Assembly: GCA_963699325.1 (NCBI GenBank)
Contig: CAVOTN010000003.1
Location: 154,600 to 218,599, forward strand
Length of the DNA: 64,000 nucleotides
DNA from: an uncultured Solirubrobacterales bacterium
Lineage (GTDB): Bacteria > Actinomycetota > Thermoleophilia > Solirubrobacterales > Solirubrobacteraceae
Direction of reading: 5' to 3'
In this document: in pieces, positions 1-64,000 of the stretch
Position numbering within the stretch: the stretch's first letter is position 1
How the letters are laid out: the number at the start of each line of letters is the position of its first letter
Notes under the pieces: generated by a model
What the model was told of the DNA's origin: nothing
The model's input: the letters and a program-made list of their open reading frames with translations, nothing else
Databases searched by the model: none
Position numbers and translations under genes: made by a program

Positions 1-555
1 CCGGCGAACGCGGGCATGGCGATCGGGCCGCCGGTGCTGGTTGCGCTCGCGCGGGGTCAGTTCGACCTCGTGCGCTCGCTCGTCGACGAGTTCGACCGGC
101 TGCAGGCCGAGACCGGCGCCGCGTTCGAGAGCGACTACCGCGGCGTTCGCACGGTCGCGCTCGCACACCTCGAGGGCGCCCCGGATCGGGCGCTGGCCGC
201 GATTGTGGACTCCGGCTCCGGCGACTATGCCGAGTGGCCGGCGTGGCTTCCATTTGCGGTCGACCTGCTGGTGGGGGGCGACGACGACGGTCCGCTCACC
301 GCGGCGCTCGAGGCGCTGAACAGGCCCTCGGTGCCGAAGACCTCGCCGTACGTGATCGCGCAGGAGCGGCGGCTCGCCGCGCACCTGGCTGCCCGAGCCG
401 GCGAGCGCGACGTCGCCGCCGAGCACTGGCGCGCGGCGTGGCGGCTGATGAACGAGGCCGGCGTCGTGTTCGACGCTGCCGTGCTCGCGCTCGAAGCTGA
501 CGCCGACGCGCTCCGTGCCGGACGCGATCGCCACGCTCGAGCGTCTGCGGGCTAA
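1..555 (+). CDS. C-terminal part of a large helical/TPR-like protein (5'-truncated by window); possibly the tail of a cyclase/AAA-ATPase-type regulator
   Basis: Frame open from base 1 to TAA 555; Ala/Leu-rich helical sequence; family assignment is a guess. Confidence 0.45.
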   Translation, partial: PANAGMAIGPPVLVALARGQFDLVRSLVDEFDRLQAETGAAFESDYRGVRTVALAHLEGAPDRALAAIVDSGSGDYAEWPAWLPFAVDLLVGGDDDGPLTAALEALNRPSVPKTSPYVIAQERRLAAHLAARAGERDVAAEHWRAAWRLMNEAGVVFDAAVLALEADADALRAGRDRHARASAG

Positions 556-1031
556 CGCGCCGGCGGGTCGCGGCGCGCGACCGGCGTGGCGTTGACGATT
601 GAGGTCGTGGTCTCGCCGTAGAGCAGGAACTGGTCGAGCACGGTCGGGAGCTCCTCGATCGAGCCGAGGTGGAGCTTGATGTAGAAGCAGTCCTCGCCGG
701 TGATCCGCAGGCACTCCTCGATCTGAGGGATGGTCGCCGCCAGCTCGGCGATCTTGGCGAGCTGCCGGACGGCGGGCTTCACCCGGACGATCGCGGTCAG
801 CTGATAGCCGAGCGCCCGGGGGTCGATCTCGGCGCGGTAGCCGGTGATCACGCCGGCCTGCTCGAGGCGCTTGACGCGTTCGGTCACCGCCGGCGGGGAC
901 AGGTTCGTCCGCCGCCCGAGCTCGGCGAACGAGACGCGACCGTCGACCGCGAGCTCGCTGATGATCTTATGGTCGATCGGGTCGAGATCCGGAAAATCAG
1001 TGGGCCGAGTGGTGTTGGTGGCGTTCTTCAT
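552..1031 (-). CDS. Lrp/AsnC family transcriptional regulator
   Basis: LDPIDHKIISELAVDGRVSFAELGRRTNLSPPAVTERVKRLEQAGVITGY HTH; ITGEDCF AsnC domain; ATG at 1031. Confidence 0.95.
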   Translation of the reverse strand: MKNATNTTRPTDFPDLDPIDHKIISELAVDGRVSFAELGRRTNLSPPAVTERVKRLEQAGVITGYRAEIDPRALGYQLTAIVRVKPAVRQLAKIAELAATIPQIEECLRITGEDCFYIKLHLGSIEELPTVLDQFLLYGETTTSIVNATPVARRDPPAR

Positions 1032-1102
1032 AAGGTAGGACGAGGATAACGCCTGCGATTGCCCATGTTCAACTGGGTCGCGGGTGGCGAGACTTAGTGG
1101 AC

Positions 1103-2044
1103 ATGTTGGGTTCGCGCTCGAAGGCCGTCGTCGTGCCGCCGCAGGCGTATTTCGTCGGCAGCGCGGTGTTCCACTACCTCGGGCCGGCGTTCGCGGTGCT
1201 GCTGTTCGCACGGGTGGCGCCGCTCGGCGTCGCCTGGCTGCGGATCGTCAGCGCGGCGGTCCTGTTCGCGCTGTGGCGGCGGCCGTGGCGGCCGGTACTC
1301 GCCGCCGGCCGTTCGACGGTGCGGCTGGTGGTCGCGCTCGGGGTCGTGCTCGCGATCATGAACAGCTGCTTCTACGAGGCGATCGCCCGGCTGCCGCTCG
1401 GGACGGTGTCCGCGATCGAGTTCCTCCCGGTGATCGTGCTCGCGGCGCTGGGCGTCCGGTCGTTGCGCAACGGGCTGGCGCTCGCGCTGGCGGTGGCGGG
1501 GGTGTTCGCGCTCGTCGCCGTTCAGCTCCGCGGCGAGCCGCTCGGCGTGGCGCTGGCGTTCGCCAACGCGGGGCTGTTCGCGTGTTACATCGTGCTCGCG
1601 CACCGCGTCTCGCGCGCGCCGGGGATCGCCGGCATCGATGGGCTGGCCGGCGCGATGCTGGTCGCCGCGCCCGTGAGCACCGCGATCGGCGGCTGGGCCG
1701 TCGTCCCCCACCTGCTCGACCCGCTGGCGATCGGCGCCGGGATCGGCGTCGGCATCACCTCGTCGGTGATCCCGTACGTGTGCGACCAGCTCGCGATGAC
1801 GCGCCTGAGTCGGTCCACCTACTCGCTGATGGTGTCGCTGCTGCCGGCGACCGCGACCGTGATCGGGATCGTCGTGCTGTCGCAGATTCCGAGCGCGCGC
1901 CAGGTGCTCGGCGTGGTGTTGGTCGTCGTTGCGGTGGGGCTTCACCGCGACACCGCTACAGCGGGCGTCGGACCCCGACCTCGTCGACGTGCGCGAGCAG
2001 GTCTCCCGGGTCTTCGTACACCCGGTACGCGCCCGAGTAGATGA
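1103..2044 (+). CDS. EamA/RhtA-like DMT family exporter
   Basis: About 10 hydrophobic segments; RLPLGTVSAIEFLP and SSVIPY motifs; divergent from Lrp regulator. Confidence 0.88.
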   Translation: MLGSRSKAVVVPPQAYFVGSAVFHYLGPAFAVLLFARVAPLGVAWLRIVSAAVLFALWRRPWRPVLAAGRSTVRLVVALGVVLAIMNSCFYEAIARLPLGTVSAIEFLPVIVLAALGVRSLRNGLALALAVAGVFALVAVQLRGEPLGVALAFANAGLFACYIVLAHRVSRAPGIAGIDGLAGAMLVAAPVSTAIGGWAVVPHLLDPLAIGAGIGVGITSSVIPYVCDQLAMTRLSRSTYSLMVSLLPATATVIGIVVLSQIPSARQVLGVVLVVVAVGLHRDTATAGVGPRPRRRARAGLPGLRTPGTRPSR

Positions 2045-2645
2045 GCTCCTCGCGGCCGTAGCCGCCCGACAGCAGCCCGACCCCGAGGGCCCGGGCCCGC
2101 CGGGCCGCGAGCAGGTCCCAGACGCTGTCGCCGACGACGATGCTGTCGCGGATGTCGACCCCGATCAGCTCGGCGGCGGCCAGAAACAGGTCCGGGTCCG
2201 GCTTGGCGTAGCGGACCTGGTCACGGGTCACCAGCGGCGTGTCGGGCGGCAGACCGAGCAGGTCGAGGCCGCGACGTGCGTATCGCTCCACGCCGCTGGT
2301 GGCGATCGCCCAGGGCACGTCGAGGGCGGTCAACGTCTCGAGCAGCTCGGCGGCTCCGGGCAGCGGGCGGACGCTGTCGTAGAGGCGCAGGAACTCGTCC
2401 TGATGCAGCTTTGGCAGCGCCTCGACCGTGTCCGGGTCCAGTTCGCTCTCGAGCTCGCGCCTGAGCGCGTTCATGAACAGCCCGCCGCTCATGCCGATGC
2501 GCCGGTGGATCTTCCACACGGCCAGATTTATGCCGACCTGTTGCATCGCCGAGCGCCAGGCAAGGACGTGCTGGTAGACCGAGTCGATCAGGGTCCCGTC
2601 GAGATCGAACAGGAACGCTGGGCGGCTGCGAGCCTCGATGGTCAC
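1956..2645 (-). CDS. HAD family hydrolase
   Basis: FDLDGTL motif I, ATSG, KPDPDLF, VGDSVWD. Confidence 0.93.
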   Translation of the reverse strand: MTIEARSRPAFLFDLDGTLIDSVYQHVLAWRSAMQQVGINLAVWKIHRRIGMSGGLFMNALRRELESELDPDTVEALPKLHQDEFLRLYDSVRPLPGAAELLETLTALDVPWAIATSGVERYARRGLDLLGLPPDTPLVTRDQVRYAKPDPDLFLAAAELIGVDIRDSIVVGDSVWDLLAARRARALGVGLLSGGYGREELIYSGAYRVYEDPGDLLAHVDEVGVRRPL

Positions 2646-2677
2646 CCCCGGGATCTTCGCTCAATTACCGTACACGC

Positions 2678-3899
2678 GTGATCACGACTGAGGGCCTGGC
2701 CGCGCGGCTGCGCGAACTCGAGGACGTCGGCGTCGGTCCGGAGGGCGTATACCGTCTCGCCTGGACCGACGAGGACGCGGCGACGCGCGCCTGGTTCGAG
2801 CGCCAAGCCGCGGATATTGGGCTGCGCGTCGAGCGCGATCCCGCGGGAAACCTGTGGGCCTGCCCGCAGCGCGGACCCACCGTGGTGGGGGATCGGGTCG
2901 CATCTGGACAGCGTGCGCGGCGGCGGCCGGTTCGACGGGCCGCTCGGCGTGGCGTGCGCGTTCGAGGTCGCGGCCGCGGTCGCGCCGGAGGTGGCCGCCG
3001 GCGCGGTCCCGCCCGTCGCCGTTCTCTCGTTCGCCGATGAGGAGGGCGCGCGCTTCAACACGCCGACGTTCGGGAGCAAGGCGTTGAGCGGACGGCTCGA
3101 CCTCCCGGCGGTCCTTGCACGACGCGACGATGCCGGCGTCGCGCTGGCCGACGCGATGCGCTCGGCCGGGGTCGATCCGAACGGGATCGGGGAGGCGCCC
3201 GGATGGCTTTCGAAGCTGGCGGGGTTCATCGAGGTCCACATCGACCAGACGACCGAGCTCGCCCGCGCCGGCGCCCCCGTCGGGCTGGTCAGCGCGCTGG
3301 CCGCGCGGACGCGGCTCGAGGTGCGGCTGCGGGGGCGCGCCGACCATGCCGGGACCACGCCCAGGTCCGAGCGACGTGACGCGCTGTCGGCGGCGGCGCG
3401 CCTGATCGTGGGCGTCGAGGACCTGGTGGGCGACGGTCCGGCGCTCACGATCACAACCTCGCGGATCCTGGCCAGCCCCAACGCGCCGACGACGATCGCC
3501 GCCGAGGTGCGGCTGTGGATCGACGCGCGCGCGCCCGGCGGGTTCGCGGCGATCGACGCGTGGCGCGCTGAGGTGGACGACCTGGCCGCGGCATTGTCGG
3601 CGCGGTCCGGGGTCGAGATCGACCTCTCGGTTGCCTCGCGGAGCGACGCACGCGAGTTCTCGCCGGTGCTCCGGGCCGCGCTGGCGCGCGCGAGCGAGGA
3701 GGTCATCGGCCACGCCGCGCCCGAGGTCGTGTGCTTCGCCGGCCACGACGCCGGCGTCCTGGCCGAGCGCGTCCCGGCGGCAATGCTGCTCGTCCGCAAC
3801 GAGACCGGCGTCAGCCACTCGCCGGCCGAGGACGTCTCGCTCGCGGACGCCGCGGTGGCGGCCCGGGTCGTCGAGCGTGCGCTGAGCGAGCAGACATGA
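2678..3899 (+). CDS. M20 family Zn-dependent amidohydrolase (allantoate/N-carbamoyl amidohydrolase-like); +1 frameshift near 2865-2875
   Basis: N-terminus in ORF 2678 (RLAWT..D.AGN), rest in ORF 2817 (GSHLDS, GRFDG, DEEGARF, EVHIDQ, DHAGTTP, GHDA, SHSPAE). Confidence 0.88.
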
Positions 3900-5048
3900 C
3901 GACACGGGCGCACGCGATTCCCGGGATGCCCAACGCGCACTCGCATGCCTTCCAGCGCGGGCTGCGGGGGCGCGCCGAACGCCCGGGCCCCGCCGGCGGC
4001 GAGGACGACTTCTGGACGTGGCGGACCGAGATGTTCGCGCTCGCCGACACGCTCGATCCCGAGCGGATGCACTCGGTGGCGCTCGAGACGTATGCCGAGA
4101 TGGCCGCAGCGGGGTACTCGGTCGTGGGCGAGTTCCACTACGTCCACCACCAGCCCGACGGCACGCCGTACGCCGAACCGAACGCGATGGCGCACGCCGT
4201 CGCGCAGGCGGCGATCGACGCCGGACTGCCGATCGTGCTGCTCCCGGCCGCGTACAACCGTGGCGGCTGGGACGGCGAGGACCTCCCGCCGGCGCATGGC
4301 CAGCGCCGCTTCTGCGACCCCGACGTCGAGACGTTCTTGGCGCGGGTGGACGCGTTGCGCTCATGGGCGGCGTCGCTGCCTGGCGTCGAGGTGGGGATTG
4401 CCGCCCACAGCGTCCGCGCCGTCCCAGCGTCGTGGCTCGAGGCGATCGCCGAGTACTCAGAGCGCCACCGGATCGTCCGCCACGTCCACGCCCACGAGCA
4501 GCGCCGAGAGCTCGAGGAGTGCCGGGCCGAGCACGGCTGCTCGCCGATTGAGCTGCTCGACCGGACCGGGTTCCTCGGTCCGCGCGCGAATGTGATCCAC
4601 GGGATCCACGTCGCGGACGCCGACATTTCGGCGCTTGCCCGCACCGGAGCGACGGTCGTGTCCTGCCCGACGACAGAGGGGAACCTCGGCGACGGGTACC
4701 TGCCGGCGATGGCGTACGCGGATGCGGGCGTGCCGCTCGCGATCGGCAGCGACTCGCAGGTGCGGATCGATCCGTTCGAGGAGGCGCGAGAGCTCGAGAC
4801 CGGCTCGCGCCGGGAGCGCCAGCTCCGCTCGGGGCTGCTGGCGTCGGTGGGCGACCTGTGGACCGAGCTGTGCCGGAATGGCTACCGGAGCCTCGGCCTC
4901 GCCGCCGAGCTCGAGCTGCCGACGATCGAGATCGACCTCGGCCATTCCGACCTGCGGGGAGTCGAGCCCGGCGGACCTGCCGCTCGCGCTGGTCACGTGC
5001 GCGTCGGCCGCGATCGTGACGCGGGGAGTCGCCGGCCCCGTTCGCTAG
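3896..5048 (+). CDS. hutF: Formimidoylglutamate deiminase; +1 frameshift near 4970
   Basis: PNAHSHAFQR, EFHYVHH, APHS-like AAHSVRAV, HAHEQ, CPTTEGNLGDG, IGSDS; ATGA overlap with upstream gene; C-terminus continues in ORF ending 5048. Confidence 0.88.
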
Positions 5049-5100
5049 GCGCAGCTACTACTGGGGTGAGCGCAGCCGGATCCAGCTCCTAATCCTTAAG

Positions 5101-5159
5101 TGAGACGCGCCCCGAATCCGGCGGAGAGGGTGATTGCCGGCGTTGCTGGGGCGCGCTCA
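5101..5159. terminator. Nested stem-loop between convergent genes (possible terminator or ncRNA)
   Basis: cgcgcccc 5106-5113 pairs with ggggcgcg 5148-5155; inner ccggc/gccgg. Confidence 0.35.
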
Positions 5160-5238
5160 AGGGAGGAGGGTCTTGAAGGATGACTTACGAAGAACTAGTT
5201 GTCCAAGACGAATTTCCGCGCGGACATATAAGCGCCGC

Positions 5239-6207
5239 TTATGAATTCGTGAACACGATCTTCCCCGACGTCTCGCCGTGGAGCATCGCCTCGAATCCCT
5301 GCCGGGCGTCGCTCAGCGGCATCGTCGTGCTGATCGCCGGGCGCACGCCCTGGTCGACGCACATCCGGATCAGCCGCCCCAGCTCCTCGCGGGTCCCCAT
5401 CGTCGACCCGACCACCGATAGCTGGAGGAAGAAGATCCGGGTCAGCTCCGCCGGCGGAGCGTCTCCGGTGGTTGCTCCGGAGATCACGATCGTGCCGCCC
5501 GGCTTGAGCGCGCGGATCGAATGGGCCCAGGTCGCCTGGCCGGTCGTCTCCATCACCGCGTCGACGCGCTCGGGCAGGCGCGCCCCGGGTTCGAACGCCT
5601 GGTCCGCGCCGAGTTCGAGCGCCAGCGCGCGCTTCTCCTCCGAGCGCCCGGTGACCCACATCCGGATTCCGGCCGCGCTGCCGAGCACGGTCAGGGCGGT
5701 GGCGACGCCGCCGGTCGCGCCCTGAACCAGCACGGTCGAGCCCGGCGGCACCCGCCCCCGCCCGAACAGCATCCGGTAGGCGGTCAGCCATGCCGTCGGC
5801 AGGCACGCGGCCTGCTCGAACGACAGCTCCGCCGGCTTGGGCAGCAGGTTCCAGCTCGGGACCGCGACCTTCTGCGCGAACGTCCCGGGGTAGCGCTCGG
5901 ACAGCAGCGAGCGGCGCGGGTCGAGCGTCTCGTCCCCGTGCCACGACGGATCGTTGATCACCGAGTGGACGATCACCTCGTTGCCGTCTTCGTCGAGCCC
6001 GGCGGCGTCGCAGCCCAGGATCATCGGCAGGCGGTCCTCGGGCAGTCCGACGCCCCGAAGCGACCACAGATCGTGGTGGTTGAGCGAGGCGGCCTTGAGC
6101 GTGATCGTCGTCCACCCGTCGGGGACGTCGGGCTCGGGTCGGTCGTCGATGCGCAGGCCGCTGAGCGGATCGTCGCGGTCGATGGCGGAGGCGTAAACGG
6201 CGAGCAT
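5239..6207 (-). CDS. Zinc-binding dehydrogenase / quinone oxidoreductase (MDR family)
   Basis: ASLNHHDLW, ILGCDAAG, LPTAWLTAYRML, VQGATGGVA, GSTMG. Confidence 0.92.
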   Translation of the reverse strand: MLAVYASAIDRDDPLSGLRIDDRPEPDVPDGWTTITLKAASLNHHDLWSLRGVGLPEDRLPMILGCDAAGLDEDGNEVIVHSVINDPSWHGDETLDPRRSLLSERYPGTFAQKVAVPSWNLLPKPAELSFEQAACLPTAWLTAYRMLFGRGRVPPGSTVLVQGATGGVATALTVLGSAAGIRMWVTGRSEEKRALALELGADQAFEPGARLPERVDAVMETTGQATWAHSIRALKPGGTIVISGATTGDAPPAELTRIFFLQLSVVGSTMGTREELGRLIRMCVDQGVRPAISTTMPLSDARQGFEAMLHGETSGKIVFTNS

Positions 6208-6282
6208 GGGGCCAATCATGCCGTAGCGGCGCGGGTCACGACGTGGCGGTCGCCGGCGGCAGGGTGCGACAATCTTGTCCAC

Positions 6283-6717
6283 ATGGCCACCGTCACCGCG
6301 CGCGCCACCAAAGCGGTCGACGCCTCGCCGGACCGGGTCCTTGCCTTCCTACGGGATTACCGGGAGGCGAGGCCGCGCATTCTCACCGAAAACTACAGCC
6401 AGTACCGGGTCGAATCGGGAGGGCAGGGTCAGGGGACCGTGATCGGGTACCACTTCGCGGCCGGCGGCCGCGAGCGCGACTACCGGCTGAGCGTCGAGGC
6501 GGACGGCGCCGGCCTGCTCGAGCGCGACCAGCTGTCCTCGTACGTGTCGCGCTGGACCGTCGCCCCCGAGGATTCCGGCTCGCAGGTCACGCTCGAGGCC
6601 ACCTGGCAGGGCGCCGGCGGGATCGGCGGCGTGTTCGAGCGAACGTTCGCCCCGATCGGCCTGCGGCGGATCTTCGGCGAGATGCTCGACAAGCTCGCCG
6701 CGGCCGTCTCAGCCTGA
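6283..6717 (+). CDS. SRPBCC (polyketide cyclase/dehydrase-like) family protein
   Basis: 144-aa ORF with START-like pattern, C-terminal FERTFAP..LRRI helix. Confidence 0.8.
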   Translation: MATVTARATKAVDASPDRVLAFLRDYREARPRILTENYSQYRVESGGQGQGTVIGYHFAAGGRERDYRLSVEADGAGLLERDQLSSYVSRWTVAPEDSGSQVTLEATWQGAGGIGGVFERTFAPIGLRRIFGEMLDKLAAAVSA

Positions 6718-7158
6718 CTCGATCGCCTTCTTGAGCTCGCCGGCGCGCGCTCCCGCGAGCATCTGGCGAAGCACGTCGACGATCGGGCCGCGGACCAGCA
6801 TCCCGAGCCTGCGGCCGAGGTCGACGTCGATCGAATAGGTGGCGCGGGTCCGGTCGCCGCCGAGATCCTCGAGCTCCCAGCTCCCCTCGACCGACTTGAG
6901 GTCGCCCTCCTCCTGCGTCCAGCTCAGCCGTCCCGGGCCGTCGTAGGTGAACCGGACCTTCGCCTTGACCGCGCGCACCTTCGCGTCGGTCTCGCTCTCG
7001 CAGAACGTCGCCCGGCCCTCGGCGTCGTGCTCGAGCGCGTGCATGGACTTGAGGCCGCCCTGCCACTCGGGCGCGCTCTCGACGTCCTGCACCAGCGCCC
7101 ACACGCGGTCGCGCGGAGCGTCGATCTCCTCGGTTGAGCTGCCGCTCAAGTTCGCCAT
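6709..7158 (-). CDS. SRPBCC family protein
   Basis: EIDAPRDRVWALVQDVESAPEWQGG; VEGSWELEDLG..RTRATY. Confidence 0.88.
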   Translation of the reverse strand: MANLSGSSTEEIDAPRDRVWALVQDVESAPEWQGGLKSMHALEHDAEGRATFCESETDAKVRAVKAKVRFTYDGPGRLSWTQEEGDLKSVEGSWELEDLGGDRTRATYSIDVDLGRRLGMLVRGPIVDVLRQMLAGARAGELKKAIESG

Positions 7159-7209
7159 CGATTCGAACCTCCTGTTTGGATCGCGCGGTGATTATGTCCA
7201 TGCGCGTCG

Positions 7210-7354
7210 GGTCATAACTCCACAGTCAACGATCCCGGCCGCTCGAGATCCGACGTATGACCCGCATGCGTGTCCGAATCCACAGTCGGCGCAGGACGGG
7301 TGCCGAGTGCGCGGTTATGACCCCACCGGCGTCTTGGGTTATGACCCACCGGCG
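7210..7354. repeat. Cluster of short intergenic repeats (GTTATGACC x4, TCCACAGTC x2)
   Basis: ggttatgaccc(c)accggcg at 7313-7331 and 7337-7354; inverted ggtcataac 7210-7218; tccacagtc 7219 and 7279. Confidence 0.6.
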
Positions 7355-7434
7355 GCTCGGGTGCCGGCGGTTTCAACACCAGACGGGGCTCGGCGGTCGA
7401 GTCTGTCGGGTTCGGCGACAATCGTGGCCGGACC

Positions 7435-8061
7435 ATGCCCGCCACCGCCACCGCGACCGCCACCGTGATCGAGATCGACACCCCGCACGGCCCGGCGCGC
7501 GCCCACGTCACCAAGATCCGCGGCGCCACCGGCGCGCTGGTGCTCGGCCACGGCGCCGGCGGAGGCGTGACCGCGCGCGACCTGGTGGCGGCGGCCGAGG
7601 AGGCGCTGTCGCAGAAGCTCAGCGTGGCGCTGGTCGAGCAGCCCTACCGGGTCGCCGGCCGGCGCTCGCCGGCGCCGGCGGCGCAGCTCGACGCCGCCTG
7701 GATCGCGGTCCTGGCGCACCTGAAGGCCAAGGCGCTGAAAGGGCTGCCGGTTGTGTGCGGCGGCCGGTCCTCGGGCGCCCGGGTCGCGTGCCGCACGGCC
7801 GGCGAGACCGGCGCGGCGGGGGTGTTGTGCCTGGCGTTCCCGCTCCGCCCGCCGGGCCGGCCGTCTGCGCCGAGCCGTCAGGACGAACTCGACGGCGTGA
7901 GCGCGCCCGTGCTCGTCGTCCAGGGCGCGAGCGACCCGTTCGGGATGCCGGCTCCCGGGCCGGGGCGAACCGTGGTCACCGTCGCCGGCAACCACAGCCT
8001 GCGGGGCGATCTCGGCGCCCTGCGGACTGCCGTGCGGGAGTGGCTCTCAGAGGTAGTCTGA
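7435..8061 (+). CDS. Alpha/beta hydrolase (KANL3/Tex30-like)
   Basis: LGHGAGGG, GGRSSGARVACR nucleophile elbow, LCLAFPL, QGASDPFG, H in AGNHSL. Confidence 0.9.
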   Translation: MPATATATATVIEIDTPHGPARAHVTKIRGATGALVLGHGAGGGVTARDLVAAAEEALSQKLSVALVEQPYRVAGRRSPAPAAQLDAAWIAVLAHLKAKALKGLPVVCGGRSSGARVACRTAGETGAAGVLCLAFPLRPPGRPSAPSRQDELDGVSAPVLVVQGASDPFGMPAPGPGRTVVTVAGNHSLRGDLGALRTAVREWLSEVV

Positions 8062-8066
8062 CCGGG

Positions 8067-8711
8067 ATGGTGTGCCAACGGATCGGCCACGGTGGCGCGA
8101 GCGCGCTGGCCCGGGCCAACACGCTCGCCTCGTTCGATGCGGCGTGCGAGATCGGCGTCGACATGGTCGAGTTCGACGTGCGCGCGTGGGACGGCGGGCT
8201 CGTGCTCGCCCACACCGTGCTCCACGCGCGGCGCGGCGGCAACGTGGGCCTGCGCGAGGCGCTCGCGCATCTGTCGGGCCGGCGGTTCGCCGAAGTCGAG
8301 CTGAACGTGGACGTCAAGCACATCGGCTGCGAGCCGGCACTGCTCGATCACCTGCGCCGGGCGTCGCTGCTGGACCGGACGCTGATCTCCTCGCAGGTGC
8401 CGGCCGTGCTCGACCGGGTTCGCTCTCTCGAGCCACGGGCCAGAGTCGGCCTCTCGGTCGGCGGCCGCTTCGCGCGGCTCAGCCGTCGCTGGCGGGACTG
8501 GCGGCTGGTGGCGCTCGCGGGCATGCAAAGCGGACGCTGGGACGCGCTGATGGCGCAGCACAGGCTGGTGGACGTCCGGCTGCTGGGCGACGTCGTCGAC
8601 CGGGGCGGCCGGCTGTACGCGTGGACCGTGAACGAGCGCGCGGCGATTGCGCGGCTGCGAGCGCTCGGCGTGCACGGGATCGCCACCGCCGACCCACGCC
8701 TGTTCGGGTAG
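8067..8711 (+). CDS. Glycerophosphodiester phosphodiesterase family protein
   Basis: IGHGGAS..ARANTLASF, VEFDVR, LNVDVK, AWTVN, GIATADP. Confidence 0.88.
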   Translation: MVCQRIGHGGASALARANTLASFDAACEIGVDMVEFDVRAWDGGLVLAHTVLHARRGGNVGLREALAHLSGRRFAEVELNVDVKHIGCEPALLDHLRRASLLDRTLISSQVPAVLDRVRSLEPRARVGLSVGGRFARLSRRWRDWRLVALAGMQSGRWDALMAQHRLVDVRLLGDVVDRGGRLYAWTVNERAAIARLRALGVHGIATADPRLFG

Positions 8712-8827
8712 CGCCTTCGCTTACAGAGGTGCCGCCGGCCAGGCGACCACGGACAGGACGGGGAACCAGGCCCCAGGGACGCCGCGAAGCGGCCCCTAAT
8801 CGGTCGTCCTGCGTAGGCTGGTTGACC

Positions 8828-9565
8828 ATGCAAGAGATGGTCCCGGCGCCCGAACGCGGGCGGGTGTTCACCGAGCCCGCGCGCCCGACGCTGGCCGACT
8901 GCGCGCCCACCGGCCGTGTCCGACTCGACGCGCTCGCGCGCTGGGCGCAGGACGTCGCCTACAACGACTCGCTGCACGCGGGCATGGCGCGCCGCGCCGT
9001 GTGGGTCGTCCGGCGGACCCGGATGCGAGTGGGTCGCTTTCCCCGGCTCGGCGAGCAGTTCGTCGTAGCTACGTTCTGCAGCGCCCTCGGGCGGATGTGG
9101 GCCGAGCGCCGGACCTCGATCACGCGCGCCGGCGACGCCGCCGGCGCGGTCGAGCTCGTCTCGCTGTGGGTTCACCTCGACCCTCTGAGCGGCCGCCCGA
9201 CCAAGCTGAGCGAGGAGGAGATCGCGACGTGGGGGGAGTCGACCGCCGGCCGGACCGTGACCGCGCGACTCCGCCACCCGCCCCCCGACGGAGTGCAGGA
9301 CGGCTTCCCGTGGTGGTTTCGCGGCACCGAGCTCGACCTCGCCCGCCACGTCAACAACGCCGCCTACCTGACTCCACTCGAGGAGGAACTGCTGCGCCAG
9401 GAAGGCGAGCCGGACTCGATCGATCTGGAGATCGAGTACCGCTCGCCGGCGCAGCCGGGCGAGATGCGCGTGCTCCGCCACGGGCCTCGCCGCTGGATCG
9501 TCAGCCCCGAGGGCGAGACGCACGCATCGATAATCATCGCCCCGACACCGACACAGGAGGTCTGA
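8828..9565 (+). CDS. Acyl-ACP thioesterase domain protein
   Basis: RLDALARWAQDVA, WVVRRT, LDLARHVNNAAY, IEYR hot-dog fold motifs. Confidence 0.88.
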   Translation: MQEMVPAPERGRVFTEPARPTLADCAPTGRVRLDALARWAQDVAYNDSLHAGMARRAVWVVRRTRMRVGRFPRLGEQFVVATFCSALGRMWAERRTSITRAGDAAGAVELVSLWVHLDPLSGRPTKLSEEEIATWGESTAGRTVTARLRHPPPDGVQDGFPWWFRGTELDLARHVNNAAYLTPLEEELLRQEGEPDSIDLEIEYRSPAQPGEMRVLRHGPRRWIVSPEGETHASIIIAPTPTQEV

Positions 9566-9567
9566 AC

Positions 9568-10503
9568 TTGCGCGCCGTCGTCATCACCAAGCCCGGAGAC
9601 GTGGACGTCCTCGAGGTCGCCGACCGCCCGGCGCGCGAGCCAGGCGCCGGCGAGGTCCGGATCGCGGTCAAGGCCGCGGCTGTCAACCCGACCGACGTCG
9701 GGCTACGCCAGCGCGGCGGCCCCCCCGACCTGCCGGCGCCGTGGGTACCGGGGATGGACGCTGCCGGCGTCATCGAGTCGGTAGGACCCGACGTCGACCG
9801 GCTGGCGGTCGGCGACGAGGTCATGGCCGCGGTCAGCCCCCGCCGGCCCGAGGGCGGCGCGCAGCAGGAGCTGCTGGTCGTGCCGGCGGCGTCGGTGGTT
9901 CCGATTCCCGACGGCGCGACCCTGGTCCAGGCGGCGACGTTGCCGATGAACGGCCTGACCGCGCGGCTCGGGCTCGAGCTCCTCGGGCTGAAGGCCGGCG
10001 ACACGCTCGCGGTCACCGGCGGCGCCGGGCAGCTCGCCTCGTACGTGATTCCCCTCGCCAAGGAACAGGGCCTCCGGGTGATCGCCGACGCCAAGCCCGA
10101 GGACGAGGAACTCGTCAAGAGCTTCGGCGCCGATGTGATCGTGCCACGTGGGCAGGGCTTCACGGACGCCGTGCTCGAGCACGCGCCCGACGGAGTCGAC
10201 GGGCTCTACGACACGGCGCTGCTCCGCCGCGCGGCGTTCCCGGCGATCAAGGACGGCGGCCAGATCGTCGTCGTCCGCGGCTGGGACGGCGACGAGGTCG
10301 AGGATCGCGGGATCCGCGTGCACCCCGTGATGGTCGTGACGGCGGTCGAGCGGACCGACTGGCTCGAGGAGCTTCGCCGGCTCGCGTCCGACGGACGGCT
10401 CCAGCTGCGCGTGGCGCACGAGTTCCCGCCCGAGCAGGCCGGTGAGGCGCACCGCGTGATGGACGCCGGCGGGCTCCGCGGCCGGGCCGTGATCGTGTTC
10501 TAG
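9568..10503 (+). CDS. NADP-dependent oxidoreductase (MDR/zinc-binding family)
   Basis: TTG start after aggagg; AAVNPTD, PGMDAAG, LPMNGLTA, TGGAGQLA, GGLRGRAVIVF. Confidence 0.92.
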   Translation: MRAVVITKPGDVDVLEVADRPAREPGAGEVRIAVKAAAVNPTDVGLRQRGGPPDLPAPWVPGMDAAGVIESVGPDVDRLAVGDEVMAAVSPRRPEGGAQQELLVVPAASVVPIPDGATLVQAATLPMNGLTARLGLELLGLKAGDTLAVTGGAGQLASYVIPLAKEQGLRVIADAKPEDEELVKSFGADVIVPRGQGFTDAVLEHAPDGVDGLYDTALLRRAAFPAIKDGGQIVVVRGWDGDEVEDRGIRVHPVMVVTAVERTDWLEELRRLASDGRLQLRVAHEFPPEQAGEAHRVMDAGGLRGRAVIVF

Positions 10504-11924
10504 TCAGCCGAGAGCTGCGAGTACGGCCCGGGCTGCGTTGTGGCCCGGGATGCCGCTGACGCCACCGCCACGCCGGGCGCCGGCGCCACACAGCCACACG
10601 TTGGCGTGCGCGGTCTCGACTCCCCAGGTCCCGACCTCCTCGTCTGACTCGGCGAACGGCCAGGCGAGGTCGCGGTGGAAGATGTGGCCGCCGGGCATGC
10701 CGAGCTCGGCCTCGATCTCGGGCGGGGTCAGCGCCTCGAGTCCCAGCAGGCAGGACTCGATCGGCTCGGCCAACACCGAGTTGAGCGAGCGGAGCGTGGC
10801 CTCGACGGCGCGCTGCTTGGCGGTGGCGTCGTCCGTGAACAGCCGCGCCGGCATGTGCAGTCCGAACAGCGTCAGGGTCTGGACTCCGGAGGCGCGCAGC
10901 TCGTCCGAGAGGATGCTCGGGTCGGTCAGCGAGTGGCAGTAGACCTCGCACGGCGGCACGCTTGGGATGGACCCGGCGCTCGCCTCCCGGTACGCGCGGG
11001 CGAGCTGCTCGTAGCCCTCGTTGACGTGGAACGTCCCCGTGAATGCCTCGTCTGCGCTCACCCCCGGTACGCGCGGAAGGCGGCAAGCAGCATGTTGATC
11101 TTGAGCTGCGCGCCCTCCGGAGGGCGGCCCGGCGGGGGTTCGCCGAGCAGTCCGCTCAGCACGGCGGGGGCGACGCCGGCGAGCACGTGCCGGGCGGCGT
11201 AGGCGCTTCCGTCGGCGCAGGTCACCTCAGCGGTCTGATCGTCGGTCTCGATCGCGGTCACCTCCGCCCCGGTCACGAGCTGTGCGCCGGCCGCGCGGGC
11301 GGCCCCCGCGAGCGCGGCCGACAGCGCGCCCATGCCGCCGACCGGGACGTTCCAGCTGCCGCCGACGACGTGGTACAGGAAGCAGCGATTCTGGCGGAGC
11401 AGCGGGTCGTCGGCCGGCGCGAACGTCCCGATCAACGCGTCGGTGAGGACCGTCCCCCGCGCCAGATCGGAGTCGAACGTTCGCTCGAGCAACTCCGACA
11501 GCGGTTCCTCGAACAGCGCGTTCCAGGCGGCGTCGTCGCCGAGGAGCCGGCGCATGTCCTCGCGCGATCGCAGCGGCTCGGTGAACGTGGGGAAGATCCG
11601 CTGCGCGACGTTGGCGAGCATCGCCCCGAAGGCCGCGTGCTGCTCGAGCGGCGGATACGCGGCGACCCGGCGCGCGCGGATCTCGGTCGAGATGCCCAGC
11701 GTGCGCAGCAGCGCCGGTCCGAACAGGCTGACGAGGTAGGAGTAGCGCGACAGCCGCACGTCGAAGCCCGGGAACGGCGTCGCCGAGACCGCGGCCCCGC
11801 CGAGCTCGCCGCGGCGCTCGAGCACGGCCACCGAGCGACCTGCGCGCGCGAGGAGGGCGGCGGCGACGAGCGCGTTGTGTCCGCCGCCGGCGATCACGAC
11901 GTCGAAGCTCCGGCGCTCGGGCAT
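10504..11924 (-). CDS. Phytoene desaturase-like FAD-dependent oxidoreductase; one base missing near 11080
   Basis: GGGHNALVAA Rossmann, LERR..LGGAA, SRYSYLVS, GGMG; C-terminal GGHIFH and GGGVSGIPGHNAA in ORF 10504-11061. Confidence 0.88.
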
Positions 11925-11989
11925 CCGACCAACGTACTAGGACCAATTGCGTCTGGTTATCGCGCTCCGCCGGGCCTAGTCTCAGGTCC

Positions 11990-12319
11990 ATGAGTAATTC
12001 CACTGGACAACAGATTGCGAGCACCGTGGAGTCGTGGCCCGGCGTCGAGGCCGCGCCCCACCGGTTTGGCGGGACCGAGTTCCGACTCGGCCGCCGCGAG
12101 CTCGGTCATCTACACGGCGACCGGATCGCCGACCTGCCGTTCCCGCGCCGTGTGCGCGACGAGCTGATCGCCGACGGGCGCGCGCGGCCACACCACGTGC
12201 TTCCCGACTCGGGCTGGATCACAGTCTCGATCCGCTCGCCCGAGGAGGCGGAACGTGCGGTCGAGCTGTTCCGGATGGCCTACGAACGAGCACAGGGCGC
12301 GCGCAGGAGCCATGCCTGA
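11990..12319 (+). CDS. Small luciferase-family/DUF5519-like protein
   Basis: HRFGGTEFRLGRRELGHLHG..ADLPF, HH.LPDSGW; TAGTCT box 7 nt upstream of ATG. Confidence 0.75.
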   Translation: MSNSTGQQIASTVESWPGVEAAPHRFGGTEFRLGRRELGHLHGDRIADLPFPRRVRDELIADGRARPHHVLPDSGWITVSIRSPEEAERAVELFRMAYERAQGARRSHA

Positions 12320-13325
12320 GCGCTCGCGCATATTCGTGGTCACCGGCGAGGAGGTCGTCCGTCTGACGCTGACCGGCTCGCGCGCCGGCGATGTCGAGAC
12401 CATTCTCGCCGTGCCGGCCCCGGGCTGCGTCGCCGTCGATCCACGGGACCCGGACCGGGTCTACGTGGGCACGTTCGACGACGGCCTGTACGCAAGCGAC
12501 GACGGCGGCGACACGTGGCGCGAGGCGTGGCATGGGATCGAGGACCGGCGTGTGATGGCAGTGAGCGTGTCGCCTTCCCATCAGGAGGCGGGCGTCTCGG
12601 TCGCATACGCCGGCACCGAGCCCAGCAACCTTTATCGCTCCGAGGACGGGGGAGGGACCTGGCAGCTGCTGCCGGCGCTGCGACGGCTGCCGAGCGAGCC
12701 GCGCTGGTCTTTCCCCCCGCGCCCGTGGACCCACCACGTGAGCACGATCGCGCTCCATCCGACCGACCCGAAGTCGTTGGCGGTCGGGATCGAGCTCGGT
12801 GGGGTGATGCGGTCGGCCGACGGCGGACAGACCTGGATCGACCACAACCCGCAGGCGTACAGCGACGCCCACCAGCTCCTCACGCACCCACTCGCGCCCG
12901 AGCGCGTGTACGAGGTCGCGGGGCAGGGGGTCGCGATCTCGCCCGACCGCGGCCACAGCTGGCGTCGCGTGGACGACGGGCTCGACCGGCACTACGCGTG
13001 GGCGGTTGCCGCCGACTGCGCCGATCCAGACCTGTGGTACGCGTCGGTGAGCCGCTCGCCGTACGCCGCCCACGGCCGCGGTGACGGCCAGGCGGTGCTC
13101 GTGCGCTCGCGGGGCGACGGCTGGTCAGCGATCGATCGCTGGGGCGACGACGCGGCGCTGCGCCGGATGCCCTACGCGCTGGCGGCGCTCCCCGGACAAC
13201 CCGGCGGGCTGCTCGTCGGCCTGCGCGGCGGGTCGCTGCTGATCACCGACGACGCCGGCGACACGTGGTCGCGGACGGAGCCGGCGGTCGGCGACGTGAT
13301 CGCGCTTGCGGCTGCGCCGGCGTGA
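12312..13325 (+). CDS. BNR/Asp-box repeat beta-propeller protein
   Basis: Repeated SxDGGxTW boxes (SDDGGDTW, SEDGGGTW, SADGGQTW, SPDRGHSW, TDDAGDTW). Confidence 0.88.
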   Translation: MPERSRIFVVTGEEVVRLTLTGSRAGDVETILAVPAPGCVAVDPRDPDRVYVGTFDDGLYASDDGGDTWREAWHGIEDRRVMAVSVSPSHQEAGVSVAYAGTEPSNLYRSEDGGGTWQLLPALRRLPSEPRWSFPPRPWTHHVSTIALHPTDPKSLAVGIELGGVMRSADGGQTWIDHNPQAYSDAHQLLTHPLAPERVYEVAGQGVAISPDRGHSWRRVDDGLDRHYAWAVAADCADPDLWYASVSRSPYAAHGRGDGQAVLVRSRGDGWSAIDRWGDDAALRRMPYALAALPGQPGGLLVGLRGGSLLITDDAGDTWSRTEPAVGDVIALAAAPA

Positions 13326-13440
13326 GCGGAGTGGCGCCGGCCCCGGCGTAAGCGGGGGTTGCGCCACCCGGGCAACGGTGAGAGAGTCGGTCCTGCCAGG
13401 TCCGGCCGGGCGACCGGACCGCTAACAGGAAGGAGTCGGC

Positions 13441-13803
13441 ATGGCCGACCGGATGCTGTTCATCAGCTGGGGCACGCCTGTCCGTGGCTTGGAGGCGCGC
13501 GGGCTCGAGGTGTTCAACGAGGCGATCGGGCTGATGGGACGGATGCAGCAGGAGGGCCGGATCGAGTCGTTCGACGTCGCGCTGATGTCGCCGAACGGGG
13601 ACATGAACGGCTACGTCGCGATCCGCGGCAGCGTGGCGCAGATCGACGCCGTGCGCCAGGACGAGGAGTTCCTGCGGAGCACCGCCGATGCGTCGCTGAT
13701 CGTCGAAAACCTTCGGCACATCGAGGGGGTCGTCAACGAGGGCATCGCCCGGCAACTGGCCATCTACCAGGACGCGATAGCGAACGTTCCGCAGCGTTCC
13801 TGA
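13441..13803 (+). CDS. Hypothetical protein (120 aa)
   Basis: SD aaggag before ATG; clean high-GC3 codon usage. Confidence 0.75.
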   Translation: MADRMLFISWGTPVRGLEARGLEVFNEAIGLMGRMQQEGRIESFDVALMSPNGDMNGYVAIRGSVAQIDAVRQDEEFLRSTADASLIVENLRHIEGVVNEGIARQLAIYQDAIANVPQRS

Positions 13804-13863
13804 GGTTTCGCCGTTCGGGCCGTGGCTGCCGCGACATCCGGCCGGCGCCACGGTCCATCCGGC

Positions 13864-13891
13864 GGTGTGAGGTTTGGGCAAAAACGGGTAT
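13864..13891 (+). promoter_or_regulatory. SigB/SigF-like promoter
   Basis: GGTGT-N17-GGGTAT, 12 nt upstream of ATG 13904. Confidence 0.45.
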
Positions 13892-13903
13892 CTGCTCGTC
13901 ACC

Positions 13904-14134
13904 ATGATGGACCGCGACGAGCTCCGCTACCACATCGAATCAGCCGCGCCGCTCGGTCGCACCGACCCGCGCCGGCTCGCCTCGCTGATCGTCGGCGCCT
14001 GCTGGCCGGGCGGATCGGAGGACCGGACCGAGCCCGTCGCGCTCGACTGGCTTCGCCACTGGCATCCCGAGCGGATCGCCGCTGAGCTGCCCGCGTGCTC
14101 GTGCGCGACCGGGCATTGCGTACTCTGTAACTGA
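13904..14134 (+). CDS. Small protein with C-terminal CxCxxGxCxxCN motif
   Basis: 76 aa ending ...LPACSCATGHCVLCN; abuts next gene. Confidence 0.7.
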   Translation: MMDRDELRYHIESAAPLGRTDPRRLASLIVGACWPGGSEDRTEPVALDWLRHWHPERIAAELPACSCATGHCVLCN

Positions 14135-14887
14135 GTGGCCATCGACCTTCGCCACCGCGTCGCGATCGTGACCGGCGGCGGCCGCGGCATCGGGCGATCG
14201 ATCGCGCTGGCGTACGCGGGTGCCGGCGCGGACGTAGTGATCAGCGTCGCCCGCAACGTCGGCGAGGCCGAGGAGGTCGTCGCGCTCGGCGCGTCGCTTC
14301 CCGGCAGCATCCAGGCCGTACAGGCCGACGTGACCCTGGCAGGCGATGTCGACCGGCTCGTGCGGCGAGCGCTCGACGTGCGCGGTCGGATCGACGTGCT
14401 CGTCAACAACGCCGCGCGGGGGATGCGGTTCGTCAACGAGCGATTCATGACCGAACCGCGGCCGTTCTGGGAGGCGGACCCGGAGGCGTGGCGCCTGGTG
14501 ATCGAGACGAACATCGTCGGGGTGTTCCTGATGACCCGCGCGGTCGTGCCGCAGATGCTCGCGGCCGGCGGCGGAAGCATCGTGAACGTCACGATCAACC
14601 ACTCGACGATGGTCCGGCGGGGCTTCTCGCCCTACGGACCATCGAAGGCCGCGCTCGAGGCGATGACGCAGGTATGGGCGGCCGAGCTCGAGGGCACCGG
14701 CGTCCATATCAACCTGCTGTTGCCGGGCGGGGCCACGCTCACCGGGATGATCCCGGACCCGATGCCCGAGGGCGTCGAGCTGCTCGATCCGGAGATCATC
14801 GTCCCGGCGGCGCTCCACCTCGCGGTGGCGCAGAGCAGCGGCGAGCGGATCGTCGCCAGCGAGTGGCAGGGTCCCGCCGGCGGCTGA
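14135..14887 (+). CDS. SDR family oxidoreductase
   Basis: TGGGRGIG, NNAA, YGPSK. Confidence 0.93.
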   Translation: MAIDLRHRVAIVTGGGRGIGRSIALAYAGAGADVVISVARNVGEAEEVVALGASLPGSIQAVQADVTLAGDVDRLVRRALDVRGRIDVLVNNAARGMRFVNERFMTEPRPFWEADPEAWRLVIETNIVGVFLMTRAVVPQMLAAGGGSIVNVTINHSTMVRRGFSPYGPSKAALEAMTQVWAAELEGTGVHINLLLPGGATLTGMIPDPMPEGVELLDPEIIVPAALHLAVAQSSGERIVASEWQGPAGG

Positions 14888-14973
14888 CGGACCCGGCCGG
14901 CGTTCGTTTGCCTACTCGGTGGTAGCTTTCCTGAGTCGTTTCGTTCTGCGGGCAGTGGGTGCCGGAGGCAGCC

Positions 14974-15339
14974 GTGAACAACGATTTCAGCGTAGAGGTG
15001 CACAACCAAGGCGGCGCGTCGGTGCTGGCGGTCATCGGCGAGCTCGACCTCCGCACGAGCCCGGAGCTCGAGAAGCGGCTCGCCGACGTGTTCGATGGCG
15101 GCGCCGAGCTGGTGATCCTCGACCTCAGGCAGATCGAGTTCATGGACTCGACCGGCCTGCGCGTGCTGCTGGGGGCGCATCAGCGGGCGAGCGAGAACGG
15201 CCGGCGGTTCGCCCTGGTGCGAGGCGCCGACCAGGTCGAGCGGGTGCTGACGCTGACGGGCGTGCGCGATCTGCTGACGGTGGTCGACGCTCCCGAGGAG
15301 CTCCTGACCGCCGGCGAGCAGCCCTCGGACGGGGCGTAA
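14974..15339 (+). CDS. STAS domain anti-sigma factor antagonist
   Basis: GELDLRT, LDLRQIEFMDSTGLRVL with phosphorylatable Ser; GTG after ggagg. Confidence 0.93.
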   Translation: MNNDFSVEVHNQGGASVLAVIGELDLRTSPELEKRLADVFDGGAELVILDLRQIEFMDSTGLRVLLGAHQRASENGRRFALVRGADQVERVLTLTGVRDLLTVVDAPEELLTAGEQPSDGA

Positions 15340-15368
15340 AGAACGCATAGAGATTTCCTCATAAGTCG

Positions 15369-15394
15369 GTGTTAGGAGCCGGCAGCCGGGGAAA
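15369..15394 (+). promoter_or_regulatory. SigB-like promoter
   Basis: GTGTT-N15-GGGAAA upstream of MEDS/anti-sigma gene. Confidence 0.35.
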
Positions 15395-15486
15395 TACTCA
15401 CGTTGGGGCCAGGATCAGGCCACATCCTCCGACAGGGAGTTGGTGCAAGCCCAAACGTGACCGTCTGCGACCACACGTTGGCGCCG

Positions 15487-16443
15487 ATGGAGGCCCATCG
15501 AGCGCTCTTCTATCGCGACGCAGACGAGTACTTCGCCGGCATCCGGGAGTTCATCGACCCTGCGCTCGAGCGAGACGAGCCGGTGGCGATCGCCGTTCCC
15601 GGGCCGAAGCTGAGGCTGCTGGCGGCGGAGCTCGGGGACCGCGCGAGCCGGATCGAGCTGCTCGACATGACCGAGCTGGGCCGGAACCCGGGGCGGATCA
15701 TCCCCGCGGTGCTCGGAATGATCGAGCGGCACGGTGAGCGCCCGCTGCGCTTTGTCGGCGAGCCGATCTGGGCGGGGCGCACACCGGGCGAGGTTCGCGA
15801 GGCCACGCGCCACGAAGCGCTGATCAACATCGCCTGGCCGACCGCCGACATCCACGTGCTGTGCCCGTACGACGTCGCGAACCTCGACGATCGGGTGCTG
15901 AGCGATGCCGAGCACACCCATCCCGGCGTCGTCCGCGACCGGCAGCTCGAGCCGAGCTCGGCCTACGGCGGTGGCACGGTCCCGTCCGGATGTGAGCAGC
16001 CGCTGTCCGGCCCGCCGACGGAGGCGCTGACACGTGCCTTCGAAGCCGGCGACCTCGGAGGGCTGCGGGGGTGGGTCGCCGAGCGGGCCACGACGTCGGG
16101 GCTGGACGAGGAGGGCACGGAGGGGCTCGTGACCGCGATCAATGAGTTGACCACGAACTCGGTCAAGCACGCCGACACGCACGGGCTACTCCGCTTCTGG
16201 GCGACCCCCGAAGACGTGATCTTCCAGGTCGAGGATGCCGGCCACATCGCCGATCCGCTGGCGGGCCGGCGGCGCCAGGCCACGAGCACCGGCGGCCTCG
16301 GCCTGTGGATGGTCAACGAGCTGTGCGATCTCGTCGAGGTCCGCACGAGTGCCGCCGCCGGGACCACCATCCGCGTCCGTTCGAGGCGCGCTCCGACGCA
16401 GCGCCGGCGCCGTCGCGCCGGCGACGTCACCTTCGCTGCTTGA
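15487..16443 (+). CDS. MEDS domain + HATPase_c anti-sigma factor (RsbA-like)
   Basis: HRALFYR, GRNPGRIIP, FVGEPIW, HEALIN, LCPYD (MEDS); NELTTNSVKH, VEDAG, GGLGLWMVNELCD (kinase). Confidence 0.92.
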   Translation: MEAHRALFYRDADEYFAGIREFIDPALERDEPVAIAVPGPKLRLLAAELGDRASRIELLDMTELGRNPGRIIPAVLGMIERHGERPLRFVGEPIWAGRTPGEVREATRHEALINIAWPTADIHVLCPYDVANLDDRVLSDAEHTHPGVVRDRQLEPSSAYGGGTVPSGCEQPLSGPPTEALTRAFEAGDLGGLRGWVAERATTSGLDEEGTEGLVTAINELTTNSVKHADTHGLLRFWATPEDVIFQVEDAGHIADPLAGRRRQATSTGGLGLWMVNELCDLVEVRTSAAAGTTIRVRSRRAPTQRRRRRAGDVTFAA

Positions 16444-16467
16444 GCTGAGGGGACACCCGCGGCGCCG

Positions 16468-16494
16468 GGTTTTCGGTGCGCAGGTCGTGGGTAA
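16468..16494 (+). promoter_or_regulatory. SigB/SigF-like promoter
   Basis: GGTTT-N16-GGGTAA upstream of SD aaaggagaggg and ATG 16519. Confidence 0.6.
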
Positions 16495-16518
16495 GCCCAA
16501 CTGTGAAAGGAGAGGGAC

Positions 16519-17920
16519 ATGTCACACACAGCTCCGCGTAGCAGTGCGACCGATCAGCCGACGGTTAAAGGAGGTCGCGGCAGCGCCAGTGTCACCGCGC
16601 GCCTCGACCGGATCCCGGTGTGGCCGTACGAGCGCAAGCTGCTGTGGATCGTCGGCGCTGGTTACTTCTTCGCGTTCTTCGACATCGTCACGATCTCCTT
16701 TGCGGCGCCGGTCATCGCGACGCAGTTCCACGTGTCGAAGGCGACGGTCACACTGTCGGTGACCAGCAGCCTGATCGGTTACATCATCGGCGCGTTCGCC
16801 GACAGCACGATCGCCGACAAGTGGGGCCGGAAGCTCAGCCTCGGCATCTCCGTCGCCGTGTTCTCGATCGGCACCGTGCTCGCCGCGGCGAGCACGAACG
16901 TCACCGAGTTGATCGTGTTCCGCTTCATCTCGGGGCTCGGGATCGGAGCGGAGATCGCCGCGGTCACCACTTACATCAGCGAGCTGTCACCGGCTCGCCT
17001 GCGCGGGCGCTACACGAGCTGGGCGACGACCGCCGCCTACGCGGGATTCGCGGTCGTGCCGTTCATCGCGCGCGGGCTCGTGCCCACGTTCGCGTCCGGG
17101 TGGCGGATCCTGTTCCTGATCGGCGCGCTCGGCGGCGCGACGATCCTGTTCATGCGGCGCGGTCTGCCGCCGTCTCCCCGCTGGCTCGTCTCCCAGGGAC
17201 GGACCGACGAGGCGCGCGAGATCGTCGCCGAGGCCGAGGAGACCGCGCTCGAGGTGATGGACGGCGACCGCCTTCCCGAACCCGAGCCCGTGCCCGACGA
17301 GGCGCCGGCCGAGCGTGTCCCGGTCAAGGCGCTGCTCCGCCGCCCGATGGCGGGCCGCGTGCTGCTGTTCGTCGGGATCTGGTTCGTCTACTACATCGGC
17401 AACTACGGCTGGCTGACGCTCGCGCCGACGCTGTTCACCGACAAGGGCTACAGCCTCGCCGACAGCACCACGTACCTCGTGGTGTCCGGGATCGGCTTCC
17501 TGGTCGGCGCGTTCGCCACCACCCGCTTCAGCGACCGGTTTCGAGCGCAAGTACGCGGCCGCGCTGTTCGCGGTGGCGTGGGCGATCTCGCTGTTCGTGA
17601 TCGGCTACTTCGTGTCACCCGCGGTCATCATCGTGTTCGGGTTCATCGCCTCGATGACGATCGGGCTGCTCGTTCCGCTGCTGTACACGTACACGGCCGA
17701 GCACTTCGCCACCAGCGCTCGCGCCACCGGCGTCGCGCTCAGCGACGGACTCGGCCACATCGGTGGCGCGCTCGCGCCGCTGATCGTGCTCGGCGCGAAC
17801 GCCGCCTGGGGCTTCTCGGCCTCGTTCCTGGTGATGGGAATCACCGGGCTGCTCGCGGCCGGCCTGATTCTGTTCGGGATCCGCGCCACCGGGCGCTCGC
17901 TGGAGGAGGCCACGGCGTAG
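16519..17920 (+). CDS. MFS transporter (sugar/aromatic acid porter-like); +1 frameshift at 17539-17541
   Basis: ADKWGRK, GLGIGAE, ISELSPARLRG; removing one T restores SDRFERK and YTAEHFATSARATG. Confidence 0.9.
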
Positions 17921-17933
17921 GATCCGGGCTCGA

Positions 17934-18383
17934 GTGAAGGAGCTCACCGGAACCGCCAGCGCCAGCACACCCGCCTCGCCCGAAGCGTGCATCGCGCTGC
18001 TCGCGGCGGTCGATCGGTATCCGAGCTGGCACCCCGACGTGGTCAAGGACGTCGAGGTGCTCGAGCGCGACGACCAGGGTCAGCCGACCAAGGCGCGAAC
18101 CAAGCTGCACGTCCAGCACGGCCCGGTCACTCGAGATTTCGATCTGACGATGGCCGTCGCGGTCGATCCGGCGGGGACGGTCAAGCTGAGCCGGATTCCG
18201 CATGAGCGCTCCGACGGCGAGAAGTTCGACGTGACGTGGCGGGTGAGCGGAGCTGGTCCGAGTCAGATCCGGCTCGACCTCGCGGCCAACCTCGACGTGC
18301 CCCGCTTTCTGCCGCTCGGCGGCGTCGGCGATTCGATGGCCGGCGGCTTCGTCAGCGCGGCGACTCGAGCGCTGACGTCGTGA
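17934..18383 (+). CDS. SRPBCC family protein
   Basis: [24 protein letters not shown]; resembles the 6709-7158 protein. Confidence 0.8.
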
Positions 18384-19392
18384 CCGCGCGCGGCTCGAGG
18401 TCGAACGCCTCGGCCAGCAGCTCGTAGGAGCGCCGCCGCGCCTGATGGTCGTAGGTGATCGTGACCACGATCACCTCCTCGGCGCCGTACTCGACCGCGG
18501 CCTGCTCGACGCCGGCGCGGACCGTCTCGGGCGACCCCAGGATGCTGCGCCGGCCGGGGCGTCCGCCCGACGGGCTCTTCCCTTCGCGGCGGAAGAACTC
18601 GACCGCCTTGTCCGGCGGCGGGACCGGGATCAGCTCGTTGCGGTGAAGCAGCGTGAAGCACATCCGGCTGCTCGACGCCAGGTACTGGGCCTCCTCGTCG
18701 GTCGGGGCGCATAGCACCCAGACCGCGACCGCCGTCCTGGGCAGCGGGGAGTGCTCTGTGGGCACGAACCGCTCGCGGTACAGCCTCGCGATGTCGGAGC
18801 CCTCGGAGTTGATGAAGTCGGCGAACGCGTACGGCAGCGCCAGCTCGCCGGCCCAGATCGCGCTCTGCGGCGAGGAGCCGAGCAGCCACGGCACCGGGAG
18901 CTCGGGCCGCCCGGGCAGCACGCCGGCGAGCCGCGCGAACGGATGGCCCTCGGGGAGGCTGTCGTCGAAATACGCGAGCAGCTCGGCGAGCTGCTGAGGG
19001 AAGTCGTCGGGCGCGGCCTGGCGGCGGTCGCGCTGGAGCGCGAACGTCGTCAGGGGGTCGGTGCCGGCGGCCCGGCCGAGGCCGAGGTCGATCCGGCCCG
19101 GGAACAGCCCGGCCAGGATCGTGAACGTCTCGGCGACTTTCAGCGGGCTGTAGTGGGGGAGCATCACGCCCCCGCTCCCGATGCGGATGCCCTCGGTGGC
19201 GGCCGCGATCGGCCCGATCAGCGCCTCGGGACTCGCGCTGGCCAGCATCGGGCCGCCGTGATGCTCTGCCACCCAGTAGCGGTGGTAGCCGAGATCGTCG
19301 GCGAGCCGGGCCAGGTCGAGCGTGTTGCGCAGCGCGTCGGCGCCGGTCGAGCCTTCGGAGATCGGGGACTGGTCGAGTACGGACAGGCGCAT
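18352..19392 (-). CDS. LLM class flavin-dependent oxidoreductase
   Basis: [46 protein letters not shown]. Confidence 0.94.
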
Positions 19393-19435
19393 GTAGTCGA
19401 TATTAGGAAGGGCGTTGGTCTCGGCGGTCCCGCGC

Positions 19436-19987
19436 CTAAAAGCTGCCAGGCGCGGCCATCCGATAGAAGAACTGGCCCATCCCGCCCTGGGCGATCCCGA
19501 ACAAGAGCTGGAGCGTGCTCTCCTGGACGGCTGCCTTGTCGAGCCCGCCGGCGTAGATCGGGTCATAGCCCGCGTCATGGTTGAGCTGCTCGACGACCGC
19601 GCGTGCCTCGTCGTCGCCGCACCAGATGTTGCCGGGGATGGCGCCGGCGCCGGCGATCTGGCCTTGGAGCGAGGCGAAGTTGAGGTTGAACGACTTCGCG
19701 GTGGGGCCGCCGGTCCTCGACTTGATGTACTCGGCGTTCGAGGCAAAGCCGCCCGGCGCGCCGGCGCCGATCAGGTTGGTCGCGTCGATCACGGTCTTGC
19801 CGTCGAGGCCGGTCACGGTGTCGAACATGCCGGGGACGGCTGGGCCCGGGATTGCGATCAGCACCGCGTCGGCGTCGCTGACGTCGCCGCCCGCCGATCC
19901 GATTCTCTGGACGTCATGCCCGGCCTTCTCCCACAAGTCGGCGAGCCCGCCGCCGACGTTGCCCTTGCCCACCACTGCGATCTTCAT
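19436..19987 (-). CDS. NAD(P)-binding protein (F420-dependent NADP oxidoreductase-like)
   Basis: [32 protein letters not shown]. Confidence 0.8.
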
Positions 19988-20113
19988 GTGCGCTCCTTTG
20001 GTCCACGCGGCCCGAGGGCGGCCGAGGCAGACCATGATGCCAACCGGTGCTGCCCGGCTTGTGAACCGGGATGCCGCGGCGGGCAGGGACCGAATGCCGA
20101 TCGCTCCTGCGGG

Positions 20114-20605
20114 TTAGTCGTCTGAGATCGCGGGTTGCCAGACCATCAGCAGCTGGCCCGTCGACGTTCGCCCTCGCGTCACGAAGCCGGCGCCGGCGTA
20201 GACATGCATCGCGGCAGAGTTCGTGTCGCCCACGGTCAGCGACAGCCCGACACCGCCTGCAGCGGCCGCGCGCGCCATGAGCGCCTGCATCAGAGTCGTC
20301 CCCAGGCCGGCGTCGCGCGCCTCCGGGGCGACGGCGATGATGACCTCGGCCAGCGGTTCACCGGTGGCGGCGTCATGCGCCAGGACTGGCTCGCCGTGCC
20401 GAGCCCACGCAGCGCCGACGAGCGTGCCGTCGTCCTCCCAGCCGACGCCCAGTTCGTCGCCCCAATCGTCGAGCCAGCGGACAACGGCGGGCAGCGCTTC
20501 CGCCTCGGCTTCGACACCAGGCTCGTGATCTGGCGGCAGCGACGCCATCACCGCGAACCGCGCCACCGCGGCGCGGTCACCCGGCGTCAGCGCTCGCAGG
20601 CCCAC
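20114..20605 (-). CDS. GNAT family N-acetyltransferase
   Basis: VAPEARDAGLGTTLM acetyl-CoA loop; NSAAMHVYAGAGF. Confidence 0.88.
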   Translation of the reverse strand: MGLRALTPGDRAAVARFAVMASLPPDHEPGVEAEAEALPAVVRWLDDWGDELGVGWEDDGTLVGAAWARHGEPVLAHDAATGEPLAEVIIAVAPEARDAGLGTTLMQALMARAAAAGGVGLSLTVGDTNSAAMHVYAGAGFVTRGRTSTGQLLMVWQPAISDD

Positions 20606-20642
20606 GACCTCATCATGACCGGCGACGCCGACGCCGGATGTC

Positions 20643-22217
20643 TCAGCCGGCGGCGACGGTGGCCTGGGGTGCGTCGGCCTCGGCGGGTGGACCGGCTCCC
20701 GCCGGCGGCGCGTGGTGCACGTCGACGAAGTCGCGCTGGCGGATCAGCAGGAACGTGAGCACGGCGGCGGCGAGCGCGGTCACCGCGCCGATCAGCAGGA
20801 TCGTGTTCAGCCCGTCGACGAAGCTGGCGCGGGCGGCGCCGAACGCGAGCTCGCGCAGATGGTTCGGGACCGCGGTCATCGCCTGGAGGATGCTGCCGTT
20901 GCTGACCGCCGAGGCGAGCGTGTGCGAACCGTGCGCAAGCGGGCCACCCGCCAGCTTCGAGATCATCGAGCTCGAGACCTCGCTGGCGAGGATGCTGCCG
21001 AGCGCGGCGACGCCGGTGGCGATCCCGATCTGGCGGAAGGTCGAGTTGATCCCGGACGCCATGCCGGCGCGCGCGGGCTCGACCACGCCGACCGCCGTCG
21101 AGGCCAGCGGCACGTTGACCAGACCGCAGCCGATGCCGCCGACGATCATCCCCGGCAGCAGGTGAGTCCAGTCGTCGCTCGGGGTGATGCCGCGCATCAG
21201 CAGCAGGCCGGCGCCGATCAGCACGAATCCGGGGGCGATCAGGAGCTTTGTGGGCACGTGACCGGTGAGGCGGCCGGCGAGCCCGGCGGTGAGGAAGATC
21301 GCGCCGGTGAACGGCAGGAGACGTATGCCGGTGTCGATCGCCGAGGACCCGAGCACGTTCTGGAGGTAGAGGACGAGGTACGTGAGCAGTGCGAAGATCG
21401 AGGCGGAGATCGCGAACGCCGCGACGAGGCCCCCGTTGAACGTCGGGACCCGCAGTAGCTTGAGGTCGAGCATCGGCGCCCGGGTGCGCAACTCGACGAC
21501 CACGAACACGGCGAGGAGAAGCACGGAGGCGGTCAGCGACCCGAGCACGGTGGTCGACCCCCAGCCGTCGGGATGGCTGCGGATCAATCCGTACACGAGC
21601 CCGGTGAGCCCGAGCGTGAACGTCACGAAGCCGAGCCAGTCGGGCCGATTCGCGACCGGCGCCTTGGATTCGGCCACCTCGCGCAGCGTGACGGCCAGCG
21701 CGAAGACCCCGATCGGGAGGTTCACGAAGAAGATCCACCGCCAGGAGAGCCAGCTCGTCAGCGCACCGCCGAGCACCGGGCCGACGGCCACCGCGACCCC
21801 TGTGACCGCGCCGAACACCCCAAACGCGACGCCGCGCTCGCGCGGTGGGAACGCGTCGGCGAGCAGCGCCAGCGAGGTCGCGAACATGATCGCGCCGCCG
21901 ATGCCCTGAAACGCGCGCGACAGCGCGAGGACGGTCGGATCGCCGGCCAGCCCGCACAGCGCGGACCCGACCGTGAATACAACGATGCCGACGGCGAACA
22001 CCAGCCGGCGGCCGACGAGGTCTGCGATCGACCCGGAGGTGAGCAGGAAGGCCGCGAGCGTCAGCGCGTACGCGTCGATGACCCACTGAAGATCCGCGAG
22101 CGAGGCGTGGAACGCCTGCTGGATGTACGGCAGCGCGACGTTGACGATCGTGATGTCCAGCAGCAGCATGAACACGCCGGTGCAGACGGCGAGCAGGGTC
22201 CACCACTTGCGAGCCAT
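20643..22217 (-). CDS. DHA2 family MFS efflux transporter
   Basis: LDITIVNVALP, WVIDAYAL, WRWIFFVNLPIG; about 14 TM segments. Confidence 0.95.
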   Translation of the reverse strand: MARKWWTLLAVCTGVFMLLLDITIVNVALPYIQQAFHASLADLQWVIDAYALTLAAFLLTSGSIADLVGRRLVFAVGIVVFTVGSALCGLAGDPTVLALSRAFQGIGGAIMFATSLALLADAFPPRERGVAFGVFGAVTGVAVAVGPVLGGALTSWLSWRWIFFVNLPIGVFALAVTLREVAESKAPVANRPDWLGFVTFTLGLTGLVYGLIRSHPDGWGSTTVLGSLTASVLLLAVFVVVELRTRAPMLDLKLLRVPTFNGGLVAAFAISASIFALLTYLVLYLQNVLGSSAIDTGIRLLPFTGAIFLTAGLAGRLTGHVPTKLLIAPGFVLIGAGLLLMRGITPSDDWTHLLPGMIVGGIGCGLVNVPLASTAVGVVEPARAGMASGINSTFRQIGIATGVAALGSILASEVSSSMISKLAGGPLAHGSHTLASAVSNGSILQAMTAVPNHLRELAFGAARASFVDGLNTILLIGAVTALAAAVLTFLLIRQRDFVDVHHAPPAGAGPPAEADAPQATVAAG

Positions 22218-22260
22218 CGGAGCTACCTCCTTTTCCTGAGCGTCGGGTCAGGATAACATA

Positions 22261-22280
22261 TATACTGAGTGGATGGTCAG
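22261..22280 (+). promoter_or_regulatory. Leaderless promoter and candidate TetR operator
   Basis: TATACT 6 nt before ATG 22273; imperfect palindrome CTGAGTGGATGGTCAG 22265-22280. Confidence 0.55.
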
Positions 22281-22935
22281 GAAATTGTCACCGCAGCGTG
22301 AACAGGCCGGTGAGGATGTAGAGCCGGCGCCGAAGCGACGGGGGCGGCCGCCCGCCGGGGGGCGCGAAGCGATCCTCGCCGCGGCGCTCCAGGTCATTCG
22401 CGAGCGCGGGATCGCGCGGCTGACCTCGCGTGAGGTTGCGGGCCTCGCCGGCGTCTCGGAGGCGAGCGTCTTCTACCACTACAAGGATCGCTTCGGCCTG
22501 CTCACGGCGGTGTTCGAGGAGGGCCTGCGGCCACTGCAGGCGCTCGCCGAAGGGGGCGTGCAGCCGGGCACCGACCCGCGATCGGTTCTGACCCTGTACG
22601 GGCGCACGCTCGAGGAGTTCCTGGACGGGGTGCTGCCGCTGATCGCGGCGGCCCAGTCCGACATCGAGCTCCGCGATTCGATGGCCGCCTACATGGCCGA
22701 GCACGACCTCGGGCCGCATCGAGGAGTGCGGGCGATCGGCGACTACTTCGCCGCCGAGCAGGCCGCCGGCCGGGTTCGCGCCGACGTCGACGCGCACGCG
22801 GTGGCGATGATGTTCATCGGCGCCTGCTACACGCGCTCGTCGCAGCGCCAGATGCCGCTCCCGAGCGCCGGGCTGCCGCCGCTCGACGACATCATCGAGG
22901 CGACGGTGGCGCTGATGGCGACGATCGCCGAGTAG
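22273..22935 (+). CDS. TetR/AcrR family regulator
   Basis: ILAAALQVIRERG..LTSREVAGLAGVSEASVFYHYKDR HTH; divergent from efflux pump. Confidence 0.95.
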   Translation: MVRKLSPQREQAGEDVEPAPKRRGRPPAGGREAILAAALQVIRERGIARLTSREVAGLAGVSEASVFYHYKDRFGLLTAVFEEGLRPLQALAEGGVQPGTDPRSVLTLYGRTLEEFLDGVLPLIAAAQSDIELRDSMAAYMAEHDLGPHRGVRAIGDYFAAEQAAGRVRADVDAHAVAMMFIGACYTRSSQRQMPLPSAGLPPLDDIIEATVALMATIAE

Positions 22936-23156
22936 CGGTCTCGGGTACGGATGCGGCCCGGATTCCCGTCCGGATGCGACGCCCGGCGGGGCGTATGATC
23001 CGAGACGTGCCCGGCTGACGTTAGAACCCTGCGCACCGCCGATTCCGTGCTCACTCCGCCCCGGAGCCTGAGGCGCTGGGTGGTGGTGCGCGTGCGCCTC
23101 CTGGGATGTACTAGGGCTGGGGTCGATCGCGTATCGCTTGGCGTGGATCGCGGCGA

Positions 23157-23699
23157 CTACGCCGGCATCGGCGCCGGCGCGCCCGGGCCGGCACCGGTTT
23201 CCGGCTCGGCGGACGTGCGTCCGGGCAGGTCGGTGGCGCGCTCGGCGTCCGACCGCTTGTGGTCGGCGTCGGCGTGGACGATCAGCACCGGGATCGGGCA
23301 GTGGTTGAGTGCGTAGTGGCTGACGCTTCCGAGTAGTGATGCGGTGAAGGCGCCGCGCCCGCGTGAGCCCATCACGAGCAGGTCGTAATCGGAGCTCTTG
23401 ACCCGGCCCATCAGGGCGTGCCGGATCGGCTTGCGGCTGATGATCGTGGTCACGGGGACGTCCTTCGGAACTCGCTTGACCGCCTGGCGCATGACGTCGA
23501 CGGCTTCCTTTTCGAGGTCGGCGGCGTTCAGGGCACACGCGCCGGCGGCCATCGCCGACGCGGCCCACACCGGGGGCTGGGTGATCGCGGTCAGGATCGT
23601 GAGGCGCGCCTGGTCGGCGCGGGCGATGTCGATCGCTTCGTCGAGGGCCCGGTCCGAATGGTCGGACCCGTCGATGCTGACGAGGATGTTGTGGAACAT
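23157..23699 (-). CDS. Universal stress protein
   Basis: ILVSIDGSDHS, DLLVMGSRGRG..LLGSVS, PVLIV. Confidence 0.95.
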   Translation of the reverse strand: MFHNILVSIDGSDHSDRALDEAIDIARADQARLTILTAITQPPVWAASAMAAGACALNAADLEKEAVDVMRQAVKRVPKDVPVTTIISRKPIRHALMGRVKSSDYDLLVMGSRGRGAFTASLLGSVSHYALNHCPIPVLIVHADADHKRSDAERATDLPGRTSAEPETGAGPGAPAPMPA

Positions 23700-23727
23700 A
23701 ACCGTTCCCCTAGATCGACGATAATGG

Positions 23728-23753
23728 TTAGCATGCCAAATATTAGCATGGCA
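23728..23753. promoter_or_regulatory. Candidate MarR operator
   Basis: ttagcatgcca / ttagcatggca repeats containing CATGC-N9-GCATG between divergent usp and marR. Confidence 0.5.
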
Positions 23754-23774
23754 GCCGCGATAATCTCAAGTGGC

Positions 23775-24224
23775 ATGGAGTCGAACGCCAGCACCGATTT
23801 CGTCACGGCGTTCGATGCACTGGCTCAGGCGGTCCGGCGGGCGCGGGGGGCGACGGCCGCGAACGGAGGCCTGACGCTGTCCCAGTACGGACTGCTCGAG
23901 GGTCTGACCGGCCGGCCGGCGGCGCGCGTCCAGGAGCTCGCCGGCGACGCCGGGGTCACGCCGTCGACCGCCACGCGAATCCTCGACGCGCTCGAGCGCC
24001 GCGGGGTCGTCCGGCGGGCTCGCTCGCCCGAGGATCGCCGCGTGGTGGCCGTCAGTCTCACCGACCTCGGCCGGGCGCTGCTCGAGGATCAGCAGGAGTG
24101 GTTACGGGGACGGCAGCAGTCGTTCTACGCCTCGCTCCCCCCGGCGGAGCGGGAGTTCGCGCCCGACCTGCTGCTGCGCCTGGCGGCGCTGATCGACGAA
24201 CTGGCCGCCGGTCCGCACGAGTAG
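23775..24224 (+). CDS. MarR family regulator
   Basis: LTLSQYGLL, ELAGDAGVTPSTATRILDALERRGVVRR..EDRR. Confidence 0.94.
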   Translation: MESNASTDFVTAFDALAQAVRRARGATAANGGLTLSQYGLLEGLTGRPAARVQELAGDAGVTPSTATRILDALERRGVVRRARSPEDRRVVAVSLTDLGRALLEDQQEWLRGRQQSFYASLPPAEREFAPDLLLRLAALIDELAAGPHE

Positions 24225-24230
24225 CGCCTG

Positions 24231-24256
24231 GCGTCGTCTAAGACGACGCACATAAT
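24231..24256 (+). promoter_or_regulatory. Perfect 19-bp palindrome followed by CATAAT
   Basis: gcgtcgtct-a-agacgacgc 24231-24249; CATAAT 24251-24256. Confidence 0.45.
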
Positions 24257-24337
24257 CGGGACACCGCTCGGCAACGATCGCCACGTGTGGCCTCCATATA
24301 AGTGCCGCTCCTGACTCGCAACGAGAGGAGTAGATAC

Positions 24338-26164
24338 ATGCGTAGGGTCACGAAGCTCGGGGTGGTCGCGGTGATCGCCTCCGGCGTGATCGGCGGCTCG
24401 GCGGCCGCCGTGTCCGCGCACTCGGATCGCCACGATCGCGGCGATCGCCACCATCAGCGGAGCGCGATCACTCATGTGCTGCTGATCTCGGTCGACGGTA
24501 TGCACCAGTCCGACCTCGACTGGTACATCGCCAACCATCCGGGGTCGGAGCTGGCCAGGCTCGCCTCCGGTGGCGCCGAGTTCACCAACAACCACACGTC
24601 GGACCCGTCGGACTCCGATCCGGGCGGCACGGCGATCATGACCGGCGGCGACCCCAAGGTCACCGGCATCTACTACGACGACGAGTACAGCCACGGCGTG
24701 TTCCCACCAGGGACGACGAACTGCTCCGGGCCGGTCCCGGGTGGCGACGTGATCTACGACTCGCCGGACGACATCCTTGCCAACGTGCCCGACCTGCTCA
24801 CGGGCAGCACCAGCAACACGTTCCCGTCGTTCGACGAGGGCGGTTCGATCTACCCGGGCGGCATTGACAAGAACCCGGCGCTGATCATGAACCTGAGTCC
24901 GCACCCGCAGTCGGGTCTGAACCCGGCGACGTACCCGGTCGACCCGAAGACCTGCAAGCCGATCCAGCCGTGGGACTTCGTGGGGGTCAACACGATCTTC
25001 CAGGTGATCCACGCCGCCGGCATGCGGACGGCATTTGCTGAAAAGCACGCGATCTACACGTCGTTCAACGGCCCGGGCTCGAACGGCATGAGCATCGACG
25101 ACTTCTTCGGGCCGGAGATCGACTCGCAGGCGGTAGAGCCGAACGGCGTGCCGTACCCGGTCGACGGCGCGTGGACGGCCGACGACGCCGCGACCAAGCA
25201 GTACGACTCGTACAAGGTCCAGGCGGTGATCAATTGGATCAACGGCTATGAGCACTCCGGCACCGGGCCGAAGGTCGGCACGCCGGCGATCTACGGGATG
25301 AACTTCCAGGCCGTCTCGGTCGCCGAGAAGCTGAAGCATTCCCCGACCACGCTGATCGGTCCGAACGCCCAGGGCAACTACACCGAAGACGCCGTCGGTC
25401 CCTGGCGGGTACGTGACCCAGAACGGCGTCCAGGTGCCCGGCCCGCTGCTGCAGAGCGCGCTCGACTACGTCAACGACGCCCTGCAGCGGATGGCACGAC
25501 ACGATCCAGGCCGACGGCGAGGCCGGCTCGACGGCGATCATCGTGACGGCCAAGCACGGCCAGTCGCCGCAGAACAACAGCCAGCTACAGCGGATCGACG
25601 ACGGTCCGATCATCTCCGGCGTCAACGCCGCCTGGGCGGCACTGCACCCGAGCAACCCGACGCTGGTCGTCCAGGAGGCCGACGACGACGGGCTGCTGTG
25701 GTGGCTCTCGGACCGCTCGCAGGCGGCGGCTGACTTCGTCAAGGACTACCTGTGGACGCATACAGCTCCGGCGGTCAACTTCGCCGGCCAGACGATCACC
25801 GTCCAGCACTCCGGCCTGGAGAGGATCTTCGCCGGCCAGGAGTCGGCGCGGTTCTTCGGCGTCCGCAACTCCGACCCGCATCACCCGGACGTGTTCGGCA
25901 TCTCGCAGGTCGGCACGATCTACACGACCGGCTCGAAGATCGCCGAGCACGGCGGCGACAACCCCGGCGACCGCGATGTGCCGCTGCTCGTCTACGCGCC
26001 CGGCGCGGTCCGGCCCAGCTCGTCGGATCGGTGGGTTGAGACGACCCAGATCGCGCCGACGATCCTGCAGCCTGCTCGGGCTCGATCCGCGCGCGCTGCA
26101 GGCGGTCCGGATCGAAGGGACGCAGGTCCTGCCCGGCATCGGGGGCGACCACGATCGCTGGTAG
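24338..26164 (+). CDS. Secreted alkaline phosphatase/nucleotide pyrophosphatase superfamily protein; three frameshifts (~25400, ~25497, ~26070)
   Basis: Signal peptide; LLISVDGMH, PSDSDPG, YGMNFQAVS, TAKHG, AEHGG, VPLLV, TTQIAPTIL split across ORFs 24302, 25413, 25543, 25976. Confidence 0.85.
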
Positions 26165-26184
26165 ATCCCTCGCGTAAGACAATT

Positions 26185-26223
26185 GATGGACGAGCGTGTC
26201 GAAACGCGGCACGCTCGTCCGTC
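26185..26223 (+). terminator. Stem-loop after phosphatase gene
   Basis: ggacgagcgtg 26188-26198 / cacgctcgtcc 26210-26220. Confidence 0.6.
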
Positions 26224-26269
26224 ATACGGTTGAAGCCGCAAAGCGAGCGGCCAACCCCAAGGAGGCGAG

Positions 26270-26668
26270 ATGCCCCAGTACATGCTCTTGATCTACAACC
26301 CCGCGGACGCCGGCGAGGCGACCCCGGAGCAGCTCCAGGAGATCGGGTCCCGTTACGACGCGTACACGCAGAGCCTCGTGGAGGCCGGCGTCTTGGTCGG
26401 CGGCGACGCCCTCGAGCGCGCGGACACCGCGACCACCGTCCGCGAGCGCGACGGACAGACGCAGTTCACCGACGGCCCGTTCGCCGAGACCAAGGAGTTC
26501 CTGGCCGGCTACTACCTGCTCAACTGCCCGGATCTCGATACCGCGCTCGATCACGCAACCCGCCTGCCGGCGGTTGGGTTCGGCGGCTCGGTCGAAGTGC
26601 GGCCGGTGTGGGACCGGACGGGACCGATGGCGACCAGCCAGGCGCAGACGGCACAGGCGGGCGCGTAA
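26270..26668 (+). CDS. YciI family protein
   Basis: MPQYMLLIY, TDGPFAETKEFLAGYY, GSVEVRPV. Confidence 0.93.
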   Translation: MPQYMLLIYNPADAGEATPEQLQEIGSRYDAYTQSLVEAGVLVGGDALERADTATTVRERDGQTQFTDGPFAETKEFLAGYYLLNCPDLDTALDHATRLPAVGFGGSVEVRPVWDRTGPMATSQAQTAQAGA

Positions 26669-26682
26669 TCGCTCTGTCAGCC

Positions 26683-26734
26683 CGCGGGGGGCGGTTCGGG
26701 CTGGCCTGGAGGCCAACTCGACCGACCCCCCGCG
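26683..26734. repeat. Inverted repeat upstream of fabH
   Basis: cgcggggggcggt / accgaccccccgcg. Confidence 0.55.
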
Positions 26735-26794
26735 TGTCGGGTTTGGGCCGCGTGGCCGTTGGCATCGGCCACTTCTTTGGCGACTGTGTCATGC

Positions 26795-27835
26795 ATGAGC
26801 ACGACGATGCCAACGCTCCAGACCGACCTCGTGTCAGAGCACACGTTCGCTCCGGCCGCCGCAGCCGACGGCGCCGCGATCGCGTCCGTCGGCGCGAGCC
26901 TCCCGCGTAGGGTCGTTCCCAACTCCGAGATCGCCGCCCGGATCGGCGTCAGCGACGAGTGGATTGTTCGCCGCACCGGGATCCGCGCGCGGCACGTGGC
27001 CGAGCCGGACGAGCGCCTCACCACCCATGCGACCAACGCCGGCGCAGCCGCGCTCCGCCGCGCGGGGGTCTCGCCCGAGCAGGTCGACCTGGTGCTGGTC
27101 GCCACCACCACCCCCGACGAGGTCATGCCGAACGCGGCGCCGCTCGTCGCCCACGAGCTCGGCGCGGTGCGTGCCGGCGCGTTCGACATCGGCGCGGCGT
27201 GCACGGGCTTCCTGTCGGCACTGGCGGTCGGCACCGGCCAGATCGAGGCGGGCCGCGCCCAGTGCGTGCTCGTCATCGGCGCGGACCTGATGTCGCGGAT
27301 CCTCGACCCCGACGACCGCACGACCGCGGCCGTGTTCGCGGACGGCGCCGGCGCGGTGGTGCTCACCGCGACGGCGGAGACGAGCCGGATCGGGCCGATC
27401 GTGCTCGGCGCCGACGGCGCGGGCGCGGACCACATCATCGTCCCGCGCGATGAGGGCGTGATCCGGATGCGGGGCCACGAGACCTTCCGCGAAGCCGTCG
27501 CGCGCCTGTCGCTGGCCACGGTCCAGGCCGCGCGTGCCGCCGGCACGAGGCTCGACGACATCGACCTGTTCGTCTACCACCAGGCCAACGGGCGGATCCT
27601 GAGCACCGTCGGCGAGCGGCTGGGCCTGCCGCCCGACCGCGTCGTCGACTGCATCTCCGAGTACGGCAACACCTCGGCGGCCACGCTCCCGCTGGCGCTC
27701 GCGCACGTCGAGAGCGCCGGCCTGCTCAAGCCCGGCCATCGGGTGCTGCTGGGTGCGTTCGGTGCCGGCTTCACCTGGGGCGCCACGGTCGTTGAATGGG
27801 GCCCGCCCACCCCGCCCACCCCTGGTGCCGCATGA
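26795..27835 (+). CDS. fabH: Beta-ketoacyl-ACP synthase III
   Basis: RRTGIRAR, DIGAACTGF (Cys), FADGAGA, HQAN (His), YGNTSAA (Asn); start uncertain. Confidence 0.93.
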   Translation: MSTTMPTLQTDLVSEHTFAPAAAADGAAIASVGASLPRRVVPNSEIAARIGVSDEWIVRRTGIRARHVAEPDERLTTHATNAGAAALRRAGVSPEQVDLVLVATTTPDEVMPNAAPLVAHELGAVRAGAFDIGAACTGFLSALAVGTGQIEAGRAQCVLVIGADLMSRILDPDDRTTAAVFADGAGAVVLTATAETSRIGPIVLGADGAGADHIIVPRDEGVIRMRGHETFREAVARLSLATVQAARAAGTRLDDIDLFVYHQANGRILSTVGERLGLPPDRVVDCISEYGNTSAATLPLALAHVESAGLLKPGHRVLLGAFGAGFTWGATVVEWGPPTPPTPGAA

Positions 27836-29055
27836 GCGGCCGCGTCCTGATCACCGGCGTCGGCGCGGTGACGCCGCTCGGCGTCGGCGCATCCGAGCTT
27901 TACGAGGGCTGGACCGCGGGCCGTACCGGCATCGAGGACGGCCTCGGCGCGTGCAACGACTTCGACCCGACCGACTTCATGACGGTCAAGGAGGTCCGCC
28001 GCAGCGACCGGTTTGCGCAGCTGGCGATCGCGGCGAGCACCCAGGCCGTCGCCGACGCGGGCTGGGACGACGACGACCTGCCCACGGACCCGGCCGACAT
28101 CGGGTGCGTGATCGGGTCGGGCATCGGCGGCATGTGGACGTTCGAGAGCCAGTGCGACGTGCTCCGTGACCGGGGGCCCGAGCGCGTCTCGCCGCTCGCG
28201 ATCCCGCTGATCATGGGCAACGCCGCCGCAGGGCTCGTGGCGATGCGCCATCACCTCGGCGGACCGGTGTTCGGCGTCATGTCCGCGTGCGCGTCGGGCA
28301 CCCACGCGATCGGCGAGGCCATGCGGATGATCAGAACTGGAGAGGCACAGGCGGTCCTCGCGGGCGGAGCCGAGGCTACGCTCACTCCGCTCGCGAAGGC
28401 TGCTTTTGGCGCGATGGACGCGACCTCGCCGACCGGGATCTCGCGGCCGTTCGACGCCCGGCGAGACGGGTTCGTGATGGGCGAAGGCGCCGGCGTGCTC
28501 GTGCTCGAGTCCGAAGAGCTCGCCAAGGAGCGCGGCGCGCGGGTGCTCGGCGAGGTGCTCGGCTACGCCTCCACCGCCGACGCCCACCACCTGACCGCGC
28601 CCGAGCCCACCGGCCGCCCGGCGTCGCGAGCGATCACCCGCGCGATGGCGGACGCGGGCGTCACACCCGAGGGCGTTCACTACATCAACGCGCACGGAAC
28701 CTCGACGCCGCTCAACGACCGCTCGGAGACCGAAGCGATCAAGCTCGCGCTCGGGGAGCGCGCCTACGACATCCCGGTGTCCTCGACGAAGTCGGCGATC
28801 GGCCACCTCCTCGGAGCGGCCGGCGCGGTCGAGGCGATCGTCACGATCCTGGCGCTGAACGCCCGAGTGGCGCCGCCGACGCTTGGCTATGAGGAGCAGG
28901 AGGAGGGGCTCGACCTCGACTACGTCCCCGACGGCCCGCGACCGCTCGTCGTCAACGGCAATGGACATGGATCCCCACCCACCCTCGTCGCGCTCTCGAA
29001 CTCGTTCGGGTTCGGCGGACACAACGCCGTCCTGTGCCTCGGAGGTGCGTCGTGA
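27832..29055 (+). CDS. fabF: Beta-ketoacyl-ACP synthase II
   Basis: SACASG (Cys), GFVMGEGAG, INAHGTST, KSAIGHLLGAAG, SNSFGFGGHN; ATGA overlap. Confidence 0.94.
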   Translation: MSGRVLITGVGAVTPLGVGASELYEGWTAGRTGIEDGLGACNDFDPTDFMTVKEVRRSDRFAQLAIAASTQAVADAGWDDDDLPTDPADIGCVIGSGIGGMWTFESQCDVLRDRGPERVSPLAIPLIMGNAAAGLVAMRHHLGGPVFGVMSACASGTHAIGEAMRMIRTGEAQAVLAGGAEATLTPLAKAAFGAMDATSPTGISRPFDARRDGFVMGEGAGVLVLESEELAKERGARVLGEVLGYASTADAHHLTAPEPTGRPASRAITRAMADAGVTPEGVHYINAHGTSTPLNDRSETEAIKLALGERAYDIPVSSTKSAIGHLLGAAGAVEAIVTILALNARVAPPTLGYEEQEEGLDLDYVPDGPRPLVVNGNGHGSPPTLVALSNSFGFGGHNAVLCLGGAS

Positions 29056-30476
29056 GCGTCACGCTCGCACCCACCACCGAGACCCCGCTGAACCCGATCG
29101 AGCGACTCGAGACGCTGTGCGATCCGGGGACGCTCGAGCTCATCCGCTCCGAGGTCATCTCGCCGACGATGGGAGAGAAGGCTCGCGCCGGTGACGGCGT
29201 GGTCGCCGGCGCCGGCCTGATCGACGGCCGCCCGGTGTTCTGCTACGCCCAGGACTCGACCTACGCCGGCGGGTCGCTCGGCGAACAGCACGCGAACACG
29301 ATCGTGCGCGTGCTCGAGCTGGCGGACAAGGCTCGGGCCCCGGTCGTCGGCTTCGTGTCCTCCGGCGGCGCGCGGATGCAGGAGGGCGTGGCCGCGCTCG
29401 GCGGCTACGGGCGCATCTTCCACCGGATCGTCAAGCTGTCCGGCCGCGTCCCGCAGATCTCGATCATCACCGGCCTGTCCGCCGGCGGCGGCGCGTACTC
29501 GCCGGCGCTGACCGACTGGGTCGTGATGACCGAGCAGTCGAGCATGTTCCTGACCGGGCCGGGCGTCGTCCGCGACGCGCTCGGGGAGGACGTCACCGCC
29601 GACGAGCTCGGCGGCACCCGCGTCCACGAGCGCAACGGCGTCTGTCACTTCGTCGCGCCCACCGACGTCAATGCGGCGTACCTCGCGCGCGAGCTCCTCG
29701 GCTACCTGCCCGCGCATCGCGGCGCGCGGCCGCCGGTGCTGCCGGCGCGGCCGCCGCTCGGGCACGACCCGGCGGCGCTCGTGCCCGACGACCCCCGGAG
29801 CGTCTACGACGTCCGTGACGTCGCCCGGGCGCTCGTCGACGGCGGCGAGCTGCTCGAGGTGGCGGCGGGATGGGCGCGCAACCTCGTCACCGGGTTCGCG
29901 CGGCTCGACGGCCGCAGCGTCGGCGTGATCGCGAACCAGCCGCGCTACCTCGGCGGGATCATCGACTCCGACGCCGCGCAGAAGGGCGCGCGGTTCGTCA
30001 ACAAATGCAACGCGTTCGGCGTCCCGCTGGTCGTGCTCGTCGACACCCCGGGCTACATGCCGGGCACCAAGCAGGAGCGCAACGGCGTGATCCGGTTCGG
30101 CGCCGAGTTCGTGCACGCTTTCGCCGCGGCGGAGGTTCCGCGGGTGACGCTGATCCTGCGCAAGGCGTTCGGCGGCGCGTACATCACGATGAACTCCAAG
30201 GACCTCGGGGCCGACTACGTGTTCGCCTGGCCGAACGCCCAGATCGGCGTGATGGCCGCGAGGTCCGCCGTCGGGATCATCAACCGCCGGGAGCTCGAGG
30301 CGGCTGACGACCCCGACGCTGTTCGCGACGCCCTCGCCGAGAGCTACGCCGAGACGAACCTGTGCCCGCGGGTCGCTGCCGCCGGCGGTCACATCGATGA
30401 GCTGATCAGCCCCGTCCAGACGCGTTCGCGCCTGAGCTGGGCGCTTCGATCGCTGGCGCCGGAGCGCGGCGAATGA
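29052..30476 (+). CDS. Acyl-CoA carboxylase carboxyltransferase (beta) subunit
   Basis: GDGVVAG, GGSLG, SGGARMQEG, AGGGAYSPALTD, MFLTGP, IANQP, DTPGY..G, RKAFGGAY; GTGA overlap. Confidence 0.94.
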   Translation: MSVTLAPTTETPLNPIERLETLCDPGTLELIRSEVISPTMGEKARAGDGVVAGAGLIDGRPVFCYAQDSTYAGGSLGEQHANTIVRVLELADKARAPVVGFVSSGGARMQEGVAALGGYGRIFHRIVKLSGRVPQISIITGLSAGGGAYSPALTDWVVMTEQSSMFLTGPGVVRDALGEDVTADELGGTRVHERNGVCHFVAPTDVNAAYLARELLGYLPAHRGARPPVLPARPPLGHDPAALVPDDPRSVYDVRDVARALVDGGELLEVAAGWARNLVTGFARLDGRSVGVIANQPRYLGGIIDSDAAQKGARFVNKCNAFGVPLVVLVDTPGYMPGTKQERNGVIRFGAEFVHAFAAAEVPRVTLILRKAFGGAYITMNSKDLGADYVFAWPNAQIGVMAARSAVGIINRRELEAADDPDAVRDALAESYAETNLCPRVAAAGGHIDELISPVQTRSRLSWALRSLAPERGE

Positions 30477-31606
30477 CCCGGTGTGACGGACCCATACTGC
30501 TCACCGGCGCGACCGGGTTCGTCGGGATGGAGTTGCTCGCCCGGTACCTCGAGCGGACCGAGCGGCCGGTGCTCACGATCGTCCGCGCCGGCAGCGACGA
30601 GGACGCGCGCGGCCGGATCGATGCCGTGCTCACGAACCTGTTCGGGTATCGCGCGAGCCACTACGCCGATCGCGTGACCGCGGTCGCCGGTGACATGACG
30701 GCGCCTCGCCTCGGCCTGGATCCGGGGCGCTGGGATTTGCTCGCGGCGGAGTCGACGACGATCCTCCACTGCGCCGCCTCGGTGTCGTTCGGCCTCTCGC
30801 TCGAGGAAGCGAGGGCGATCAACGTCGAGGGAACCCGCCGGATGCTTCAGCTCGCCGGCCGGGCGCAGGAGTTCGGCGTGCTCGAGCGCTACGCCCAGGT
30901 CTCGACCGCATACGTCGCCGGCACCCACGCAGGCCCGTTCTGTGAACGCGACCTCGACGTCGGGCAGAGCTTCAACAACTCCTACGAGCAGTCGAAGTTC
31001 GAGTCCGAGCATCTCGTGCGCTCACATCCCGACCTGCCGTTCACGATCCTGCGCCCGAGCATCGTCGTCGGCGACCGCAACAGCGGCTGGACCTCCGCGT
31101 TCAACGTTCTCTACTGGCCGCTGCGGGCGCTCGCCCGCGGACTCTTCCCGGCGGTGCCGGCGACCGGCTCGTCGCCCGTCGACGTGGTCTCGATCGACTA
31201 CGTCGCCGACGGGATCCACGAGTTGTGCGAGTCGGCGGGCGGGATCCGGAAGACCTACCACCTCACCGCCGGCGCGGATGCGAGCACGATCGCCGAGATC
31301 GCCGAGCTCGCGAGCGGCTATTTCCAGCAGCCTCCGCCGCGGCTGCTCCCGCCGGCCGAGTTCATGTCGGCCGATCACGGAGTCGCTCGGTCGATGCTCG
31401 AGGAAGGGGCCATGTACTTCCCGTATTTCTCGGTCGCGACGACATTCGACGACGCGTTCACGCGCGCGCAACTCCAGCCGGCGGGGATCAGCGTCGCGCC
31501 GCTGCGCGAGTACATGAGCCGCCTGCTCGACTACGCGACGTGGAGCCGCTGGGGCAAGCACCCGATCGCGCGGGTCGACGCGGTGGCGGAGTTCGCCGGC
31601 GTCTGA
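30473..31606 (+). CDS. Fatty acyl/thioester reductase (NAD_binding_4, male-sterility type extended SDR)
   Basis: TGATGFVG, HCAASV, STAYVAG, YEQSKFESE, LRPSIV; ATGA overlap. Confidence 0.9.
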   Translation: MTRCDGPILLTGATGFVGMELLARYLERTERPVLTIVRAGSDEDARGRIDAVLTNLFGYRASHYADRVTAVAGDMTAPRLGLDPGRWDLLAAESTTILHCAASVSFGLSLEEARAINVEGTRRMLQLAGRAQEFGVLERYAQVSTAYVAGTHAGPFCERDLDVGQSFNNSYEQSKFESEHLVRSHPDLPFTILRPSIVVGDRNSGWTSAFNVLYWPLRALARGLFPAVPATGSSPVDVVSIDYVADGIHELCESAGGIRKTYHLTAGADASTIAEIAELASGYFQQPPPRLLPPAEFMSADHGVARSMLEEGAMYFPYFSVATTFDDAFTRAQLQPAGISVAPLREYMSRLLDYATWSRWGKHPIARVDAVAEFAGV

Positions 31607-31705
31607 GGCGGCCGTAGCCTCGAGCCGGATTTCCCGCCCCCCAGCCGGGGGGTTGACCCCCTGCGTCCGGTTGCGTGGTGCTGCCGGCGCGAGGATCCTC
31701 GAATC

Positions 31706-31936
31706 ATGGTCATGCTTGCCGACACGGCCAGGTTTCGCAGCGATGATCCGGATCCGCTCGTGATCGCGTCGCTCGCCTGCCCGATCTGCCTGCGCAGTGA
31801 CGAGATCGAGTGGCACGCGGCGCTCGACGGCTACGATCCGTCGGTCGAATGCCGATGCCCACGCTGCGAGGAGAGCTGGCGGGTGTACCTGGAGCCGCAG
31901 CAGGCGCTGCGGTTCGCGTTGATGGACCCGTTCTGA
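31706..31936 (+). CDS. Small Cys4 (zinc-ribbon-like) protein
   Basis: 76 aa; CPIC ... CRCPRC. Confidence 0.72.
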   Translation: MVMLADTARFRSDDPDPLVIASLACPICLRSDEIEWHAALDGYDPSVECRCPRCEESWRVYLEPQQALRFALMDPF

Positions 31937-33054
31937 GCCCAGGCTCAGAAGTCGGAATCGACGCGCTCGAGCTGTTCGTCGAGGTGCTGTCGCAGTCCGA
32001 CGGGGGCGAGCCGCTTGGCGCCGCGACCGGCGACGGGTTCTACGACCGGCTGTGCGACGCCGTCTGCCGGCTCGCGCGGATGCGAAGGGCGCTGATCTTC
32101 CGCTACGACAGCGCGGTCCGGCGCGTGCGCGCGGCGGGCGCGCACGGCCTGAACCTCGAGCATTTCGCCAACGCCTACGTGACCGTCGAGTCGGCGCCGA
32201 TCGCGGCCCAGTCGTTGCGCGAGGATCGCGTGATCGAGATCGAAGGGGACATGGCCGGCCAGTTCCCCGAGGAGTACGCGAGCATCTTCCCCGAGCCCGT
32301 CCGGCTGGTGTGCGCGCCGATGGCGGCGGCGGGCCGCGCGATGGGCGTGATCTTCGCCGACCGGCTGCTGACCGAACCGCCACTCGATGCCTCCGAGCGG
32401 CATCTGCTGTGGACGCTTGGCAAGGCCGCGGCGCTCGCCTCGGTCGCCCGGATCGTGGCCAAGCAGGCCGAGGAGGCGCAGCAGCTCGAGCAGCGGATCG
32501 ATCTTGCGCGCGACATCCACGAGGTCGTCATCCAGCGCCTGTTCGGAGTCTCGATGGCGCTCGACGGGGACGGCGATCTGCCGGCGGAGGCCCGCCAGCG
32601 CTGCGCGAGCGAGACCCAGGTGGCGCTCTCGGATCTGCGCACCGCGCTCCAGCGCCCGCTCGGCCGGGCTCCGCGGGCGACGCAGACGACGTTCGTGGCC
32701 GAGATCGAGCGGCTTGCGCGAGTGCACCCGGACCTCGGGGTGACGCTCGAAGCCGGTGGCGAGGGCGATGTGCCGCCCGCGCTCGAGCCGCTGGCGCAGT
32801 CGGTGCTCGCCGAGGCTGTGCGCAACGCCCACAAGCACGCCAACCCGAGCCGGGTGACCGTGCGGATCGCGCGAGACGACGGCGCGTTCGTGCTCGAGGT
32901 CGCCAACGACGGGCTCAGCGGCGGCCGGCACCGCGCCGGCATGGGGCTGCGGCTGGCCGCGCTGGAGGCGCTGCAGAGCGGCGGCGTGGTCGAGTTCGGC
33001 GAGCGCGAGCCCGGCACCTGGCAGGTTCGGCTGGTGGTGCCCGATGCGCTCTGA
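31933..33054 (+). CDS. Soluble GAF-domain histidine kinase (HisKA_3 type); start uncertain, CTG 31933 proposed
   Basis: GAF region; ARDIHEVVIQRLFG H-box; EAVRNAHKHA N-box; GMGL G2 box; no TM segment. Confidence 0.88.
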   Translation: MSPGSEVGIDALELFVEVLSQSDGGEPLGAATGDGFYDRLCDAVCRLARMRRALIFRYDSAVRRVRAAGAHGLNLEHFANAYVTVESAPIAAQSLREDRVIEIEGDMAGQFPEEYASIFPEPVRLVCAPMAAAGRAMGVIFADRLLTEPPLDASERHLLWTLGKAAALASVARIVAKQAEEAQQLEQRIDLARDIHEVVIQRLFGVSMALDGDGDLPAEARQRCASETQVALSDLRTALQRPLGRAPRATQTTFVAEIERLARVHPDLGVTLEAGGEGDVPPALEPLAQSVLAEAVRNAHKHANPSRVTVRIARDDGAFVLEVANDGLSGGRHRAGMGLRLAALEALQSGGVVEFGEREPGTWQVRLVVPDAL

Positions 33055-33058
33055 GCCG

Positions 33059-33139
33059 GCGCTCCGGAGTGGTCCCAGATGACCTCCGACTCTGCGCTCC
33101 GGAGTGGTCCCAGATGACCTCCGACTCCGCGCTCCGGAG
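33059..33139 (+). repeat. 35-bp tandem duplication (2.3 copies) covering RBS and start of the response regulator
   Basis: gcgctccggagtggtcccagatgacctccgactc(t/c) at 33059 and 33094, partial third copy at 33129. Confidence 0.92.
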
Positions 33140-33737
33140 CCCTGAGAAGCTGAGCGTGCTCGTGGTCGACGATCACGACGTCGTGCACTGGGGGATCCGG
33201 CTGATGCTGACCCAGCAGCCGTGGGTCGATCGCTGCCTGAGCGCCCACTCGGGCGAGGAGGCGCTCGCGCTGGTCGCACGCTATCGACCGCACGTGGCGC
33301 TGGTCGACCTGTTCATCGGCGAGGAATCGGGTGCGGAGATCTGCGAGCAGCTGCGCGCGGCCGAGCCGATGACTCGGGTGCTGCTGTTCTCGGGCGCCGG
33401 CGAGATCTCGCCCCACGCCGCCCGCGCCGCGGGCGCGTCGGGCTTCGCCTACAAGGACTGGCCGGCGCGGAAGATCGCGAGCGCGGTGCGCCTGGTCGGC
33501 CTCGGCAAGACCGTGTTCGACCATCAGGACCGGCCGGTCGCCATGGGCCTGTCCGACCGCGAGCGCGACGTGCTCAACCTGATGGCCTCGGGCGCCACCA
33601 ACCCCGAGATCGCCGAGCAGCTCCACCTGTCCAAGCACACGGTCAAGGAGCACACGAGCGCGGTGTATCGCAAGCTCGGCGTTCGCAACCGGACCGAGGC
33701 GGTCCAGCGCGGCCAGCGGCTCGGGTTGCTGTCGTAG
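33114..33737 (+). CDS. NarL/LuxR family response regulator
   Basis: VVDDH, VALVDL, YK; LSDRERDVL..MASGATNPEIAEQLHLSKHTVKEH HTH. Confidence 0.95.
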   Translation: MTSDSALRSPEKLSVLVVDDHDVVHWGIRLMLTQQPWVDRCLSAHSGEEALALVARYRPHVALVDLFIGEESGAEICEQLRAAEPMTRVLLFSGAGEISPHAARAAGASGFAYKDWPARKIASAVRLVGLGKTVFDHQDRPVAMGLSDRERDVLNLMASGATNPEIAEQLHLSKHTVKEHTSAVYRKLGVRNRTEAVQRGQRLGLLS

Positions 33738-33780
33738 TCTCAGGTAGGCAGATGTCGACCGCGAGGTTGAGGAGCTCCCG

Positions 33781-35472
33781 CTGGACGCGGCGCTGAGCGA
33801 GATCGCACGTTTTCTCGCGGGCCGCGCGCCGTTCGACGCGCTCTCGCCCGAGGAGCTCGGGGAGGTCGCGTCGCAGACCGAGATCGAGTTCTACGTGACG
33901 GGCGCCGCGATCCTGACCGAGGACGGTGGACCGGTCACGTTCCTGCGCGTGATCCACTCGGGGGCGGTCGACATCATCCACGACGGGCGGCTACTCGACA
34001 TGCTCGGCGTGGGCGACACGTTCGGTCACGCCGCGATGCTGTCGGGGCTTCCCCCGGGGTTCGAGGCGCGGGCCGCCGAGGACACGCTGTGCTACCGGAT
34101 CCCGGTGAGCGTCGCGCGGCCGTTGTTAGACCGCGTCAGGGAGCGCTCGGTTGAGGTCGTCGGCGGGGCTCCGGAGCACCGGCCGGTCACGCGGTTGCTC
34201 CGTTCCCCGACCGTGCGCTGCGAGCCGATGGAGAGCATCCGCGAGGTCGCGCGGCGGATGACCGATACCGGCGCGAGCTCCGCGATCGTCGACCTGCGCA
34301 GCGGCGGGTTCGGGATCGTGACCGATCGAGACATCCGGACGAAGATCGTCGCAGCGGGCCTGCCGCTGAGCGCGCCGGTGGCGACCGTCATGACCACACC
34401 GGTGTTCACGGTCGGGCCCGACCGGCTCGGCGGCGACGTGCTGTTCGAGCTGCTCGAGCGCGGCATCCGCCACGCGCCGGTCGTCACCGAAACCGGGCAG
34501 CTGGTCGGCGTGATCGAGGACGCCGACCTGTTCCCGGCGCAGTCCCGTTCGTGGTTTGGGGCCCGGCGGTCGATCTCGCGCGCCGGTTCGACCGAGGATT
34601 TGGCCGCGGTGGCGCGGCGTCTGCCCGAGGTGGTCGCGGACCTGCACGCCGCGCGCCTGCGCGCGCCCGAGGTGGTCCGGGTGCTCTCAGCGCTCGTCGA
34701 CGCGCTGACCACGCGGGCGCTCGAGTTGGTCGCGCCGGCGCCGGCGTCGGATGGGCTCGTATGGGTGGCGCTCGGCAGCCAGGCGCGGCGGGAGCTCACG
34801 CCGGCATCGATCGCGCGCGGCGCGGTGGTGTGTCATGAGCCGCCGGCCGAGGAGTGGACGCGCTCGGTGGGGTCGGTGTTGCGCGCGTGTGGGTTCCCGG
34901 GCGAGGTGGTCGCGAGGAGCACCGACGAGTGGAGCCACAGCGACGGCGAGGACGAGCTGTCGCTGTCCGTACTGATCGAACGGAGGGCTCTGTGGGGGAC
35001 ACCGGTCGATCCACTGCCGGCCGCCGACGGGGCTGTCCGCGAGCGGATCATCGCGGCACTGGCGCGGCGAGCGTTGGCTACCGTTCCGCCGACAGGTTTC
35101 GACGCCGACTCCGTGCTCGAGGCGGGCGGCGGGCGCAGCGCTCGGCTGGACATCCGCCGGGACGCGGTGGCGCCGATCGTCGAGCTCGCGCGCTGGGGCT
35201 CGGCGGCCGCCGGCGTGGTCGAGGGTTCGACGCCGGAGCGGCTGCTGGCGGCGGCTTCGAGCGGTGTCCTGAGCGAGGCGGACGGGCGGACGCTCGCCGA
35301 CGCGTTCGAGCTCGCGCTCGAGTTGCGGATCGGCCATCACATGGGGCGGATCGCCGCCGGCCAGCCGCCGGACGACGAGATCGATCCCGCCGAGATCAGC
35401 CCGCTGATGCGCGACCACCTGCGGGATGTGTTCCGGGCGGTGACGACGGTGCAGCGGCGGTTGCGCTCGTGA
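33781..35472 (+). CDS. cNMP-binding/CBS/DUF294 nucleotidyltransferase-like protein, catalytic residues degenerate; CTG start proposed
   Basis: RAPFDAL, GDTFGHAAML (cNMP); GIVTDRDIR, GIRHAPV (CBS); LGSQARRELT; C-terminal DUF294_C-like. Confidence 0.88.
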   Translation: MDAALSEIARFLAGRAPFDALSPEELGEVASQTEIEFYVTGAAILTEDGGPVTFLRVIHSGAVDIIHDGRLLDMLGVGDTFGHAAMLSGLPPGFEARAAEDTLCYRIPVSVARPLLDRVRERSVEVVGGAPEHRPVTRLLRSPTVRCEPMESIREVARRMTDTGASSAIVDLRSGGFGIVTDRDIRTKIVAAGLPLSAPVATVMTTPVFTVGPDRLGGDVLFELLERGIRHAPVVTETGQLVGVIEDADLFPAQSRSWFGARRSISRAGSTEDLAAVARRLPEVVADLHAARLRAPEVVRVLSALVDALTTRALELVAPAPASDGLVWVALGSQARRELTPASIARGAVVCHEPPAEEWTRSVGSVLRACGFPGEVVARSTDEWSHSDGEDELSLSVLIERRALWGTPVDPLPAADGAVRERIIAALARRALATVPPTGFDADSVLEAGGGRSARLDIRRDAVAPIVELARWGSAAAGVVEGSTPERLLAAASSGVLSEADGRTLADAFELALELRIGHHMGRIAAGQPPDDEIDPAEISPLMRDHLRDVFRAVTTVQRRLRS

Positions 35473-36149
35473 GGCTCAGGAGGGCGCCCGAGGGGGTCGC
35501 GGCGGAGTTCGCAGATGCTGCCCCGCCCTCCGATCAGACGCCCTGGCGCGAGGCGCGCTGGTGCGCGCTCGACCTCGAGATGACCGGGCTCGATCCGCGA
35601 CGCGAGGAGATCATCGCGGTCGGGGCGGTCCCGATCGACGATGGTCGGGTCGTGCTCGGCGGCGGGATGTACACGTTGGTGCGCACGACCCGGCGATCGC
35701 AGCACGGAGCGGTGCTCGTCCACAAGCTGCGGGTGCCGGACCTTGCTGACGCGCCGCCTCTGGAGGAGGCGATCGATCGGGTCCTCGAGGCGCTCACCGG
35801 GCGGGTGCCCGTGTTCCACACCGCGGCGATCGAGCGCAGCTTCCTCGAGCGGCAGTTCGGGCGCCGGCGGGTGCAGCTGCCGGCGGTCGCCGACACCGAG
35901 GCGCTCGGGCGGGCGTGGCTGCGCCACCGCGACGGCTCCGCGCCCGAGGGCATCTCGCTCGGGCGGCTCGCCGGCGTGCTCGGGCAGCCGGCGGAGACGC
36001 CGCATCACGCGCTCGGCGACGCGCTCACGACCGCGAAGACGTTCATCGCGCTGGCGAGCTTGCTCGACACGGTGGCGCCGCAGACGGTCGGGTCGCTCGT
36101 GGCCGCGAGCCGGGCGCCGGTGGCGGCAAGGCGCTTTGGGGCGGGATGA
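35469..36149 (+). CDS. DEDD 3'-5' exonuclease (DnaQ-like)
   Basis: ALDLEMTGLD ExoI, FHTAAIERSFL, HHALGDA ExoIII; GTGA overlap. Confidence 0.92.
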   Translation: MRLRRAPEGVAAEFADAAPPSDQTPWREARWCALDLEMTGLDPRREEIIAVGAVPIDDGRVVLGGGMYTLVRTTRRSQHGAVLVHKLRVPDLADAPPLEEAIDRVLEALTGRVPVFHTAAIERSFLERQFGRRRVQLPAVADTEALGRAWLRHRDGSAPEGISLGRLAGVLGQPAETPHHALGDALTTAKTFIALASLLDTVAPQTVGSLVAASRAPVAARRFGAG

Positions 36150-36156
36150 TCCCGCG

Positions 36157-36768
36157 ATGATCTTCTACGAACCCTCGCGGCGGGACCGGGAGCTACTGCC
36201 GCACGATCCGTTCAAGTCGCTGGTCGCCCCCCGCCCGATCGGCTGGATCTCGACGATGAACTCCGACGGGCGGGTCAACCTCGCGCCGTACAGCTTCTTC
36301 AACGCGGTCGCCGAGGGGCCGCACATGCTGGCGTTCTCGAGCCGGGGCGCGAAGGACTCCTCGACGTTCGCCGGCGAGCTCAGCGAGTTCGTCTGGAACC
36401 TGGCGACGTTCGAGCTGCGCGAGCAGATGAACGAGACCTCGGCCCCGCTGCCGCGCGGCGCCAGCGAGTTCTCGCGGGCCGGGCTGGAGATGGCGCCGTC
36501 GCGGCTGGTGGCGCCGCCGCGGGTCGCGGCCAGTCCGTGCGCGATGGAGTGCAAGGTCGTCCACCACCTCGAGCTGCGGGATTTGAGCGGTAATACGTTC
36601 GACCAGCACCTTGTGATCGGTCAGGTCGTCGGCGTGCACCTGGACGAGACCGCGATCGCCGGCGACGCGATCGACACCGCCGCGCTGCGGCCGATCGCGA
36701 GGTGTGGGGGGCCGGCGGACTACACGGTGGTCGAGCGGATCTTCCGGATGACGCGGCCGACGTCGTAG
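36157..36768 (+). CDS. Flavin reductase family protein
   Basis: PRPIGWIST, NLAPYSFFNAV, KDS, EFVWNL, ESP-like ASPCAMEC. Confidence 0.93.
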   Translation: MIFYEPSRRDRELLPHDPFKSLVAPRPIGWISTMNSDGRVNLAPYSFFNAVAEGPHMLAFSSRGAKDSSTFAGELSEFVWNLATFELREQMNETSAPLPRGASEFSRAGLEMAPSRLVAPPRVAASPCAMECKVVHHLELRDLSGNTFDQHLVIGQVVGVHLDETAIAGDAIDTAALRPIARCGGPADYTVVERIFRMTRPTS

Positions 36769-36790
36769 GTGGTCGCCGGCGGGGGTCGGT

Positions 36791-37067
36791 GGCGGGTGTG
36801 GTCGCGGGCGAGGCGCCGCGCGGGGGTCGCCGGCGCAGCCGGGATGGTGCCGCGTCGAGCGGACGGGGTGCATTTCTCGCCAGATCCCACCCACCCGCAG
36901 CGTCCCGGCTACATAAGCGCCTGAGGGACGCTTATATCGCCACGGTCCCGGGGAGGCGCGGGGTTTGGCGACTTTTGCACCCGCGCAGTCGCGGCCCGAG
37001 CATGAACAAGGTCCGCCCGCGCCCCACACCCGCCCGCGACCACACCCGCCGGCGCTACACCCGCCAC
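36791..37067. repeat. Nested palindromic intergenic element (MITE/REPIN-like)
   Basis: Perfect 20-bp IR 36791-36810 / 37031-37050; inner IRs centred on ~36924. Confidence 0.75.
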
Positions 37068-37106
37068 CGGTGGACTTCGCGCCCCCGCCGGCCGTAGGCT
37101 TCCGTC

Positions 37107-37457
37107 GTGATCGTCAGCGAGTCGTTCGTGGTCGCGGACTGGAGCGATCCGGGCACGCATCCGGGCCGGCCGATCGCCGGCCTGCATGTTCACCGCTCCG
37201 ACGACGAGGCGTGGATCGTGCTCAGTGGCACGCTCGGGTTCCAGGTGGATGATGAGCAGCGCGAGGTGCCCGCCGGCGAGTCGATCCTCGTCACCCGGGG
37301 CACGCGCCACTCGTTCTGGAACGCGACGTCGGAGCCGGCGCGCTACCTGCTCGTGATGACCCCGCGGATCTATCGCCTGGTGCAGGAGCTCCACTCGGGC
37401 GAGCGCTCGGACTACGCCCAGATCTTCGAAGAGCACGACTCCGAACTGCTCGAGTGA
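37107..37457 (+). CDS. Cupin domain protein
   Basis: LHVHRSDDEAWIVLSG, GTRHSFWN. Confidence 0.9.
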   Translation: MIVSESFVVADWSDPGTHPGRPIAGLHVHRSDDEAWIVLSGTLGFQVDDEQREVPAGESILVTRGTRHSFWNATSEPARYLLVMTPRIYRLVQELHSGERSDYAQIFEEHDSELLE

Positions 37458-37458
37458 C

Positions 37459-38421
37459 GTGACTCATTTCGGCCCCCCGGATGCGACGGTCGCTCCGCGT
37501 TACACCGGCGTGCGCACGTTCGCCCGTCTGCCGAACGTCGAGCTGCCGCGTGACGACGTCGACGCCGCGGTGATCGGCGTGCCATTCGACACCGCGACCA
37601 GCTTCCGGAGCGGGGCGCGGTTCGGGCCCGAGGCGATCCGCGCCGCTTCGATGCTGCTCCGCCCGTATCACCCGGTGCTCGACGTCGACGTGTTCGACAC
37701 GCTGTCGCTGGTCGACGGCGGCGACCTGCAAATCACACCGGGGAACGCGCTCCACACGACCGAGCAGATCGACGAGCAGCTCCGGCCGCTGCTCGCGGCG
37801 GGGATCGTGCCGCTCGTACTCGGCGGCGATCACTCGATCGTCCTCGGCGAGCTCCGCGCCCAGCACGCCGCGCACGGCCCGGTGGCGCTCGTGCTGCTCG
37901 ACGCCCACGCCGACACCTGGGATCAGTACTACGGCGAGCGCTACTTCCACGGGACCCCGTTCCGCCGCGCGGTCGAGGAGGGGCTCATCGACCCGGCGCG
38001 CTCGCTGCTCGCGGGCATGCGCGGCCCGCTGTACGGGCCCGAGGACCTCGACGTCCCGCGCGAGCTCGGGTTCGAGGTCATCCCCGGACCGGACCTGGTG
38101 GCGATGACGCCCGACCAGTACGGCGACCGCGTCCGCGCCCGGATCGGCGACGGGCCGGCGTACCTGTCGTTCGACATCGACGTGCTCGATCCGGCCTCTG
38201 CGCCCGGAACCGGGACGCCCGAGGTCGCGGGCCTCCAACCGCGCGAGGCGCTCGCGCTCCTGCGCGCGCTCGCTGGGATCGCCTTCTCCGGGTTCGACGT
38301 GGTCGAGGTCGCGCCGGCGTACGACTCGCCGGGTCAGATCACCGCGCTCAACGCCGCCGCGGTCGCGTTCGACCTGCTGGCGCTGCTGGCGGTGGCGCGC
38401 AGCCGCGACCGCCGTGCCTAG
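37459..38421 (+). CDS. speB: Agmatinase-like ureohydrolase
   Basis: GARFGPEAIR, GGDHS, DAHADT, HGTPF, SFDIDVLDP, APGTGTPE; exact substrate uncertain. Confidence 0.85.
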   Translation: MTHFGPPDATVAPRYTGVRTFARLPNVELPRDDVDAAVIGVPFDTATSFRSGARFGPEAIRAASMLLRPYHPVLDVDVFDTLSLVDGGDLQITPGNALHTTEQIDEQLRPLLAAGIVPLVLGGDHSIVLGELRAQHAAHGPVALVLLDAHADTWDQYYGERYFHGTPFRRAVEEGLIDPARSLLAGMRGPLYGPEDLDVPRELGFEVIPGPDLVAMTPDQYGDRVRARIGDGPAYLSFDIDVLDPASAPGTGTPEVAGLQPREALALLRALAGIAFSGFDVVEVAPAYDSPGQITALNAAAVAFDLLALLAVARSRDRRA

Positions 38422-38490
38422 GCGTTAGAGACTCGTCGAACCTCAGCCCCAGGGGCTCATGGCAGAGCCGGGTTCGGCCGACGCAACCAT

Positions 38491-40536
38491 GTGATGTCAG
38501 GGAGACGCTCGCCGTTCGTCAGCGACGCCCGGCGCGAGGGCTCGCCGGGGCGGTCGAGGACGCGGCGGGTCGCGCTCTGCGTGCTCGCGCTGCTCATCGC
38601 CTGGGCGATCACCTACGAGCTCGCGTTTACCGTGTTTACCAGCCTGCTCGACGCCGTCCCATTTCACGGGATCGCGCCCGACGTGGTCTTCCTGATCGCC
38701 GCGTCGCTGCTGATCTGGCGGGGCCTCGGCGGCGAACGCGGCTGGATGCTCATCGGGATCGGCGCGGTGTGCTGGGCTTCGGGCGACATCTACTGGACGC
38801 TCGCGCTCGGGAACCTCGCCAATCCACCGGTGCCGTCCCTGGCGGATGCCGGCTACCTGTCGTTCTGCCCGTTCGCGTTCGCGGGGATCCTGGCGCTCGT
38901 GCGACAGCGGATGTCCGGCGTGCCGAAGGCGCTCGCGGCGGACTCGGCCGCGGCCACCCTCGCGGTCGGCGCACTCGGCGCGGCGCTCGTGGTCCAGCCG
39001 GTTGTCGCCCACGCCGACGGCGGAGTCCTCGCAGTCGCCACAAACCTCGCCTACCCGATCTTCGACCTGCTGCTGCTCGGCCTGATCGTCGGCGCGACCG
39101 CGCTCGGCAACTGGCGCCTGAACCGGACGTGGGTGCTGCTCGGCGCGTCGGTGCTCGCGTTCTGGATCGCCGACAGCGTGTACGTCGTCGCCGACGCCAC
39201 CAACACGTACACCCAGAACGACTGGTACAACGCGCTGTGGTACTGGTCGCCGATACTCGCCGCGTCGGCGGGGTGGCTGCCACGCCGCGTGTCGGTGCCC
39301 GCGCCCGGACGGGTCAGCGCGCGCGGGATCGTCATGCCAGTGGCGTTCGCGTCGGTCGCAATCGGCATCCTCGTCTGGTCGAGCTTCGATCGGGTTGGCG
39401 TGATCGCGATCGTCCTGGCCACGGGCTCGCTGTCGGTGGTCATGGGCCGTCTCGTACTGACGTGGCGAGAGAACGCGCGCCTGCTTCGTGCGAGCCAGGG
39501 GGAGGCGCTGGCCGACGCGCTGACCGGCCTCGGGAATCGGCGCGCGCTGCTTGCCGATCTGGAGCGGCGACTTTCGACGACGCGCGACGACGGCTCGCTC
39601 ACGCTCGTGCTGTTCGACCTCGACGGCTTCAAGCAGTACAACGACAACTTCGGGCACCCGTCGGGGGACGCCCTGCTGCGCCGCCTCGGAGCGAAGCTCG
39701 AGTCTCACCTCGGCGCCACCGGTCGTGTGTACCGGATCGGGGGCGATGAGTTCTGCGCTCTGATCGACGCCCCGCCGGGCGCTTCGGACGCTCACGTGCA
39801 GGCCGCGGCGCGAACGTTGTTCGAGCAGGGAGACGGCTTCACGATCGGGTGCTCGCACGGTGCCGTGCTCCTGCCGACCGAAGCGCAGGATGCGAGTGCC
39901 GCGCTCACGATCGCCGACCAGCGGATGTACGCAGACAAGCGGGTCGGCCGGGTGTCCGCGGCGCAGCAGTCAAAGGATGTGCTACTGCGCGCCGTCGCCG
40001 AGCGAAACCGCGAGCTGGGCGCGCACGGGCGCGATGTCGCTGAGTTGGCCGCCGCCGTCGCCGCCGGGTTCTCCCTGCCACCGGACGAGATCGAGATGAT
40101 CCGCCATGCCGCGGAGCTCCACGATGTCGGCAAGGTGGCGGTGCCAGACGCGATCCTGGACAAGCCGGCTGCGCTCGACGAGACCGAGTGGGCCTTCATC
40201 CACGAGCACACGATGATCGGCGAGAAGATAATCGGGGCTGCGCCCGATCTCGCGCGCGTGGCCAAGCTGGTCCGCTCGAGCCACGAGAACTTCGACGGGA
40301 CCGGCTATCCCGATCGGCTCGCACGCCGAGAGATCCCCCTCGGCGCGCGGATCATCGCGGTGTGCGACGCGTTCGATGCGATGACGACCGACCGGCCCTA
40401 CCGCGCGGCGATGGACGAGGAAAGCGCGCTGGCCGAGCTCGTGCGCTGTGCCGGCACCCAGTTCGACCCGGACGTCGTCGAGCGCTTCTGCGCGGCACTG
40501 GCGCCGGAGCGAACAACTCTGCCGCGCGCGGCGTAA
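38491..40536 (+). CDS. Membrane-bound GGDEF + HD-GYP protein
   Basis: Multiple N-terminal TMs; DLDGFK, YRIGGDEF; LHDVGK, HENFDGTGYP, VCDAFDAMT.DRPYR. Confidence 0.94.
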   Translation: MMSGRRSPFVSDARREGSPGRSRTRRVALCVLALLIAWAITYELAFTVFTSLLDAVPFHGIAPDVVFLIAASLLIWRGLGGERGWMLIGIGAVCWASGDIYWTLALGNLANPPVPSLADAGYLSFCPFAFAGILALVRQRMSGVPKALAADSAAATLAVGALGAALVVQPVVAHADGGVLAVATNLAYPIFDLLLLGLIVGATALGNWRLNRTWVLLGASVLAFWIADSVYVVADATNTYTQNDWYNALWYWSPILAASAGWLPRRVSVPAPGRVSARGIVMPVAFASVAIGILVWSSFDRVGVIAIVLATGSLSVVMGRLVLTWRENARLLRASQGEALADALTGLGNRRALLADLERRLSTTRDDGSLTLVLFDLDGFKQYNDNFGHPSGDALLRRLGAKLESHLGATGRVYRIGGDEFCALIDAPPGASDAHVQAAARTLFEQGDGFTIGCSHGAVLLPTEAQDASAALTIADQRMYADKRVGRVSAAQQSKDVLLRAVAERNRELGAHGRDVAELAAAVAAGFSLPPDEIEMIRHAAELHDVGKVAVPDAILDKPAALDETEWAFIHEHTMIGEKIIGAAPDLARVAKLVRSSHENFDGTGYPDRLARREIPLGARIIAVCDAFDAMTTDRPYRAAMDEESALAELVRCAGTQFDPDVVERFCAALAPERTTLPRAA

Positions 40537-40650
40537 CGTGGGGTCGCCGCTGAGCTCGAATCGGCGGTCGCGTGGCGCATAGAGGACCGATCCTGGCCTA
40601 AAACGCGGATACGGTCTCGGACACTGTCAGTGGACCGAAAGGAGCATCTA

Positions 40651-41538
40651 ATGGCCGAGCGAGACCGCTACATCCCGGGCGTGCCGTGCTGGATCGACAC
40701 GAGCCAGCCCGACCCGGAGGCCGCCGTTTCCTTCTATCGCGACCTGTTCGGCTGGGACGTCGAGGACGTTATGCCGCACGGGGCGCAGGGCAGCTACTTC
40801 ATCGCCCGGATCCGAGGCGGAGATGTCGCGGGTATCGGCGGGGTCGCCGAAGGAGCGCCGCCGGTCGCCGGCTGGAACACCTACGTCTGGGTCGACAGCG
40901 CGGACGAGATGGCTCCGAAAGTCAAGGACGCCGGCGGCACCGTGCTCACGGAGCCGTTCGACGTCATGGAGTCCGGCCGTATGGCGATGTTCGCCGATCC
41001 CGAGGGGGCGGCGTTCTGTGTCTGGCAGCCCAACCAGCACCGGGGCGCGCAGGTCGTCAACGAGGCCGGCTCCCTGAACTTCAACAACTTGAACACTCGC
41101 GACGCGGAGCGCGCGAAATCGTTCTACGGCGCGGTCTTCGGGTGGCGGACGATTGCGATGGACGGCGGCGTCGAGGCCTGGACGTTGCCCGGATACGGCG
41201 ATCACCTCGAGCTCCTCAATCCGGGAACGCGCGAGCGAATGGCCGCGATGGGCGCGCCGGCCGGTTTCGAGGACGTGGTGGCGACCCTCACCCCGCTGCC
41301 GGACGACCACGAGGACGTCTCCGCGCACTGGAGCGTGACGTTCGCCACCGACGACGCCGACGCGACCGCGGAGCGGGCCGCCGCCCTGGGCGGGAAGCTG
41401 CTGGCGCCGCCGTTCGACGCCCCCTGGGTCCGGATGACGATCGTCGCCGACCCACAGGGCGCGACGTTCATCGCGAGCCAGTTCGCCCCCGAGAACAGGG
41501 AGGTCCCCGCCCCCGGGAGCGCATCAGTGAGCGCCTAG
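40651..41538 (+). CDS. VOC family (glyoxalase/bleomycin resistance) two-domain protein
   Basis: GVPCWID, FYRDLFGW, GRMAMFADPEGAAF, DPQGATF. Confidence 0.93.
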   Translation: MAERDRYIPGVPCWIDTSQPDPEAAVSFYRDLFGWDVEDVMPHGAQGSYFIARIRGGDVAGIGGVAEGAPPVAGWNTYVWVDSADEMAPKVKDAGGTVLTEPFDVMESGRMAMFADPEGAAFCVWQPNQHRGAQVVNEAGSLNFNNLNTRDAERAKSFYGAVFGWRTIAMDGGVEAWTLPGYGDHLELLNPGTRERMAAMGAPAGFEDVVATLTPLPDDHEDVSAHWSVTFATDDADATAERAAALGGKLLAPPFDAPWVRMTIVADPQGATFIASQFAPENREVPAPGSASVSA

Positions 41539-41543
41539 CCGCC

Positions 41544-42941
41544 TCAGAACAGCTGCAGGTAGCGGTCGAGCTCCCACTGGGTGATCTGCTCGTGCGCGGC
41601 CTGCCACTCGCGGCGCTTGACCTTCGCGAAGTAATCGACGTAATCGCCGTCGCGGGTCTTGCCGAACGCGGCGCGGAGCACATCGTTCTTCTCGAGTTCG
41701 CGGACGGCGTCGAGCAGGTTGGCCGGGAGCAGCTCGATTCCGGCCGCCTCGCGCTCATCGGGATGCATCTCGTACAGGTTGGCCGAGTTCGGCTCGCCGG
41801 CGTCGAGCTCGCGGTCGATGCCGTCGAGTCCGGACGCGAGCATCGCGGTCGCCGCGAGGTATGGGTTGCACGAGCCGTCGACCGTCCGATCCTCGATCCG
41901 GCCGGCGTCAGGAATCCGGAGCATCTGCGTGCGATTGTTGTAGCCGTAGCTCACGTACGCCGGCGCCCAGGTCGCGCCGCTCGTCGGCGCGCCCACGACG
42001 AGGCGCTTGTACGAGTTCACCGTCGGGGCGGTGACCGCGATGTAGGCCTTGGCGTTGGCCTTCAGCCCGCCGATGAACTGGTACGCGAGCTCGGATAGGC
42101 CAAGGCCGCGGGGATCATCCGCAGCGTCGCGCTCGAACACGTTCTCACCGTTCGACCACAGGCTGACGTGGAAATGGCAGCCGTTCCCGGTCAGGTTCGC
42201 GAACGGCTTGGGCATGAACGTGGCGATCAGCCCGCGCTGCTGCGCCAGCGACTCGACCATGTAGCGGTAGAACACAGCCCGGTCGCAGGTCGTCAGCGCG
42301 TCGTCGAACTGGAAGTTCTGCTCGAACTGACCATTCGCGTCCTCATGGTCGGTGGCGTAGTTGTCCCACCCAAGCCCGGTCACGGCCTTTGAGACCTGCG
42401 AGACGAAGTCGAGGTTGCGGGTCAGCGCGCGCATGTCGTAGCAGGGCAGGTCGAGGGTGTCGAGCTTGTCGGCGACCTCGATCCCGCCGTCCTCAGTGCG
42501 GCGGACCAGGAAGTACTCGAGCTCGGCGCCCATCTTCAGCTCGAACCCGAGCTCCTTGGCTCGCGCGAGCTGATTGCGCAGGATCGTGCGCGGACAGAAG
42601 GGCCATGGCTCGCCCTCGACCGTCACGTCGCACGCGAATCGCGCCACGTTCGGCTGCCACGGCAGGATCGTCAGCGTGGTCGGGTCGGGGATCGCGATCA
42701 TGTCCGGATCGTGGGGGCCCTGGCCGATGTCGCCGGCGGCGAACCCGGCGAAGCCCGCGCCGTCGGTGAGCAGGTCGTCGATGTGGTGCGCCGGGACGAG
42801 CTTGGCGCTCGGTTTGCCGTGCATGTCCACGAACTGAGCGAACAGGAACTCGATCTGTCGCTCGCTGATGATTCGCCGGACGTCGTCGGCGTCGCTGACC
42901 TGCGGCGCGGGCTCGATGCGGTGCTCAGTTGAGATAGCCAT
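41544..42941 (-). CDS. gmaS: Type III glutamine synthetase-like enzyme, probable gamma-glutamylmethylamide synthetase (GlnT/GmaS)
   Basis: QFVDMHG, GAGFAGFA, DHEDANGQFEQNF, FMPKPF..LTGNGCH, PTVNSYKR, NRTQMLRIP; linked to mgsABC-like genes. Confidence 0.82.
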   Translation of the reverse strand: MAISTEHRIEPAPQVSDADDVRRIISERQIEFLFAQFVDMHGKPSAKLVPAHHIDDLLTDGAGFAGFAAGDIGQGPHDPDMIAIPDPTTLTILPWQPNVARFACDVTVEGEPWPFCPRTILRNQLARAKELGFELKMGAELEYFLVRRTEDGGIEVADKLDTLDLPCYDMRALTRNLDFVSQVSKAVTGLGWDNYATDHEDANGQFEQNFQFDDALTTCDRAVFYRYMVESLAQQRGLIATFMPKPFANLTGNGCHFHVSLWSNGENVFERDAADDPRGLGLSELAYQFIGGLKANAKAYIAVTAPTVNSYKRLVVGAPTSGATWAPAYVSYGYNNRTQMLRIPDAGRIEDRTVDGSCNPYLAATAMLASGLDGIDRELDAGEPNSANLYEMHPDEREAAGIELLPANLLDAVRELEKNDVLRAAFGKTRDGDYVDYFAKVKRREWQAAHEQITQWELDRYLQLF

Positions 42942-43008
42942 GTGCGAGGTATATCCCGACCGAAGGGCATCCGGCAATGGCCGCAGGCACCGGGTATCGG
43001 GGGCTAGG

Positions 43009-43025
43009 ATGTGCTCTTCGCACAT
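43009..43025. promoter_or_regulatory. Palindrome, candidate operator of the GAF-PucR regulator
   Basis: ATGTGC-tcttc-GCACAT; second TCGCACAT half-site at 42940-42947 (minus strand). Confidence 0.5.
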
Positions 43026-43038
43026 AGGAGGCCAATCT

Positions 43039-44814
43039 CTGTCGACAACCTCTGAGGCCCGCGGGCTTCACGAAGAGAACCGCACCCTTTACCGGGTGAT
43101 CAACCTCGTCGGCTCGTCGATCGAGCTCGGCCCGATGCTGCAGGGGATCGTCGACCTCGCCACCGAGGCGACCGGTTGCCACGCGTGCTTCATCTACCTG
43201 GTCGAGGGCGGGGTGCTCACGATCCGGGCCGCCTCGCCGGTGTATGCCGGGGCGGTCGGTGTCGTACAGATGCGGCTCGACGAGGGGCTGACCGGATGGG
43301 TCGCCAGGCACCGCCAGCCCGAGTTCATCCGCGACAACGCGATGGCCGACCCGCGGATGAAGTTCATTCCTGTGCTCGAGGAGGAGCGCTTCCAGTCGAT
43401 GGTGGCTGTCCCGATTCTCTCCCGCGCGGGTGAGACGATCGGCGTGATCGTGCTCCACACCGAGGCGCCGCGCGAGTTCACCGAGGACACGCTCAAACTG
43501 CTCGTCCACATCGCGTCCCTGGTGTCGGGCGCGATCGAGAACGCGCAGCTGTACGACCAGCAGCGCCGCCGGGTCGACGCGCTGACGAGCCTGTCCGGAC
43601 TCGCGCAGGAGGTCGCGACCGCGGGCGACGCCGCGGAGATCGGGCGCGCGGTCACGCTCGGGATGCGGCGGCTGCTCGGGGCCGAGGTGTGCCAGCTCTA
43701 CCGGTTGGACCGCGACGGCAGCGGCCTCCAGCTCCTGTTCTCCTCGCCGGAGACGACGGCGGAGCTCGAGGCCCTGTCGGCGACGGCGCTACTCCTGGCG
43801 GCGTTTGACGCGAGCGCGTCGCGACCGCCGGCGCGAACGTTGTGGCCTGGCCTCGATGTCGCCGATCTGCTGATGACCCCGCTCGTGTCGGGTGGCGAGC
43901 GGCTCGGGCTGCTGTGCGCCGGCGCGCCGCCACGACGGCCGTTCACCGGCGAGGACACGGAGATGGCGCGCGCAATCGCGCATCTGGCGGCGATCGCGAT
44001 CAAGCGGGCGGAGCTGATCGAGGGGCTGACCAATGCGAACACGGTCAAGGACCTGTTCGAGGCGCTCGCCGCGGGCGCGACGACGTTTGCGGCCACGAAG
44101 GCGGGGGAGGTTCGTTGCGACCTGTCGCGGCCGTACGTGATGCTGTGCGCCGAGCCGGCCGCCGGCCGTGAGCAGGGCTCGGGCGAGTGGCGGGCCGCGG
44201 CCGAGGTGCTCGGCAGGGATCTGTCCGAGCTCGCGCCGCGCGCCGCGGTCGAGGCCGGTCCGGGCCCGGTGCGGGCGGTGCTGTCGTTGGGCACCCGCGG
44301 TCCACAACGGATCGAAGAGGTGGTACGGGGGTGCCGCGAGCTCGGCCGGCGTCGCGGCGCCGCGATCGGGCTGAGTGAGCTCCACGAGTCCGCGGCCGAC
44401 TCGGCGCGCGCCTATCGCCAGGCCCTCGACGCGACGATGATCGGGCGCGCGTTGCTCGGCGACGGCGGCGCGATCGGGTATGCCGAGGTGGGCGCGTACC
44501 GGTACCTCGTGCACATCGGCGCCGAGAACGCCCCGCACGATCGCATGCGGGCCGCCGTCGACCGCCTGATCGCGTACGACGCGCGGCGGCGCACATCGCT
44601 GCTCGACACGCTCGAGCGTTATCTGGCCGAGCGGCGGAGCGTGATCGAGTCAGCGCGCGAGCTGTTCATCCACCCGAACACGCTGCGCCAGCGCCTCGGG
44701 CGGATCGAGGAGCTGACCGGCCTGCACCTCGACGAGGACGACCTGCTGTCGCTCGAGCTGGCGATCAAGCTGGCGCGGCTGCACGGCCGTCCGGGGGCAG
44801 CGCGCCTCGGATAG
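43039..44814 (+). CDS. GAF-GAF-PucR/CdaR family transcriptional regulator; CTG 43039 (or ATG 43009) start
   Basis: Two GAF regions; LLDTLERYL, ARELFIHPNTLRQRLGRIEELTG PucR HTH. Confidence 0.92.
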   Translation: MSTTSEARGLHEENRTLYRVINLVGSSIELGPMLQGIVDLATEATGCHACFIYLVEGGVLTIRAASPVYAGAVGVVQMRLDEGLTGWVARHRQPEFIRDNAMADPRMKFIPVLEEERFQSMVAVPILSRAGETIGVIVLHTEAPREFTEDTLKLLVHIASLVSGAIENAQLYDQQRRRVDALTSLSGLAQEVATAGDAAEIGRAVTLGMRRLLGAEVCQLYRLDRDGSGLQLLFSSPETTAELEALSATALLLAAFDASASRPPARTLWPGLDVADLLMTPLVSGGERLGLLCAGAPPRRPFTGEDTEMARAIAHLAAIAIKRAELIEGLTNANTVKDLFEALAAGATTFAATKAGEVRCDLSRPYVMLCAEPAAGREQGSGEWRAAAEVLGRDLSELAPRAAVEAGPGPVRAVLSLGTRGPQRIEEVVRGCRELGRRRGAAIGLSELHESAADSARAYRQALDATMIGRALLGDGGAIGYAEVGAYRYLVHIGAENAPHDRMRAAVDRLIAYDARRRTSLLDTLERYLAERRSVIESARELFIHPNTLRQRLGRIEELTGLHLDEDDLLSLELAIKLARLHGRPGAARLG

Positions 44815-44823
44815 CGCAGCCTC

Positions 44824-45327
44824 TTACTCCTCGTCGAACACCAGGAACACGGCGATCTTCGCCCTGTTCGCCTTGCGGCGGACCCGTTGCGGCTCCTGTG
44901 ACCAGACGAAGTCGGCGACGAACCGGTTGCGGTCGGGGTCGGCGGCCATCACGATCGCGTCGCAGCCCGCGAACTTGGCCTCGTCGATGATCCGCTTGGT
45001 CGACTTGCGCGTGCCCACGACGTGCCCGTCGGCATCGATGCCCTTGCGCTCGAGGCGCTTGACCGCCTTGTCCACGATCGAGCGCTGCTCGGCCCACTCG
45101 GCCTTGGTCGGGAGCAGGCCCGGGCTTTGCATCCCGAACGCGACGCCGTGAATGCGGGCGATCGTGAACACCCGGACGCTGGCATCCGAGGGTTTGGCGA
45201 GCTCAACCACGCGCGCGATCGCGGCGTCGGAGAACGGCCGGCCCTCGGACGCGAGCAGGATCCGCTCGAACGGCCCCTCGGACGGGCTTCCGGGCTCCTG
45301 TTTTGTCAGCCTGGCCGTCGCACTCAC
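44824..45327 (-). CDS. Universal stress protein
   Basis: FERILLASEG, DAIVMAAD; GTGA overlap with permease. Confidence 0.78.
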   Translation of the reverse strand: MSATARLTKQEPGSPSEGPFERILLASEGRPFSDAAIARVVELAKPSDASVRVFTIARIHGVAFGMQSPGLLPTKAEWAEQRSIVDKAVKRLERKGIDADGHVVGTRKSTKRIIDEAKFAGCDAIVMAADPDRNRFVADFVWSQEPQRVRRKANRAKIAVFLVFDEE

Positions 45328-46886
45328 GGGTCGGACGCGCCCGCGATCGGGGCAGGCGTACCCGCCGCGACCATCTGCTCGGCCGGCGCCGGTCGCTTGT
45401 CCTCGACTCGCTTGCGGTAGGCGTAGAAGAGCAGGTAGGACAGCAGCACGGCCCAGCCGATGAAGTAGTACGGCAGCGTCTTGCGCCCGGCGGCGTTACA
45501 CGTGCAGTTCGCGTACACGGGGCCGCCGTAGAAGTAGATGACCGCGTACACCGCCGCGATCACCAGCGCGACGTACTTCATCCACTCCGGCAGCTTGAAC
45601 GGCCGGCGCACGTTCGGGCGGTGCTTGCGGAGCAGGAAGTAGCCGATCAGCACCGGGATGAACGAGGCGAGGTAGCCGACGTTCGAGAACGTGTAGATCT
45701 CGACCGCGCCGCCCATGAACACGACCGCGATCGAGCAGGCGACGTTGAACCACATCGCGCGGTTCGGTACGCCGTGCTGGTTGACCCGCTGGAAGAAGCG
45801 CGGGAACTGACCGTCGGTCGACATCTGGTGCAGCGACCGGGCGGTGCCGGTGATCGCGTTCAGCGCCGACAGGATCAGCGCCAGGATCAGCATGATCGCG
45901 ATCAACCACTCGAGGATGCTGCTGCCGGTCCCCGTCCCGAACACGGCTGCGGCGTAGTGGACGAAGATCGTCTTGGGGTCGACGAGCGCCGCGTTCCCGA
46001 GCGCGGGGAGACCGAGCACGATGATGAACGCCACCGGGATCATCGTGTAGATGAACAGGCCATAGAGGCCCTCGAGGTTCATCGCGATCTTGGCATCGCG
46101 GTCGGGGTTGCGGGTCTCGCCGATGTAGCACGCGGCGGCCTCCATCGCGATCACGTTCCACGTCAACAGGAACGAGAACGCGAGGTACAAAGTGAGCCAT
46201 CCGTGCCCGAACAGCGGCGTGAAGAAGCCGCTGCCGTTGACGTGGCGGAAGTGCCACAACCAGTCGAAGTTGACCGCTGAGGGATTGAAGATCCACGAGA
46301 TCGCCAGGAACGTCAGCGGGATCATCGAAAGCAGCGCCAGTGTGGTCGCGAACACCGTCCCGAACCGGAGCCCCCTCACCGCCGGAATCGCAAGCAGCAG
46401 CAGCCCGCCGATCGAGATCCCAAGCGTCCACCAGGCGATCGGCGTGTGGATCGGGGTGAAGCCAGCCGTCGAGAGCTTGAAGCGGTCGACGATGTAGAAC
46501 GAGGCCAGGATCATGTTAAGCGGCGCAACCGGGAACCAGCCGAGCCAGTACGCCCAGGCCGTGAACCCGTTCACGTGCTCGGCGAACCGGGGCCATCTGT
46601 CCTTGTAAGCCGGGTACGCGTAGGACGGCAGGCCGCCGGAGCGGTCGGGCATCATTGCCGACAGCTCAGCGAGCAGCAGGCACACGATGTACCCGCTGAT
46701 CGTGATCACCACGATCACGGGAACGGACGCGGCACCGAGCTCGGTGACCATCACCGGCGCGATCCCGGTGACCAGGATCGTGCCCGCGAGGCCGATTACG
46801 AACGCGCCCCACCAGTTCGTCGTCTTCGGCAACCCGGCAGACTCGTATACGAGTTCGTCGTGTCCCGCTGATGAACCGTCCGCCAT
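45324..46886 (-). CDS. APC family amino acid/amine permease
   Basis: About 12 TMs; AELSAMMP.RSGG, YIGET.NP, RPFKLP. Confidence 0.93.
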   Translation of the reverse strand: MADGSSAGHDELVYESAGLPKTTNWWGAFVIGLAGTILVTGIAPVMVTELGAASVPVIVVITISGYIVCLLLAELSAMMPDRSGGLPSYAYPAYKDRWPRFAEHVNGFTAWAYWLGWFPVAPLNMILASFYIVDRFKLSTAGFTPIHTPIAWWTLGISIGGLLLLAIPAVRGLRFGTVFATTLALLSMIPLTFLAISWIFNPSAVNFDWLWHFRHVNGSGFFTPLFGHGWLTLYLAFSFLLTWNVIAMEAAACYIGETRNPDRDAKIAMNLEGLYGLFIYTMIPVAFIIVLGLPALGNAALVDPKTIFVHYAAAVFGTGTGSSILEWLIAIMLILALILSALNAITGTARSLHQMSTDGQFPRFFQRVNQHGVPNRAMWFNVACSIAVVFMGGAVEIYTFSNVGYLASFIPVLIGYFLLRKHRPNVRRPFKLPEWMKYVALVIAAVYAVIYFYGGPVYANCTCNAAGRKTLPYYFIGWAVLLSYLLFYAYRKRVEDKRPAPAEQMVAAGTPAPIAGASDP

Positions 46887-46983
46887 GTGTCCTCCAAAAC
46901 GCGGTTGTACTTACCCGCGGCTAGGCTCCCACGTGGCCGGTGCACGTCCCAGGCGAGATGCGCACACAATTGCGGGTCCCCAC

Positions 46984-48813
46984 ATGGAGCACTTGGACAC
47001 ATTCCTGGCCCGCCACCCTCCGTTCGACGCGCTCGATCCTGACGAGCTCCGCGACCTTGCCGCGGGCGCCCAGGAGCACGCGTACGACACCGGGGAGGCG
47101 GTGCTCGTCGAGGACGGTTTGCCCACGCCCGGGCTGTGGGTGATCGTCACCGGGTCGATGGACATCGTGCACGACGGGGAGCCGATCCAGGTGCTCGAGC
47201 CGGGCGAGTGCTTCGGCCACCCGTCGCTGCTCACCGGTATGGCACCCGCGTTCACCGTGCGTGCGCGCGAGCCTTCGACGTGCGCGCTGTTCGGCGCCGA
47301 GGCGGGGCGGCGAATCCTCGGGACGGAGGCGGGCGCGGCGTACGTCGCGAACTCGATGCGAAAGCGGCTCACGATCGCCGGTCACACGGTGCACGGGCTG
47401 CCGGACGTTGGCACCACGCCGGTGGCGCTGGTTATGAGCCGGGCGGAGTTCTGCGAGCCCGACGAGCCGTTGCGCGCGGCCGTGACACGGCTCGGGCGGG
47501 ACGGGGTCTCGGCGCTGCTGGTCCAGCTCGACGACGGCGCCTTGGGGATCCTGTCCGACGCCTCGATCCGCGCGGCGGTCGCGGTCGACGGCGTCCCGCT
47601 CGACGCGCCGGCGCGCGCGGCAGTCCTGACTCCGGTCGCGACCGTCCCGCCGACCCAGCTCGCGATCGAGGCGACCGTCGAGATGCTCGCGGCCGGGTCA
47701 GAGCACCTGGCGGTGCTCGACGGTGATCGGATCTGCGGCCTGCTGTCCGCCACGGACCTACTCGGCCTCGATACACGCAGCCCGATCGCGCTTCGCCACA
47801 TGCTCCTCGGCGCTCCCGACGAGGACACGCTGGTGCGCGCCGCGGGCGAGATTCCGAAGCTGTTCCTGCTGCTCTCCCGGGCTGGCGTGCTCCCGCGCGA
47901 CCTCGGCCGGGTCCTCAGCCTCCAGCACGACACCGTCGTCGCCCGGCTGATCGACTTCTCGATCTGGAGCCGCGGACCCGCCCCGGTCCCGTGGGCGTGG
48001 CTCGACTTAGGGAGCGCGGCCCGGCGGGAGTTCACGCTTGCCTCGGACCAGGACAACGCCCTCGCTTATGCGTCGGTGGAGCCGGACGCGGTCGAGGCGG
48101 TCGACGGGTACTTCGCGCTGCTCGGCACCGATGTCAACGACGGCCTCGTCAGGTGCGGGATCGGGATCGACAACAACGGCGTGCTCGCCGGCAACCGCCA
48201 GTGGCGGATGTCCAAGGACGCATGGCTGCGGACTTTCGATAGCTGCCTGAACGAGCCCGACGAGTCGCACCTGATCCGGGCCACCGTGTCGTTCGACTTT
48301 CGCCCGACCGCCGGCGGCCTGGCTGTCGCCGCCGAGCTGACCGCGCGGATCCGCGCCGCCCGCCACCACGCGCAGTTCATGCGGCTGATGGCGCGGACCG
48401 CGACCGGCTACCCGGTGGCGCTCGGGTTCCGCGGCCAGCTCGCCACCGGACACGACGGCGATCCCCCCGGGAAGCTCGACCTGAAGCGCGGCGCGATCAT
48501 CCCGCTGGTCAACCTGGTGCGGTTCCACGCGCTGGCGGCCGGCGTGACGATCTCGCCCACGCTCGACCGGATCGAAGCGGTCGCCAGCGTCGGCGAGCTC
48601 GACCGCGCGACGGCGGACGCGCTGCGCGAGGCGTTCGTGGTGATCAACAGCATTCGCTTCGAGCACCATGCGGCCCAGGTTCACGCGGGCGAGACGCCCG
48701 ACAACCTGGTCGATCCCGAGGAGCTCGCGCCGATCGCGCGCACCGACCTGCGCGAGGCGCTCAACGTGGTGCGGCGGGCCCAGAAGCGTATCGGCGCGTG
48801 GTCGCCGCCGTAA
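46984..48813 (+). CDS. cNMP-binding/CBS/DUF294 nucleotidyltransferase (GlnE/GlnD-like fold), intact catalytic motif
   Basis: HPPFDAL, GECFGHPSLL; CBS pair; LGSAARREFTLASDQDNAL; SFDFR; DLKRG. Confidence 0.93.
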   Translation: MEHLDTFLARHPPFDALDPDELRDLAAGAQEHAYDTGEAVLVEDGLPTPGLWVIVTGSMDIVHDGEPIQVLEPGECFGHPSLLTGMAPAFTVRAREPSTCALFGAEAGRRILGTEAGAAYVANSMRKRLTIAGHTVHGLPDVGTTPVALVMSRAEFCEPDEPLRAAVTRLGRDGVSALLVQLDDGALGILSDASIRAAVAVDGVPLDAPARAAVLTPVATVPPTQLAIEATVEMLAAGSEHLAVLDGDRICGLLSATDLLGLDTRSPIALRHMLLGAPDEDTLVRAAGEIPKLFLLLSRAGVLPRDLGRVLSLQHDTVVARLIDFSIWSRGPAPVPWAWLDLGSAARREFTLASDQDNALAYASVEPDAVEAVDGYFALLGTDVNDGLVRCGIGIDNNGVLAGNRQWRMSKDAWLRTFDSCLNEPDESHLIRATVSFDFRPTAGGLAVAAELTARIRAARHHAQFMRLMARTATGYPVALGFRGQLATGHDGDPPGKLDLKRGAIIPLVNLVRFHALAAGVTISPTLDRIEAVASVGELDRATADALREAFVVINSIRFEHHAAQVHAGETPDNLVDPEELAPIARTDLREALNVVRRAQKRIGAWSPP

Positions 48814-48949
48814 CGCGGCGTGTGTGGTCAGACCGCGTCGGGCGCTAAGAACGCGTGAAGAAGTAGAGCCCGCAACCACATTCGCACCTGAAACTGTGCG
48901 CGTGAGCGCCATTGGACCGGTCATCCGCAGGGTCTAGCCTCACCGCGAC

Positions 48950-49861
48950 GTGTGTGGGATAGCAGGTCTTTACACGAAGTCGGCCACGCTTCGTGAGCAC
49001 CTCGGCACGCATCTCGCGAGCATGCTCGAGCAGCTCTCGGACCGGGGTCCTGACAGCGCCGGCGTCGCGTTCTACCGCGATCCGGCGCCGGCTGGGTGGT
49101 GCAAGGTGTCACTGCACTCGCCCTCGCCCACGCCCGATTGGGAGGCGCTGACCGCCGAGCTCGAGGTCGAGTTCGGCGAGGCCTCGCCACCGCGGGTGCG
49201 GGCGACGCACGCCGTGTTCGTGATCGCCGCCGAGGCCGACGAGGCGCAGGCCTGGCTGATCGAGTGTCACCCCGAGCTGACCTTGATGAGCGCCGGGCGC
49301 TCGATCGAGATCTACAAGGAGGCAGGCCCGCCGGGACGGTTCGTCGAGCGCTTCGGACTGACCGAGATCACCGGCAGCCACGCCCTGGGCCACACCCGGA
49401 TGGCGACCGAGAGCCGCGTGACCACCGAGCACTCCCATCCGTTCTCGACCGGGCTCGACCTGTGCCTCGTCCACAACGGCTCGCTGTCCAACCACAACCG
49501 GCTGCGGCGGTCCTTGGCCCGCGAAGGGATCCGGTTCAGGACCGACTGCGACAGCGAAGTCGCCGCCGGCTACCTGACCTGGCGGCTGCGGGAGGGGGCG
49601 TCTCTGGAGGAGGCGCTCGAGGGTTGTCTCGACGACCTCGACGGCTTCTACACGTTCGCGGTCGGGACCGCCGACGGCTTCGCCGTGCTGCGCGATCCGA
49701 TCGCGTGCAAGCCCGCGGTGATGGCGGAGACCGATGAATGGGTGGCGATGGCGTCCGAGTACCGGGCGATCGCGGTGCTGCCGGGGGCGGAGGACGCGGT
49801 CCTATGGGAGCCCGCGCCGGGCCACGTCTATAGCTGGGGCACCGCTTCGTTGGTGGCGTGA
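48950..49861 (+). CDS. mgsA: Class II glutamine amidotransferase, N-methylglutamate synthase subunit A-like (GlxB)
   Basis: MCGIAG N-terminal Cys, RGPDSAG, GHTRMATES, HPF, HNGSLSN, DSE. Confidence 0.88.
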   Translation: MCGIAGLYTKSATLREHLGTHLASMLEQLSDRGPDSAGVAFYRDPAPAGWCKVSLHSPSPTPDWEALTAELEVEFGEASPPRVRATHAVFVIAAEADEAQAWLIECHPELTLMSAGRSIEIYKEAGPPGRFVERFGLTEITGSHALGHTRMATESRVTTEHSHPFSTGLDLCLVHNGSLSNHNRLRRSLAREGIRFRTDCDSEVAAGYLTWRLREGASLEEALEGCLDDLDGFYTFAVGTADGFAVLRDPIACKPAVMAETDEWVAMASEYRAIAVLPGAEDAVLWEPAPGHVYSWGTASLVA

Positions 49862-50580
49862 TGGCCGAGGTGGGGGTGCAAGTCACGCGGGAGGCGTTGT
49901 GGTCGTTCGACCTCGCCGAGCAGACGGTCCGCGAGCTGAACGCGCAGTTGCATGAGGCAACCTCTTCTGACGGCGGCCGGGTGGTCGTGCTCAACCCCGG
50001 CGGGCGCCACGCGATCGCAGTCGGGCTCGACGCCCCCTACGAGGTCGAGATCGAAGGTCACGTCGGCTACTACTGCGCCGGCATGAACAAGCTCGCGAGC
50101 GTGCGCGTACGCGGGAACTGCGGCGTCGGCGTGGCCGAGAACATGATGTCCGGAGTCGTGGTTGTCGAGGGGAGCGCCTCGCAGTCCGCGGGCGCGACCG
50201 CCCGTGGTGGCTTGTTGGTGATCCACGGCGACGCGTCCGCGCGATGCGGGATCTCGCTGAAGGGCGCCGACATCGTCGTGCGCGGGTCGGTCGGGCACAT
50301 GAGCGCGTTCATGGCCCAGCGAGGAAGCCTGGTGGTGTGCGGCGACGCCGGCGAGTCGCTCGGGGACTCGTTGTACGAGGCGCGGCTGTACGTGCGCGGG
50401 TCGGTGGCGGCGCTCGGCGCGGACTGCGTCGAGAAGGAGATGCGCTCCGAGCACGTGACCCAGGTGCGCGAGTTGCTGGCGCGCGCGGAGATCGACGATG
50501 TGGACCCGGCCGAGTTCCGGCGCTACGGCTCGGCCCGGCGGCTGTACAACTTCCATGTCGACAACCTGGGCAGCTACTGA
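49858..50580 (+). CDS. mgsB: GXGXG (GltB/FwdC-like) protein, N-methylglutamate synthase subunit B-like (GlxC)
   Basis: GHVGYYCAGMN, GVAENMMSG, RCGISLKG, GHMSAFMAQ.G, GDSLYE. Confidence 0.88.
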   Translation: MMAEVGVQVTREALWSFDLAEQTVRELNAQLHEATSSDGGRVVVLNPGGRHAIAVGLDAPYEVEIEGHVGYYCAGMNKLASVRVRGNCGVGVAENMMSGVVVVEGSASQSAGATARGGLLVIHGDASARCGISLKGADIVVRGSVGHMSAFMAQRGSLVVCGDAGESLGDSLYEARLYVRGSVAALGADCVEKEMRSEHVTQVRELLARAEIDDVDPAEFRRYGSARRLYNFHVDNLGSY

Positions 50581-51924
50581 TGGCTGCGTCCGCGGACTCG
50601 AACGGCTGGCATCCCGGGTTGCGCGAGTCGGCGACGTTCGACCGCGGAGTGATCGCCGAGATTCAGCGGGCCGCCCGCGAGGGCATGTACGACATCCGCG
50701 GGTTCGGGGCCAAGCGAGCGGTGCCGCACTTCGACGACCTGCTGTTCCTGGGCGCCTCCGTGTCCCGGTATCCGCTCGAGGGCTATCGCGAGCGGTGCGG
50801 AACCGACGTCGTGATCGGCACGCGGTACGCGCGCGAGCCCGTGCGCCTCGACATCCCGATCACGATCGCCGGCATGAGCTTCGGGGCGCTGTCGGGGGCG
50901 GCCAAGGAGGCGCTCGGCCGGGGGGCCACTGCGGTGGGAACGTCGACGACGACCGGCGACGGTGGCATGACCGCCGAGGAGCGCGAGCACTCTTCCGTGT
51001 TGGTGTACCAGTTGCTGCCCTCGCGGTACGGGATGAACCCAGACGATTTGCGGCGCGCGGACGCGATCGAGGTCGTGATCGGGCAGGGGGCCAAGCCGGG
51101 TGGCGGCGGGATGCTGCTCGGCCACAAGATCTCCGACCGGGTGGCGGAGATGCGCGACCTTCCGCCCGGGATCGACCAGCGCAGCGCCTGCCGGCATCCG
51201 GACTGGACGGGCCCCGACGACCTCGAGATCAAGATCGAGGAGCTGCGCGAGATCACCGACTGGCGGATCCCGATCTACGTCAAGGTCGGTGCCTCCCGCA
51301 CCTACTTCGACGTGGCGCTGGCGGTCAAGGCCGGCGCCGACGCGATCGTGCTCGACGGCATGCAGGGCGGCACGGCCGCGACCCAGGACGTGTTCATCGA
51401 GCACGTCAGGCATCCCGATCCTGGCCGCGATCCCGCAGGCGGTCGAGTCGCTGATGGAGCTCGACATGCACCGCAAGGTCCAGCTGATCGTGTCCGGCGG
51501 AATCCGCACGGGTGCGGACGTCGCCAAGGCTCTGGCCCTCGGAGCAGACGCGGTGTCGATCGGGGTGGCGGCCCTGATCGCGCTCGGGGACAACGCCCCG
51601 GGCTTCGATGCCGACTACCGGGAGATCGGATCGGCCGCGGGCTACTACGACGACTATCAGGCGGGCCTCGACCCCGCCGGCATCTCGACCCAGGATCCCG
51701 CCTTGGCGTCTCGGCTGGATCCGGTCGAGGGGGGACGCCGGCTGGCGAACTATCTGAGGACGCTGACTTTGGAGGCTCAGACGCTGGCGCGAGCGTGCGG
51801 GAAGTCGCACCTGCACAACCTCGAGCCCGAGGACCTGGTGGCGCTGACGATCGAGGCGGCGGCGATGGCGCGGGTGCCGCTGGCGGGGACGAGCTGGATT
51901 CCGGGGCTCGTCGCCTCGCCCTGA
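50580..51924 (+). CDS. mgsC: FMN-binding glutamate synthase family protein, N-methylglutamate synthase subunit C-like (GlxD); +1 frameshift at ~51408
   Basis: YPLEGYRE, IAGMSFGALS, TTGDGGM, GQGAKPGGGG, SACRHPDW, DGMQGGT; removing A51408 restores EHVGIP..VSGGIR. Confidence 0.88.
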
Positions 51925-51959
51925 GGGTGGCGCGGTCGCTCGCCACCGGGCCCCGTATC

Positions 51960-52064
51960 CCGAGTTTCGCCGCACTCGCCCATCCGCCGGCGGTGAATTC
52001 GGATCCACTCGGCTATGCACCGAGTTTCTCCGCACTCGAGCCGGGCACGGCGCCGAGTGCGGAG
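51960..52064. repeat. REP-like direct and inverted repeats
   Basis: ccgagtttc(g/t)ccgcactcg at 51960 and 52020; inverted cgagtgcggag 52054-52064. Confidence 0.65.
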
Positions 52065-52100
52065 TTAGTCGGGATCCGGCTCGGCTGGCACCATGGTCGG

Positions 52101-52949
52101 GTGGATGTCGACGACCTCTACGGTCTGCCGCTCGACCAGTTCGTTCCCGAGCGCACCGCGCTCGCCCGCGAATTGCGCAAGGCCGGAGAGCGTGAGCGCG
52201 CGGCCGAGGTCGCCGCGCTGCGCAGGCCTTCGGTGGCCGCCTGGGCCGTGAACCAGCTGGTGCGGACGCAGCACAGCGCGGTCGGGGAGTTGTTCGAGGC
52301 GGGGGACGGGTTGCGCGTGGCGCAGGACGACGTGCTGGCCGGCCGAGGCGACGCGCGGTCGCTGCGCGCCGGCGTCGAGCGGGAGCGCTCGGCGGTCGAT
52401 GCGCTGACCGACGCTGCTCGCGGGCTGCTCAGCTCCGAGGGCCAAGAGCTGAGCGACGCGATGCTCGGGCGGGTCGCCGACACGCTACACGCCGCCGCAT
52501 TCGATGACGAGGCGCGCGATCAGGTCCGTGAGGGCCGCCTCGAGCGCGAGTTGCGCCACGTCGGCCTCGGGACGGCCGCCTTCGCGGGCGGCGGGTCGAC
52601 AACGCCGGCGCCTGCTCGGCCGGCGGGGAAGAAATCGAGCGCGGGTGGGAAACAGTCGACGGACGGTGGCAAGGAGCCCTCCACCGGCCGCGCCGAACGA
52701 GCTGAGCGGGAGCGCGCCGAACGCGAACGGGCGCAGGCCCGGGCGGACGCGCGCGCCACCGAACGCGAGGCTCGCCGGCGCACCGAGCGCGCGGGGCGCA
52801 GCGCCAAGCTGGCACTCGAGCGCCGGGACAAGGCCGCCGAGGCTCTGCGCGAGGCGCAGGACGGCCTCGAGGCGGCCGAGGCGGAGGTCCGCGCTGCCGA
52901 GGACGCCCTCCGCGATGCTGAGGCGGCGGTTCGCGAGACCAGCCGCTAG
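52101..52949 (+). CDS. Hypothetical protein with C-terminal coiled coil
   Basis: VDDLYGLPLDQFVPERTALA, RRPSVAAWAVNQL, TLHAAAFD, GRLEREL; charged helical tail. Confidence 0.8.
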   Translation: MDVDDLYGLPLDQFVPERTALARELRKAGERERAAEVAALRRPSVAAWAVNQLVRTQHSAVGELFEAGDGLRVAQDDVLAGRGDARSLRAGVERERSAVDALTDAARGLLSSEGQELSDAMLGRVADTLHAAAFDDEARDQVREGRLERELRHVGLGTAAFAGGGSTTPAPARPAGKKSSAGGKQSTDGGKEPSTGRAERAERERAERERAQARADARATEREARRRTERAGRSAKLALERRDKAAEALREAQDGLEAAEAEVRAAEDALRDAEAAVRETSR

Positions 52950-52950
52950 A

Positions 52951-53121
52951 TCAGCGGAGGAGCGCGATCACGATCAGCACGATCACGACGACCATCAGCG
53001 CCGCGCCGGCGAAGGCGACCGGCCGCTGGCGCCACCAGAACTCGGGGTTGGCGCGATCGCGGGTGTAGCGTCCCTCGGGCGGCGTCCCGACCCAGTCGTC
53101 CTCGTCGTCGTAGGGGCTCAC
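52951..53121 (-). CDS. Small single-TM protein (56 aa), below ORF-track cutoff
   Basis: GTG 53121 to TGA 52951: MSPYDDEDDWVGTPPEGRYTRDRANPEFWWRQRPVAFAGAALMVVVIVLIVIALLR. Confidence 0.65.
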   Translation of the reverse strand: MSPYDDEDDWVGTPPEGRYTRDRANPEFWWRQRPVAFAGAALMVVVIVLIVIALLR

Positions 53122-53145
53122 AGCGTCAGGTTAGAGTGCGAAGCC

Positions 53146-54168
53146 ATGAACTATCGAACGCTTGGACGTACTGGAGTGAAGGTCAGCCCGCTGTGCCTTG
53201 GCGCGATGATGTTCGGCGCTTGGGGCAATCCCGACCACGACGACTGCATCAGGATCATCCACCGCGCGCTCGACGCCGGCATCAACTTCATCGACACGGC
53301 CGACGTGTACGCGCGCGGCGAGTCGGAGGAGATCGTCGGCAAGGCCCTCGCCGGCGGCAAGCGCGACAACGTGGTGCTGGCCACGAAGGTCCACGGGACG
53401 ATGGGCGATGACCCCAACGAGTTCGGCAACACCCGCCGGTGGATCACGCGGGAGATCGACAACAGCCTGCGCCGGCTGGGCACGGACTGGATCGACCTGT
53501 ACCAGATCCACCGCCCGGAGGACGACACCGACATCGACGAGACGCTCGGCGCGCTGACCGACCTGGTGCGGGCCGGAAAGGTCCGCTACATCGGCTCCTC
53601 GACGTTTCCGGCGAGCCAGATCGTCGAGGCCCAATGGGTCGCGGAGAGGCGTGGACGCGAACGCTTCGTCTGCGAGCAGCCGCCGTACTCGATCCTGGTC
53701 CGGGGCGTCGAGAACGACGTGCTCCCGACGTGCCGGCGGCATGGCATGGCCGTGATCCCGTGGAGCCCGCTCGCCGGCGGGTGGCTGACCGGGCGCTACC
53801 GCAAGGACGCGGAGGTGCCGGAGTCGCACCGGGCGCAGCGGATCCCGGCTCGCTTCGACATGTCCCTGCAGGCGAACCAGCGCAAGCTGGAAGCCGCCGA
53901 CGGGCTGGCGAGGCTGGCCGAGGACGGGGGAATGACGCTGATCGAGATGGCGCTCGCGTTCGTCCTCAACCATCCGGCGGTGACGGCGCCGATCATCGGG
54001 CCGCGCACGATGGAGCAACTCGAGTCGCAGCTGCCCGCCGCCGAGGTGACGCTTACCACCGAGATGCTCGACCGGATCGACGAACTGGTCCCGCCCGGCG
54101 TCAACCTGAACCCGGCCGACGGCGGCTGGCAGAACCCCGCGCTCGAGCCGGCCGAGCGTCGCCGCTAG
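53146..54168 (+). CDS. Aldo/keto reductase
   Basis: LCLGAMMFG, FIDTADVY, GESEEIVG, TDWIDLYQIH, GKVRYIGSS, PWSPLAGG. Confidence 0.96.
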   Translation: MNYRTLGRTGVKVSPLCLGAMMFGAWGNPDHDDCIRIIHRALDAGINFIDTADVYARGESEEIVGKALAGGKRDNVVLATKVHGTMGDDPNEFGNTRRWITREIDNSLRRLGTDWIDLYQIHRPEDDTDIDETLGALTDLVRAGKVRYIGSSTFPASQIVEAQWVAERRGRERFVCEQPPYSILVRGVENDVLPTCRRHGMAVIPWSPLAGGWLTGRYRKDAEVPESHRAQRIPARFDMSLQANQRKLEAADGLARLAEDGGMTLIEMALAFVLNHPAVTAPIIGPRTMEQLESQLPAAEVTLTTEMLDRIDELVPPGVNLNPADGGWQNPALEPAERRR

Positions 54169-54200
54169 GCGCACAAACGTTCGAGATCTGGACGGAACCC

Positions 54201-54226
54201 GCAACTTTGATGTCCGGGGGCACGTT
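54201..54226 (+). promoter_or_regulatory. ECF sigma-type promoter
   Basis: GCAAC-N17-CGTT upstream of ORF 54262. Confidence 0.4.
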
Positions 54227-54261
54227 CATCCTGTGTCTACTGCTTTACGGAGGGCTGAGCG

Positions 54262-54468
54262 GTGTTGGACGCGAACGGGAATGCGGCCACGACAACCGGG
54301 TACGTCACAGAGCTCTTGTACGAGCTGCTCGACGCGCACGTCGACACGATGCGGTTGGCGCGCGACTTTGACGGCGACCCCGCCTGGGCGGCGCATCTCG
54401 ACTATCTGCGGGACCTGCAGCGAGTCGGGCGCGAGGCGCTAGCGCACGCGCCCAGCGCGGTCGCTTAA
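54262..54468 (+). CDS. Small hypothetical protein (68 aa)
   Basis: ELLYELLDAH.DT..WAAHLDYLRDLQR helical; SD-like ggagg upstream. Confidence 0.62.
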   Translation: MLDANGNAATTTGYVTELLYELLDAHVDTMRLARDFDGDPAWAAHLDYLRDLQRVGREALAHAPSAVA

Positions 54469-55133
54469 GGAACGGCCGGAACCAGCGCGCACGGGCGGTT
54501 CTCGCCCGCGAACGCGTCGGTGTCAAAGCCGGTCTCGGACAGCCGCTCGACGTAGGGCATCTTCTCGAGGAACGCGTCGGCCGGCTCGAGGAAGCCGATC
54601 CGCGGCGTGCGGTAGTGCATCGGCACGACCCATTTCGGAGCGAGGCGGTGCGTGATCTCCGCAGCCTGCTCGGCCCCGATCGTCGGGCCGCCGCCGACCG
54701 GTAGGAACAGCAGGTCGATGTCACCGATCGCATCGGCCTGCTCGTCGCGGAGCCCCCGCTGGCCGAAGTCGCCGAAATGCGCGATGCGCAGCTCGTCCAG
54801 CTTGAACACGAAGATCGTGTTCGGTCCGCGCTGGGTGCCGGCGGCCTCGTCGTGCTCGGAGGCGATCGCGACGATCTCGCCGATCGGGGATTCGAGGCGC
54901 CCGGCGGTCGAGCGCAGGATCGTCGGGTCGCCGCTCACGGTCTCGACGCCGTTGTGATCGAGGTGCTCGTGCGTGACCAGCAGCAAATCCGCCTCGACGC
55001 CCTCGATCGCGGGGTAGTCGAACTGCATCCCTCTCGCGGCCATAGGAGAGACGTCTCCGAACGGGTCGATGACCACCGTGGCGTCCTGTCCGCTCAGGCG
55101 GAACGCAGCCTGGCCGTACCAATCAACGCGCAA
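54465..55133 (-). CDS. MBL-fold metallo-hydrolase
   Basis: WYGQAAF, VIDPF, THEHLDHN, HFGDFG, PVGG, VPMHY; TTG start at 55133 after gagagg. Confidence 0.92.
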   Translation of the reverse strand: MRVDWYGQAAFRLSGQDATVVIDPFGDVSPMAARGMQFDYPAIEGVEADLLLVTHEHLDHNGVETVSGDPTILRSTAGRLESPIGEIVAIASEHDEAAGTQRGPNTIFVFKLDELRIAHFGDFGQRGLRDEQADAIGDIDLLFLPVGGGPTIGAEQAAEITHRLAPKWVVPMHYRTPRIGFLEPADAFLEKMPYVERLSETGFDTDAFAGENRPCALVPAVP

Positions 55134-55262
55134 TGTCGCTCCTCTCGTGCTGTCTTCGCCGTCGACCCAGTCGCGCACGCGATGCACGCGCCGGCCGTAG
55201 CTTACGCGGCGTGATCCGAGGCCGGATCCGAGGACGCTGCGGGCAGCCAGGCCGGCCGGCCT

Positions 55263-55451
55263 CTAGTGGAGTAACAGCGCTTCGGTCGCGACAATCGCGA
55301 GGGCGACGACGATGCAAAGCGCGACGGTCACGATGATCCGGTGCGCTTCGCCGCTCTCGCCCTGGAGGATCTGCATCAGCCCCGGTCGGTCAGCATGGGT
55401 CTCCATGAGCGTTCCGGTGGTCTTTCCGCAAGTTGGGCAACGATCGAGCAT
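55263..55451 (-). CDS. Small protein with N-terminal CxxC and C-terminal TM helix (62 aa)
   Basis: SD aggaggg; MLDRCPTCG ... IIVTVALCIVVALAIVA. Confidence 0.55.
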   Translation of the reverse strand: MLDRCPTCGKTTGTLMETHADRPGLMQILQGESGEAHRIIVTVALCIVVALAIVATEALLLH

Positions 55452-55647
55452 CGCTCCCTCCTTCATGGGGAAGCATCGGTGAAAGGGCGGGTTCGGTGAG
55501 CGATTACCCGGTCCCGCCGGCATGACGCTAAACCCGAGCGAATAAAAGCGCGGCGGGCGCCGACGGTTACGAGGGAACCGGTTGTGCGAGTAATCGACCG
55601 GGCGCTCCGAGACTTGACCCATGCGCGGAGCCGCTAGGGTTCGCGCC

Positions 55648-56370
55648 GTGCCAGACCGCGCCGCGATCGTCACCGGGGCCTCCCGCGGAATCGGACTCGC
55701 CCTCGCCCAGACGCTCGGCGAGGAGGGCTACGGCCTGACGATCACCGCGCGCAACCCGGACACGCTCGAGCGCACGGCGGGCGAGCTGCAGGAGCGCGGG
55801 TTCGAGGTCGAGCACGTCGCGGCGAACCTGAGGGAGGAGGAGTCGATCCGCGAGGTCGTGCGCCGCCATCGCGAGCGCTACGGCCGTCTCGACGTGCTCG
55901 TCAACAACGCCGGCGTCGGCGTCGGCGCCCCGGCGAACGAGCACCAGACCAAGTACGTGGACCTCCAACTCGACGTCAACGTCCGCGCGATCGTCCTGTT
56001 CTACCGCGAGTGCGCGGAGCTGCTGCGGGCCGCCGGCGCGGAGCACCGCAACGCGCTCGTGGTCAACATGGCGTCGATCGCGGGAAAGTCACCGGACCGC
56101 TGGTTGTCGGTGTATTCGGCTACGAAGGCAGCCGTCGCCGCCTACTCGCTGGCGATGAACAAGGCGCTCGCCAGGGACGGCGTGAAGTCGGTGGCGTTCG
56201 CGCCCGGCTTCGTGGACACCGACATGACCGACTACGTCAAGGGCAAGGTCCCGGCCGAGGAGATGCTCCGCCCGAGCGACATCGCGGAGGGGTTGCGCTT
56301 CCTGCTCCGCGTCTCGCCGATGTGCATCGTGCCCGAGATCGTGTTCCAGCGCCCGCAAGAGTTCGTCTAG
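55648..56370 (+). CDS. SDR family oxidoreductase
   Basis: TGASRGIG, NNAG, YSATK, PGFVDT. Confidence 0.94.
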   Translation: MPDRAAIVTGASRGIGLALAQTLGEEGYGLTITARNPDTLERTAGELQERGFEVEHVAANLREEESIREVVRRHRERYGRLDVLVNNAGVGVGAPANEHQTKYVDLQLDVNVRAIVLFYRECAELLRAAGAEHRNALVVNMASIAGKSPDRWLSVYSATKAAVAAYSLAMNKALARDGVKSVAFAPGFVDTDMTDYVKGKVPAEEMLRPSDIAEGLRFLLRVSPMCIVPEIVFQRPQEFV

Positions 56371-56448
56371 ACCGATCGCGGGCGCTCGCAGCGGACGAGC
56401 GGCGTACCGGCTCGGCTCCCGGTCCGCCGGGGTATCGTGGGCCGCGCG

Positions 56449-57307
56449 ATGTCCACTGATCTGTCAGGTCGCCGGGTACTGATCACGGGTGCGGCCCGCG
56501 GGATCGGGGCCGCCACCGCCAAGCGACTGCATGAGCGCGGCGCTCGAGTGGTGCTCGCCGGGATCGAGCCCGACTTGCTGGCGCGGACCGCGGCGCAGTG
56601 CGGCGACGCGCTGGCCGTGGTGTGCGACGTTCGCGACCGCGACCAGGTCGAGGCGGCCGTTGAAGCCGCCGCGGAGCGCCTGCGCGGGCTCGACGTCGTG
56701 GTCGCCAACGCCGGCGTGGCCGCGCAGCTCCCGGTGATCGGCGGCGACCCCGAGGTGTTCGAGCGGACGATCGACGTCAACCTGGTCGGGGTCTACTACA
56801 CGCTCCGCGCGGCCGGACCGCACATCGCCCACGAACGCGGGTATGCCCTGGCGATCGCGTCGCTCGCAGCTGCGGTGCATCCGCCGCTGCTCGGCGCCTA
56901 CTCCGCCTCCAAGGCCGGCGTCGAGGCGCTCGCCGACTCGCTCCGAATCGAGCTCGCGCCGAGTGGGGCGCGGGTCGGCGTCGCCTACTTCGCCGAGCTC
57001 GACACGGACATGGTCCGCCAGGGCTTCAACACCGCCGCGGCCAAGACGGATTGCCGAGATCCGCCGGCCCGTCCGTCGCGTGACGCCGCTCGAGGCCGGG
57101 ATCGACGCGATCGAGCGCGGGATCGCCCGGCGATCGCGTCGCGTGGTGGCGCCGCGGTGGGTAGCGGCGGCGCTGCCCATGCGAATGCTGGTCCAGCGCG
57201 CCGTCGAGCTGGCGACGCGATCCTCGATCGAAAGCGTGCTCGAGATTGCGCGCGCCGAGGATGCAGAGCTGACGACGCCCCAGCCGGGCGCGCACTCGCG
57301 CTCCTAG
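56449..57307 (+). CDS. SDR family oxidoreductase; +1 frameshift at ~57046
   Basis: TGAARGIG, ANAG, YSASK; C-terminus continues in ORF ending 57307. Confidence 0.88.
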
Positions 57308-57390
57308 CAAACTCTTACGCGCCTCCTACCGCGGTCCGACGCCGGGCGAGCAACGTCCGCCGCGGTCCACATGAAAGGAGGTGATCAGAC

Positions 57391-57618
57391 ATGCGAAGAC
57401 TCAAGCCGCTGCTGGTGACAATCGCCGCGACGTCGGCGATTGCCGGCGGCGGCGCGGCGATCGCGAGCGCGGCCACGTCGACGGGTTCGACGACGGCCGG
57501 CTCGACCACGACCAGTACCGCGCCGGCGCGGAGCACCCCCACGGCCCCCGCGCCGGGCAGCCATGCCCCGCCGGCCCGCTCCGGCGCCAGCGGCTCGCAC
57601 AACTGCCCCAACATGTGA
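57391..57618 (+). CDS. Small secreted Ser/Thr/Pro-rich protein ending HNCPNM
   Basis: Strong SD gaaaggaggtga; N-terminal signal peptide; low-complexity body. Confidence 0.75.
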   Translation: MRRLKPLLVTIAATSAIAGGGAAIASAATSTGSTTAGSTTTSTAPARSTPTAPAPGSHAPPARSGASGSHNCPNM

Positions 57619-57747
57619 GTCGCGGCGGCTGACGGCTGCATACCCCCGCGGCGTCACACGGCACGACCCGGCCGGGTCCACCGGTCGGGTCGTCCGCCGG
57701 TCCCGGGCCTGGATCGCTCCAGGATCGCGGCTCCCTACAGTAGAGGT

Positions 57748-59544
57748 ATGGCCTCGATCGGAAACGGGCGGCGCGCGACAACCACGCGATTCGCCCGACC
57801 GGATCCTCGAGGCAAGAATTACAAGTGGATCGCGCTGTCGAACTGCACGCTCGGCGTGCTGCTGGCCACGCTCGACGCGTCGATCACGCTGATCGCGATG
57901 CCGGCCATTTTCCGCGGCCTCCACCTCGATCCGCTGGTGCCGGCGAACAGCTTCTACCTGCTGTGGATGATCTTCGGCTTCCTGATCGTGACGAGCGTGC
58001 TGATCGTCAGCCTCGGGCGGCTCGGCGACATATATGGGCGGGTGCGGATCTACAACCTCGGGTTCGTGATCTACACGGCGGCCTCGCTGGTCCTGACCGT
58101 CGACTGGCTCAGCGGCAGGTCGGGAGCGACCTACCTGATCGTGTTCCGGATCGTCCAGGGCGTGGGCGCGGCCTGTTTGCTCGCGAACTCCGCGGCGATC
58201 ATCACCGACGCGTTCCCGGCCAACAAGCGCGGGATGGCGCTCGGCATCAACAACATCGTCGGTGTGAGCGGCATGTTCGTGGGTCTCGTGCTCGGCGGCA
58301 TCCTCGCCCCGATCAACTGGCGCCTCGTGTTCCTGATCTCCGTGCCCGTCGGGCTGTTCGGGACGGTGTGGGCCTACCTGAAGCTCCAGGAGATCTCGAC
58401 GCCGAAGCACGCCCGGATCGACTGGGGCGGCAACGTCACGTTCGCGGTCGGGCTCGTCCTGATCATGATCGCGGTCACGTACGGCATCCGTCCGTACGGC
58501 GATTCGGCGACCGGTTGGGGAAGCCCGCGCGTGCTGATCCTGCTCGCATCGGGCATCCTGTCCCTGGTCGCGTTCGTGGCGATCGAGCGACGGGTCACCG
58601 ATCCGATGTTCCGGCTGCCGCTGTTCAAGATCCGCGCGTTCACGTTCGGGACGCTGTCGACGTTCTTGTCGGCGGTGGCGCGCGGCGGGCTGATGTTCAT
58701 GCTGATCATCTGGCTCCAGGGCATCTGGCTGCCCCTGCACGGCTACGACTTCACCAAGACGCCGCTGTACGCGGGGATCTACATGCTCCCGCTGACGTGC
58801 GGAATGCTGATCGCCGGCCCGACGTCCGGGTACCTGTCCGACCGCTTCGGCGCGAGGCCGTTCGCAACCGGCGGGATGATCGGAGCCGCGTTCAGCTTCG
58901 TGCTGCTCGCGCTGCTCCCGATCGATTTCGCCTTCCCCGTGTTCGCCGTCGTCCTGTTCCTCAACGGCGTCTCGATGGGGATGTTCGCCTCGCCCAACCG
59001 CGCCGGTGTGATGAACAGCCTGCCGCCGGGCGACCGTGGCGCCGGCGGCGGCATGAACCAGACGTTCCAGAACTCAGCCCAGGTCCTGTCGGTCGGCATC
59101 TTCTTCACGCTGATGATCCTCGGGCTGGCGGCGACGCTGCCGCATACCATGGCGAGCGGGCTCGAAGCCCATGGCGTCTCGGCGCAGGCGGCTCAGCACG
59201 CCGCGAACCTGCCCCCGGTTTCGATCCTGTTTGCGGCGTTCCTCGGCTACAACCCGATACAGCATCTGCTCGGTGGCTCCGCGCTGAGTCATCTTTCGGC
59301 GCATACGCAGGCGTTGCTCACCGGCCGCTCGTTCTTCCCGCAGCTGATCTCCGAGCCGTTCCGGCACGGACTCCACGAGGCGTTCGCGTTCGCGATCGTC
59401 GCCTGCCTGATCGCCGCGGTCGCGTCGTGGTCGCGGGGTCAGCGTTACGTCGACGGCGACTTGGCAGTCGGAGTGCCGGTCTCAGGCAACGGGGCCGGCA
59501 CCCCGCCGACCCCGGCGCAGGAGCACGCGACGAGTTCGAGGTAG
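57748..59544 (+). CDS. DHA2-type MFS transporter
   Basis: LATLDASI, LGDIYGR, NSAAIITDAFP, WRLVFLISVPVG; TACAGT 6 nt before ATG. Confidence 0.94.
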   Translation: MASIGNGRRATTTRFARPDPRGKNYKWIALSNCTLGVLLATLDASITLIAMPAIFRGLHLDPLVPANSFYLLWMIFGFLIVTSVLIVSLGRLGDIYGRVRIYNLGFVIYTAASLVLTVDWLSGRSGATYLIVFRIVQGVGAACLLANSAAIITDAFPANKRGMALGINNIVGVSGMFVGLVLGGILAPINWRLVFLISVPVGLFGTVWAYLKLQEISTPKHARIDWGGNVTFAVGLVLIMIAVTYGIRPYGDSATGWGSPRVLILLASGILSLVAFVAIERRVTDPMFRLPLFKIRAFTFGTLSTFLSAVARGGLMFMLIIWLQGIWLPLHGYDFTKTPLYAGIYMLPLTCGMLIAGPTSGYLSDRFGARPFATGGMIGAAFSFVLLALLPIDFAFPVFAVVLFLNGVSMGMFASPNRAGVMNSLPPGDRGAGGGMNQTFQNSAQVLSVGIFFTLMILGLAATLPHTMASGLEAHGVSAQAAQHAANLPPVSILFAAFLGYNPIQHLLGGSALSHLSAHTQALLTGRSFFPQLISEPFRHGLHEAFAFAIVACLIAAVASWSRGQRYVDGDLAVGVPVSGNGAGTPPTPAQEHATSSR

Positions 59545-59580
59545 ACCGGGTCGCCCGCCAGCCATTAGGATCGGGCGGCT

Positions 59581-60813
59581 GTGACATCGACACGCAGCGA
59601 CCTGGACGATGTGCTGGTCACCGAGCTCGAGCGCTGGCGCGACGGGCCGCCCCACGAGCTGTTCCGCCGGCTGCGCACCGAGTGCCCGGTGCATTGGTCG
59701 GATGCGGTCCCGGACATCCCGGGCGAAGCCGGCCACTGGTCGGTGACGCGCCCGGAGGACATCCACACGGTCAGCCGCGATTGGCAGACGTACTCATCCG
59801 AGCTCGGGGGGATCACGGCGACCGGCGTGTTCCCGCTCAGGCTGATCCGCTCGATGTTCATCGGCATGGACCCGCCGCGGCACGACCGCCTGAAGATGCT
59901 GTTCCAGGCAGGCTTCACTCCGAAGCGGATCGCCGCCCACGAGCCGGCAATCAGGGCGATCGTGGTCGAGGTGCTCGACCGCCTCGCGGGTCGCTCGGAG
60001 TGCGATCTCGTTACCGAGGTCGCGCAGCCCGTGGTGTCGCGGGTGATCGGGAGCTTCATGGGCATCCCGCCCGAGGACGACGCAGTCTGGGCGGCGCTGA
60101 TGAACGCGACGCTCGCGGTCGCCGATCCGGACCTGAGCCCGCAGGGCACCGAGGGGCTGCTCGATCGCAACATCCCTGAGATCTTCGAGCGGTGCCGGCG
60201 GATGATCGCCGACCGTCGCCAGCGGCCGACCGACGACCTGACGAGCCTGCTCGTGCACGCCGAGGTCGAAGGGCAGAAGCTCGAGGAGCAGGAGATCGTG
60301 ATGGGGGTGTTCCTCATGATGGCCGCCGGCAACGACAGCACCAAGGCGACGTATTGCAGCGGGATGCGCGCGCTGCTCGAGCAGCCCGACCAGCGCCGGC
60401 TACTGCTCGAGGACGCGTCGCTGATCCCGAGCGCGGTCGAGGAGTCGCTGCGCATGTTCCCGGCGTTCGCGCATTTCCGGCGGACCGCGACCCGCGACAC
60501 CCATCTCGGAGCACAGACGATTCGTGAAGGGGACAAGGTCGTCATGTGGTACGTGTCGTCCGGCCGCGACGCGTCCCGGTACGAGGATCCCGACCGGTTC
60601 GACGTGCGCCGCAACCCCGAGCATCAGGCGTTCGGCGCCGGCGGTCGCCACTTCTGCCTCGGGACCGCGCTGGCGCGTCTCGAGCTGCGCGTCCTGTTCG
60701 AGGAGACGCTCGCGCGCTATCCGGACATGGCGCTTGCCGGCGAGCCGACGTGGGTGCTGTCGACGTTCGTCAACCAGCTCAAGACGCTGCCGGTCAGGCT
60801 CGCGCAGGCGTAA
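59581..60813 (+). CDS. Cytochrome P450
   Basis: MDPPRH, AGNDST I-helix, EESLR, FGAGGRHFCLG. Confidence 0.96.
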   Translation: MTSTRSDLDDVLVTELERWRDGPPHELFRRLRTECPVHWSDAVPDIPGEAGHWSVTRPEDIHTVSRDWQTYSSELGGITATGVFPLRLIRSMFIGMDPPRHDRLKMLFQAGFTPKRIAAHEPAIRAIVVEVLDRLAGRSECDLVTEVAQPVVSRVIGSFMGIPPEDDAVWAALMNATLAVADPDLSPQGTEGLLDRNIPEIFERCRRMIADRRQRPTDDLTSLLVHAEVEGQKLEEQEIVMGVFLMMAAGNDSTKATYCSGMRALLEQPDQRRLLLEDASLIPSAVEESLRMFPAFAHFRRTATRDTHLGAQTIREGDKVVMWYVSSGRDASRYEDPDRFDVRRNPEHQAFGAGGRHFCLGTALARLELRVLFEETLARYPDMALAGEPTWVLSTFVNQLKTLPVRLAQA

Positions 60814-60874
60814 TCAGCGGGCTCGGAGCAGGCCCGTCTTGTGCGCGGTGCGTGGTGGCATAACACCCGCTCCT

Positions 60875-60900
60875 GTTCAAATATGGCCCGACGCGGGTAT
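60875..60900 (+). promoter_or_regulatory. SigB-like promoter
   Basis: GTTCAA-N14-GGGTAT upstream of SD gaggagg and ATG 60953. Confidence 0.5.
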
Positions 60901-60952
60901 AAAGGCCTCTGGCAACGTTCGCAAATAGCGGAATTCCGAGGAGGCACAGGCA

Positions 60953-61183
60953 ATGAAGCTCAACCCGTTCCGTCGGCGCGCCGCTCCCGCTCCCGTTCAC
61001 GCTCCCGCGCCGGAGCGCCAACAAGCAGCCGTTCGAAGCCCCGGCGCCCGTTTGGTCCGCGCGCGAGACCCCGTCGCGGATGTACTCCTTGATGCTGCCG
61101 TCGTTCACCGACCGCAGGTAGCGCTCAGCGCGCGGCGCGTCGCAGCGACAGCCCCAGCAGCGCCAGCGCCGCGAGCGGCATGA
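60953..61183 (+). CDS. Small hypothetical protein (76 aa)
   Basis: SD and promoter support the start; 3' end overlaps a convergent gene and is uncertain. Confidence 0.45.
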   Translation: MKLNPFRRRAAPAPVHAPAPERQQAAVRSPGARLVRARDPVADVLLDAAVVHRPQVALSARRVAATAPAAPAPRAA

Positions 61184-61319
61184 CCCACCACGCCGGCGCG
61201 CCGGCGCCGGCGATCAGCGCGGTCGCCCCGAGCGCCACCACGACGCCGAAGGCGGTGAACGGGTCGTCGCCGACGACGAACTCCCATACCGCGCTCGCGG
61301 CGCGCACGAGCCAGTTCAT
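61125..61319 (-). CDS. Small two-TM membrane protein (64 aa)
   Basis: MNWLVRAASAVWEFVVGDDPFTAFGVV...; ATGA overlap with upstream membrane gene. Confidence 0.75.
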   Translation of the reverse strand: MNWLVRAASAVWEFVVGDDPFTAFGVVVALGATALIAGAGAPAWWVMPLAALALLGLSLRRAAR

Positions 61320-62068
61320 GCCGGCTCTCCCAATGCCCGGTGCGCGGGCGCGCGCCGCAGCCATCTGACCATCGCCAGCGACGCGAGCGCAACCCCCGGG
61401 ACGATCACGAGCAGCGCGGCGTCTCCGCCCGGCCACGACGCGCCGGCGCCCTCGGCGCCCCAGAAGACGCCGAACGACGTGAGCATCACGCCGACGAAGA
61501 ACTTCATCGTGTTCTCGGGCACGCGGGCGAGCGGGGCGCGGACGAGCACGCCGGCGAGCACGACCACCGCTATCGCGACCCCCGCCGCTGCTGCCGCGAG
61601 CCCGACGTTGTGCTGGCTGGCGCCGAAGGTGAGCACGATGAACGCGACCTCGAGCCCCTCGAGCAGCACGCCCTTGAACGCGATCGTGAACGAGTAGCCG
61701 TCGAAACCTGATCCTGCGCGTGCCGCGGTCCGGGCGGCTTCGGTCTCGGAGGCGAACTCGCTGTCCTCGTCGCGGAGTGCCTTGAGTCCGGCGTAGCGCA
61801 GGACGGCCTTGCGAAGCCATTGCAGGCCGAACACGAGCAGCAAGCCTCCGACCACGACGCGCAGCACACCGATCGGAAGCGCGGTGAGCGCCGGCCCGAG
61901 CGCGGCGACGATCACCGCGAGTACCAGGGCCCCGACGCCGACGCCGATCAGCGGCGAGCGCCAGCCGCGAGTGACGCCGACCGCGAGCACGATCGTGAGC
62001 GCCTCGACGGCCTCGACCGCGCACGCGAGGAACACAGATACGGCAAGCCCCAGTTCCTGTCCGGACAC
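61316..62068 (-). CDS. COG4280-like membrane protein (FTR1/LysE-superfamily-like, duplicated ExxE motif)
   Basis: ACAVEAVEALTIV and VLLEGLEVAFIV; PENTMKF.VGVMLTSFG.FW; CATACT 7 nt before GTG. Confidence 0.82.
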   Translation of the reverse strand: MSGQELGLAVSVFLACAVEAVEALTIVLAVGVTRGWRSPLIGVGVGALVLAVIVAALGPALTALPIGVLRVVVGGLLLVFGLQWLRKAVLRYAGLKALRDEDSEFASETEAARTAARAGSGFDGYSFTIAFKGVLLEGLEVAFIVLTFGASQHNVGLAAAAAGVAIAVVVLAGVLVRAPLARVPENTMKFFVGVMLTSFGVFWGAEGAGASWPGGDAALLVIVPGVALASLAMVRWLRRAPAHRALGEPA

Positions 62069-62153
62069 GCCTCGGAGTATGGCCCGTCTCAGGCGTCTAA
62101 GACCGGGCTCATGCGCGGACGAACAGGGATGGAGCGTCGGAGGCCCGGGAGGG

Positions 62154-62913
62154 TCAGGCGTCGGAGACCGGGGTCAGCTCGACCCCGAAATGATCGCGGA
62201 GGCCGTCGAACCCGTCGTCACTGACGTGGATCGCGCGGCTGCGCGCGGCCTTGCGCACCCAGCCGAGCTCGATCATCCGCGTTGCCATCGCCGCCCCCAG
62301 CGAGCCGGCCAGATGATGGCGCTGCTCGCTCCAGTCCACGCAGTAGCGGATCAGCGGCCGGCGCGAGGGCAGCGAGTCGAAGTCGATGCCGAATGCCTTG
62401 AGCTCGCGCAGCCCGCTCGGCGTGAGCCGGTAGTCGAGGTCGGTGCCGGGAGCCGACAGCCGGTCCTCGCGTGCGGCATCGGGGTCGAACACCCCGTCAC
62501 CGCCGGTCAGCAACTCGCGCTCGATCATCGCCTCCATCAACTGCGTGCCGAGCATTCCCGCGAGGTGGTCGTAGCACGTGCGCGCGAAGCGGACCGCCTG
62601 GGCCTTGCTTCCCTGCTTGAGTGAGCGCACCGGCGCCGGGGGTGAGACCCGGGCGAGCGCCTCGATCAACTCGCCGACCTCGGGCCGCGGCGATCCGGAA
62701 GTAGCGGTGCCGGCCGTGTCGTTCGACCCTCAGCATCCCGCCCTTGACCAGCTTGCCGAGATGGGTGCTGGCGGTGGAGGCGGCGACGCCGGCCTCGTCG
62801 GCGAGCACGCTCGCCGGCAGTGCGCGACCGTCGCCGAGCGCCAGCAGGATCCTCGCGCGCCCAGGGTCGGCCACCAACGCGCCGATGCTGGCAATGTCGG
62901 CGTCGCCTTTCAC
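62154..62913 (-). CDS. ArsR/SmtB winged-helix regulator with C-terminal extension; +1 frameshift near 62690
   Basis: ADPGRARIL, ASTASTHL..L, GRHRYFRI; ARTCYDHLAG, CVDWSEQRHHLAG. Confidence 0.88.
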
Positions 62914-63079
62914 GACACACACGGTAGCGCGGCGACATTTCGTTCCTGGTCGAAACGTTCGATCTCGGACTGTGTGCGCGGCGTGGCGGACGCACTTTGG
63001 ACCGCTGTCATCATGGATGTAGATGAGCTCTGGAAATCACGGTTTTGCGGCCTCTCACGGCGCCGGCGGCTCGGGCGCG

Positions 63080-64000
63080 ATGCGCTCGCTGCGCGGTAGT
63101 TCGCGCAAGCCGCCGCCGCTGATGGATCCCACGCGCGAGCGCGACACCGCGCGCATCCTGGCGCTGTTCAGGCCCTACCGCCTCCGGCTCACGGCCGTGC
63201 TGGTGCTGATCATCGTGTCGGCCGGCATCGCGATCCTCCAGCCGTTCCTGCTCAGGCAGGCGCTCGACGTCGGCATCCTCCAGCACGACGAGACGGTTCT
63301 GACCTTGACCGTGCTCGCGATGATCGCGATCTCGATCTTCACCAACGCCACGAGCGTGTGGCAGACGTACATGTCGAACGTCGTCGGCCAGCGCGTGATG
63401 CACGACCTCCGCGCCGCGGTCTACCAGCACCTCCAGAAGATGTCGCTGGCGTTTTTCACCCGCACCCGCACGGGCGAGGTGCAGTCGCGGATCGCGAACG
63501 ACATCGGCGGGCTCGACAGCGTCGTCACCACGACCGCGACCACGATCGCGCAGAACGCGACCACCGTGATCGCCTCCCTCGTCGCCATGTGCCTGCTCGA
63601 CTGGCGCCTGGCGATCATCTCGCTCGTGTTCGTGCCGCCGTCGGTGTATATGACGCGGCGCGTCGGCCAGATCCGCCGCAGGATCACGACCGAGCAGCAA
63701 CGCCGCCTGGCCGACATGTCGGCACTGGTCGCCGAGTCGCTGTCGGTGTCGGGGATCATGCTCGGCAAGACCATGGGGCGCGGCGGGGACCTCGCCGGTC
63801 GTTTCACCGGCGAGTCGGAGGGCATCGCCGACCTCGAGGTCCGCTCGCGCATGGCCGGGCGCTGGATGATGGCCACGATCCAGTTCACGTTCGCCGTCCA
63901 GCCGGCGATCATCTACTGGCTCGCCGGCCAGACGTTCATCGGCAAATCGATCTCGATCGGGACCGTCGTCGCGTTCACGACGCTCCAGACACGGCTGCTG
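63080..64000 (+). CDS. ABC transporter permease/ATP-binding protein, transmembrane domain (3'-truncated by window)
   Basis: Frame open from ATG 63080 to window end; DLRAAVYQHLQKMSLAFFTRTRTGEVQSRIAND, ESLSVSG. Confidence 0.92.
   Translation, partial: MRSLRGSSRKPPPLMDPTRERDTARILALFRPYRLRLTAVLVLIIVSAGIAILQPFLLRQALDVGILQHDETVLTLTVLAMIAISIFTNATSVWQTYMSNVVGQRVMHDLRAAVYQHLQKMSLAFFTRTRTGEVQSRIANDIGGLDSVVTTTATTIAQNATTVIASLVAMCLLDWRLAIISLVFVPPSVYMTRRVGQIRRRITTEQQRRLADMSALVAESLSVSGIMLGKTMGRGGDLAGRFTGESEGIADLEVRSRMAGRWMMATIQFTFAVQPAIIYWLAGQTFIGKSISIGTVVAFTTLQTRLL

Follow-up and report, generated by a model that had tools for sequence, protein, structure and literature searches.

Two adjoining gene blocks in the DNA of an uncultured Solirubrobacterales bacterium, a soil actinobacterium, probably belong to an autoregulated lipid-homeostasis regulon and not to a pathway for a signaling lipid. 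The window, that is, the whole 64,000-nt stretch that was analyzed, contains an operon of fatty acid synthesis enzymes (FabH, FabF, CT, and RED) followed by a cassette encoding a microprotein (C4), a sensor kinase (HK), and a response regulator (RR). A rare palindrome, shared by the promoter regions of the cassette and of lipid synthesis genes, suggests that the neighboring sensor–regulator pair controls fatty acid synthesis across the order. The evidence comes from the layout of the locus, the enzymes, a second set of these genes elsewhere in the genome, and the distribution of the palindrome.

Layout of the Locus

The features, numbered from the first nucleotide of the window, are as follows.

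26726..26741, strand +: type-B operator CCCCCCGCGTGTCGGG, then TTT; candidate site, 69 nt 5′ of the FabH ATG
26759..26788, strand +: putative FabH-operon promoter; TTGGCA, 18-nt spacer, ACTGTG, 6 nt to the ATG
26795..27835, strand +: FabH paralogue (β-ketoacyl-ACP synthase III); Pfam and NCBIfam scores over cut-off
27832..29055, strand +: FabF paralogue (β-ketoacyl-ACP synthase II); ATGA overlap with FabH
29052..30476, strand +: CT, acyl-CoA carboxylase carboxyltransferase β subunit of AccD6 length; GTGA overlap
30473..31606, strand +: RED, stand-alone thioester reductase (NAD_binding_4), last gene of the operon; ATGA overlap
31637..31652, strand.: type-A operator CCCCCCAGCCGGGGGG, a perfect palindrome; candidate site, 69 nt 5′ of the C4 ATG
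31671..31699, strand +: putative C4-HK-RR promoter; TTGCGT, 17 nt, GATCCT, 6 nt to the ATG
31706..31936, strand +: C4, Cys-rich zinc-ribbon-like microprotein of 76 aa
31933..33054, strand +: HK, soluble GAF/HisKA_3-like/HATPase sensor kinase; start uncertain
33059..33125, strand +: 35-bp tandem duplication, between kinase stop and regulator start
33114..33737, strand +: RR, NarL/FixJ-type response regulator (Response_reg and GerE)

A sequence-only reading of this DNA had described four overlapping genes with intact catalytic residues and a last enzyme of the reductive-release type. The open reading frames, the domains, and the FabH/FabF, FabF/CT, and CT/RED junctions (ATGA, GTGA, and ATGA, respectively) all agree with that description. 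Its statement that ACP, biotin carboxylase, FabG/Z/I, and ligase are missing also holds, none of these domains being found in 26795–33737; FabD is likewise not encoded in that interval. An E. coli ACP query, run genome-wide, found a match on one other contig, C22, only. Beyond a 99-bp spacer (31607–31705) between RED and C4, the “Cys4” microprotein, the GAF kinase without transmembrane segments, and the NarL regulator of the same reading are all present, but C4 has five invariant cysteines rather than four. The regulator gene begins at ATG 33114, a correction from 33117.

The Operon Enzymes

The window FabH scores above cut-off with both TIGR00747 (321.3 bits; cut-off 292.1) and NF006829 (356.8; cut-off 249), has the catalytic Cys (AACTG), His (HQAN), and Asn (GNTS), and finds canonical FabH proteins as its top PDB matches. 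FabF passes NF005589 (464.8; cut-off 387) and falls just under the cut-off of the equivalog TIGR03150 (478.3; cut-off 493.75), and the motifs of its Cys-His-His triad, ACASG, HGTST, and GHLLGAAG, are in place. CT carries a full-length Carboxyl_trans domain (PF01039, 485 bits across residues 22–474) and matches PccB, AccD5, and AccD6 among proteins of known structure, AccD6 (4fb8) from end to end (residues 12–473 against 15–466). CT is thus an ordinary PccB/AccD6-like β subunit, and the tests gave nothing for the earlier idea that the operon makes a branched extender.

RED is recognized by PF07993 (NAD_binding_4) at 180.3 bits, far above the cut-off of 20.1, and contains the Rossmann motif GATGFVG (GxxGxxG) and YEQSK (YxxxK). 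Its score with the TIGR01746 thioester-reductase domain is 145.5 bits, under the curated cut-off of 213.35. The top PDB matches are terminal reductases of polyketide synthases, MxaA (9e-28) and 8v1x, while the solved fatty acyl reductase 7eoz is matched at only 1.7e-9 over 160 residues; relatives of RED are named “thioester reductase-like protein” in the sources. The assignment of the last enzyme to the thioester-reductase type is borne out by the NAD_binding_4 score and the MxaA-type matches, and in these comparisons RED resembles carrier-protein-dependent terminal reductases more closely than acyl-CoA reductases. The genome carries at least three WS/DGAT genes, whose products could use a fatty alcohol as a substrate.

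A Core FAS-II Operon Elsewhere and the Probable Origin of the Window Copy

A separate core FAS-II locus was looked for and was found on C22 (C22:795935-802261), where fabD-fabH-fabG-acpP-fabF-CT-fabI form a complete operon, so the window fabH and fabF are not the sole copies. The window proteins are 63% (FabH), 64% (FabF), and 60% (CT) identical to their core counterparts. The window operon has neither the acpP, fabD, and fabG of a housekeeping FAS-II operon nor the standing of an only copy. Since acpP sits in the core operon and none is in the window locus, the window pathway must borrow its ACP, as the sequence-only reading had supposed.

Relatives with a single copy of these genes indicate where the window operon came from. 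In them, the HK/RR pair flanks fabD...CT-fabI-RED, RED is the last gene of the housekeeping operon, and palindromes lie 5′ of both fabD and the kinase gene. The window locus thus appears to be a duplicated and trimmed copy, a derivative of the core lipid machinery that would still stand under a lipid-synthesis regulator.

The order RED-C4-HK-RR is retained in 77–80 of the 80 Solirubrobacterales species loci, and synteny of the two-component system with the reductase thus extends to essentially all 80 related species. The gene content 5′ of RED differs from locus to locus, as follows: FabH-FabF-CT, FabH-CT, FabH, or nothing; FabF is found at only 38 of 80. A universal stress protein gene is kept upstream at 55 of the 80 loci, and the surroundings of the related loci show no conserved genes for tailoring, export, or a receptor.

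The C4-HK-RR Cassette

C4 is a real gene, with codon-position entropies of 0.56/0.42/1.08 among 78 orthologues, the mark of purifying selection. The five invariant cysteines (C25, C28, C49, C51, and C54) form a pattern, CPxC ... CxCxxC, that is invariant throughout. The AF2 model (pLDDT 76) has three strands plus helices, and its fold matches are weak, the best being zinc ribbons (ELOF1, Trm112, and NrdR) at E values of 0.05 or worse. No Pfam family matches C4 at cut-off. A search of 1.84 billion proteins yielded a family of 205 representatives; four distant members were looked up, two of which lie on informative contigs, and both of these adjoin a GAF kinase and a NarL regulator.

The start of HK is uncertain, as no canonical start codon is found 3′ of the C4 stop, and a CTG at 31933, in a CTGA overlap, is the only candidate; in relatives, the kinase genes have an ATG about 20 nt further downstream. 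Pfam assigns GAF and HATPase_c domains, with HisKA_3 sub-threshold (19.4 bits; cut-off 24), and a separate profile score for HATPase_c is 24.8 (cut-off 26.4). HK does have an H-box (DIHE), an N box, and G boxes. The best PDB sequence matches of the ATPase domain are DevS/DosT, and bacteriophytochrome and DesK are matched in fold, with DesKC among the top. The N-terminal half is entirely GAF, the AF2 model is soluble α/β, and HK lacks N-terminal transmembrane sensor helices of the DesK type. Only one GAF domain is present, and no sequence match to the DosS/T GAF structures was found. Four cysteines are invariant (C35, C39, C121, and C218, numbered from the V at 31951). No histidine of the GAF domain is invariant among 39 orthologues, H65 and H71 being 72–77% conserved.

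RR matches PF00072 (57.8 bits) and PF00196 (71.5 bits), and the receiver residues DD, D (VALVDLF), S/T, and K are present. Its top PDB match is DevR/DosR (1e-26), followed by VraR and DesR. The 35-bp duplication preceding it creates a 12-codon upstream mini-ORF that ends in ATGA. In five close relatives without the 35-bp insert, the kinase and regulator genes overlap, and one related locus (L022) has a single copy.

Each protein of the pair has one close paralogue in the genome. That of HK (49% identical) lies beside the core FAS-II operon on C22, and that of RR, RR2, is 64% identical, the next-best regulator in the genome being at 35%; on C22, fabD is 1–2 kb away from both paralogues. RR and RR2 share a nearly identical recognition helix, HT(V/I)KE(H/Y)xSxxYRKL, and it is conserved throughout the order.

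A Shared Palindrome

The palindrome CCCCCC-N4-GGGGGG (type A) occurs in 3 copies in the 5.7-Mb genome, the reversed control occurring 0 times, and shuffling gives an expectation of 0.01 per window. One copy is about 69 nt 5′ of the C4 start, another about 70 nt 5′ of the fabD start, and the third before a Zn-ribbon gene. At 66 of the 80 loci, a type-A site lies 63–70 nt 5′ of C4; it is missing at the other 14 because RED abuts C4 there. Between loci, only the loop varies; the arms do not change. The fabD palindrome is 70–72 nt from the start codon in relatives, as measured in the three whose start could be resolved. Six further genomes have 2–4 copies each, and of the 19 sites in all seven genomes, the present one included, 17 belong to the same four promoter classes.

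A variant, ACCCCCCGnnTGTCGGGTTT, is conserved and lies 69 nt 5′ of FabH and, likewise, of a desaturase gene. Its consensus, A-CCCCCC-G-nn-T-GTCGGG-TTT (type B), precedes whichever gene opens the RED operon at 75 of 77 loci, lying directly 5′ of RED where FabH is absent. The pattern CCCCCCN4GTCGGG has 4 copies in the genome. The desaturase-gene site was seen in this genome and its closest relative only, and its −10 geometry misfits a leaderless start.

Several observations bear on what the palindrome is. Divergent starts flank the fabD site, which therefore cannot be a terminator. The type-B variant disrupts the hairpin yet is conserved. Together, the fixed arms, the free loop, and the conserved hairpin-breaking variant support a reading in which the element is recognized by its sequence. 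At a distant C4-HK-RR cassette, located among β-oxidation genes and with no FAS neighbors, CCCCCCGGGCGGGGGG occurs 66 nt 5′ of C4; therefore, the site travels with the regulator. Order-wide, the palindrome is found in 14 of 18 genomes with the kinase and 1 of 7 without it, counts that are not phylogenetically independent; the exact palindrome is absent from four kinase-bearing genomes. In other families of the class, exact C6-GAAC-G6 sequences form ordinary hairpins with no relation to FAS genes, and the pattern alone is therefore not diagnostic. RR could be the protein that binds the palindrome, given their co-localization and co-occurrence, although another factor could do so as well.

Alignment of 78 regions upstream of C4 shows two further conserved blocks, GTTGC and GCGAG(C/G)AT(C/G)CTCGA, from which a leaderless C4-HK-RR mRNA is predicted, with the operator centered near −61. 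Upstream of FabH, the conserved blocks are GTTGGCATC and (A/C)GTGT, and a hairpin plus T-run, a terminator-like match, lies at 26752–26772, inside the putative FabH promoter region. The two gene blocks, joined in the sequence-only reading by adjacency alone, are thus linked by a shared conserved cis element and by paralogous HK/RR genes beside the core FAS-II operon.

Alternative Explanations

The sequence-only reading had proposed that the operon is a dedicated pathway for a diffusible or signaling lipid, an aldehyde or alcohol, whose product is sensed by the adjacent kinase in a self-contained circuit. The stand-alone, ACP-less FabH and FabF, the reductive release enzyme, the adjacent cytoplasmic GAF kinase, and the tight synteny of the reductase with the sensor pair are what one would expect of such a circuit. 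We nevertheless think it very improbable. The same kinase/regulator family and the palindrome flank housekeeping FAS-II genes throughout the order, and in single-copy genomes RED is itself inside the housekeeping operon. Moreover, FabH, FabF, and CT are canonical primary-metabolism types that come and go while RED and the sensor pair persist, and the neighborhood offers no conserved tailoring, export, or receptor genes. A further account, to which we give equally little credence, is that a different factor binds the palindrome or that it is a structural element of DNA or RNA, the sensor pair being a co-duplicated bystander and the window operon a set of redundant isozymes. Segmental duplication does copy neighbors whatever their function, similar G/C hairpins are ordinary terminator-like elements in other families, and the assignment of the palindrome to RR is read from sequence. 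Against this stand the palindrome 66 nt 5′ of a distant cassette that has no FAS neighbors, its presence 5′ of the kinase gene in single-copy genomes, and its absence from 6 of the 7 kinase-free genomes within the order. The palindrome also keeps a fixed distance from start codons, its arms do not vary, and it has a conserved asymmetric variant.

A switch for dormancy or redox state like DosS/DosT-DosR, responding to oxygen, redox state, or NO, with the lipid genes as one output, a store of carbon and reducing power in the form of wax esters or TAG, is unlikely in our judgment, though several features fit it: among proteins of solved structure, RR is closest to DevR/DosR and the kinase ATPase domain to DevS/DosT, HK is soluble and carries a GAF sensor, cysteines are invariant in both the GAF domain and C4, a universal stress protein gene lies upstream at 55 of 80 loci, and WS/DGAT genes are in the genome. 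However, HK has a single GAF domain where DosS/DosT have two, and it lacks an invariant heme histidine. The operator reads C6-N4-G6, whereas the DosR box is G-rich before C-rich, and the 2–4 sites that each genome has, almost all of them at lipid genes or at the cassette itself, are far too few for a dormancy regulon. Such a switch would not keep watch on lipid status; it departs from the lipid-homeostasis regulon only in the signal and in the breadth of the regulon.

Proposed Regulon

Our preferred reading, the autoregulated lipid-homeostasis regulon, would comprise two transcription units at this locus. Unit 1 (26726–31606) would be a duplicated, trimmed copy of the order’s ancestral fabD-fabH-fabG-acpP-fabF-CT-fabI-RED operon, retaining an initiating ketosynthase, an elongating ketosynthase, a carboxyltransferase that would supply malonyl-CoA, and a terminal thioester reductase. 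It would depend on the core AcpP, FabD, FabG, dehydratase, and FabI. Its most likely effect would be to raise the initiation and elongation of chains and to draw off acyl-ACP, reducing it to a fatty aldehyde or alcohol; these products could go into wax esters or further reduced lipids. Unit 2 (31637–33737) would be a signaling cassette in three parts, namely C4, a GAF kinase that is cytoplasmic and bears cysteines, and a regulator of the NarL type.

We propose that phosphorylated RR and its 64%-identical paralogue bind the 16-bp CCCCCC-N4-GGGGGG and the variant CCCCCC-GnnT-GTCGGG, in sites centered about 61 bp 5′ of starts predicted to be leaderless or nearly so. From these sites, four targets would be activated, as follows: the operon that encodes RR, that of FabH-FabF-CT-RED, the core fabD operon, and the Δ9-type desaturase gene. 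The input signal would be cytoplasmic and may be redox- or metal-based rather than sensed by a DosS-type heme, an option we lean toward because of the invariant cysteines in C4 and the GAF domain.

It is tempting to go further and to see in C4, the GAF kinase, and the NarL regulator an undescribed three-component system that serves as the master FAS-II regulator in Solirubrobacterales, acting through C6-N4-G6 at about −61 of leaderless promoters, with a carrier-dependent thioester reductase built into the FAS-II operon as its final step. We hold this wider proposal tentatively and put its chances at a little short of even. If it is true, reduced acyl chains (fatty alcohols or aldehydes) would be a major, regulated lipid output in abundant soil bacteria.

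Comparison with Known Systems

In Mycobacterium tuberculosis, the FAS-II operon is fabD-acpM-kasA-kasB-accD6, and the regulator MabR is encoded upstream. The Solirubrobacterales genes are likewise clustered, with a short, AccD6-type CT right after the elongating ketosynthase and a putative dedicated regulator encoded immediately 5′ of fabD. In contrast to the one-component MabR and FasR, the putative regulator here is a GAF kinase plus a NarL-type protein with a C6-N4-G6 operator; the operon of single-copy relatives ends in fabI and a thioester reductase, and the present genome has a second, ACP-less copy.

RED shares the NAD_binding_4 fold, GxxGxxG, and YxxxK with the R domains of PKSs and NRPSs (MxaA) and with Maqu_2220, FcrA, and Rv3391. 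Both the R domains and the bacterial fatty acyl-CoA/ACP reductases release a thioester reductively to an aldehyde or alcohol. Unlike the MxaA-type PKS domain, RED is a stand-alone protein of 377 aa within a FAS-II operon.

Small-protein modulators of sensor kinases include MgrB for PhoQ, Sda for KinA, and NreA for NreB. C4 has no sequence kinship or significant fold kinship to MgrB, Sda, or NreA; like them, it is co-encoded with a kinase, probably with translational coupling, and interaction with that kinase is a candidate function.

Bacillus subtilis DesK-DesR pairs a kinase of HisKA_3 type, which HK resembles at a sub-threshold score, with a NarL-type regulator, and a desaturase gene carries a candidate operator here. 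DesK, however, senses through five transmembrane helices, whereas HK has none and would use a cytoplasmic GAF domain and a partner microprotein; the target of DesK-DesR is the desaturase, while the proposed targets here include FAS-II synthesis genes as well. M. tuberculosis DosS/DosT-DosR (DevS/DevR) likewise joins a soluble GAF kinase, in its case of HisKA_3 type, to a NarL-type regulator, and the DosR regulon includes storage-lipid genes. The present system differs in its single GAF domain without an invariant heme histidine, its putative Cys-rich microprotein partner, its operator, and a proposed regulon that is very small and centered on lipid synthesis.

Gene Content of the Locus

The source genome (5.7 Mb, 26 contigs) has its closest relatives among Solirubrobacterales/Solirubrobacteraceae MAGs, and the window, C3:154600-218599 on contig C3, has a G+C content of about 71%. 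The locus comprises an operon for FabH, FabF, a carboxyltransferase (CT) and an NAD_binding_4 reductase (RED), followed by genes for a Cys-rich microprotein (C4), a GAF kinase (HK) and a NarL-type regulator (RR).

Genes of the locus, in window positions
26795-27835, +, FabH (domain search)
27832-29055, +, FabF (domain search)
29052-30476, +, CT, carboxyltransferase (domain search)
30473-31606, +, RED, NAD_binding_4 reductase (domain search)
31706-31936, +, C4, 76-aa Cys-rich ORF, 99 bp after RED
31933 (candidate CTG start) to 33054, +, HK, GAF kinase
33114-33737, +, RR, NarL-type regulator

The enzyme genes are joined by ATGA, GTGA and ATGA junctions, every catalytic motif is present, and within 26795-33737 no ACP, FabD, FabG, FabZ, FabI, biotin carboxylase or ligase domain was found. 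The sequence-only reading had described the genes, overlaps, catalytic motifs and absent domains in the same way, and small corrections suffice. The "Cys4 microprotein" of that reading is indeed a small Cys-rich protein, but its invariant cysteines number five, not four. RR starts at 33114. No ATG, GTG or TTG lies between the C4 stop and the conserved HK N-terminus GIDALELF (31933-31960); the sole candidate start there is CTG 31933, inside a CTGA overlap. In more distant relatives, a kinase ATG is found about 20 nt past the C4 stop.

The kinase stop and the regulator start are separated by a 35-bp tandem duplication (GCGCTCCGGAGTGGTCCCAGATGACCTCCGAC twice, 33059-33125), which creates a 12-codon out-of-frame mini-ORF whose TGA overlaps the true ATG at 33114. 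The insert is missing in five close relatives, where the kinase and regulator genes overlap, and is present as a single copy in locus L022.

A Second FAS-II Operon and the Synteny of the Sensor Cassette

The sequence-only reading had allowed that the window fabH and fabF might be the only copies. They are not: a whole-genome tblastn search found a complete core set, fabD-fabH-fabG-acpP-fabF-CT-fabI, at C22:795935-802261 (contig C22), with a DIDSLD motif in its ACP. Identity to the core counterparts is 63% for the window FabH, 64% for FabF and 60% for CT. The window set is thus accessory and has to rely on the core AcpP.

The reductase query retrieved 80 loci from 80 Solirubrobacterales species. 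The order RED-C4-HK-RR is retained in 77-80 of the 80, so the synteny of the two-component system holds across the order, whereas the genes upstream of RED vary, being FabH-FabF-CT in 38/80 and FabH-CT, FabH alone or nothing in the remainder. That is, the sensor pair is tied more closely to the reductase than the ketosynthases are. The neighborhood also includes a universal stress protein gene (23157-23699, minus strand), a YCII-domain protein gene (26270-26668, plus strand) and a cNMP-CBS-DUF294 nucleotidyltransferase-like gene (33895-35472, plus strand), kept beside the locus in 55, 47 and 53 of the 80 species loci, respectively.

HK has a single close paralogue in this genome, at 49% identity. 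RR likewise has one, RR2 on C22 (64%), and the next best among about 20 NarL-type regulators is at 35%. Both paralogues lie 1-2 kb from fabD of the core operon, so that the unit of sensor pair plus FAS genes is present twice. The link between the enzyme and sensor blocks had previously rested on adjacency only; this paralogous pair and a palindrome common to both loci, described below, make it stronger.

Other lipid gene copies were noted. Two contig ends (L003 151-2136, the start of C8; L004 9-673, the start of C7) carry partial ketosynthase genes, a third FabH split over two frames (55-61% identity) and a third FabF, also in two frames (54-71%). These fragments adjoin an FA_hydroxylase-family gene and a DUF6812 gene; they may be a third lipid locus split by assembly, or pseudogenes. 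A second RED paralogue on C23 (L002 7948-9228; 47% identity, 426-aa ORF) has no FAS genes nearby and adjoins a Ser/Thr protein kinase with a weak, sub-threshold CHRD-domain match. No operator was found at the C8 and C7 fragments or at the C23 paralogue, and they are left out of the regulon.

Origin of the Locus

Single-copy genomes from two other genera show the operon order fabD-fabH-fabG-acpP-fabF-CT-fabI-RED, and the sensor pair adjoins it. It follows that RED was ancestrally the last gene of a housekeeping FAS-II operon. The kinase family occurs twice in the genus of the window and once elsewhere in the order, and was not found outside the order at E <= 1e-30. Trees show that the two copies of HK, FabH and CT are paralogues that arose within the family; the window-type kinase clusters with the single-copy kinases, and the core-locus FabH with the single-copy FabH. 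Taken with the single-copy operon, the trees indicate that the window locus is a duplicated unit minus fabD, fabG, acpP and fabI, and that the core copy lost RED. The trimmed duplicate in the genus of the window clearly illustrates the joint duplication and divergence of an enzyme set with its regulator. Three genomes of the order without the kinase (G143, G065 and G053; 96-100% complete) gave no FabH by TIGR00747 at E <= 0.001.

A Palindrome Upstream of C4 and fabD

An invariant CCCCCC-N4-GGGGGG-TT emerged when the 140-nt regions upstream of C4 from 78 loci were aligned. The palindrome is 63-70 nt ahead of the C4 start codon in 66/80 loci; the remaining 14 lack an intergenic region, as RED abuts C4. 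On its 3′ side are a poor but conserved -35 (TTGCGT), 17 nt of spacer and a -10 resembling TANNNT (GATCCT), with only 6 nt left before the ATG. From this spacing a leaderless mRNA is predicted, the palindrome being centered near -61. The promoters and transcription starts proposed here for C4, FabH and fabD are predictions from conserved sequence.

The palindrome is very rare, with three copies in the 5.7-Mb genome.

Palindrome copies in the source genome
Copy 1, window, upstream of C4
Copy 2, core operon, in the 79 bp that separate fabD from a divergent SDR gene, 70 nt ahead of the fabD ATG
Copy 3, contig C2, upstream of a Zn-ribbon-containing gene

Dinucleotide-preserving shuffles give an expectation of 0.01 copies per window, and the reversed pattern occurs zero times in the genome. 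Since simple base composition would predict about 23 copies per genome, the case for rarity is built on the shuffles, the control with the reversed pattern and, most of all, the positions in orthologous promoters, rather than on the raw count. In six relatives, the aligned fabD promoters read palindrome, 16 nt, TGTATCC, 17 nt, TAGGGT, 8-9 nt and start codon, which matches the C4 promoter in architecture. Just 2-4 copies occur in each of six further genomes, and of the 19 sites in these and the source genome, 17 belong to one of four kinds of promoter, those of C4, of fabD/SDR, of the Zn-ribbon gene and, in a single genome, of a CT gene.

The C2 palindrome is about 260 nt upstream of a gene whose 178-aa product has a CxxC...CxxC ribbon at its N-terminus and belongs to no Pfam family (region L085 4136-4933, equivalent to C2:48136-48932). 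The stretch between them is AT-richer and apparently non-coding, an arrangement kept in two relatives, loci L099 and L100. An RNA gene was considered as an explanation, and an Rfam scan gave only a tRNA upstream. A near-palindrome, CCCCCCAGTAAGGGGG, occurs at C18:88344, about 400 nt upstream of a gene pair that reads by eye as PhaC-like plus SDR; it could be a weaker regulon member tied to carbon storage.

Deep conservation of the fabD-type palindrome was considered and rejected. Exact copies of CCCCCCGAACGGGGGG occur in other families of the class (L107-L110), where neither FAS nor sensor genes are close by; one of these copies is clearly a long hairpin of the terminator kind. Given such unrelated C6-N4-G6 hairpins, the operator claim is restricted to this order.

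The Asymmetric Variant

A second candidate operator, with the consensus A-CCCCCC-G-nn-T-GTCGGG-TTT, is found in the window at 26726-26741, 69 nt ahead of the FabH start codon. Of 77 loci, 75 have it in front of the opening gene of the RED operon, be that gene FabH or RED, and in five relatives there is essentially one site per genome. In the source genome a further copy, CCCGACAGCCGGGGGG (C22:696128-696143), lies in the opposite orientation 69 nt upstream of a Delta9-type desaturase gene (C22:695181-696074, minus strand) with an HRLLTHR box. The desaturase site is conserved in the closest relative (L106) and is known from these two close genomes only. It is common to a divergent proline-iminopeptidase-like gene.

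In the putative FabH promoter, a 7-bp G/C hairpin followed by TTCTTTGG occupies 26752-26772, between the -35 and -10 elements and 23 nt before the FabH start. Terminator-like matches number 2 against 1.5 expected, and the hairpin could be an attenuator or roadblock element, or due to chance.

Predicted Recognition by the Regulator

Three features speak for sequence-specific recognition of the DNA by a protein, and against an RNA hairpin or terminator: the arms are invariant and the loop variable, the asymmetric form disrupts the hairpin yet is conserved, and the fabD copy sits between divergent start codons.

From four independent observations we infer that the regulator family itself would bind the palindrome. 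Where a genus has only one kinase/regulator pair, this is found next to core FAS-II, with palindromes upstream of fabD and of the kinase. A distant C4/GAF kinase/NarL regulator cassette is set amid beta-oxidation genes, not FAS genes, yet its C4 is preceded at 66 nt by CCCCCCGGGCGGGGGG; in another distant cassette, the copy is degenerate and lies at 60 nt. The site thus travels with the cassette, as would be expected of an autoregulatory operator. Within the order, the exact palindrome is present in 14/18 kinase-bearing genomes versus 1/7 kinase-less ones, counts that are not phylogenetically independent. Finally, the HTH recognition helix, HT(V/I)KE(H/Y)xSxxYRKL, is nearly invariant in RR, its paralogue and the orthologues across the order.

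Sensor Proteins and Enzymes

The best solved relatives of RR are DevR/DosR, VraR and DesR. The HK ATPase domain is closest to those of DevS/DosT, and the core folds like DesK. The single GAF domain of HK contains three invariant cysteines but no invariant histidine, and a fourth invariant Cys is located in the dimerization helix. DosS-type haem sensing was rejected on account of the lack of an invariant His and the single GAF domain. A whole-model fold search of the kinase gave architecture-level matches only and no clue to a GAF ligand. The NCBIfam names "MadS/MadR" were set aside, as the scores are far under the cut-off and MadRS is a membrane-peptide defence system of enterococci. Purifying selection acts on C4, and its model is moderately confident and zinc-ribbon-like, without a significant structural relative or a Pfam family. 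Its cluster representatives number only 205 among 1.84 billion proteins, nearly all small (about 55-145 residues).

The window FabH is canonical, and CT is a PccB/AccD-type beta subunit of the short AccD6 architecture. RED scores under the TIGR01746 cut-off and is closest to carrier-protein-dependent terminal reductases, namely MxaA (9e-28) and an R domain from a type I PKS; the match to a solved fatty acyl-CoA reductase is far more distant (1.7e-9). These relatives and the place of RED in a FAS-II operon favor acyl-ACP as its likely substrate. The genome has at least three WS/DGAT genes, whose products could esterify a fatty alcohol.

A Proposed Lipid-Homeostasis Regulon

The best-supported reading is that of an autoregulated lipid-homeostasis regulon. 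We propose that the sensor pair, aided by C4, would answer a cytoplasmic signal, probably redox- or metal-related. RR, from a class-I-like position, would activate its own operon, core FAS-II, the FabH-FabF-CT-RED operon and the desaturase gene. The accessory operon would then raise chain initiation, elongation and malonyl-CoA supply, and direct acyl-ACP toward reduced products.

The main rival, a DosRS-like dormancy or redox switch with storage lipid as its chief output, differs from the lipid-homeostasis regulon over the signal. The sequence-only reading had favored a dedicated pathway making a signalling lipid, possibly sensed by the adjacent kinase; this is the least supported of the three, because the same sensor system is found at the housekeeping FAS-II operon and would govern housekeeping lipid synthesis.

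With a thioester reductase inside a primary fatty-acid operon, unusual reduced lipids are to be expected; these may bear on carbon storage and on lipid biomarkers in soil. In the literature, we found nothing on the C4-HK-RR system or on reduced lipids of Solirubrobacterales, and no two-component system described as a direct regulator of a FAS-II operon in Actinobacteria. The locus offers a concrete, testable regulon for an abundant, almost unstudied soil order, with a 16-bp candidate operator, four target promoters and a defined sensor cassette. We know of no two-component system acting directly on an actinobacterial FAS-II operon; the regulators of actinobacterial fatty-acid synthesis familiar to us, FasR and MabR, are one-component proteins.

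Follow-up and report, generated by a model that had tools for sequence, protein, structure and literature searches.

The closest described relatives of the gene pair reported here are PP_0354/PP_0353 of Pseudomonas putida KT2440 (PA3233/PA3232), an operon of the MxtR/ErdR (CrbS/CrbR) regulon encoding a cNMP-CBS-DUF294 protein and an RNase_T-like exonuclease. DUF294-exonuclease pairs span many bacterial phyla, yet no biochemical function has been assigned to them despite Pseudomonas genetics and RB-TnSeq cofitness. Our literature search on DUF294 together with an exonuclease found no paper, and searches on DUF294, COG2905, PA3233 and CrbR found only Pseudomonas regulon papers, a HEPN survey and an RB-TnSeq note.

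Here we analysed a 64,000-nucleotide stretch of the genome of a soil actinobacterium, an uncultured member of the Solirubrobacterales (the window, to whose first letter all coordinates refer), in which a gene of this family, gene A, was originally predicted to be a catalytically dead DUF294 paralog coupled to an exonuclease, gene B. The pair shares with PP_0354/PP_0353 its two-gene architecture, domain order and co-direction, the DUF294 gene coming first and the RNase_T gene second, an order also found with intact partners. It differs in that gene A lacks the DxD motif and part of its core, in that two intact paralogs occur elsewhere in the genome or island, and in its setting, a GS-III-like/PucR/APC permease/mgsABC amine island with a NarL-type two-component system in place of acs/actP and CrbS/R.

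Like GlnE (PDB 3k7d/1v4a) and the AMPylation domain of DrrA/SidM (6yx5), gene A is modelled with a helical substrate-binding domain after a pol-beta core; it lies near a glutamine synthetase (GS)-family gene. Unlike GlnE, it is not a member of PF03710, and it has a single, catalytically void transferase-like domain where GlnE has two tandem nucleotidyltransferase (NTase) domains; it also carries N-terminal cyclic-nucleotide-binding (CNB)-like and CBS sensors that GlnE and DrrA lack, and is coupled to a DnaQ-type exonuclease, whereas GlnE removes its modification with a second NTase-fold domain. Gene B has the ExoI D-x-E, the ExoIII H-x4-D and the RNase_T domain of DnaQ/PolC-type DEDDh exonucleases (PDB 2p1j, 1j53, 2gui), but reads H-x-A-x-x-E rather than N-x-x-F-D at ExoII, and is a stand-alone protein translationally coupled to a sensor protein. 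As in pseudokinases and pseudo-histidine kinases (DivL), gene A keeps its fold, has lost catalytic residues, evolves under purifying selection and is obligately tied to an active enzyme; unlike in those cases, the fold of the partner enzyme differs from its own, the genes of intact paralogs lie close by and the pseudo-enzyme is known here from sequence.

A translationally coupled gene pair

The two genes and their domains are as follows.

33781-35472, + strand: gene A, a 563-aa protein with cNMP-like, two CBS, DUF294 and DUF294_C domains (Pfam, translation)
33907-34131, + strand: CNB-like domain, residues 43-117 (Pfam PF00027, 34 bits)
34189-34539, + strand: CBS pair, approximately residues 137-253 (Pfam PF00571 in two stretches, 57.4 bits; PDB CBS-pair proteins)
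34618-34980, + strand: shortened nucleotidyltransferase core, ending at VLIERR (Pfam DUF294, PF03445; alignment deletions)
34771-34824, + strand: pol-beta motif remnant LGSQARRELTPASIARGA, G-S kept and DxD replaced by I-A-R (alignment to paralog and orthologs)
35044-35466, + strand: DUF294_C helical (KNTase_C/HEPN-like) domain, with LDIRRD for LDLKRG (Pfam PF10335, 107.8 bits)
35469-35472, + strand: GTGA overlap, the GTG start of gene B lying on the TGA stop of gene A
35469-36149, + strand: gene B, a DnaQ/PolC-type 3'-5' exonuclease of 226 aa (Pfam RNase_T)

Gene A has the domains that define the DUF294/COG2905 family, namely PF03445, PF10335, an N-terminal PF00027 and a PF00571 pair, and the cNMP and CBS sensor domains that the original prediction described as retained are both recovered as Pfam matches. 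Within the CNB-like domain FGH...GLPPGFEARA replaces the canonical GE...R[ST]A phosphate-binding cassette; many of its positions are invariant among orthologs, and its Foldseek matches are CNB domains. The reading frame contains no ATG, GTG or TTG upstream of 33895, the conserved N-terminus beginning at a CTG at 33781, the apparent start; among 60 orthologs the codon at this position is CTG in 42, GTG in 5 and ATG in 3. The pair is translationally coupled, a GTGA or ATGA overlap being kept in most orthologs and a 4-nt overlap occurring in basal members of the clade too.

The motifs of gene B are D35-L-E37 (ExoI), H117..E122 (ExoII) and H179-H-A-L-G-D184 (ExoIII), a catalytic set that its sequence indicates to be intact. 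The earlier description of an intact DEDD exonuclease stands for the ExoI and ExoIII residues, whereas the ExoII carboxylate is Glu, not Asp; in the alignment Glu122 occupies the position of the ExoII Asp in 2p1j and DnaQ (HTAAIERSFL in gene B versus HNAxFDxxFL in the PolC and DnaQ structures), which makes the set D-E-E-D-h. We rejected this substitution as a sign of a decaying exonuclease because Glu is present family-wide, being common to all DUF294-linked exonucleases of this class, including the partners of intact transferases. Coronavirus nsp14 ExoN, an active enzyme, has also been described as DEEDh. The ExoI D-x-E was present in 77 of 77 loci scored and the ExoIII H-x4-D was conserved except in one frameshifted locus; across approximately 80 loci the exceptions to motif retention were one frameshifted copy and one missed by the ExoI pattern. 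Gene B exhibited dN/dS values of 0.18-0.38, its closest NCBIfam models are PRK09146/PRK09145, and the genome encodes no other DUF294-linked exonuclease.

Loss of the transferase active site

In a pairwise alignment gene A shared 31% identity with the intact paralog at 46984, and each of the originally listed substitutions (SDQDNA to SIARGA, SFDFR to LIERR, DLKRG to DIRRD) is seen there: LGSAARREFTLASDQDNA of the paralog is replaced by LGSQARRELTPASIARGA, VSFDFR by VLIERR and LDLKRG by LDIRRD. Reading the second of these as loss of the third carboxylate does not hold, the change from D to E in the window being conservative and the position being E or D in all orthologs. The pol-beta signature, hG[GS]x9-13 D-x-[DE], is retained by ~95% of family representatives; in gene A its G-S is kept and its DxD is absent. 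The DUF294 (PF03445) match scored 41.9 bits against a cut-off of 21, covering only profile positions 2-108 of 138, and in the alignment ~26-30 residues of the transferase core are missing from the dead copy in four deletions, the DUF294 signature loop being among the parts deleted. Motif states, taken from alignments, show that the DLK motif is D[ILV]R throughout the dead clade, whereas almost every intact member has D[LIV]K. The DxD positions of the clade are non-acidic and variable (IAR, TPQ, SAG, VPR, RAR), the first Asp being kept by few members only, and the G-S motif, ARRE and third carboxylate are conserved among gene A orthologs. On this pattern of residues gene A is predicted to be without nucleotidyl-transfer activity.

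A full-length fold search was dominated by the CNB and CBS domains, and the C-terminal half was therefore modelled separately. The AF2 model of this half had a pLDDT of 91.6, and its best Foldseek matches were the GlnE adenylylation domain 3k7d (E 2.7e-6) and DrrA 6yx5 (TM 0.64), with TM values of 0.59-0.64 across the best GlnE/DrrA matches.

Single origin and purifying selection

A DxD motif was sought in 13 same-genus orthologs and 78 further loci (~90 in total) and was found in none, and it is absent too from the basal clade members P0122 and P0136. The homolog listing at ≥70% identity covers orthologs only, and a profile scan of contigs with the exonuclease detected close relatives only, its patterns being clade-specific; the family-wide view comes from a search of representatives and from whole-genome searches. 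In that view nearly all of ~100 family representatives retain DxD, the third Asp and DLK, and exonuclease-linked relatives in other genera, other families and across the class retain DxD. As these more distant exonuclease-linked relatives keep the motif and the dead clade is monophyletic (100/100), its loss is derived, of single origin and maintained.

The overall dN/dS of gene A was 0.14-0.43, compared with 0.13-0.35 for the intact paralogs in the same species pairs. The core remnant (0.13-0.45) evolves 1.5-3 times faster than the core of the intact paralogs, whilst the sensor domains had the lowest values, are constrained as strongly as those of the intact paralogs, and include, in the CNB-like domain (0.09-0.25), one of the slowest-evolving parts of the gene. 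Clade-specific invariant residues are numerous, for example LWGTP and PLP, and most of the ~90 loci preserve the open 563-residue frame, down to 50-60% identity. The loss of DxD is thus universal in the clade examined, whose relatives come from well over 100 species, and lies in a gene under purifying selection; retention of the motif by orthologs, which would have refuted the original prediction, was not seen. At one locus (L070) the exonuclease is retained and gene A is almost wholly deleted; the exonuclease is therefore able to persist alone.

The amine-assimilation island and the intact paralogs

Both genes of the pair are part of a conserved island for amine assimilation, which comprises a GS-III-like gene, a PucR-type regulator, a permease, USP, mgsABC and one or two intact DUF294 paralogs; its layout recurs in a distant complete genome and across 80 loci. 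In the window the neighbouring features are as follows.

31810-33737, + strand: soluble histidine kinase with a GAF domain (31810-33054), then a NarL/LuxR-type response regulator (33114-33737), the two immediately preceding gene A
36160-40536, + strand: lineage-specific insert that separates the GS-like gene from the exonuclease, with flavin-reductase-like, cupin, agmatinase and membrane GGDEF/HD-GYP genes
41544-42920, - strand: type III glutamine-synthetase-like gene (NCBIfam TIGR03105, 614.6 bits)
42868-44814, + strand: GAF-PucR/CdaR-type regulator of the island
46984-48813, + strand: intact paralog (SDQDNA, SFDFR, DLKRG), between an APC permease and an mgsA-like amidotransferase

The GS-like gene is the commonest neighbour of the dead pair (from synteny in 80 loci plus G504, G345 and G447); most related loci lack the insert, and the exonuclease and the GS-like gene are immediate convergent neighbours there. 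Only 49 of 80 related loci have a histidine kinase/response regulator pair preceding the dead gene, and we rejected this pair as an obligate partner. A genome-wide search for GlnE (PF03710) gave no match (genome completeness 93%). An NLY tyrosine, which alignment by eye places at the GlnA adenylylation motif, is invariant in 61/61 GS-like neighbours. This tyrosine is present in non-adenylylated GS too, such as Bacillus GlnA, and we demoted it from evidence of adenylylation to a lead.

Permease genes adjoin all three paralogs. The original prediction placed the active writer in the methylamine cluster, and the 46984-type paralog is indeed a conserved neighbour, present in 92 of 105 dead-pair genomes at a median distance of 8.6 kb (counts uncorrected for shared ancestry); it is not the sole candidate, however. 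A second intact paralog, the C12-type, is a closer paralog of the dead gene, which it immediately precedes in some genomes; four carry permease, C12-type, dead gene and exonuclease in tandem. Gene loss is complementary, the C12-type being accompanied by an exonuclease of its own in 8/88 genomes with the dead pair versus 17/25 without it (again uncorrected for shared ancestry), and no exonuclease remnant was found downstream of the C12-type paralog in this genome. Neither trans partner is obligatory, since 13 of the 105 dead-pair genomes, many of these and the following being incomplete MAGs, are missing the 46984-type and the C12-type was undetected in 17.

Proposed role and alternative explanations

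On balance we regard gene A as a conserved pseudo-enzyme that senses a ligand and partners the DEEDh exonuclease without catalysis of its own, other proteins supplying the transferase activity in trans; we hold this reading with moderate confidence. It is a homolog of the GlnE/DrrA-fold nucleotidyltransferases whose two metal-binding aspartates, together with part of the core, were lost a single time in an ancestor of this Solirubrobacteraceae lineage, and it would afterwards have been retained as sensor partner of the exonuclease encoded by the overlapping downstream gene. The two proteins may form a complex in which the CNB-like or CBS domains, on binding a ligand, gate the exonuclease, whilst the nucleotidyl transfer of the ancestral transferase-plus-exonuclease module would now come in trans from the C12-type and/or 46984-type paralogs. 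The exonuclease would then reverse or degrade what the intact transferases produce, which may be a nucleotidylated protein (the neighbouring GS-like enzyme, for instance), the 3' end of an RNA or a small signalling oligonucleotide.

Were gene A merely a degenerating remnant, its frame kept only to drive translation of the exonuclease, one could explain the accelerated transferase core, the deletion of the gene at one locus and frameshifts at another, and the non-canonical start codon. The long open frame in most loci, dN/dS values well below 1 in every domain with sensors as constrained as in intact paralogs, a core remnant that folds confidently in the model and the many clade-specific invariant residues all speak against such decay, which is largely refuted by the selection data and which we find scarcely credible. 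It is also very unlikely that gene A is still catalytic, through alternative carboxylates (E338 of ARRE together with the E/D of VLIERR) or a different chemistry; the conserved G-S motif, ARRE and third carboxylate and the fold retained in the model would be consistent with this, but both DxD positions are non-acidic and variable, the signature loop is deleted, and the family otherwise keeps DxD almost without exception.

Other explanations concern the chemistry of the module itself. The ancestral transferase may have extended RNA 3' ends or made short linear oligonucleotides, which the exonuclease trims or degrades as Orn or RNase T would, thereby controlling expression of the neighbouring transporter and assimilation genes, with the dead copy only binding RNA or nucleotide and targeting the exonuclease. 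The resemblance of gene B to PolC/DnaQ proofreading domains, its closest relatives, and the permease genes beside all three paralogs favour this, as does the RB-TnSeq cofitness of a COG2905/RNase T gene with an adjacent symporter, for which a need in symporter expression was speculated (bioRxiv 10.1101/072470); a fold nearer to protein AMPylators than to CCA-adding/poly(A) polymerases or CD-NTases, and the absence of an RNA-binding domain, weigh against it, and we consider it possible though unlikely. A protein-modification switch, a refinement of the original prediction that we judge somewhat less probable, would have the intact transferases attach AMP or UMP to a protein (the GS-III-like enzyme being the most plausible), the exonuclease hydrolyse the nucleotidyl-tyrosine or -serine phosphodiester, and the dead transferase serve as substrate-recognition adaptor. 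The closeness of the fold to the protein AMPylators GlnE and DrrA, the GS-III-like gene as commonest immediate neighbour with its invariant NLY tyrosine, the lack of a GlnE match in the genome and the co-location of intact paralogs with the dead pair all fit, yet the tyrosine is not diagnostic and we know of no DEDDh nuclease that de-nucleotidylates proteins. Furthermore, the Pseudomonas and Shewanella DUF294-exonuclease pairs adjoin carboxylate transporters, not GS (PMC9927547; bioRxiv 10.1101/072470). More doubtful still is the specific scheme of a GlnE-independent, reversible nucleotidylation of the GS-III-like enzyme or amine permease, in which the DUF294 paralogs would write the mark, the DnaQ-fold exonuclease would erase it, and the pseudo-transferase would read it, deliver the substrate and couple erasure to adenine-nucleotide or cNMP-like signals; if true, this would be the first nuclease-fold protein de-nucleotidylase.

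Implications for the DUF294 family

Our analysis defines a pseudo-enzyme clade whose members annotation pipelines currently label as nucleotidyltransferase, and names the GS-III-like enzyme, the permease and the USP as candidate targets. The locus represents a natural separation of function, in which the transferase half has been inactivated yet long retained, with the exonuclease intact and intact paralogs beside it. That the transferase half is dead but kept and the exonuclease is intact argues for a role of the sensor and helical scaffold beyond catalysis, most simply that of controlling or targeting the exonuclease. Intact paralogs nearby, the closest of which tends to have lost an exonuclease of its own, likewise argue that transferase and exonuclease can work in trans.

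The DUF294-exonuclease gene pair

The pair consists of two overlapping genes, in which the TGA stop of gene A and the GTG start of gene B share a GTGA overlap:

33781-35472, + strand: gene A (the dead copy), 563 residues, with Pfam cNMP_binding, two CBS, DUF294 and DUF294_C domains
35469-36149, + strand: gene B, a 226-residue RNase_T/DnaQ-type exonuclease

The DUF294 match in gene A reached 41.9 bits and was restricted to profile positions 2-108 of 138 (Pfam). In a pairwise alignment, the gene A product shared 31% identity with the intact DUF294 paralog at 46984-48813 (+ strand, hereafter 46984-type), and the substitutions of SDQDNA by SIARGA and of DLKRG by DIRRD, with LGS..ARRE retained, were all seen as originally predicted. 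The predicted change of SFDFR to LIERR was also present, but here the third carboxylate is conservatively exchanged, D to E, and is still there. The transferase core of gene A was shortened by ~26-30 residues in four deletion blocks.

The conserved N-terminus of gene A starts at 33781 with a CTG codon (region 33745-33900); no in-frame ATG, GTG or TTG was found in gene A upstream of 33895, yet the 38 residues N-terminal of that position are highly conserved and share homology with the paralogs' N-terminus. At the equivalent codon, 42 of 60 orthologs have CTG, six CTC, five GTG and three ATG, TTG also occurring, and in 26 orthologs, half of those with a non-canonical codon there, no canonical start lies upstream. 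In the public annotation the protein is called from 33895 (525 aa).

A full-length AF2 model of gene A (mean pLDDT 77.7) matched mostly CNB and CBS domains. Modelled alone (pLDDT 91.6, pTM 0.90), the C-terminal half had its best matches in GlnE of E. coli (adenylylation domain; 3k7d, E 2.7e-6) and DrrA (AMPylation domain; 6yx5, TM 0.64), followed by AadA-type adenylyltransferases; from these matches, gene A is predicted to keep the fold of a protein-AMPylating enzyme with its metal ligands gone.

Conservation and selection

Whole-genome searches recovered full-length gene A orthologs from a further 12 genomes of the genus (56-85% identity), with the motif variants SIARGA, STPQGA, SIPRGA, SSAGGA, SVPRCA, SDRRGA, SRARGA and SVRRGG, all sharing the core deletions, E or D as third carboxylate and D[ILV]R replacing DLK. 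A one-genome-per-species scan gave 80 further loci, in MAGs titled Solirubrobacterales or Solirubrobacteraceae and mostly from soil. DxD was retained in none of the 12 genomes, nor in the upstream DUF294 gene of 78 of the 80 loci, which argues against local decay, the reading that the original prediction had named as its refutation. One other locus (L072) was unscored because its motif fell outside the position window of the scan, and in L070 (CAWJIO010000011.1, about 3700-4650) the dead DUF294 gene has been deleted almost entirely, down to its last ~70 codons. The frame of this remnant runs on from the regulator region, and an intact exonuclease lies just 3' of the response regulator. L052 (CAVSQG010000017.1), one of the 78, has frameshifts in the dead DUF294 gene (338-aa frame) and in the ExoIII region of the exonuclease, reflecting either decay or assembly error.

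Simple pairwise Nei-Gojobori estimates (dS 0.3-1.1) put dN/dS of gene A orthologs at 0.14-0.43 overall, with the CNB-like domain at 0.09-0.25 and the remnant core at 0.13-0.45, values that indicate purifying selection; both intact paralogs gave 0.13-0.35 overall in the same species pairs. The transferase core is among the slowest parts of the intact paralogs, whereas in the dead copy its dN is 1.5-3 times higher and the sensors are slowest. By these estimates gene A is maintained by selection, with constraint shifted from the former active site.

The exonuclease was predicted to be intact, and its residues bear this out: ExoI D-L-E was matched in 77/77 scorable loci, and every locus examined apart from the frameshifted L052 has ExoII H..E and ExoIII HHAL[GA]D. 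At the ExoII position where gene B has Glu (HTAAIERSFL), Asp is found in the structures of PolC and DnaQ; however, this Glu also occurs in exonucleases paired with intact transferases across the class, which rules it out as a sign of decay and makes D-E-E-D-h a trait of DUF294-linked exonucleases. Gene B dN/dS was 0.18-0.38, and only one other RNase_T-family gene is present in the genome, in an unrelated context.

Origin of the dead clade

With the exonuclease as query against 301 genomes of the class, homologs came from other genera, families and orders and shared 40-52% identity, and every readable upstream DUF294 partner retained the motif (SDVDAG, SDADTG, SDADSA, SDIDCA, SDLDSG, SDIDSG, SDVDSG, TDQDNA or TDQDNG). 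When 1.84 billion proteins were searched exhaustively, about 100 full-length sequences that represent clusters at 50% identity were available for comparison. Nearly all of them retain D-x-[DE] together with the third Asp and DLK, except for the dead clade (P0121, P0122, P0136) and three isolated cases of partial loss. These three (P0193, P0202 and P0203, with DHQHH, PHQDH and DQANA) belong to unrelated DUF294 lineages, so erosion of the catalytic site has occurred more than once in the family.

In a maximum-likelihood tree the dead sequences all fell into a single clade (100/100), nested among intact relatives that are linked to exonucleases and adjoining the closer intact paralog of this genome (hereafter C12-type), with the 46984-type in a distant clade. 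An RNase_T gene likewise follows each of the two deepest dead-clade members, overlapping it by 4 nt.

Intact paralogs

Across a genus sample of 201 genomes, the dead-type exonuclease was present in 105, the 46984-type in 100 and both in 92 (odds ratio 78), raw counts uncorrected for shared ancestry or MAG incompleteness which do not give the number of independent events. The two shared a contig in 73 genomes (median distance 8.6 kb; 69 within 15 kb), and 13 genomes, some of them good assemblies, had the dead pair without the 46984-type.

The C12-type, the third DUF294 gene of the genome, lies on another contig (L147, G000:C12), has the motif SDVDSA and shares 47% identity with the dead copy. 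On its 5' side are an APC permease and a GMC oxidoreductase, and no exonuclease or exonuclease remnant was found after it in this genome. The ortholog in G160 has its own overlapping exonuclease (52% identity to the dead-type one) besides a separate dead pair. An APC-family permease is 5' of the C12-type in both loci (L146, G160:C159, and L147), the intervening GMC oxidoreductase being extra in our genome. In equally raw counts, an exonuclease adjoined the C12-type in 8/88 genomes holding the dead pair versus 17/25 without it (Fisher p about 1e-8), so that most genomes have a single exonuclease of this family; in those where it follows the dead copy, the exonuclease of the intact sister has usually been lost. 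A fourth DUF294 copy (L148, G000:C10:98069-99913; 59% identity to the C12-type) has frameshifts and in-frame TGA codons, and is likely a pseudogene.

In four genomes a permease, the C12-type, the dead DUF294 and the exonuclease are consecutive, and the glutamine synthetase (GS)-like gene directly adjoins them together with the other island genes; the C12-type is also directly 5' of the dead gene in 5/80 loci of the species-wide scan. In a compact island (L165, G345:C1:1509000-1527000, and L166, G447) all three paralogs fit into about 12 kb, in the order APC permease, C12-type, dead DUF294, exonuclease, convergent GS-III-like, PucR, USP, APC permease, 46984-type and mgsA.

The amine-assimilation island

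Directly 5' of gene A, the window and 49/80 related loci have a GAF histidine kinase and a NarL-type regulator. The downstream side is more constant: in most loci the exonuclease is directly followed by a convergent type III GS-like gene and then a GAF-PucR regulator.

41544-42920, - strand: GS-III-like gene (TIGR03105, 614.6 bits)

In the window a 5.4-kb insert (36160-41500) parts the exonuclease from this gene, encoding flavin-reductase-like, cupin, agmatinase and membrane GGDEF/HD-GYP proteins, which are partly or wholly absent in most relatives. Most genomes compared are MAGs; in G504, a complete genome of 3.6 Mb, a basal member of the dead clade (51% identity) lies in the order DAO, dead DUF294, exonuclease, GS-like, PucR, permease and USP, 46984-type intact DUF294 and mgsA-like amidotransferase, and no DUF294 genes beyond these two were found in it. 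The N-L-Y motif of the GS-III-like protein, which resembles the GlnA adenylylation site, is invariant in 61/61 related neighbours, and the residues after it vary.

Implications for the pair

Two substrates of the proposed writing and erasing are each favoured by part of the evidence. A protein mark is favoured by the predicted GlnE/DrrA-like fold of the C-terminal half of gene A and by the GS-like neighbour in a genome with no match to GlnE (PF03710); the invariant NLY tyrosine of this neighbour points the same way, though it is not diagnostic. An RNA or oligonucleotide substrate is favoured by the DnaQ type of the nuclease and by cofitness data in the literature that link a COG2905/RNase T gene to a neighbouring symporter (bioRxiv 10.1101/072470). 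The Pseudomonas putida KT2440 pair PP_0354/PP_0353 has no function assigned in published work (PMC9927547; bioRxiv 10.64898/2026.09.07.749794).

Our comparisons support gene A as a conserved pseudo-transferase coupled to a predicted live exonuclease, within an amine-assimilation island that also encodes intact paralogs. On the favoured reading the dead protein would be the subunit that senses for the exonuclease or targets it, and transferase activity would be supplied in trans.

Follow-up and report, generated by a model that had tools for sequence, protein, structure and literature searches.

The gene cluster at 41544–51924 of the 64,000-nucleotide stretch analysed here (the window) probably represents that half of the monomethylamine N-methylglutamate (NMG) pathway which covers uptake, activation, and transfer, joined to a control block, in a soil Solirubrobacterales. 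All eight genes named in the first-pass annotation were found, supported by codon-position GC (GC3 0.89–0.93) and by Pfam/NCBIfam matches. The mgd/sox genes were absent from the 64-kb window, as had been stated. The description of the host as a soil actinomycete needs correction, as the source is a metagenome-assembled genome (MAG) of the order Solirubrobacterales, class Thermoleophilia, and no classical actinomycete. The analysis shows gene identities, active-site residues, synteny, co-occurrence, a conserved DNA motif, and a predicted fold; from these we infer substrate, regulatory direction, transport function, and modification target.

The ligase gene gmaS (41544–42941, minus strand) encodes a 465-aa GS-III, γ-glutamylmethylamide synthetase-type protein. 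Its open reading frame spans 41544–43025, and phylogenetic footprinting placed the start at ATG 42941. The protein scored 614 bits against TIGR03105 (cut-off 469.6). The best PDB matches were 9qur, a ‘glutamate--methylamine ligase’ (438 bits), and 7cql, the Rhodovulum GmaS (430 bits); a true glutamine synthetase (GS) structure matched at 277 bits only. These two nearest solved structures, both GmaS enzymes, share 45–52% identity with the ligase. In the active-site map, equivalents of RhGmaS K30′, Y147, D177, E179, E186, N188, R312, and R317 were retained. The GS ammonium-site Asp50′ is replaced by Ala and the Glu-flap Glu by Trp, both of which are GmaS replacements (PMC7948447). Of the seven methylamine-pocket residues one differed: at the position of RhGmaS Q175, this ligase and 80 of 80 relatives with the motif have Ala, a change that could make the pocket wide enough for a different small amine. 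By its profile and residue matches, the ligase belongs to the GmaS family and carries an active site of the GmaS type.

The three mgs genes lie on the plus strand. mgsA (48950–49861, 303 aa) starts at a GTG at 48950, has the N-terminus MCGI, and encodes a class-II (Ntn) glutamine-amidotransferase-like subunit with GATase_6 and GATase_7 matches, 65–90% identical to the protein in relatives. mgsB (49858–50580, 240 aa) encodes a GXGXG-domain subunit matching PF01493, FwdC-like by NCBIfam. mgsC (50580–51924, 1345 nt) encodes the FMN glutamate-synthase-domain subunit and changes frame at 51408. MgsABC thus shows the expected three-domain architecture, and because neighbouring junctions overlap by 1–4 nt, the genes were correctly called coupled.

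A genome search for mgd/sox and folate one-carbon genes, which had been suggested as a check, located them on contig C9. This contig carries mgdABCD-like genes (soxD, soxA, soxG, and soxB-like), fhs, an FTCD_C cyclohydrolase gene, and formate dehydrogenase (FDH) genes. The sox-like subunits scored below the curated sarcosine-oxidase cut-offs, and no Mgd-specific model existed for comparison. Among 151 genomes of the order, the soxB-like orthologue occurred in all 28 gmaS-positive genomes and alone in five others (Fisher 1e-25). In many genomes gmaS and the sox-like set lie 4–12 kb apart or in one operon. The GmaS-type ligase, the adjacent three-subunit Mgs-type enzyme, and the co-occurring, linked sox/folate genes support the NMG-pathway reading of the first-pass annotation. 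A second methylated-amine island, on contig C10, combines a Tdm-like gene and a GS-like/Mgs-like module with a further APC and USP pair, which shows that methylated amines are handled by this organism.

The transcription regulator of GAF-GAF-GGDEF_2-PucR(HTH_30) architecture (43039–44814, plus strand, 591 aa; open reading frame from 42868) starts at CTG 43039 behind an AGGAGG at 43026–43031. Footprinting showed this start and its Shine–Dalgarno sequence to be conserved, with ATG at the same codon in two relatives (L012 and L013). The first GAF domain was closest to the PtsP GAF (56 bits). A candidate PucR operator, the unstranded palindrome ATGTGCtcttcGCACAT (43009–43025), immediately precedes the pucR ribosome-binding site, with its centre some 76 bp upstream of the start of gmaS. 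The arms of this ATGTGC-N5-GCACAT element were invariant and its spacer free across 46 species, and it was the sole exact match in the 5.7-Mb genome. The 21-kb loci of relatives contained roughly one copy each, invariably at the 5′ end of either gmaS or pucR: some 55 loci have it as a conserved element upstream of gmaS, and three carry it between pucR and amt. It tracks the regulator, and loci lacking the PucR gene also lacked the palindrome. It was not repeated before the APC, DUF294, or mgsA genes at two or fewer mismatches. The proposed transcriptional control is therefore supported by a conserved candidate operator.

Alignment of 46 orthologous intergenic regions revealed a putative gmaS promoter (42948–42980, minus strand) with a −35-like CCATTG at 42975–42980 and a −10-like GATATACC at 42948–42955. 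As the −10-like box ends 6 nt before the gmaS ATG, the mRNA would be leaderless. Upstream of mgsA, a footprint of 33 orthologous regions (48876–48949, plus strand) contained the blocks CCACATT (48876–48882), AAACTGTGC (48891–48899), GCCATTGG (48908–48915), and TCTAGCC (48933–48939). Half-site-like CACAT/TGTGC repeats, together with the GCCATTG box of the gmaS promoter that recurs here, suggest that mgsA and gmaS may be co-regulated.

On the minus strand, the universal stress protein (USP) gene (44824–45327, 167 aa, Pfam Usp match) and the APC-superfamily permease gene (45324–46886, 520 aa, Pfam AA_permease_2 match) are translationally coupled through a GTGA overlap, and the USP gene is kept downstream of the permease gene in relatives. 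By NCBIfam, the permease came closest to the Methylocella TMAO permease (NF053774), matching over the full length with 174 bits, far under the cut-off of 690. The APC permease was confined to cluster types without an Amt transporter, so that the two were mutually exclusive; the Amt orthologue was present in 18 compact loci, in none of the insert-type loci, and nowhere in the source genome. This distribution indicates that the APC/USP pair takes the place that Amt has in the compact clusters, and makes the permease a candidate methylammonium or methylated-amine importer. The importer role proposed by the first-pass annotation thereby gains indirect support, although the permease falls well short of the cut-off of its best-matching family.

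The gene at 46984–48813 (plus strand, 609 aa) encodes a cNMP-binding domain, a CBS pair, a DUF294 nucleotidyltransferase, and DUF294_C by Pfam, with the conserved N-terminus MEHLDTFL and an intact G-S...D-Q-D motif. Its AF2 model (pLDDT 78) had as top PDB fold match 1v4a, the E. coli GlnE N-terminal domain (E 4e-6, TMt 0.58), and also matched 3k7d, the GlnE adenylylation domain. The catalytic region is thus predicted to adopt a GlnE-like fold; an NCBIfam profile search of the protein gave no match, so GlnE-family membership by sequence was not indicated. Orthologues were present in six of six gmaS-positive genomes of the host family and in none of 123 gmaS-negative genomes. What argues for the suggested post-translational control is this predicted fold together with the strict synteny of the gene. 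Compared with GlnE, the protein would share the nucleotidyltransferase-plus-helical-domain fold and its gene likewise lies beside a GS-family ligase, but it has one catalytic domain instead of two, adds the N-terminal sensor domains, and shows no evident PII dependence. A catalytically degenerate paralogue (33781–35472, plus strand, Pfam matches), 31% identical and with SIARGA in place of SDQDNA, adjoins a DEDD 3′-5′ exonuclease gene (35472–36149, plus strand), like the widespread cNMP-CBS-DUF294 and DEDD exonuclease pair. The cluster copy, in contrast, stands without an exonuclease partner and retains the catalytic motif lost by the paired copy. In almost every insert-type relative, the paralogue was observed at 1–7 kb beyond gmaS.

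Nine gene pieces occurred in identical order in 30 species-level genomes, so the arrangement is not due to chance. Among the Thermoleophilia relatives examined, compact clusters with Amt and GAF-GAF-PucR were found in two further families (f3 and f4) and in Thermoleophilaceae MAGs. In these compact Thermoleophilaceae and other Solirubrobacterales clusters (e.g., L074 and L059), gmaS, mgsABC, and mgd are orthologous to the source genes (67–90% identity), and many share the palindrome upstream of gmaS and an adjoining homologous regulator (42–52% identity). However, gmaS there directly faces or precedes mgsABC-mgdBCDA-fhs, and an Amt-family transporter is present without an APC/USP pair or a catalytically intact DUF294 gene. 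Comparison of gene order indicates that in the host family the cluster was split, with PucR, APC and USP (for Amt), and DUF294 between gmaS and mgsABC. The Proteobacterial NMG clusters (Methylocella silvestris, Methyloversatilis universalis, Methylobacterium extorquens, and Ruegeria pomeroyi) have the gmaS-mgsABC-mgdABCD enzymes and reaction order in common with the source, and are alike in the GmaS active site, the three-subunit Mgs, and the folate-linked, four-subunit sarcosine-oxidase-family Mgd-type enzyme. The source differs from them in its phylum (Actinomycetota, class Thermoleophilia), in its mgd order (D-A-G-B, then fhs), in having mgd-fhs elsewhere in the genome, and in embedding the permease, USP, and nucleotidyltransferase genes. 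Its regulator is GAF-GAF-PucR, whereas that of Ruegeria is the AraC-type TmaR (PMC13390433). Mycobacterium smegmatis amt1-glnT(msmeg_6260)-msmeg_6261..6263 is likewise an actinobacterial, nitrogen-linked GS-III/GATase/glutamate-synthase-like set beside a transporter (PMC4222082), but with GlnR control, an Amt transporter, and no PucR, USP, or DUF294 genes.

In the proposed mechanism, methylammonium would enter via the APC permease, which the co-translated USP may modulate. GmaS would use ATP to join methylamine and glutamate into γ-glutamylmethylamide, and MgsABC would convert this to N-methylglutamate. The MgdABCD-type (sarcosine-oxidase-family) dehydrogenase from contig C9 would pass the methyl group to tetrahydrofolate, and Fhs, the FchA-like cyclohydrolase, and formate dehydrogenase would oxidise it, freeing nitrogen and giving reducing power. 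The PucR regulator most likely binds the palindrome and would thereby activate the leaderless gmaS promoter and regulate its own gene. The DUF294 enzyme, under control of its cNMP-binding and CBS sensor domains, most probably transfers a nucleotidyl group to a protein of the pathway; if it acts as GlnE does on glutamine synthetase, GmaS would be the obvious candidate.

The same chemistry might serve some other small primary amine (ethylamine, for example), or else a breakdown product of dimethylamine or TMAO. The clade-wide Ala at Q175, the resemblance of the permease to the TMAO permease, and the Tdm-like gene with the second GS-like/Mgs-like module would favour this, and characterised GmaS enzymes also accept ethylamine, as in theanine synthesis by GmaS. 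However, a folate-dependent, GCV_T-bearing sarcosine-oxidase-family enzyme, fhs, FTCD_C, and FDH strictly co-occur with the cluster and are linked to it, which fits removal of a one-carbon group, whereas ethyl and larger groups would be released as aldehydes, without any need for folate genes. Compact relatives also pair the cluster with Amt, which is known to carry ammonium and methylammonium, and we consider another physiological substrate distinctly unlikely. Alternative ammonium assimilation by a ‘type III glutamine synthetase’ (GlnT) and a GOGAT-like GlxBCD enzyme is very improbable. Such clusters were first annotated as GlnT/GlxBCD, the NCBIfam family name is ‘type III glutamate--ammonia ligase’, and in M. 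smegmatis nitrogen starvation induces the homologous amt1-glnT-msmeg_6261 via GlnR (PMC4222082). But neither the ammonium-binding Asp50′ nor the catalytic flap Glu is present in the ligase, whose partners are always Mgd-like/folate genes, and a pathway using methylamine as nitrogen source would also be expected to respond to nitrogen starvation.

The frame change in mgsC, unmentioned in the first-pass annotation, bears on whether this methylamine pathway is intact. An extra A (‘gtcAggc’) shifts the frame (+1) at 51408, with Glu_synthase profile positions 53–255 in one frame and 248–312 in the next and a switch in the GC3 signal; the base is missing in 62 of 62 aligned relatives, and the insertion lies outside any homopolymer. 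The soxG-like and FchA-like genes are frameshifted too, and three frameshifted pathway genes could point to a decaying pathway and a recent pseudogene set. If real, the mgsC and soxG-like frameshifts would mean that the pathway is broken in the source genome. However, GC3 stays near 0.9 in both halves of mgsC, and each half is 82–95% identical to the protein of relatives, giving no sign of drift. A phase-aware scan found 441 stop-less frame switches in the source genome (9.2 per 100 kb coding sequence) against 1.9 per 100 kb in the short-read MAG loci of relatives, an excess indicating indel errors in the assembly. The 1-nt frameshift in mgsC is thus probably an assembly error, and decay of the pathway is unlikely.

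The pathway itself is ordinary; the control block of sensor, transporter, and enzyme-modifier genes has not been described before. As judged from gene order among relatives, this regulatory core is a family-specific insertion, complete in 30 species.

Eight genes were found within 41544-51924 by codon-position GC content (70% G+C in the window) and confirmed against Pfam and NCBIfam, and they were exactly the genes listed in the first-pass annotation. Gene starts were refined by aligning orthologous intergenic regions. The GS-III-type ligase gene (gmaS) lies on the minus strand and starts at ATG 42941. Divergent from it is the gene of a GAF-GAF-GGDEF_2-PucR regulator, followed by a translationally coupled USP and APC-permease pair that is convergent with the regulator gene. 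The cNMP-CBS-DUF294 nucleotidyltransferase gene (46984-48813, plus strand, ATG 46984) is divergent from the permease gene, and the last three genes overlap: mgsA for a class-II amidotransferase, mgsB for a GXGXG protein and mgsC for a protein with an FMN glutamate-synthase domain. mgsA starts with GTG 48950 and gives the Ntn-amidotransferase N-terminus MCGI. The start codon of the regulator gene appears to be CTG 43039; in 43026-43041 it stands 7 nt behind an AGGAGG, both elements are kept in close relatives, and two relatives (loci L012 and L013) have ATG as the start codon. Footprinting of the orthologous intergenic regions showed a conserved GATATACC box that ends 6 nt 5' of the gmaS ATG, a predicted promoter whose placement is typical of leaderless actinobacterial mRNA. 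Promoters were proposed from footprinting only: a sigma-70 consensus scan of 41000-52500 gave no promoter-like sites, terminator-like matches in the same region did not exceed background, and an Rfam scan of 33000-54500 (E up to 0.1) gave no match. Directly 3' of mgsC we observed a 293-aa ORF (52068-52949) with strong GC3, which had no Pfam or NCBIfam match and was kept at this position only in the closest relatives (loci L011, L012, L014 and L015) with 69-76% identity.

The ligase scored 614.3 bits against TIGR03105, 'type III glutamate--ammonia ligase', above the curated cut-off of 469.6. Its scores were below the cut-offs for the GlnA model (333 bits, cut-off 429) and the gamma-glutamylputrescine synthetase model (296 bits, cut-off 650). 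The two best PDB sequence matches were 9qur, a 'glutamate--methylamine ligase' (438 bits), and 7cql, the GmaS of Rhodovulum (430 bits), both with about 45-52% identity, compared with 277 bits for the best true glutamine synthetase structure. Active-site residues were mapped by the roles described for Rhodovulum GmaS (RhGmaS; PMC7948447). The catalytic Asp177, Glu186 and Arg312 were all kept. The position of the ammonium-binding Asp50' of glutamine synthetase is Ala and that of the Glu-flap glutamate is Trp, the same as in GmaS. Six of the seven residues of the methylamine pocket (K30', Y147, Q175, D177, E179, E186, N188) were kept, and Q175 is replaced by Ala, as it is without exception in the 80 relatives that have the motif. 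With Ala at this position, the pocket may accommodate a slightly different amine.

MgsABC consists of three separate adjacent polypeptides: by Pfam, MgsA is a class-II GATase (its N-terminal residue is Cys), MgsB has a GXGXG domain and MgsC an FMN glutamate-synthase domain. No NCBIfam model recognises MgsA, MgsB, MgsC or the DUF294 enzyme. The mgsC gene (1345 nt) showed a +1 frame change at 51408, which the first-pass annotation did not report; the Glu_synthase profile is split over two frames, and the GC3 signal also switches there. The site reads GAGCACGTC-A-GGCATCCC, and the extra A is absent from all 62 alignable relatives. It may be an assembly indel or a real, very recent mutation. A phase-aware Viterbi scan was written to detect frame switches whose junction holds no stop codon. 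It recovered the mgsC site to the base and counted 441 switches of this kind genome-wide (9.2 per 100 kb of coding sequence). The rates in the relatives' loci were 1.9 per 100 kb for short-read MAGs, about one fifth of that in this genome, and 5.9 for long-read MAGs. Three genes outside the window, soxG-like, FchA-like and Tdm-like, show the same kind of disruption, and both halves of mgsC are still 82-95% identical to the relatives at the protein level. Because of this genome-wide rate, the other broken genes and the identity of both halves, we regard an assembly indel as probable and a recent mutation as unlikely. Single-base indel errors seem frequent in the assembly, so no apparent pseudogene of this genome should be taken at face value.

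The window holds no mgd genes. The search of the genome for mgd/sox and folate C1 genes that the first-pass annotation had called for found both on another contig of the genome, C9 (17 kb). Its minus strand carries soxD-like, soxA-like (with a folate-binding GCV_T part), soxG-like (two frames) and soxB-like genes, together with genes for formate-tetrahydrofolate ligase (fhs), an FTCD_C protein (methenyl-H4F cyclohydrolase-type), a molybdopterin formate-dehydrogenase alpha subunit and a NuoF-like subunit. A divergent LysR gene stands alongside. The soxD (75 bits), soxA (726 bits) and soxB-like (470 bits) products and the soxG product, in two pieces, were all below the sarcosine-oxidase cut-offs, and an Mgd-specific model does not exist. 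The four genes are predicted to encode an MgdABCD-type four-subunit dehydrogenase of the sarcosine-oxidase family. In the formate dehydrogenase alpha gene (C9:4123-4453) we observed an in-frame stop in SCNRT-*-HAPSV, at the Sec/Cys molybdenum-ligand position, which may be a Sec codon.

Co-occurrence was analyzed in 151 genomes drawn evenly from the order. A gmaS orthologue was present in 28 and a soxB-like orthologue in 33, including all 28, and 118 genomes had neither (Fisher 1e-25; the genomes are related, so the p value overstates independence, but they span ten genera). Many genomes carry both genes on one contig, 4-12 kb apart. The fetched loci of the compact form showed two shapes, mgsABC-soxDAGB-fhs divergent from gmaS, and soxDAGB-fhs divergent from gmaS-mgsABC. 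The compact cluster is a predicted complete, contiguous N-methylglutamate (NMG) pathway with a folate and formate exit, which argues for a one-carbon substituent and hence for methylamine. The earlier reading of the locus as part of an NMG pathway agrees with the GmaS-type ligase, the MgsABC architecture, the mgd-like genes on C9 and the co-occurrence in 28 of 28 genomes, and the computational evidence supports the methylamine reading. The predicted enzymology is that of the established proteobacterial pathway. The pathway is of an already known kind; what is new is the split architecture with its control block.

Thirty species-level genomes have the whole PucR-USP-APC-DUF294 block between gmaS and mgsABC, and a dozen more, cut by contig ends, show part of it. 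Among the 151 genomes it occurred in the window's own family only, and other families have the compact cluster, which points to a conserved, lineage-specific insertion. In the block-bearing lineage the mgd-fhs module has moved 16-90 kb away or further, and by these data the locus in the window is a split form of the cluster and a derived one. A DUF294 paralogue/DEDD exonuclease pair (33781-36149) was found 1-7 kb beyond gmaS in nearly all relatives with this insert-type locus; between the pair and gmaS (37107-41538), cupin, agmatinase, GGDEF-HD-GYP and KbpA-like glyoxalase genes are inserted in the window's genus.

In the compact clusters an Amt-family transporter gene adjoins the PucR gene. 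The Amt orthologue was present in 18 compact loci and in none of the insert-type loci, and tblastn with the compact-cluster Amt (E 1e-10) detected no homologue in this 92.7%-complete genome. Based on this distribution, the APC and USP pair is a positional replacement for a methylammonium carrier and probably also a functional one. The best family match of the APC permease was the Methylocella TMAO permease NF053774, with a full-length alignment; its 174 bits are far below the curated cut-off of 690.

The regulator has two N-terminal GAF domains, a GGDEF_2 domain (31.4 bits) and a C-terminal HTH_30 domain (64.9 bits) by Pfam; a C-terminal HTH after a GGDEF_2-like domain places it in the PucR family. 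Its first GAF domain is most similar to that of PtsP. The PtsP GAF senses glutamine and 2-oxoglutarate, and the likeness gives a weak hint that the regulator may read nitrogen status. Footprinting of 46 gmaS-pucR intergenic regions revealed a 17-bp palindrome, ATGTGC-N5-GCACAT, with invariant arms and a free spacer. Its copy in the window (43009-43025) directly precedes the ribosome-binding site of pucR and stands about 76 bp upstream of where gmaS starts. The 5.7-Mb genome holds one exact copy and seven copies with one mismatch; in the window the only further matches were two with two mismatches, both in coding sequence and at chance level. Among the relatives the palindrome occurs about once per 21-kb locus, at the 5' end of gmaS. 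Three loci in which pucR faces amt carry it in the pucR/amt intergenic region instead, and it is absent from the PucR-less loci L059, L060, L063, L064, L069 and L079. This pattern is what the site of an autoregulated activator looks like, and the palindrome is a candidate PucR operator. An RNA hairpin in the pucR leader was also considered. This reading was rejected, as the arms are invariant without covariation, and in compact loci the palindrome lies upstream of gmaS, far from pucR.

Besides this candidate operator, other conserved elements were observed in the locus. The region upstream of mgsA has its own, including CACAT and TGTGC repeats, plus a GCCATTG box as at the gmaS promoter; these shared elements suggest that mgsA and gmaS are co-regulated. 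A GlnR box upstream of mgsA was dropped since its GAAAC-like element is not conserved. The APC/DUF294 intergenic region (46887-46983) shows conserved blocks TCCCAGGCGnGAT..ACACAATTG, 10 nt before the DUF294 ATG; they point to an additional regulatory site of another kind and to a DUF294 mRNA with a short leader or none. The only dedicated regulator of the NMG pathway that we found described is the AraC-type TmaR of Ruegeria (PMC13390433). In another member of the Actinomycetota, M. smegmatis, amt1-glnT-msmeg_6261 are GlnR-dependent nitrogen-starvation genes (PMC4222082). In our literature search, neither gmaS nor the glutamate-linked methylamine pathway turned up in connection with Thermoleophilia, and no paper connected gmaS with PucR, USP or DUF294 partners.

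The DUF294 enzyme is the most interesting open point of the locus. It keeps a G-S...D-Q-D motif of the Pol-beta type (G-S...D-x-D), which reads LGSAARREFTLASDQDNA; the neighbouring cNMP-CBS-DUF294 paralogue (33781-35472), paired with an intact DEDD exonuclease, has lost the D-x-D motif. A PDB sequence search matched the cNMP and CBS domains and gave no match for the catalytic part. The matches listed by the homologue search were close orthologues only (at least 73% identity), so the AlphaFold2 model (pLDDT 78) was built on a shallow alignment of 22 sequences. The best PDB fold match of the model was 1v4a, the N-terminal domain of E. coli GlnE (E 4e-6, TMt 0.58), and it also matched 3k7d, the GlnE adenylylation domain (TMt 0.46). 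By sequence the protein belongs to neither the GlnE nor the GlnD family, and its Pfam assignment is DUF294/DUF294_C. From the modelled fold, the enzyme may work like GlnE; it is, by these family searches, not itself a GlnE. Its orthologues (48-71% identical) were present in all 6 genomes of the family that have gmaS and in 0 of 123 gmaS-negative genomes, within 11 kb of gmaS wherever the contig allows. This tie between a GlnE-fold enzyme and a GS-family ligase leads to the hypothesis that the enzyme would modify GmaS. The fuller proposal, which we consider doubtful, is that of a GlnE analogue gated by cyclic and adenine nucleotides that would reversibly nucleotidylylate GmaS (or MgsABC) and so switch methylamine assimilation on and off. 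A literature search gave nothing usable on DUF294 function.

The genome assembly comprises 26 contigs (5.7 Mb). The 80 best related loci all came from MAGs labelled Solirubrobacterales, Solirubrobacteraceae or Thermoleophilaceae, most of them from soil surveys. The description of the organism as a soil actinomycete thus holds for soil, by the sources of the relatives, and for 'actinomycete' only in the broad phylum sense. A second, separate methylated-amine island was observed on a further contig (C10:16682-33493). It carries a TMAO-demethylase-like (Tdm-like) gene broken by frameshifts (672 + 439 bits), a two-component flavin monooxygenase (flavin reductase and ACAD-like oxygenase), another USP and APC pair and a SoxB/MTOX-like flavoprotein. 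It also has a distant GS-like/Mgs-like module, which shares 32-56% identity with the window genes and whose Mgs part is an MgsABC-like trio. The GS-like ligase of this island scored 332 bits against TIGR03105, below the cut-off.

Methylamine is a nitrogen compound of wide occurrence from which climate-active gases are formed, and to our knowledge nearly all work on its glutamate-linked pathway has been done in Proteobacteria. The present results suggest that the abundant, mostly uncultured soil Solirubrobacterales can use methylamine. Three concrete features of the locus can be tested: the PucR-type regulator and its defined 17-bp candidate operator; the APC/USP pair, the likely methylammonium importer in place of Amt; and the GlnE-fold DUF294 enzyme, which is strictly associated with a GS-family ligase and so provides a specific hypothesis for a family whose function is unknown. 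If the proposed nucleotidylylation were true, it would provide the first substrate for the large, uncharacterised DUF294 family and, glutamine synthetase itself apart, the first known case of a GS-like amine ligase under post-translational control.
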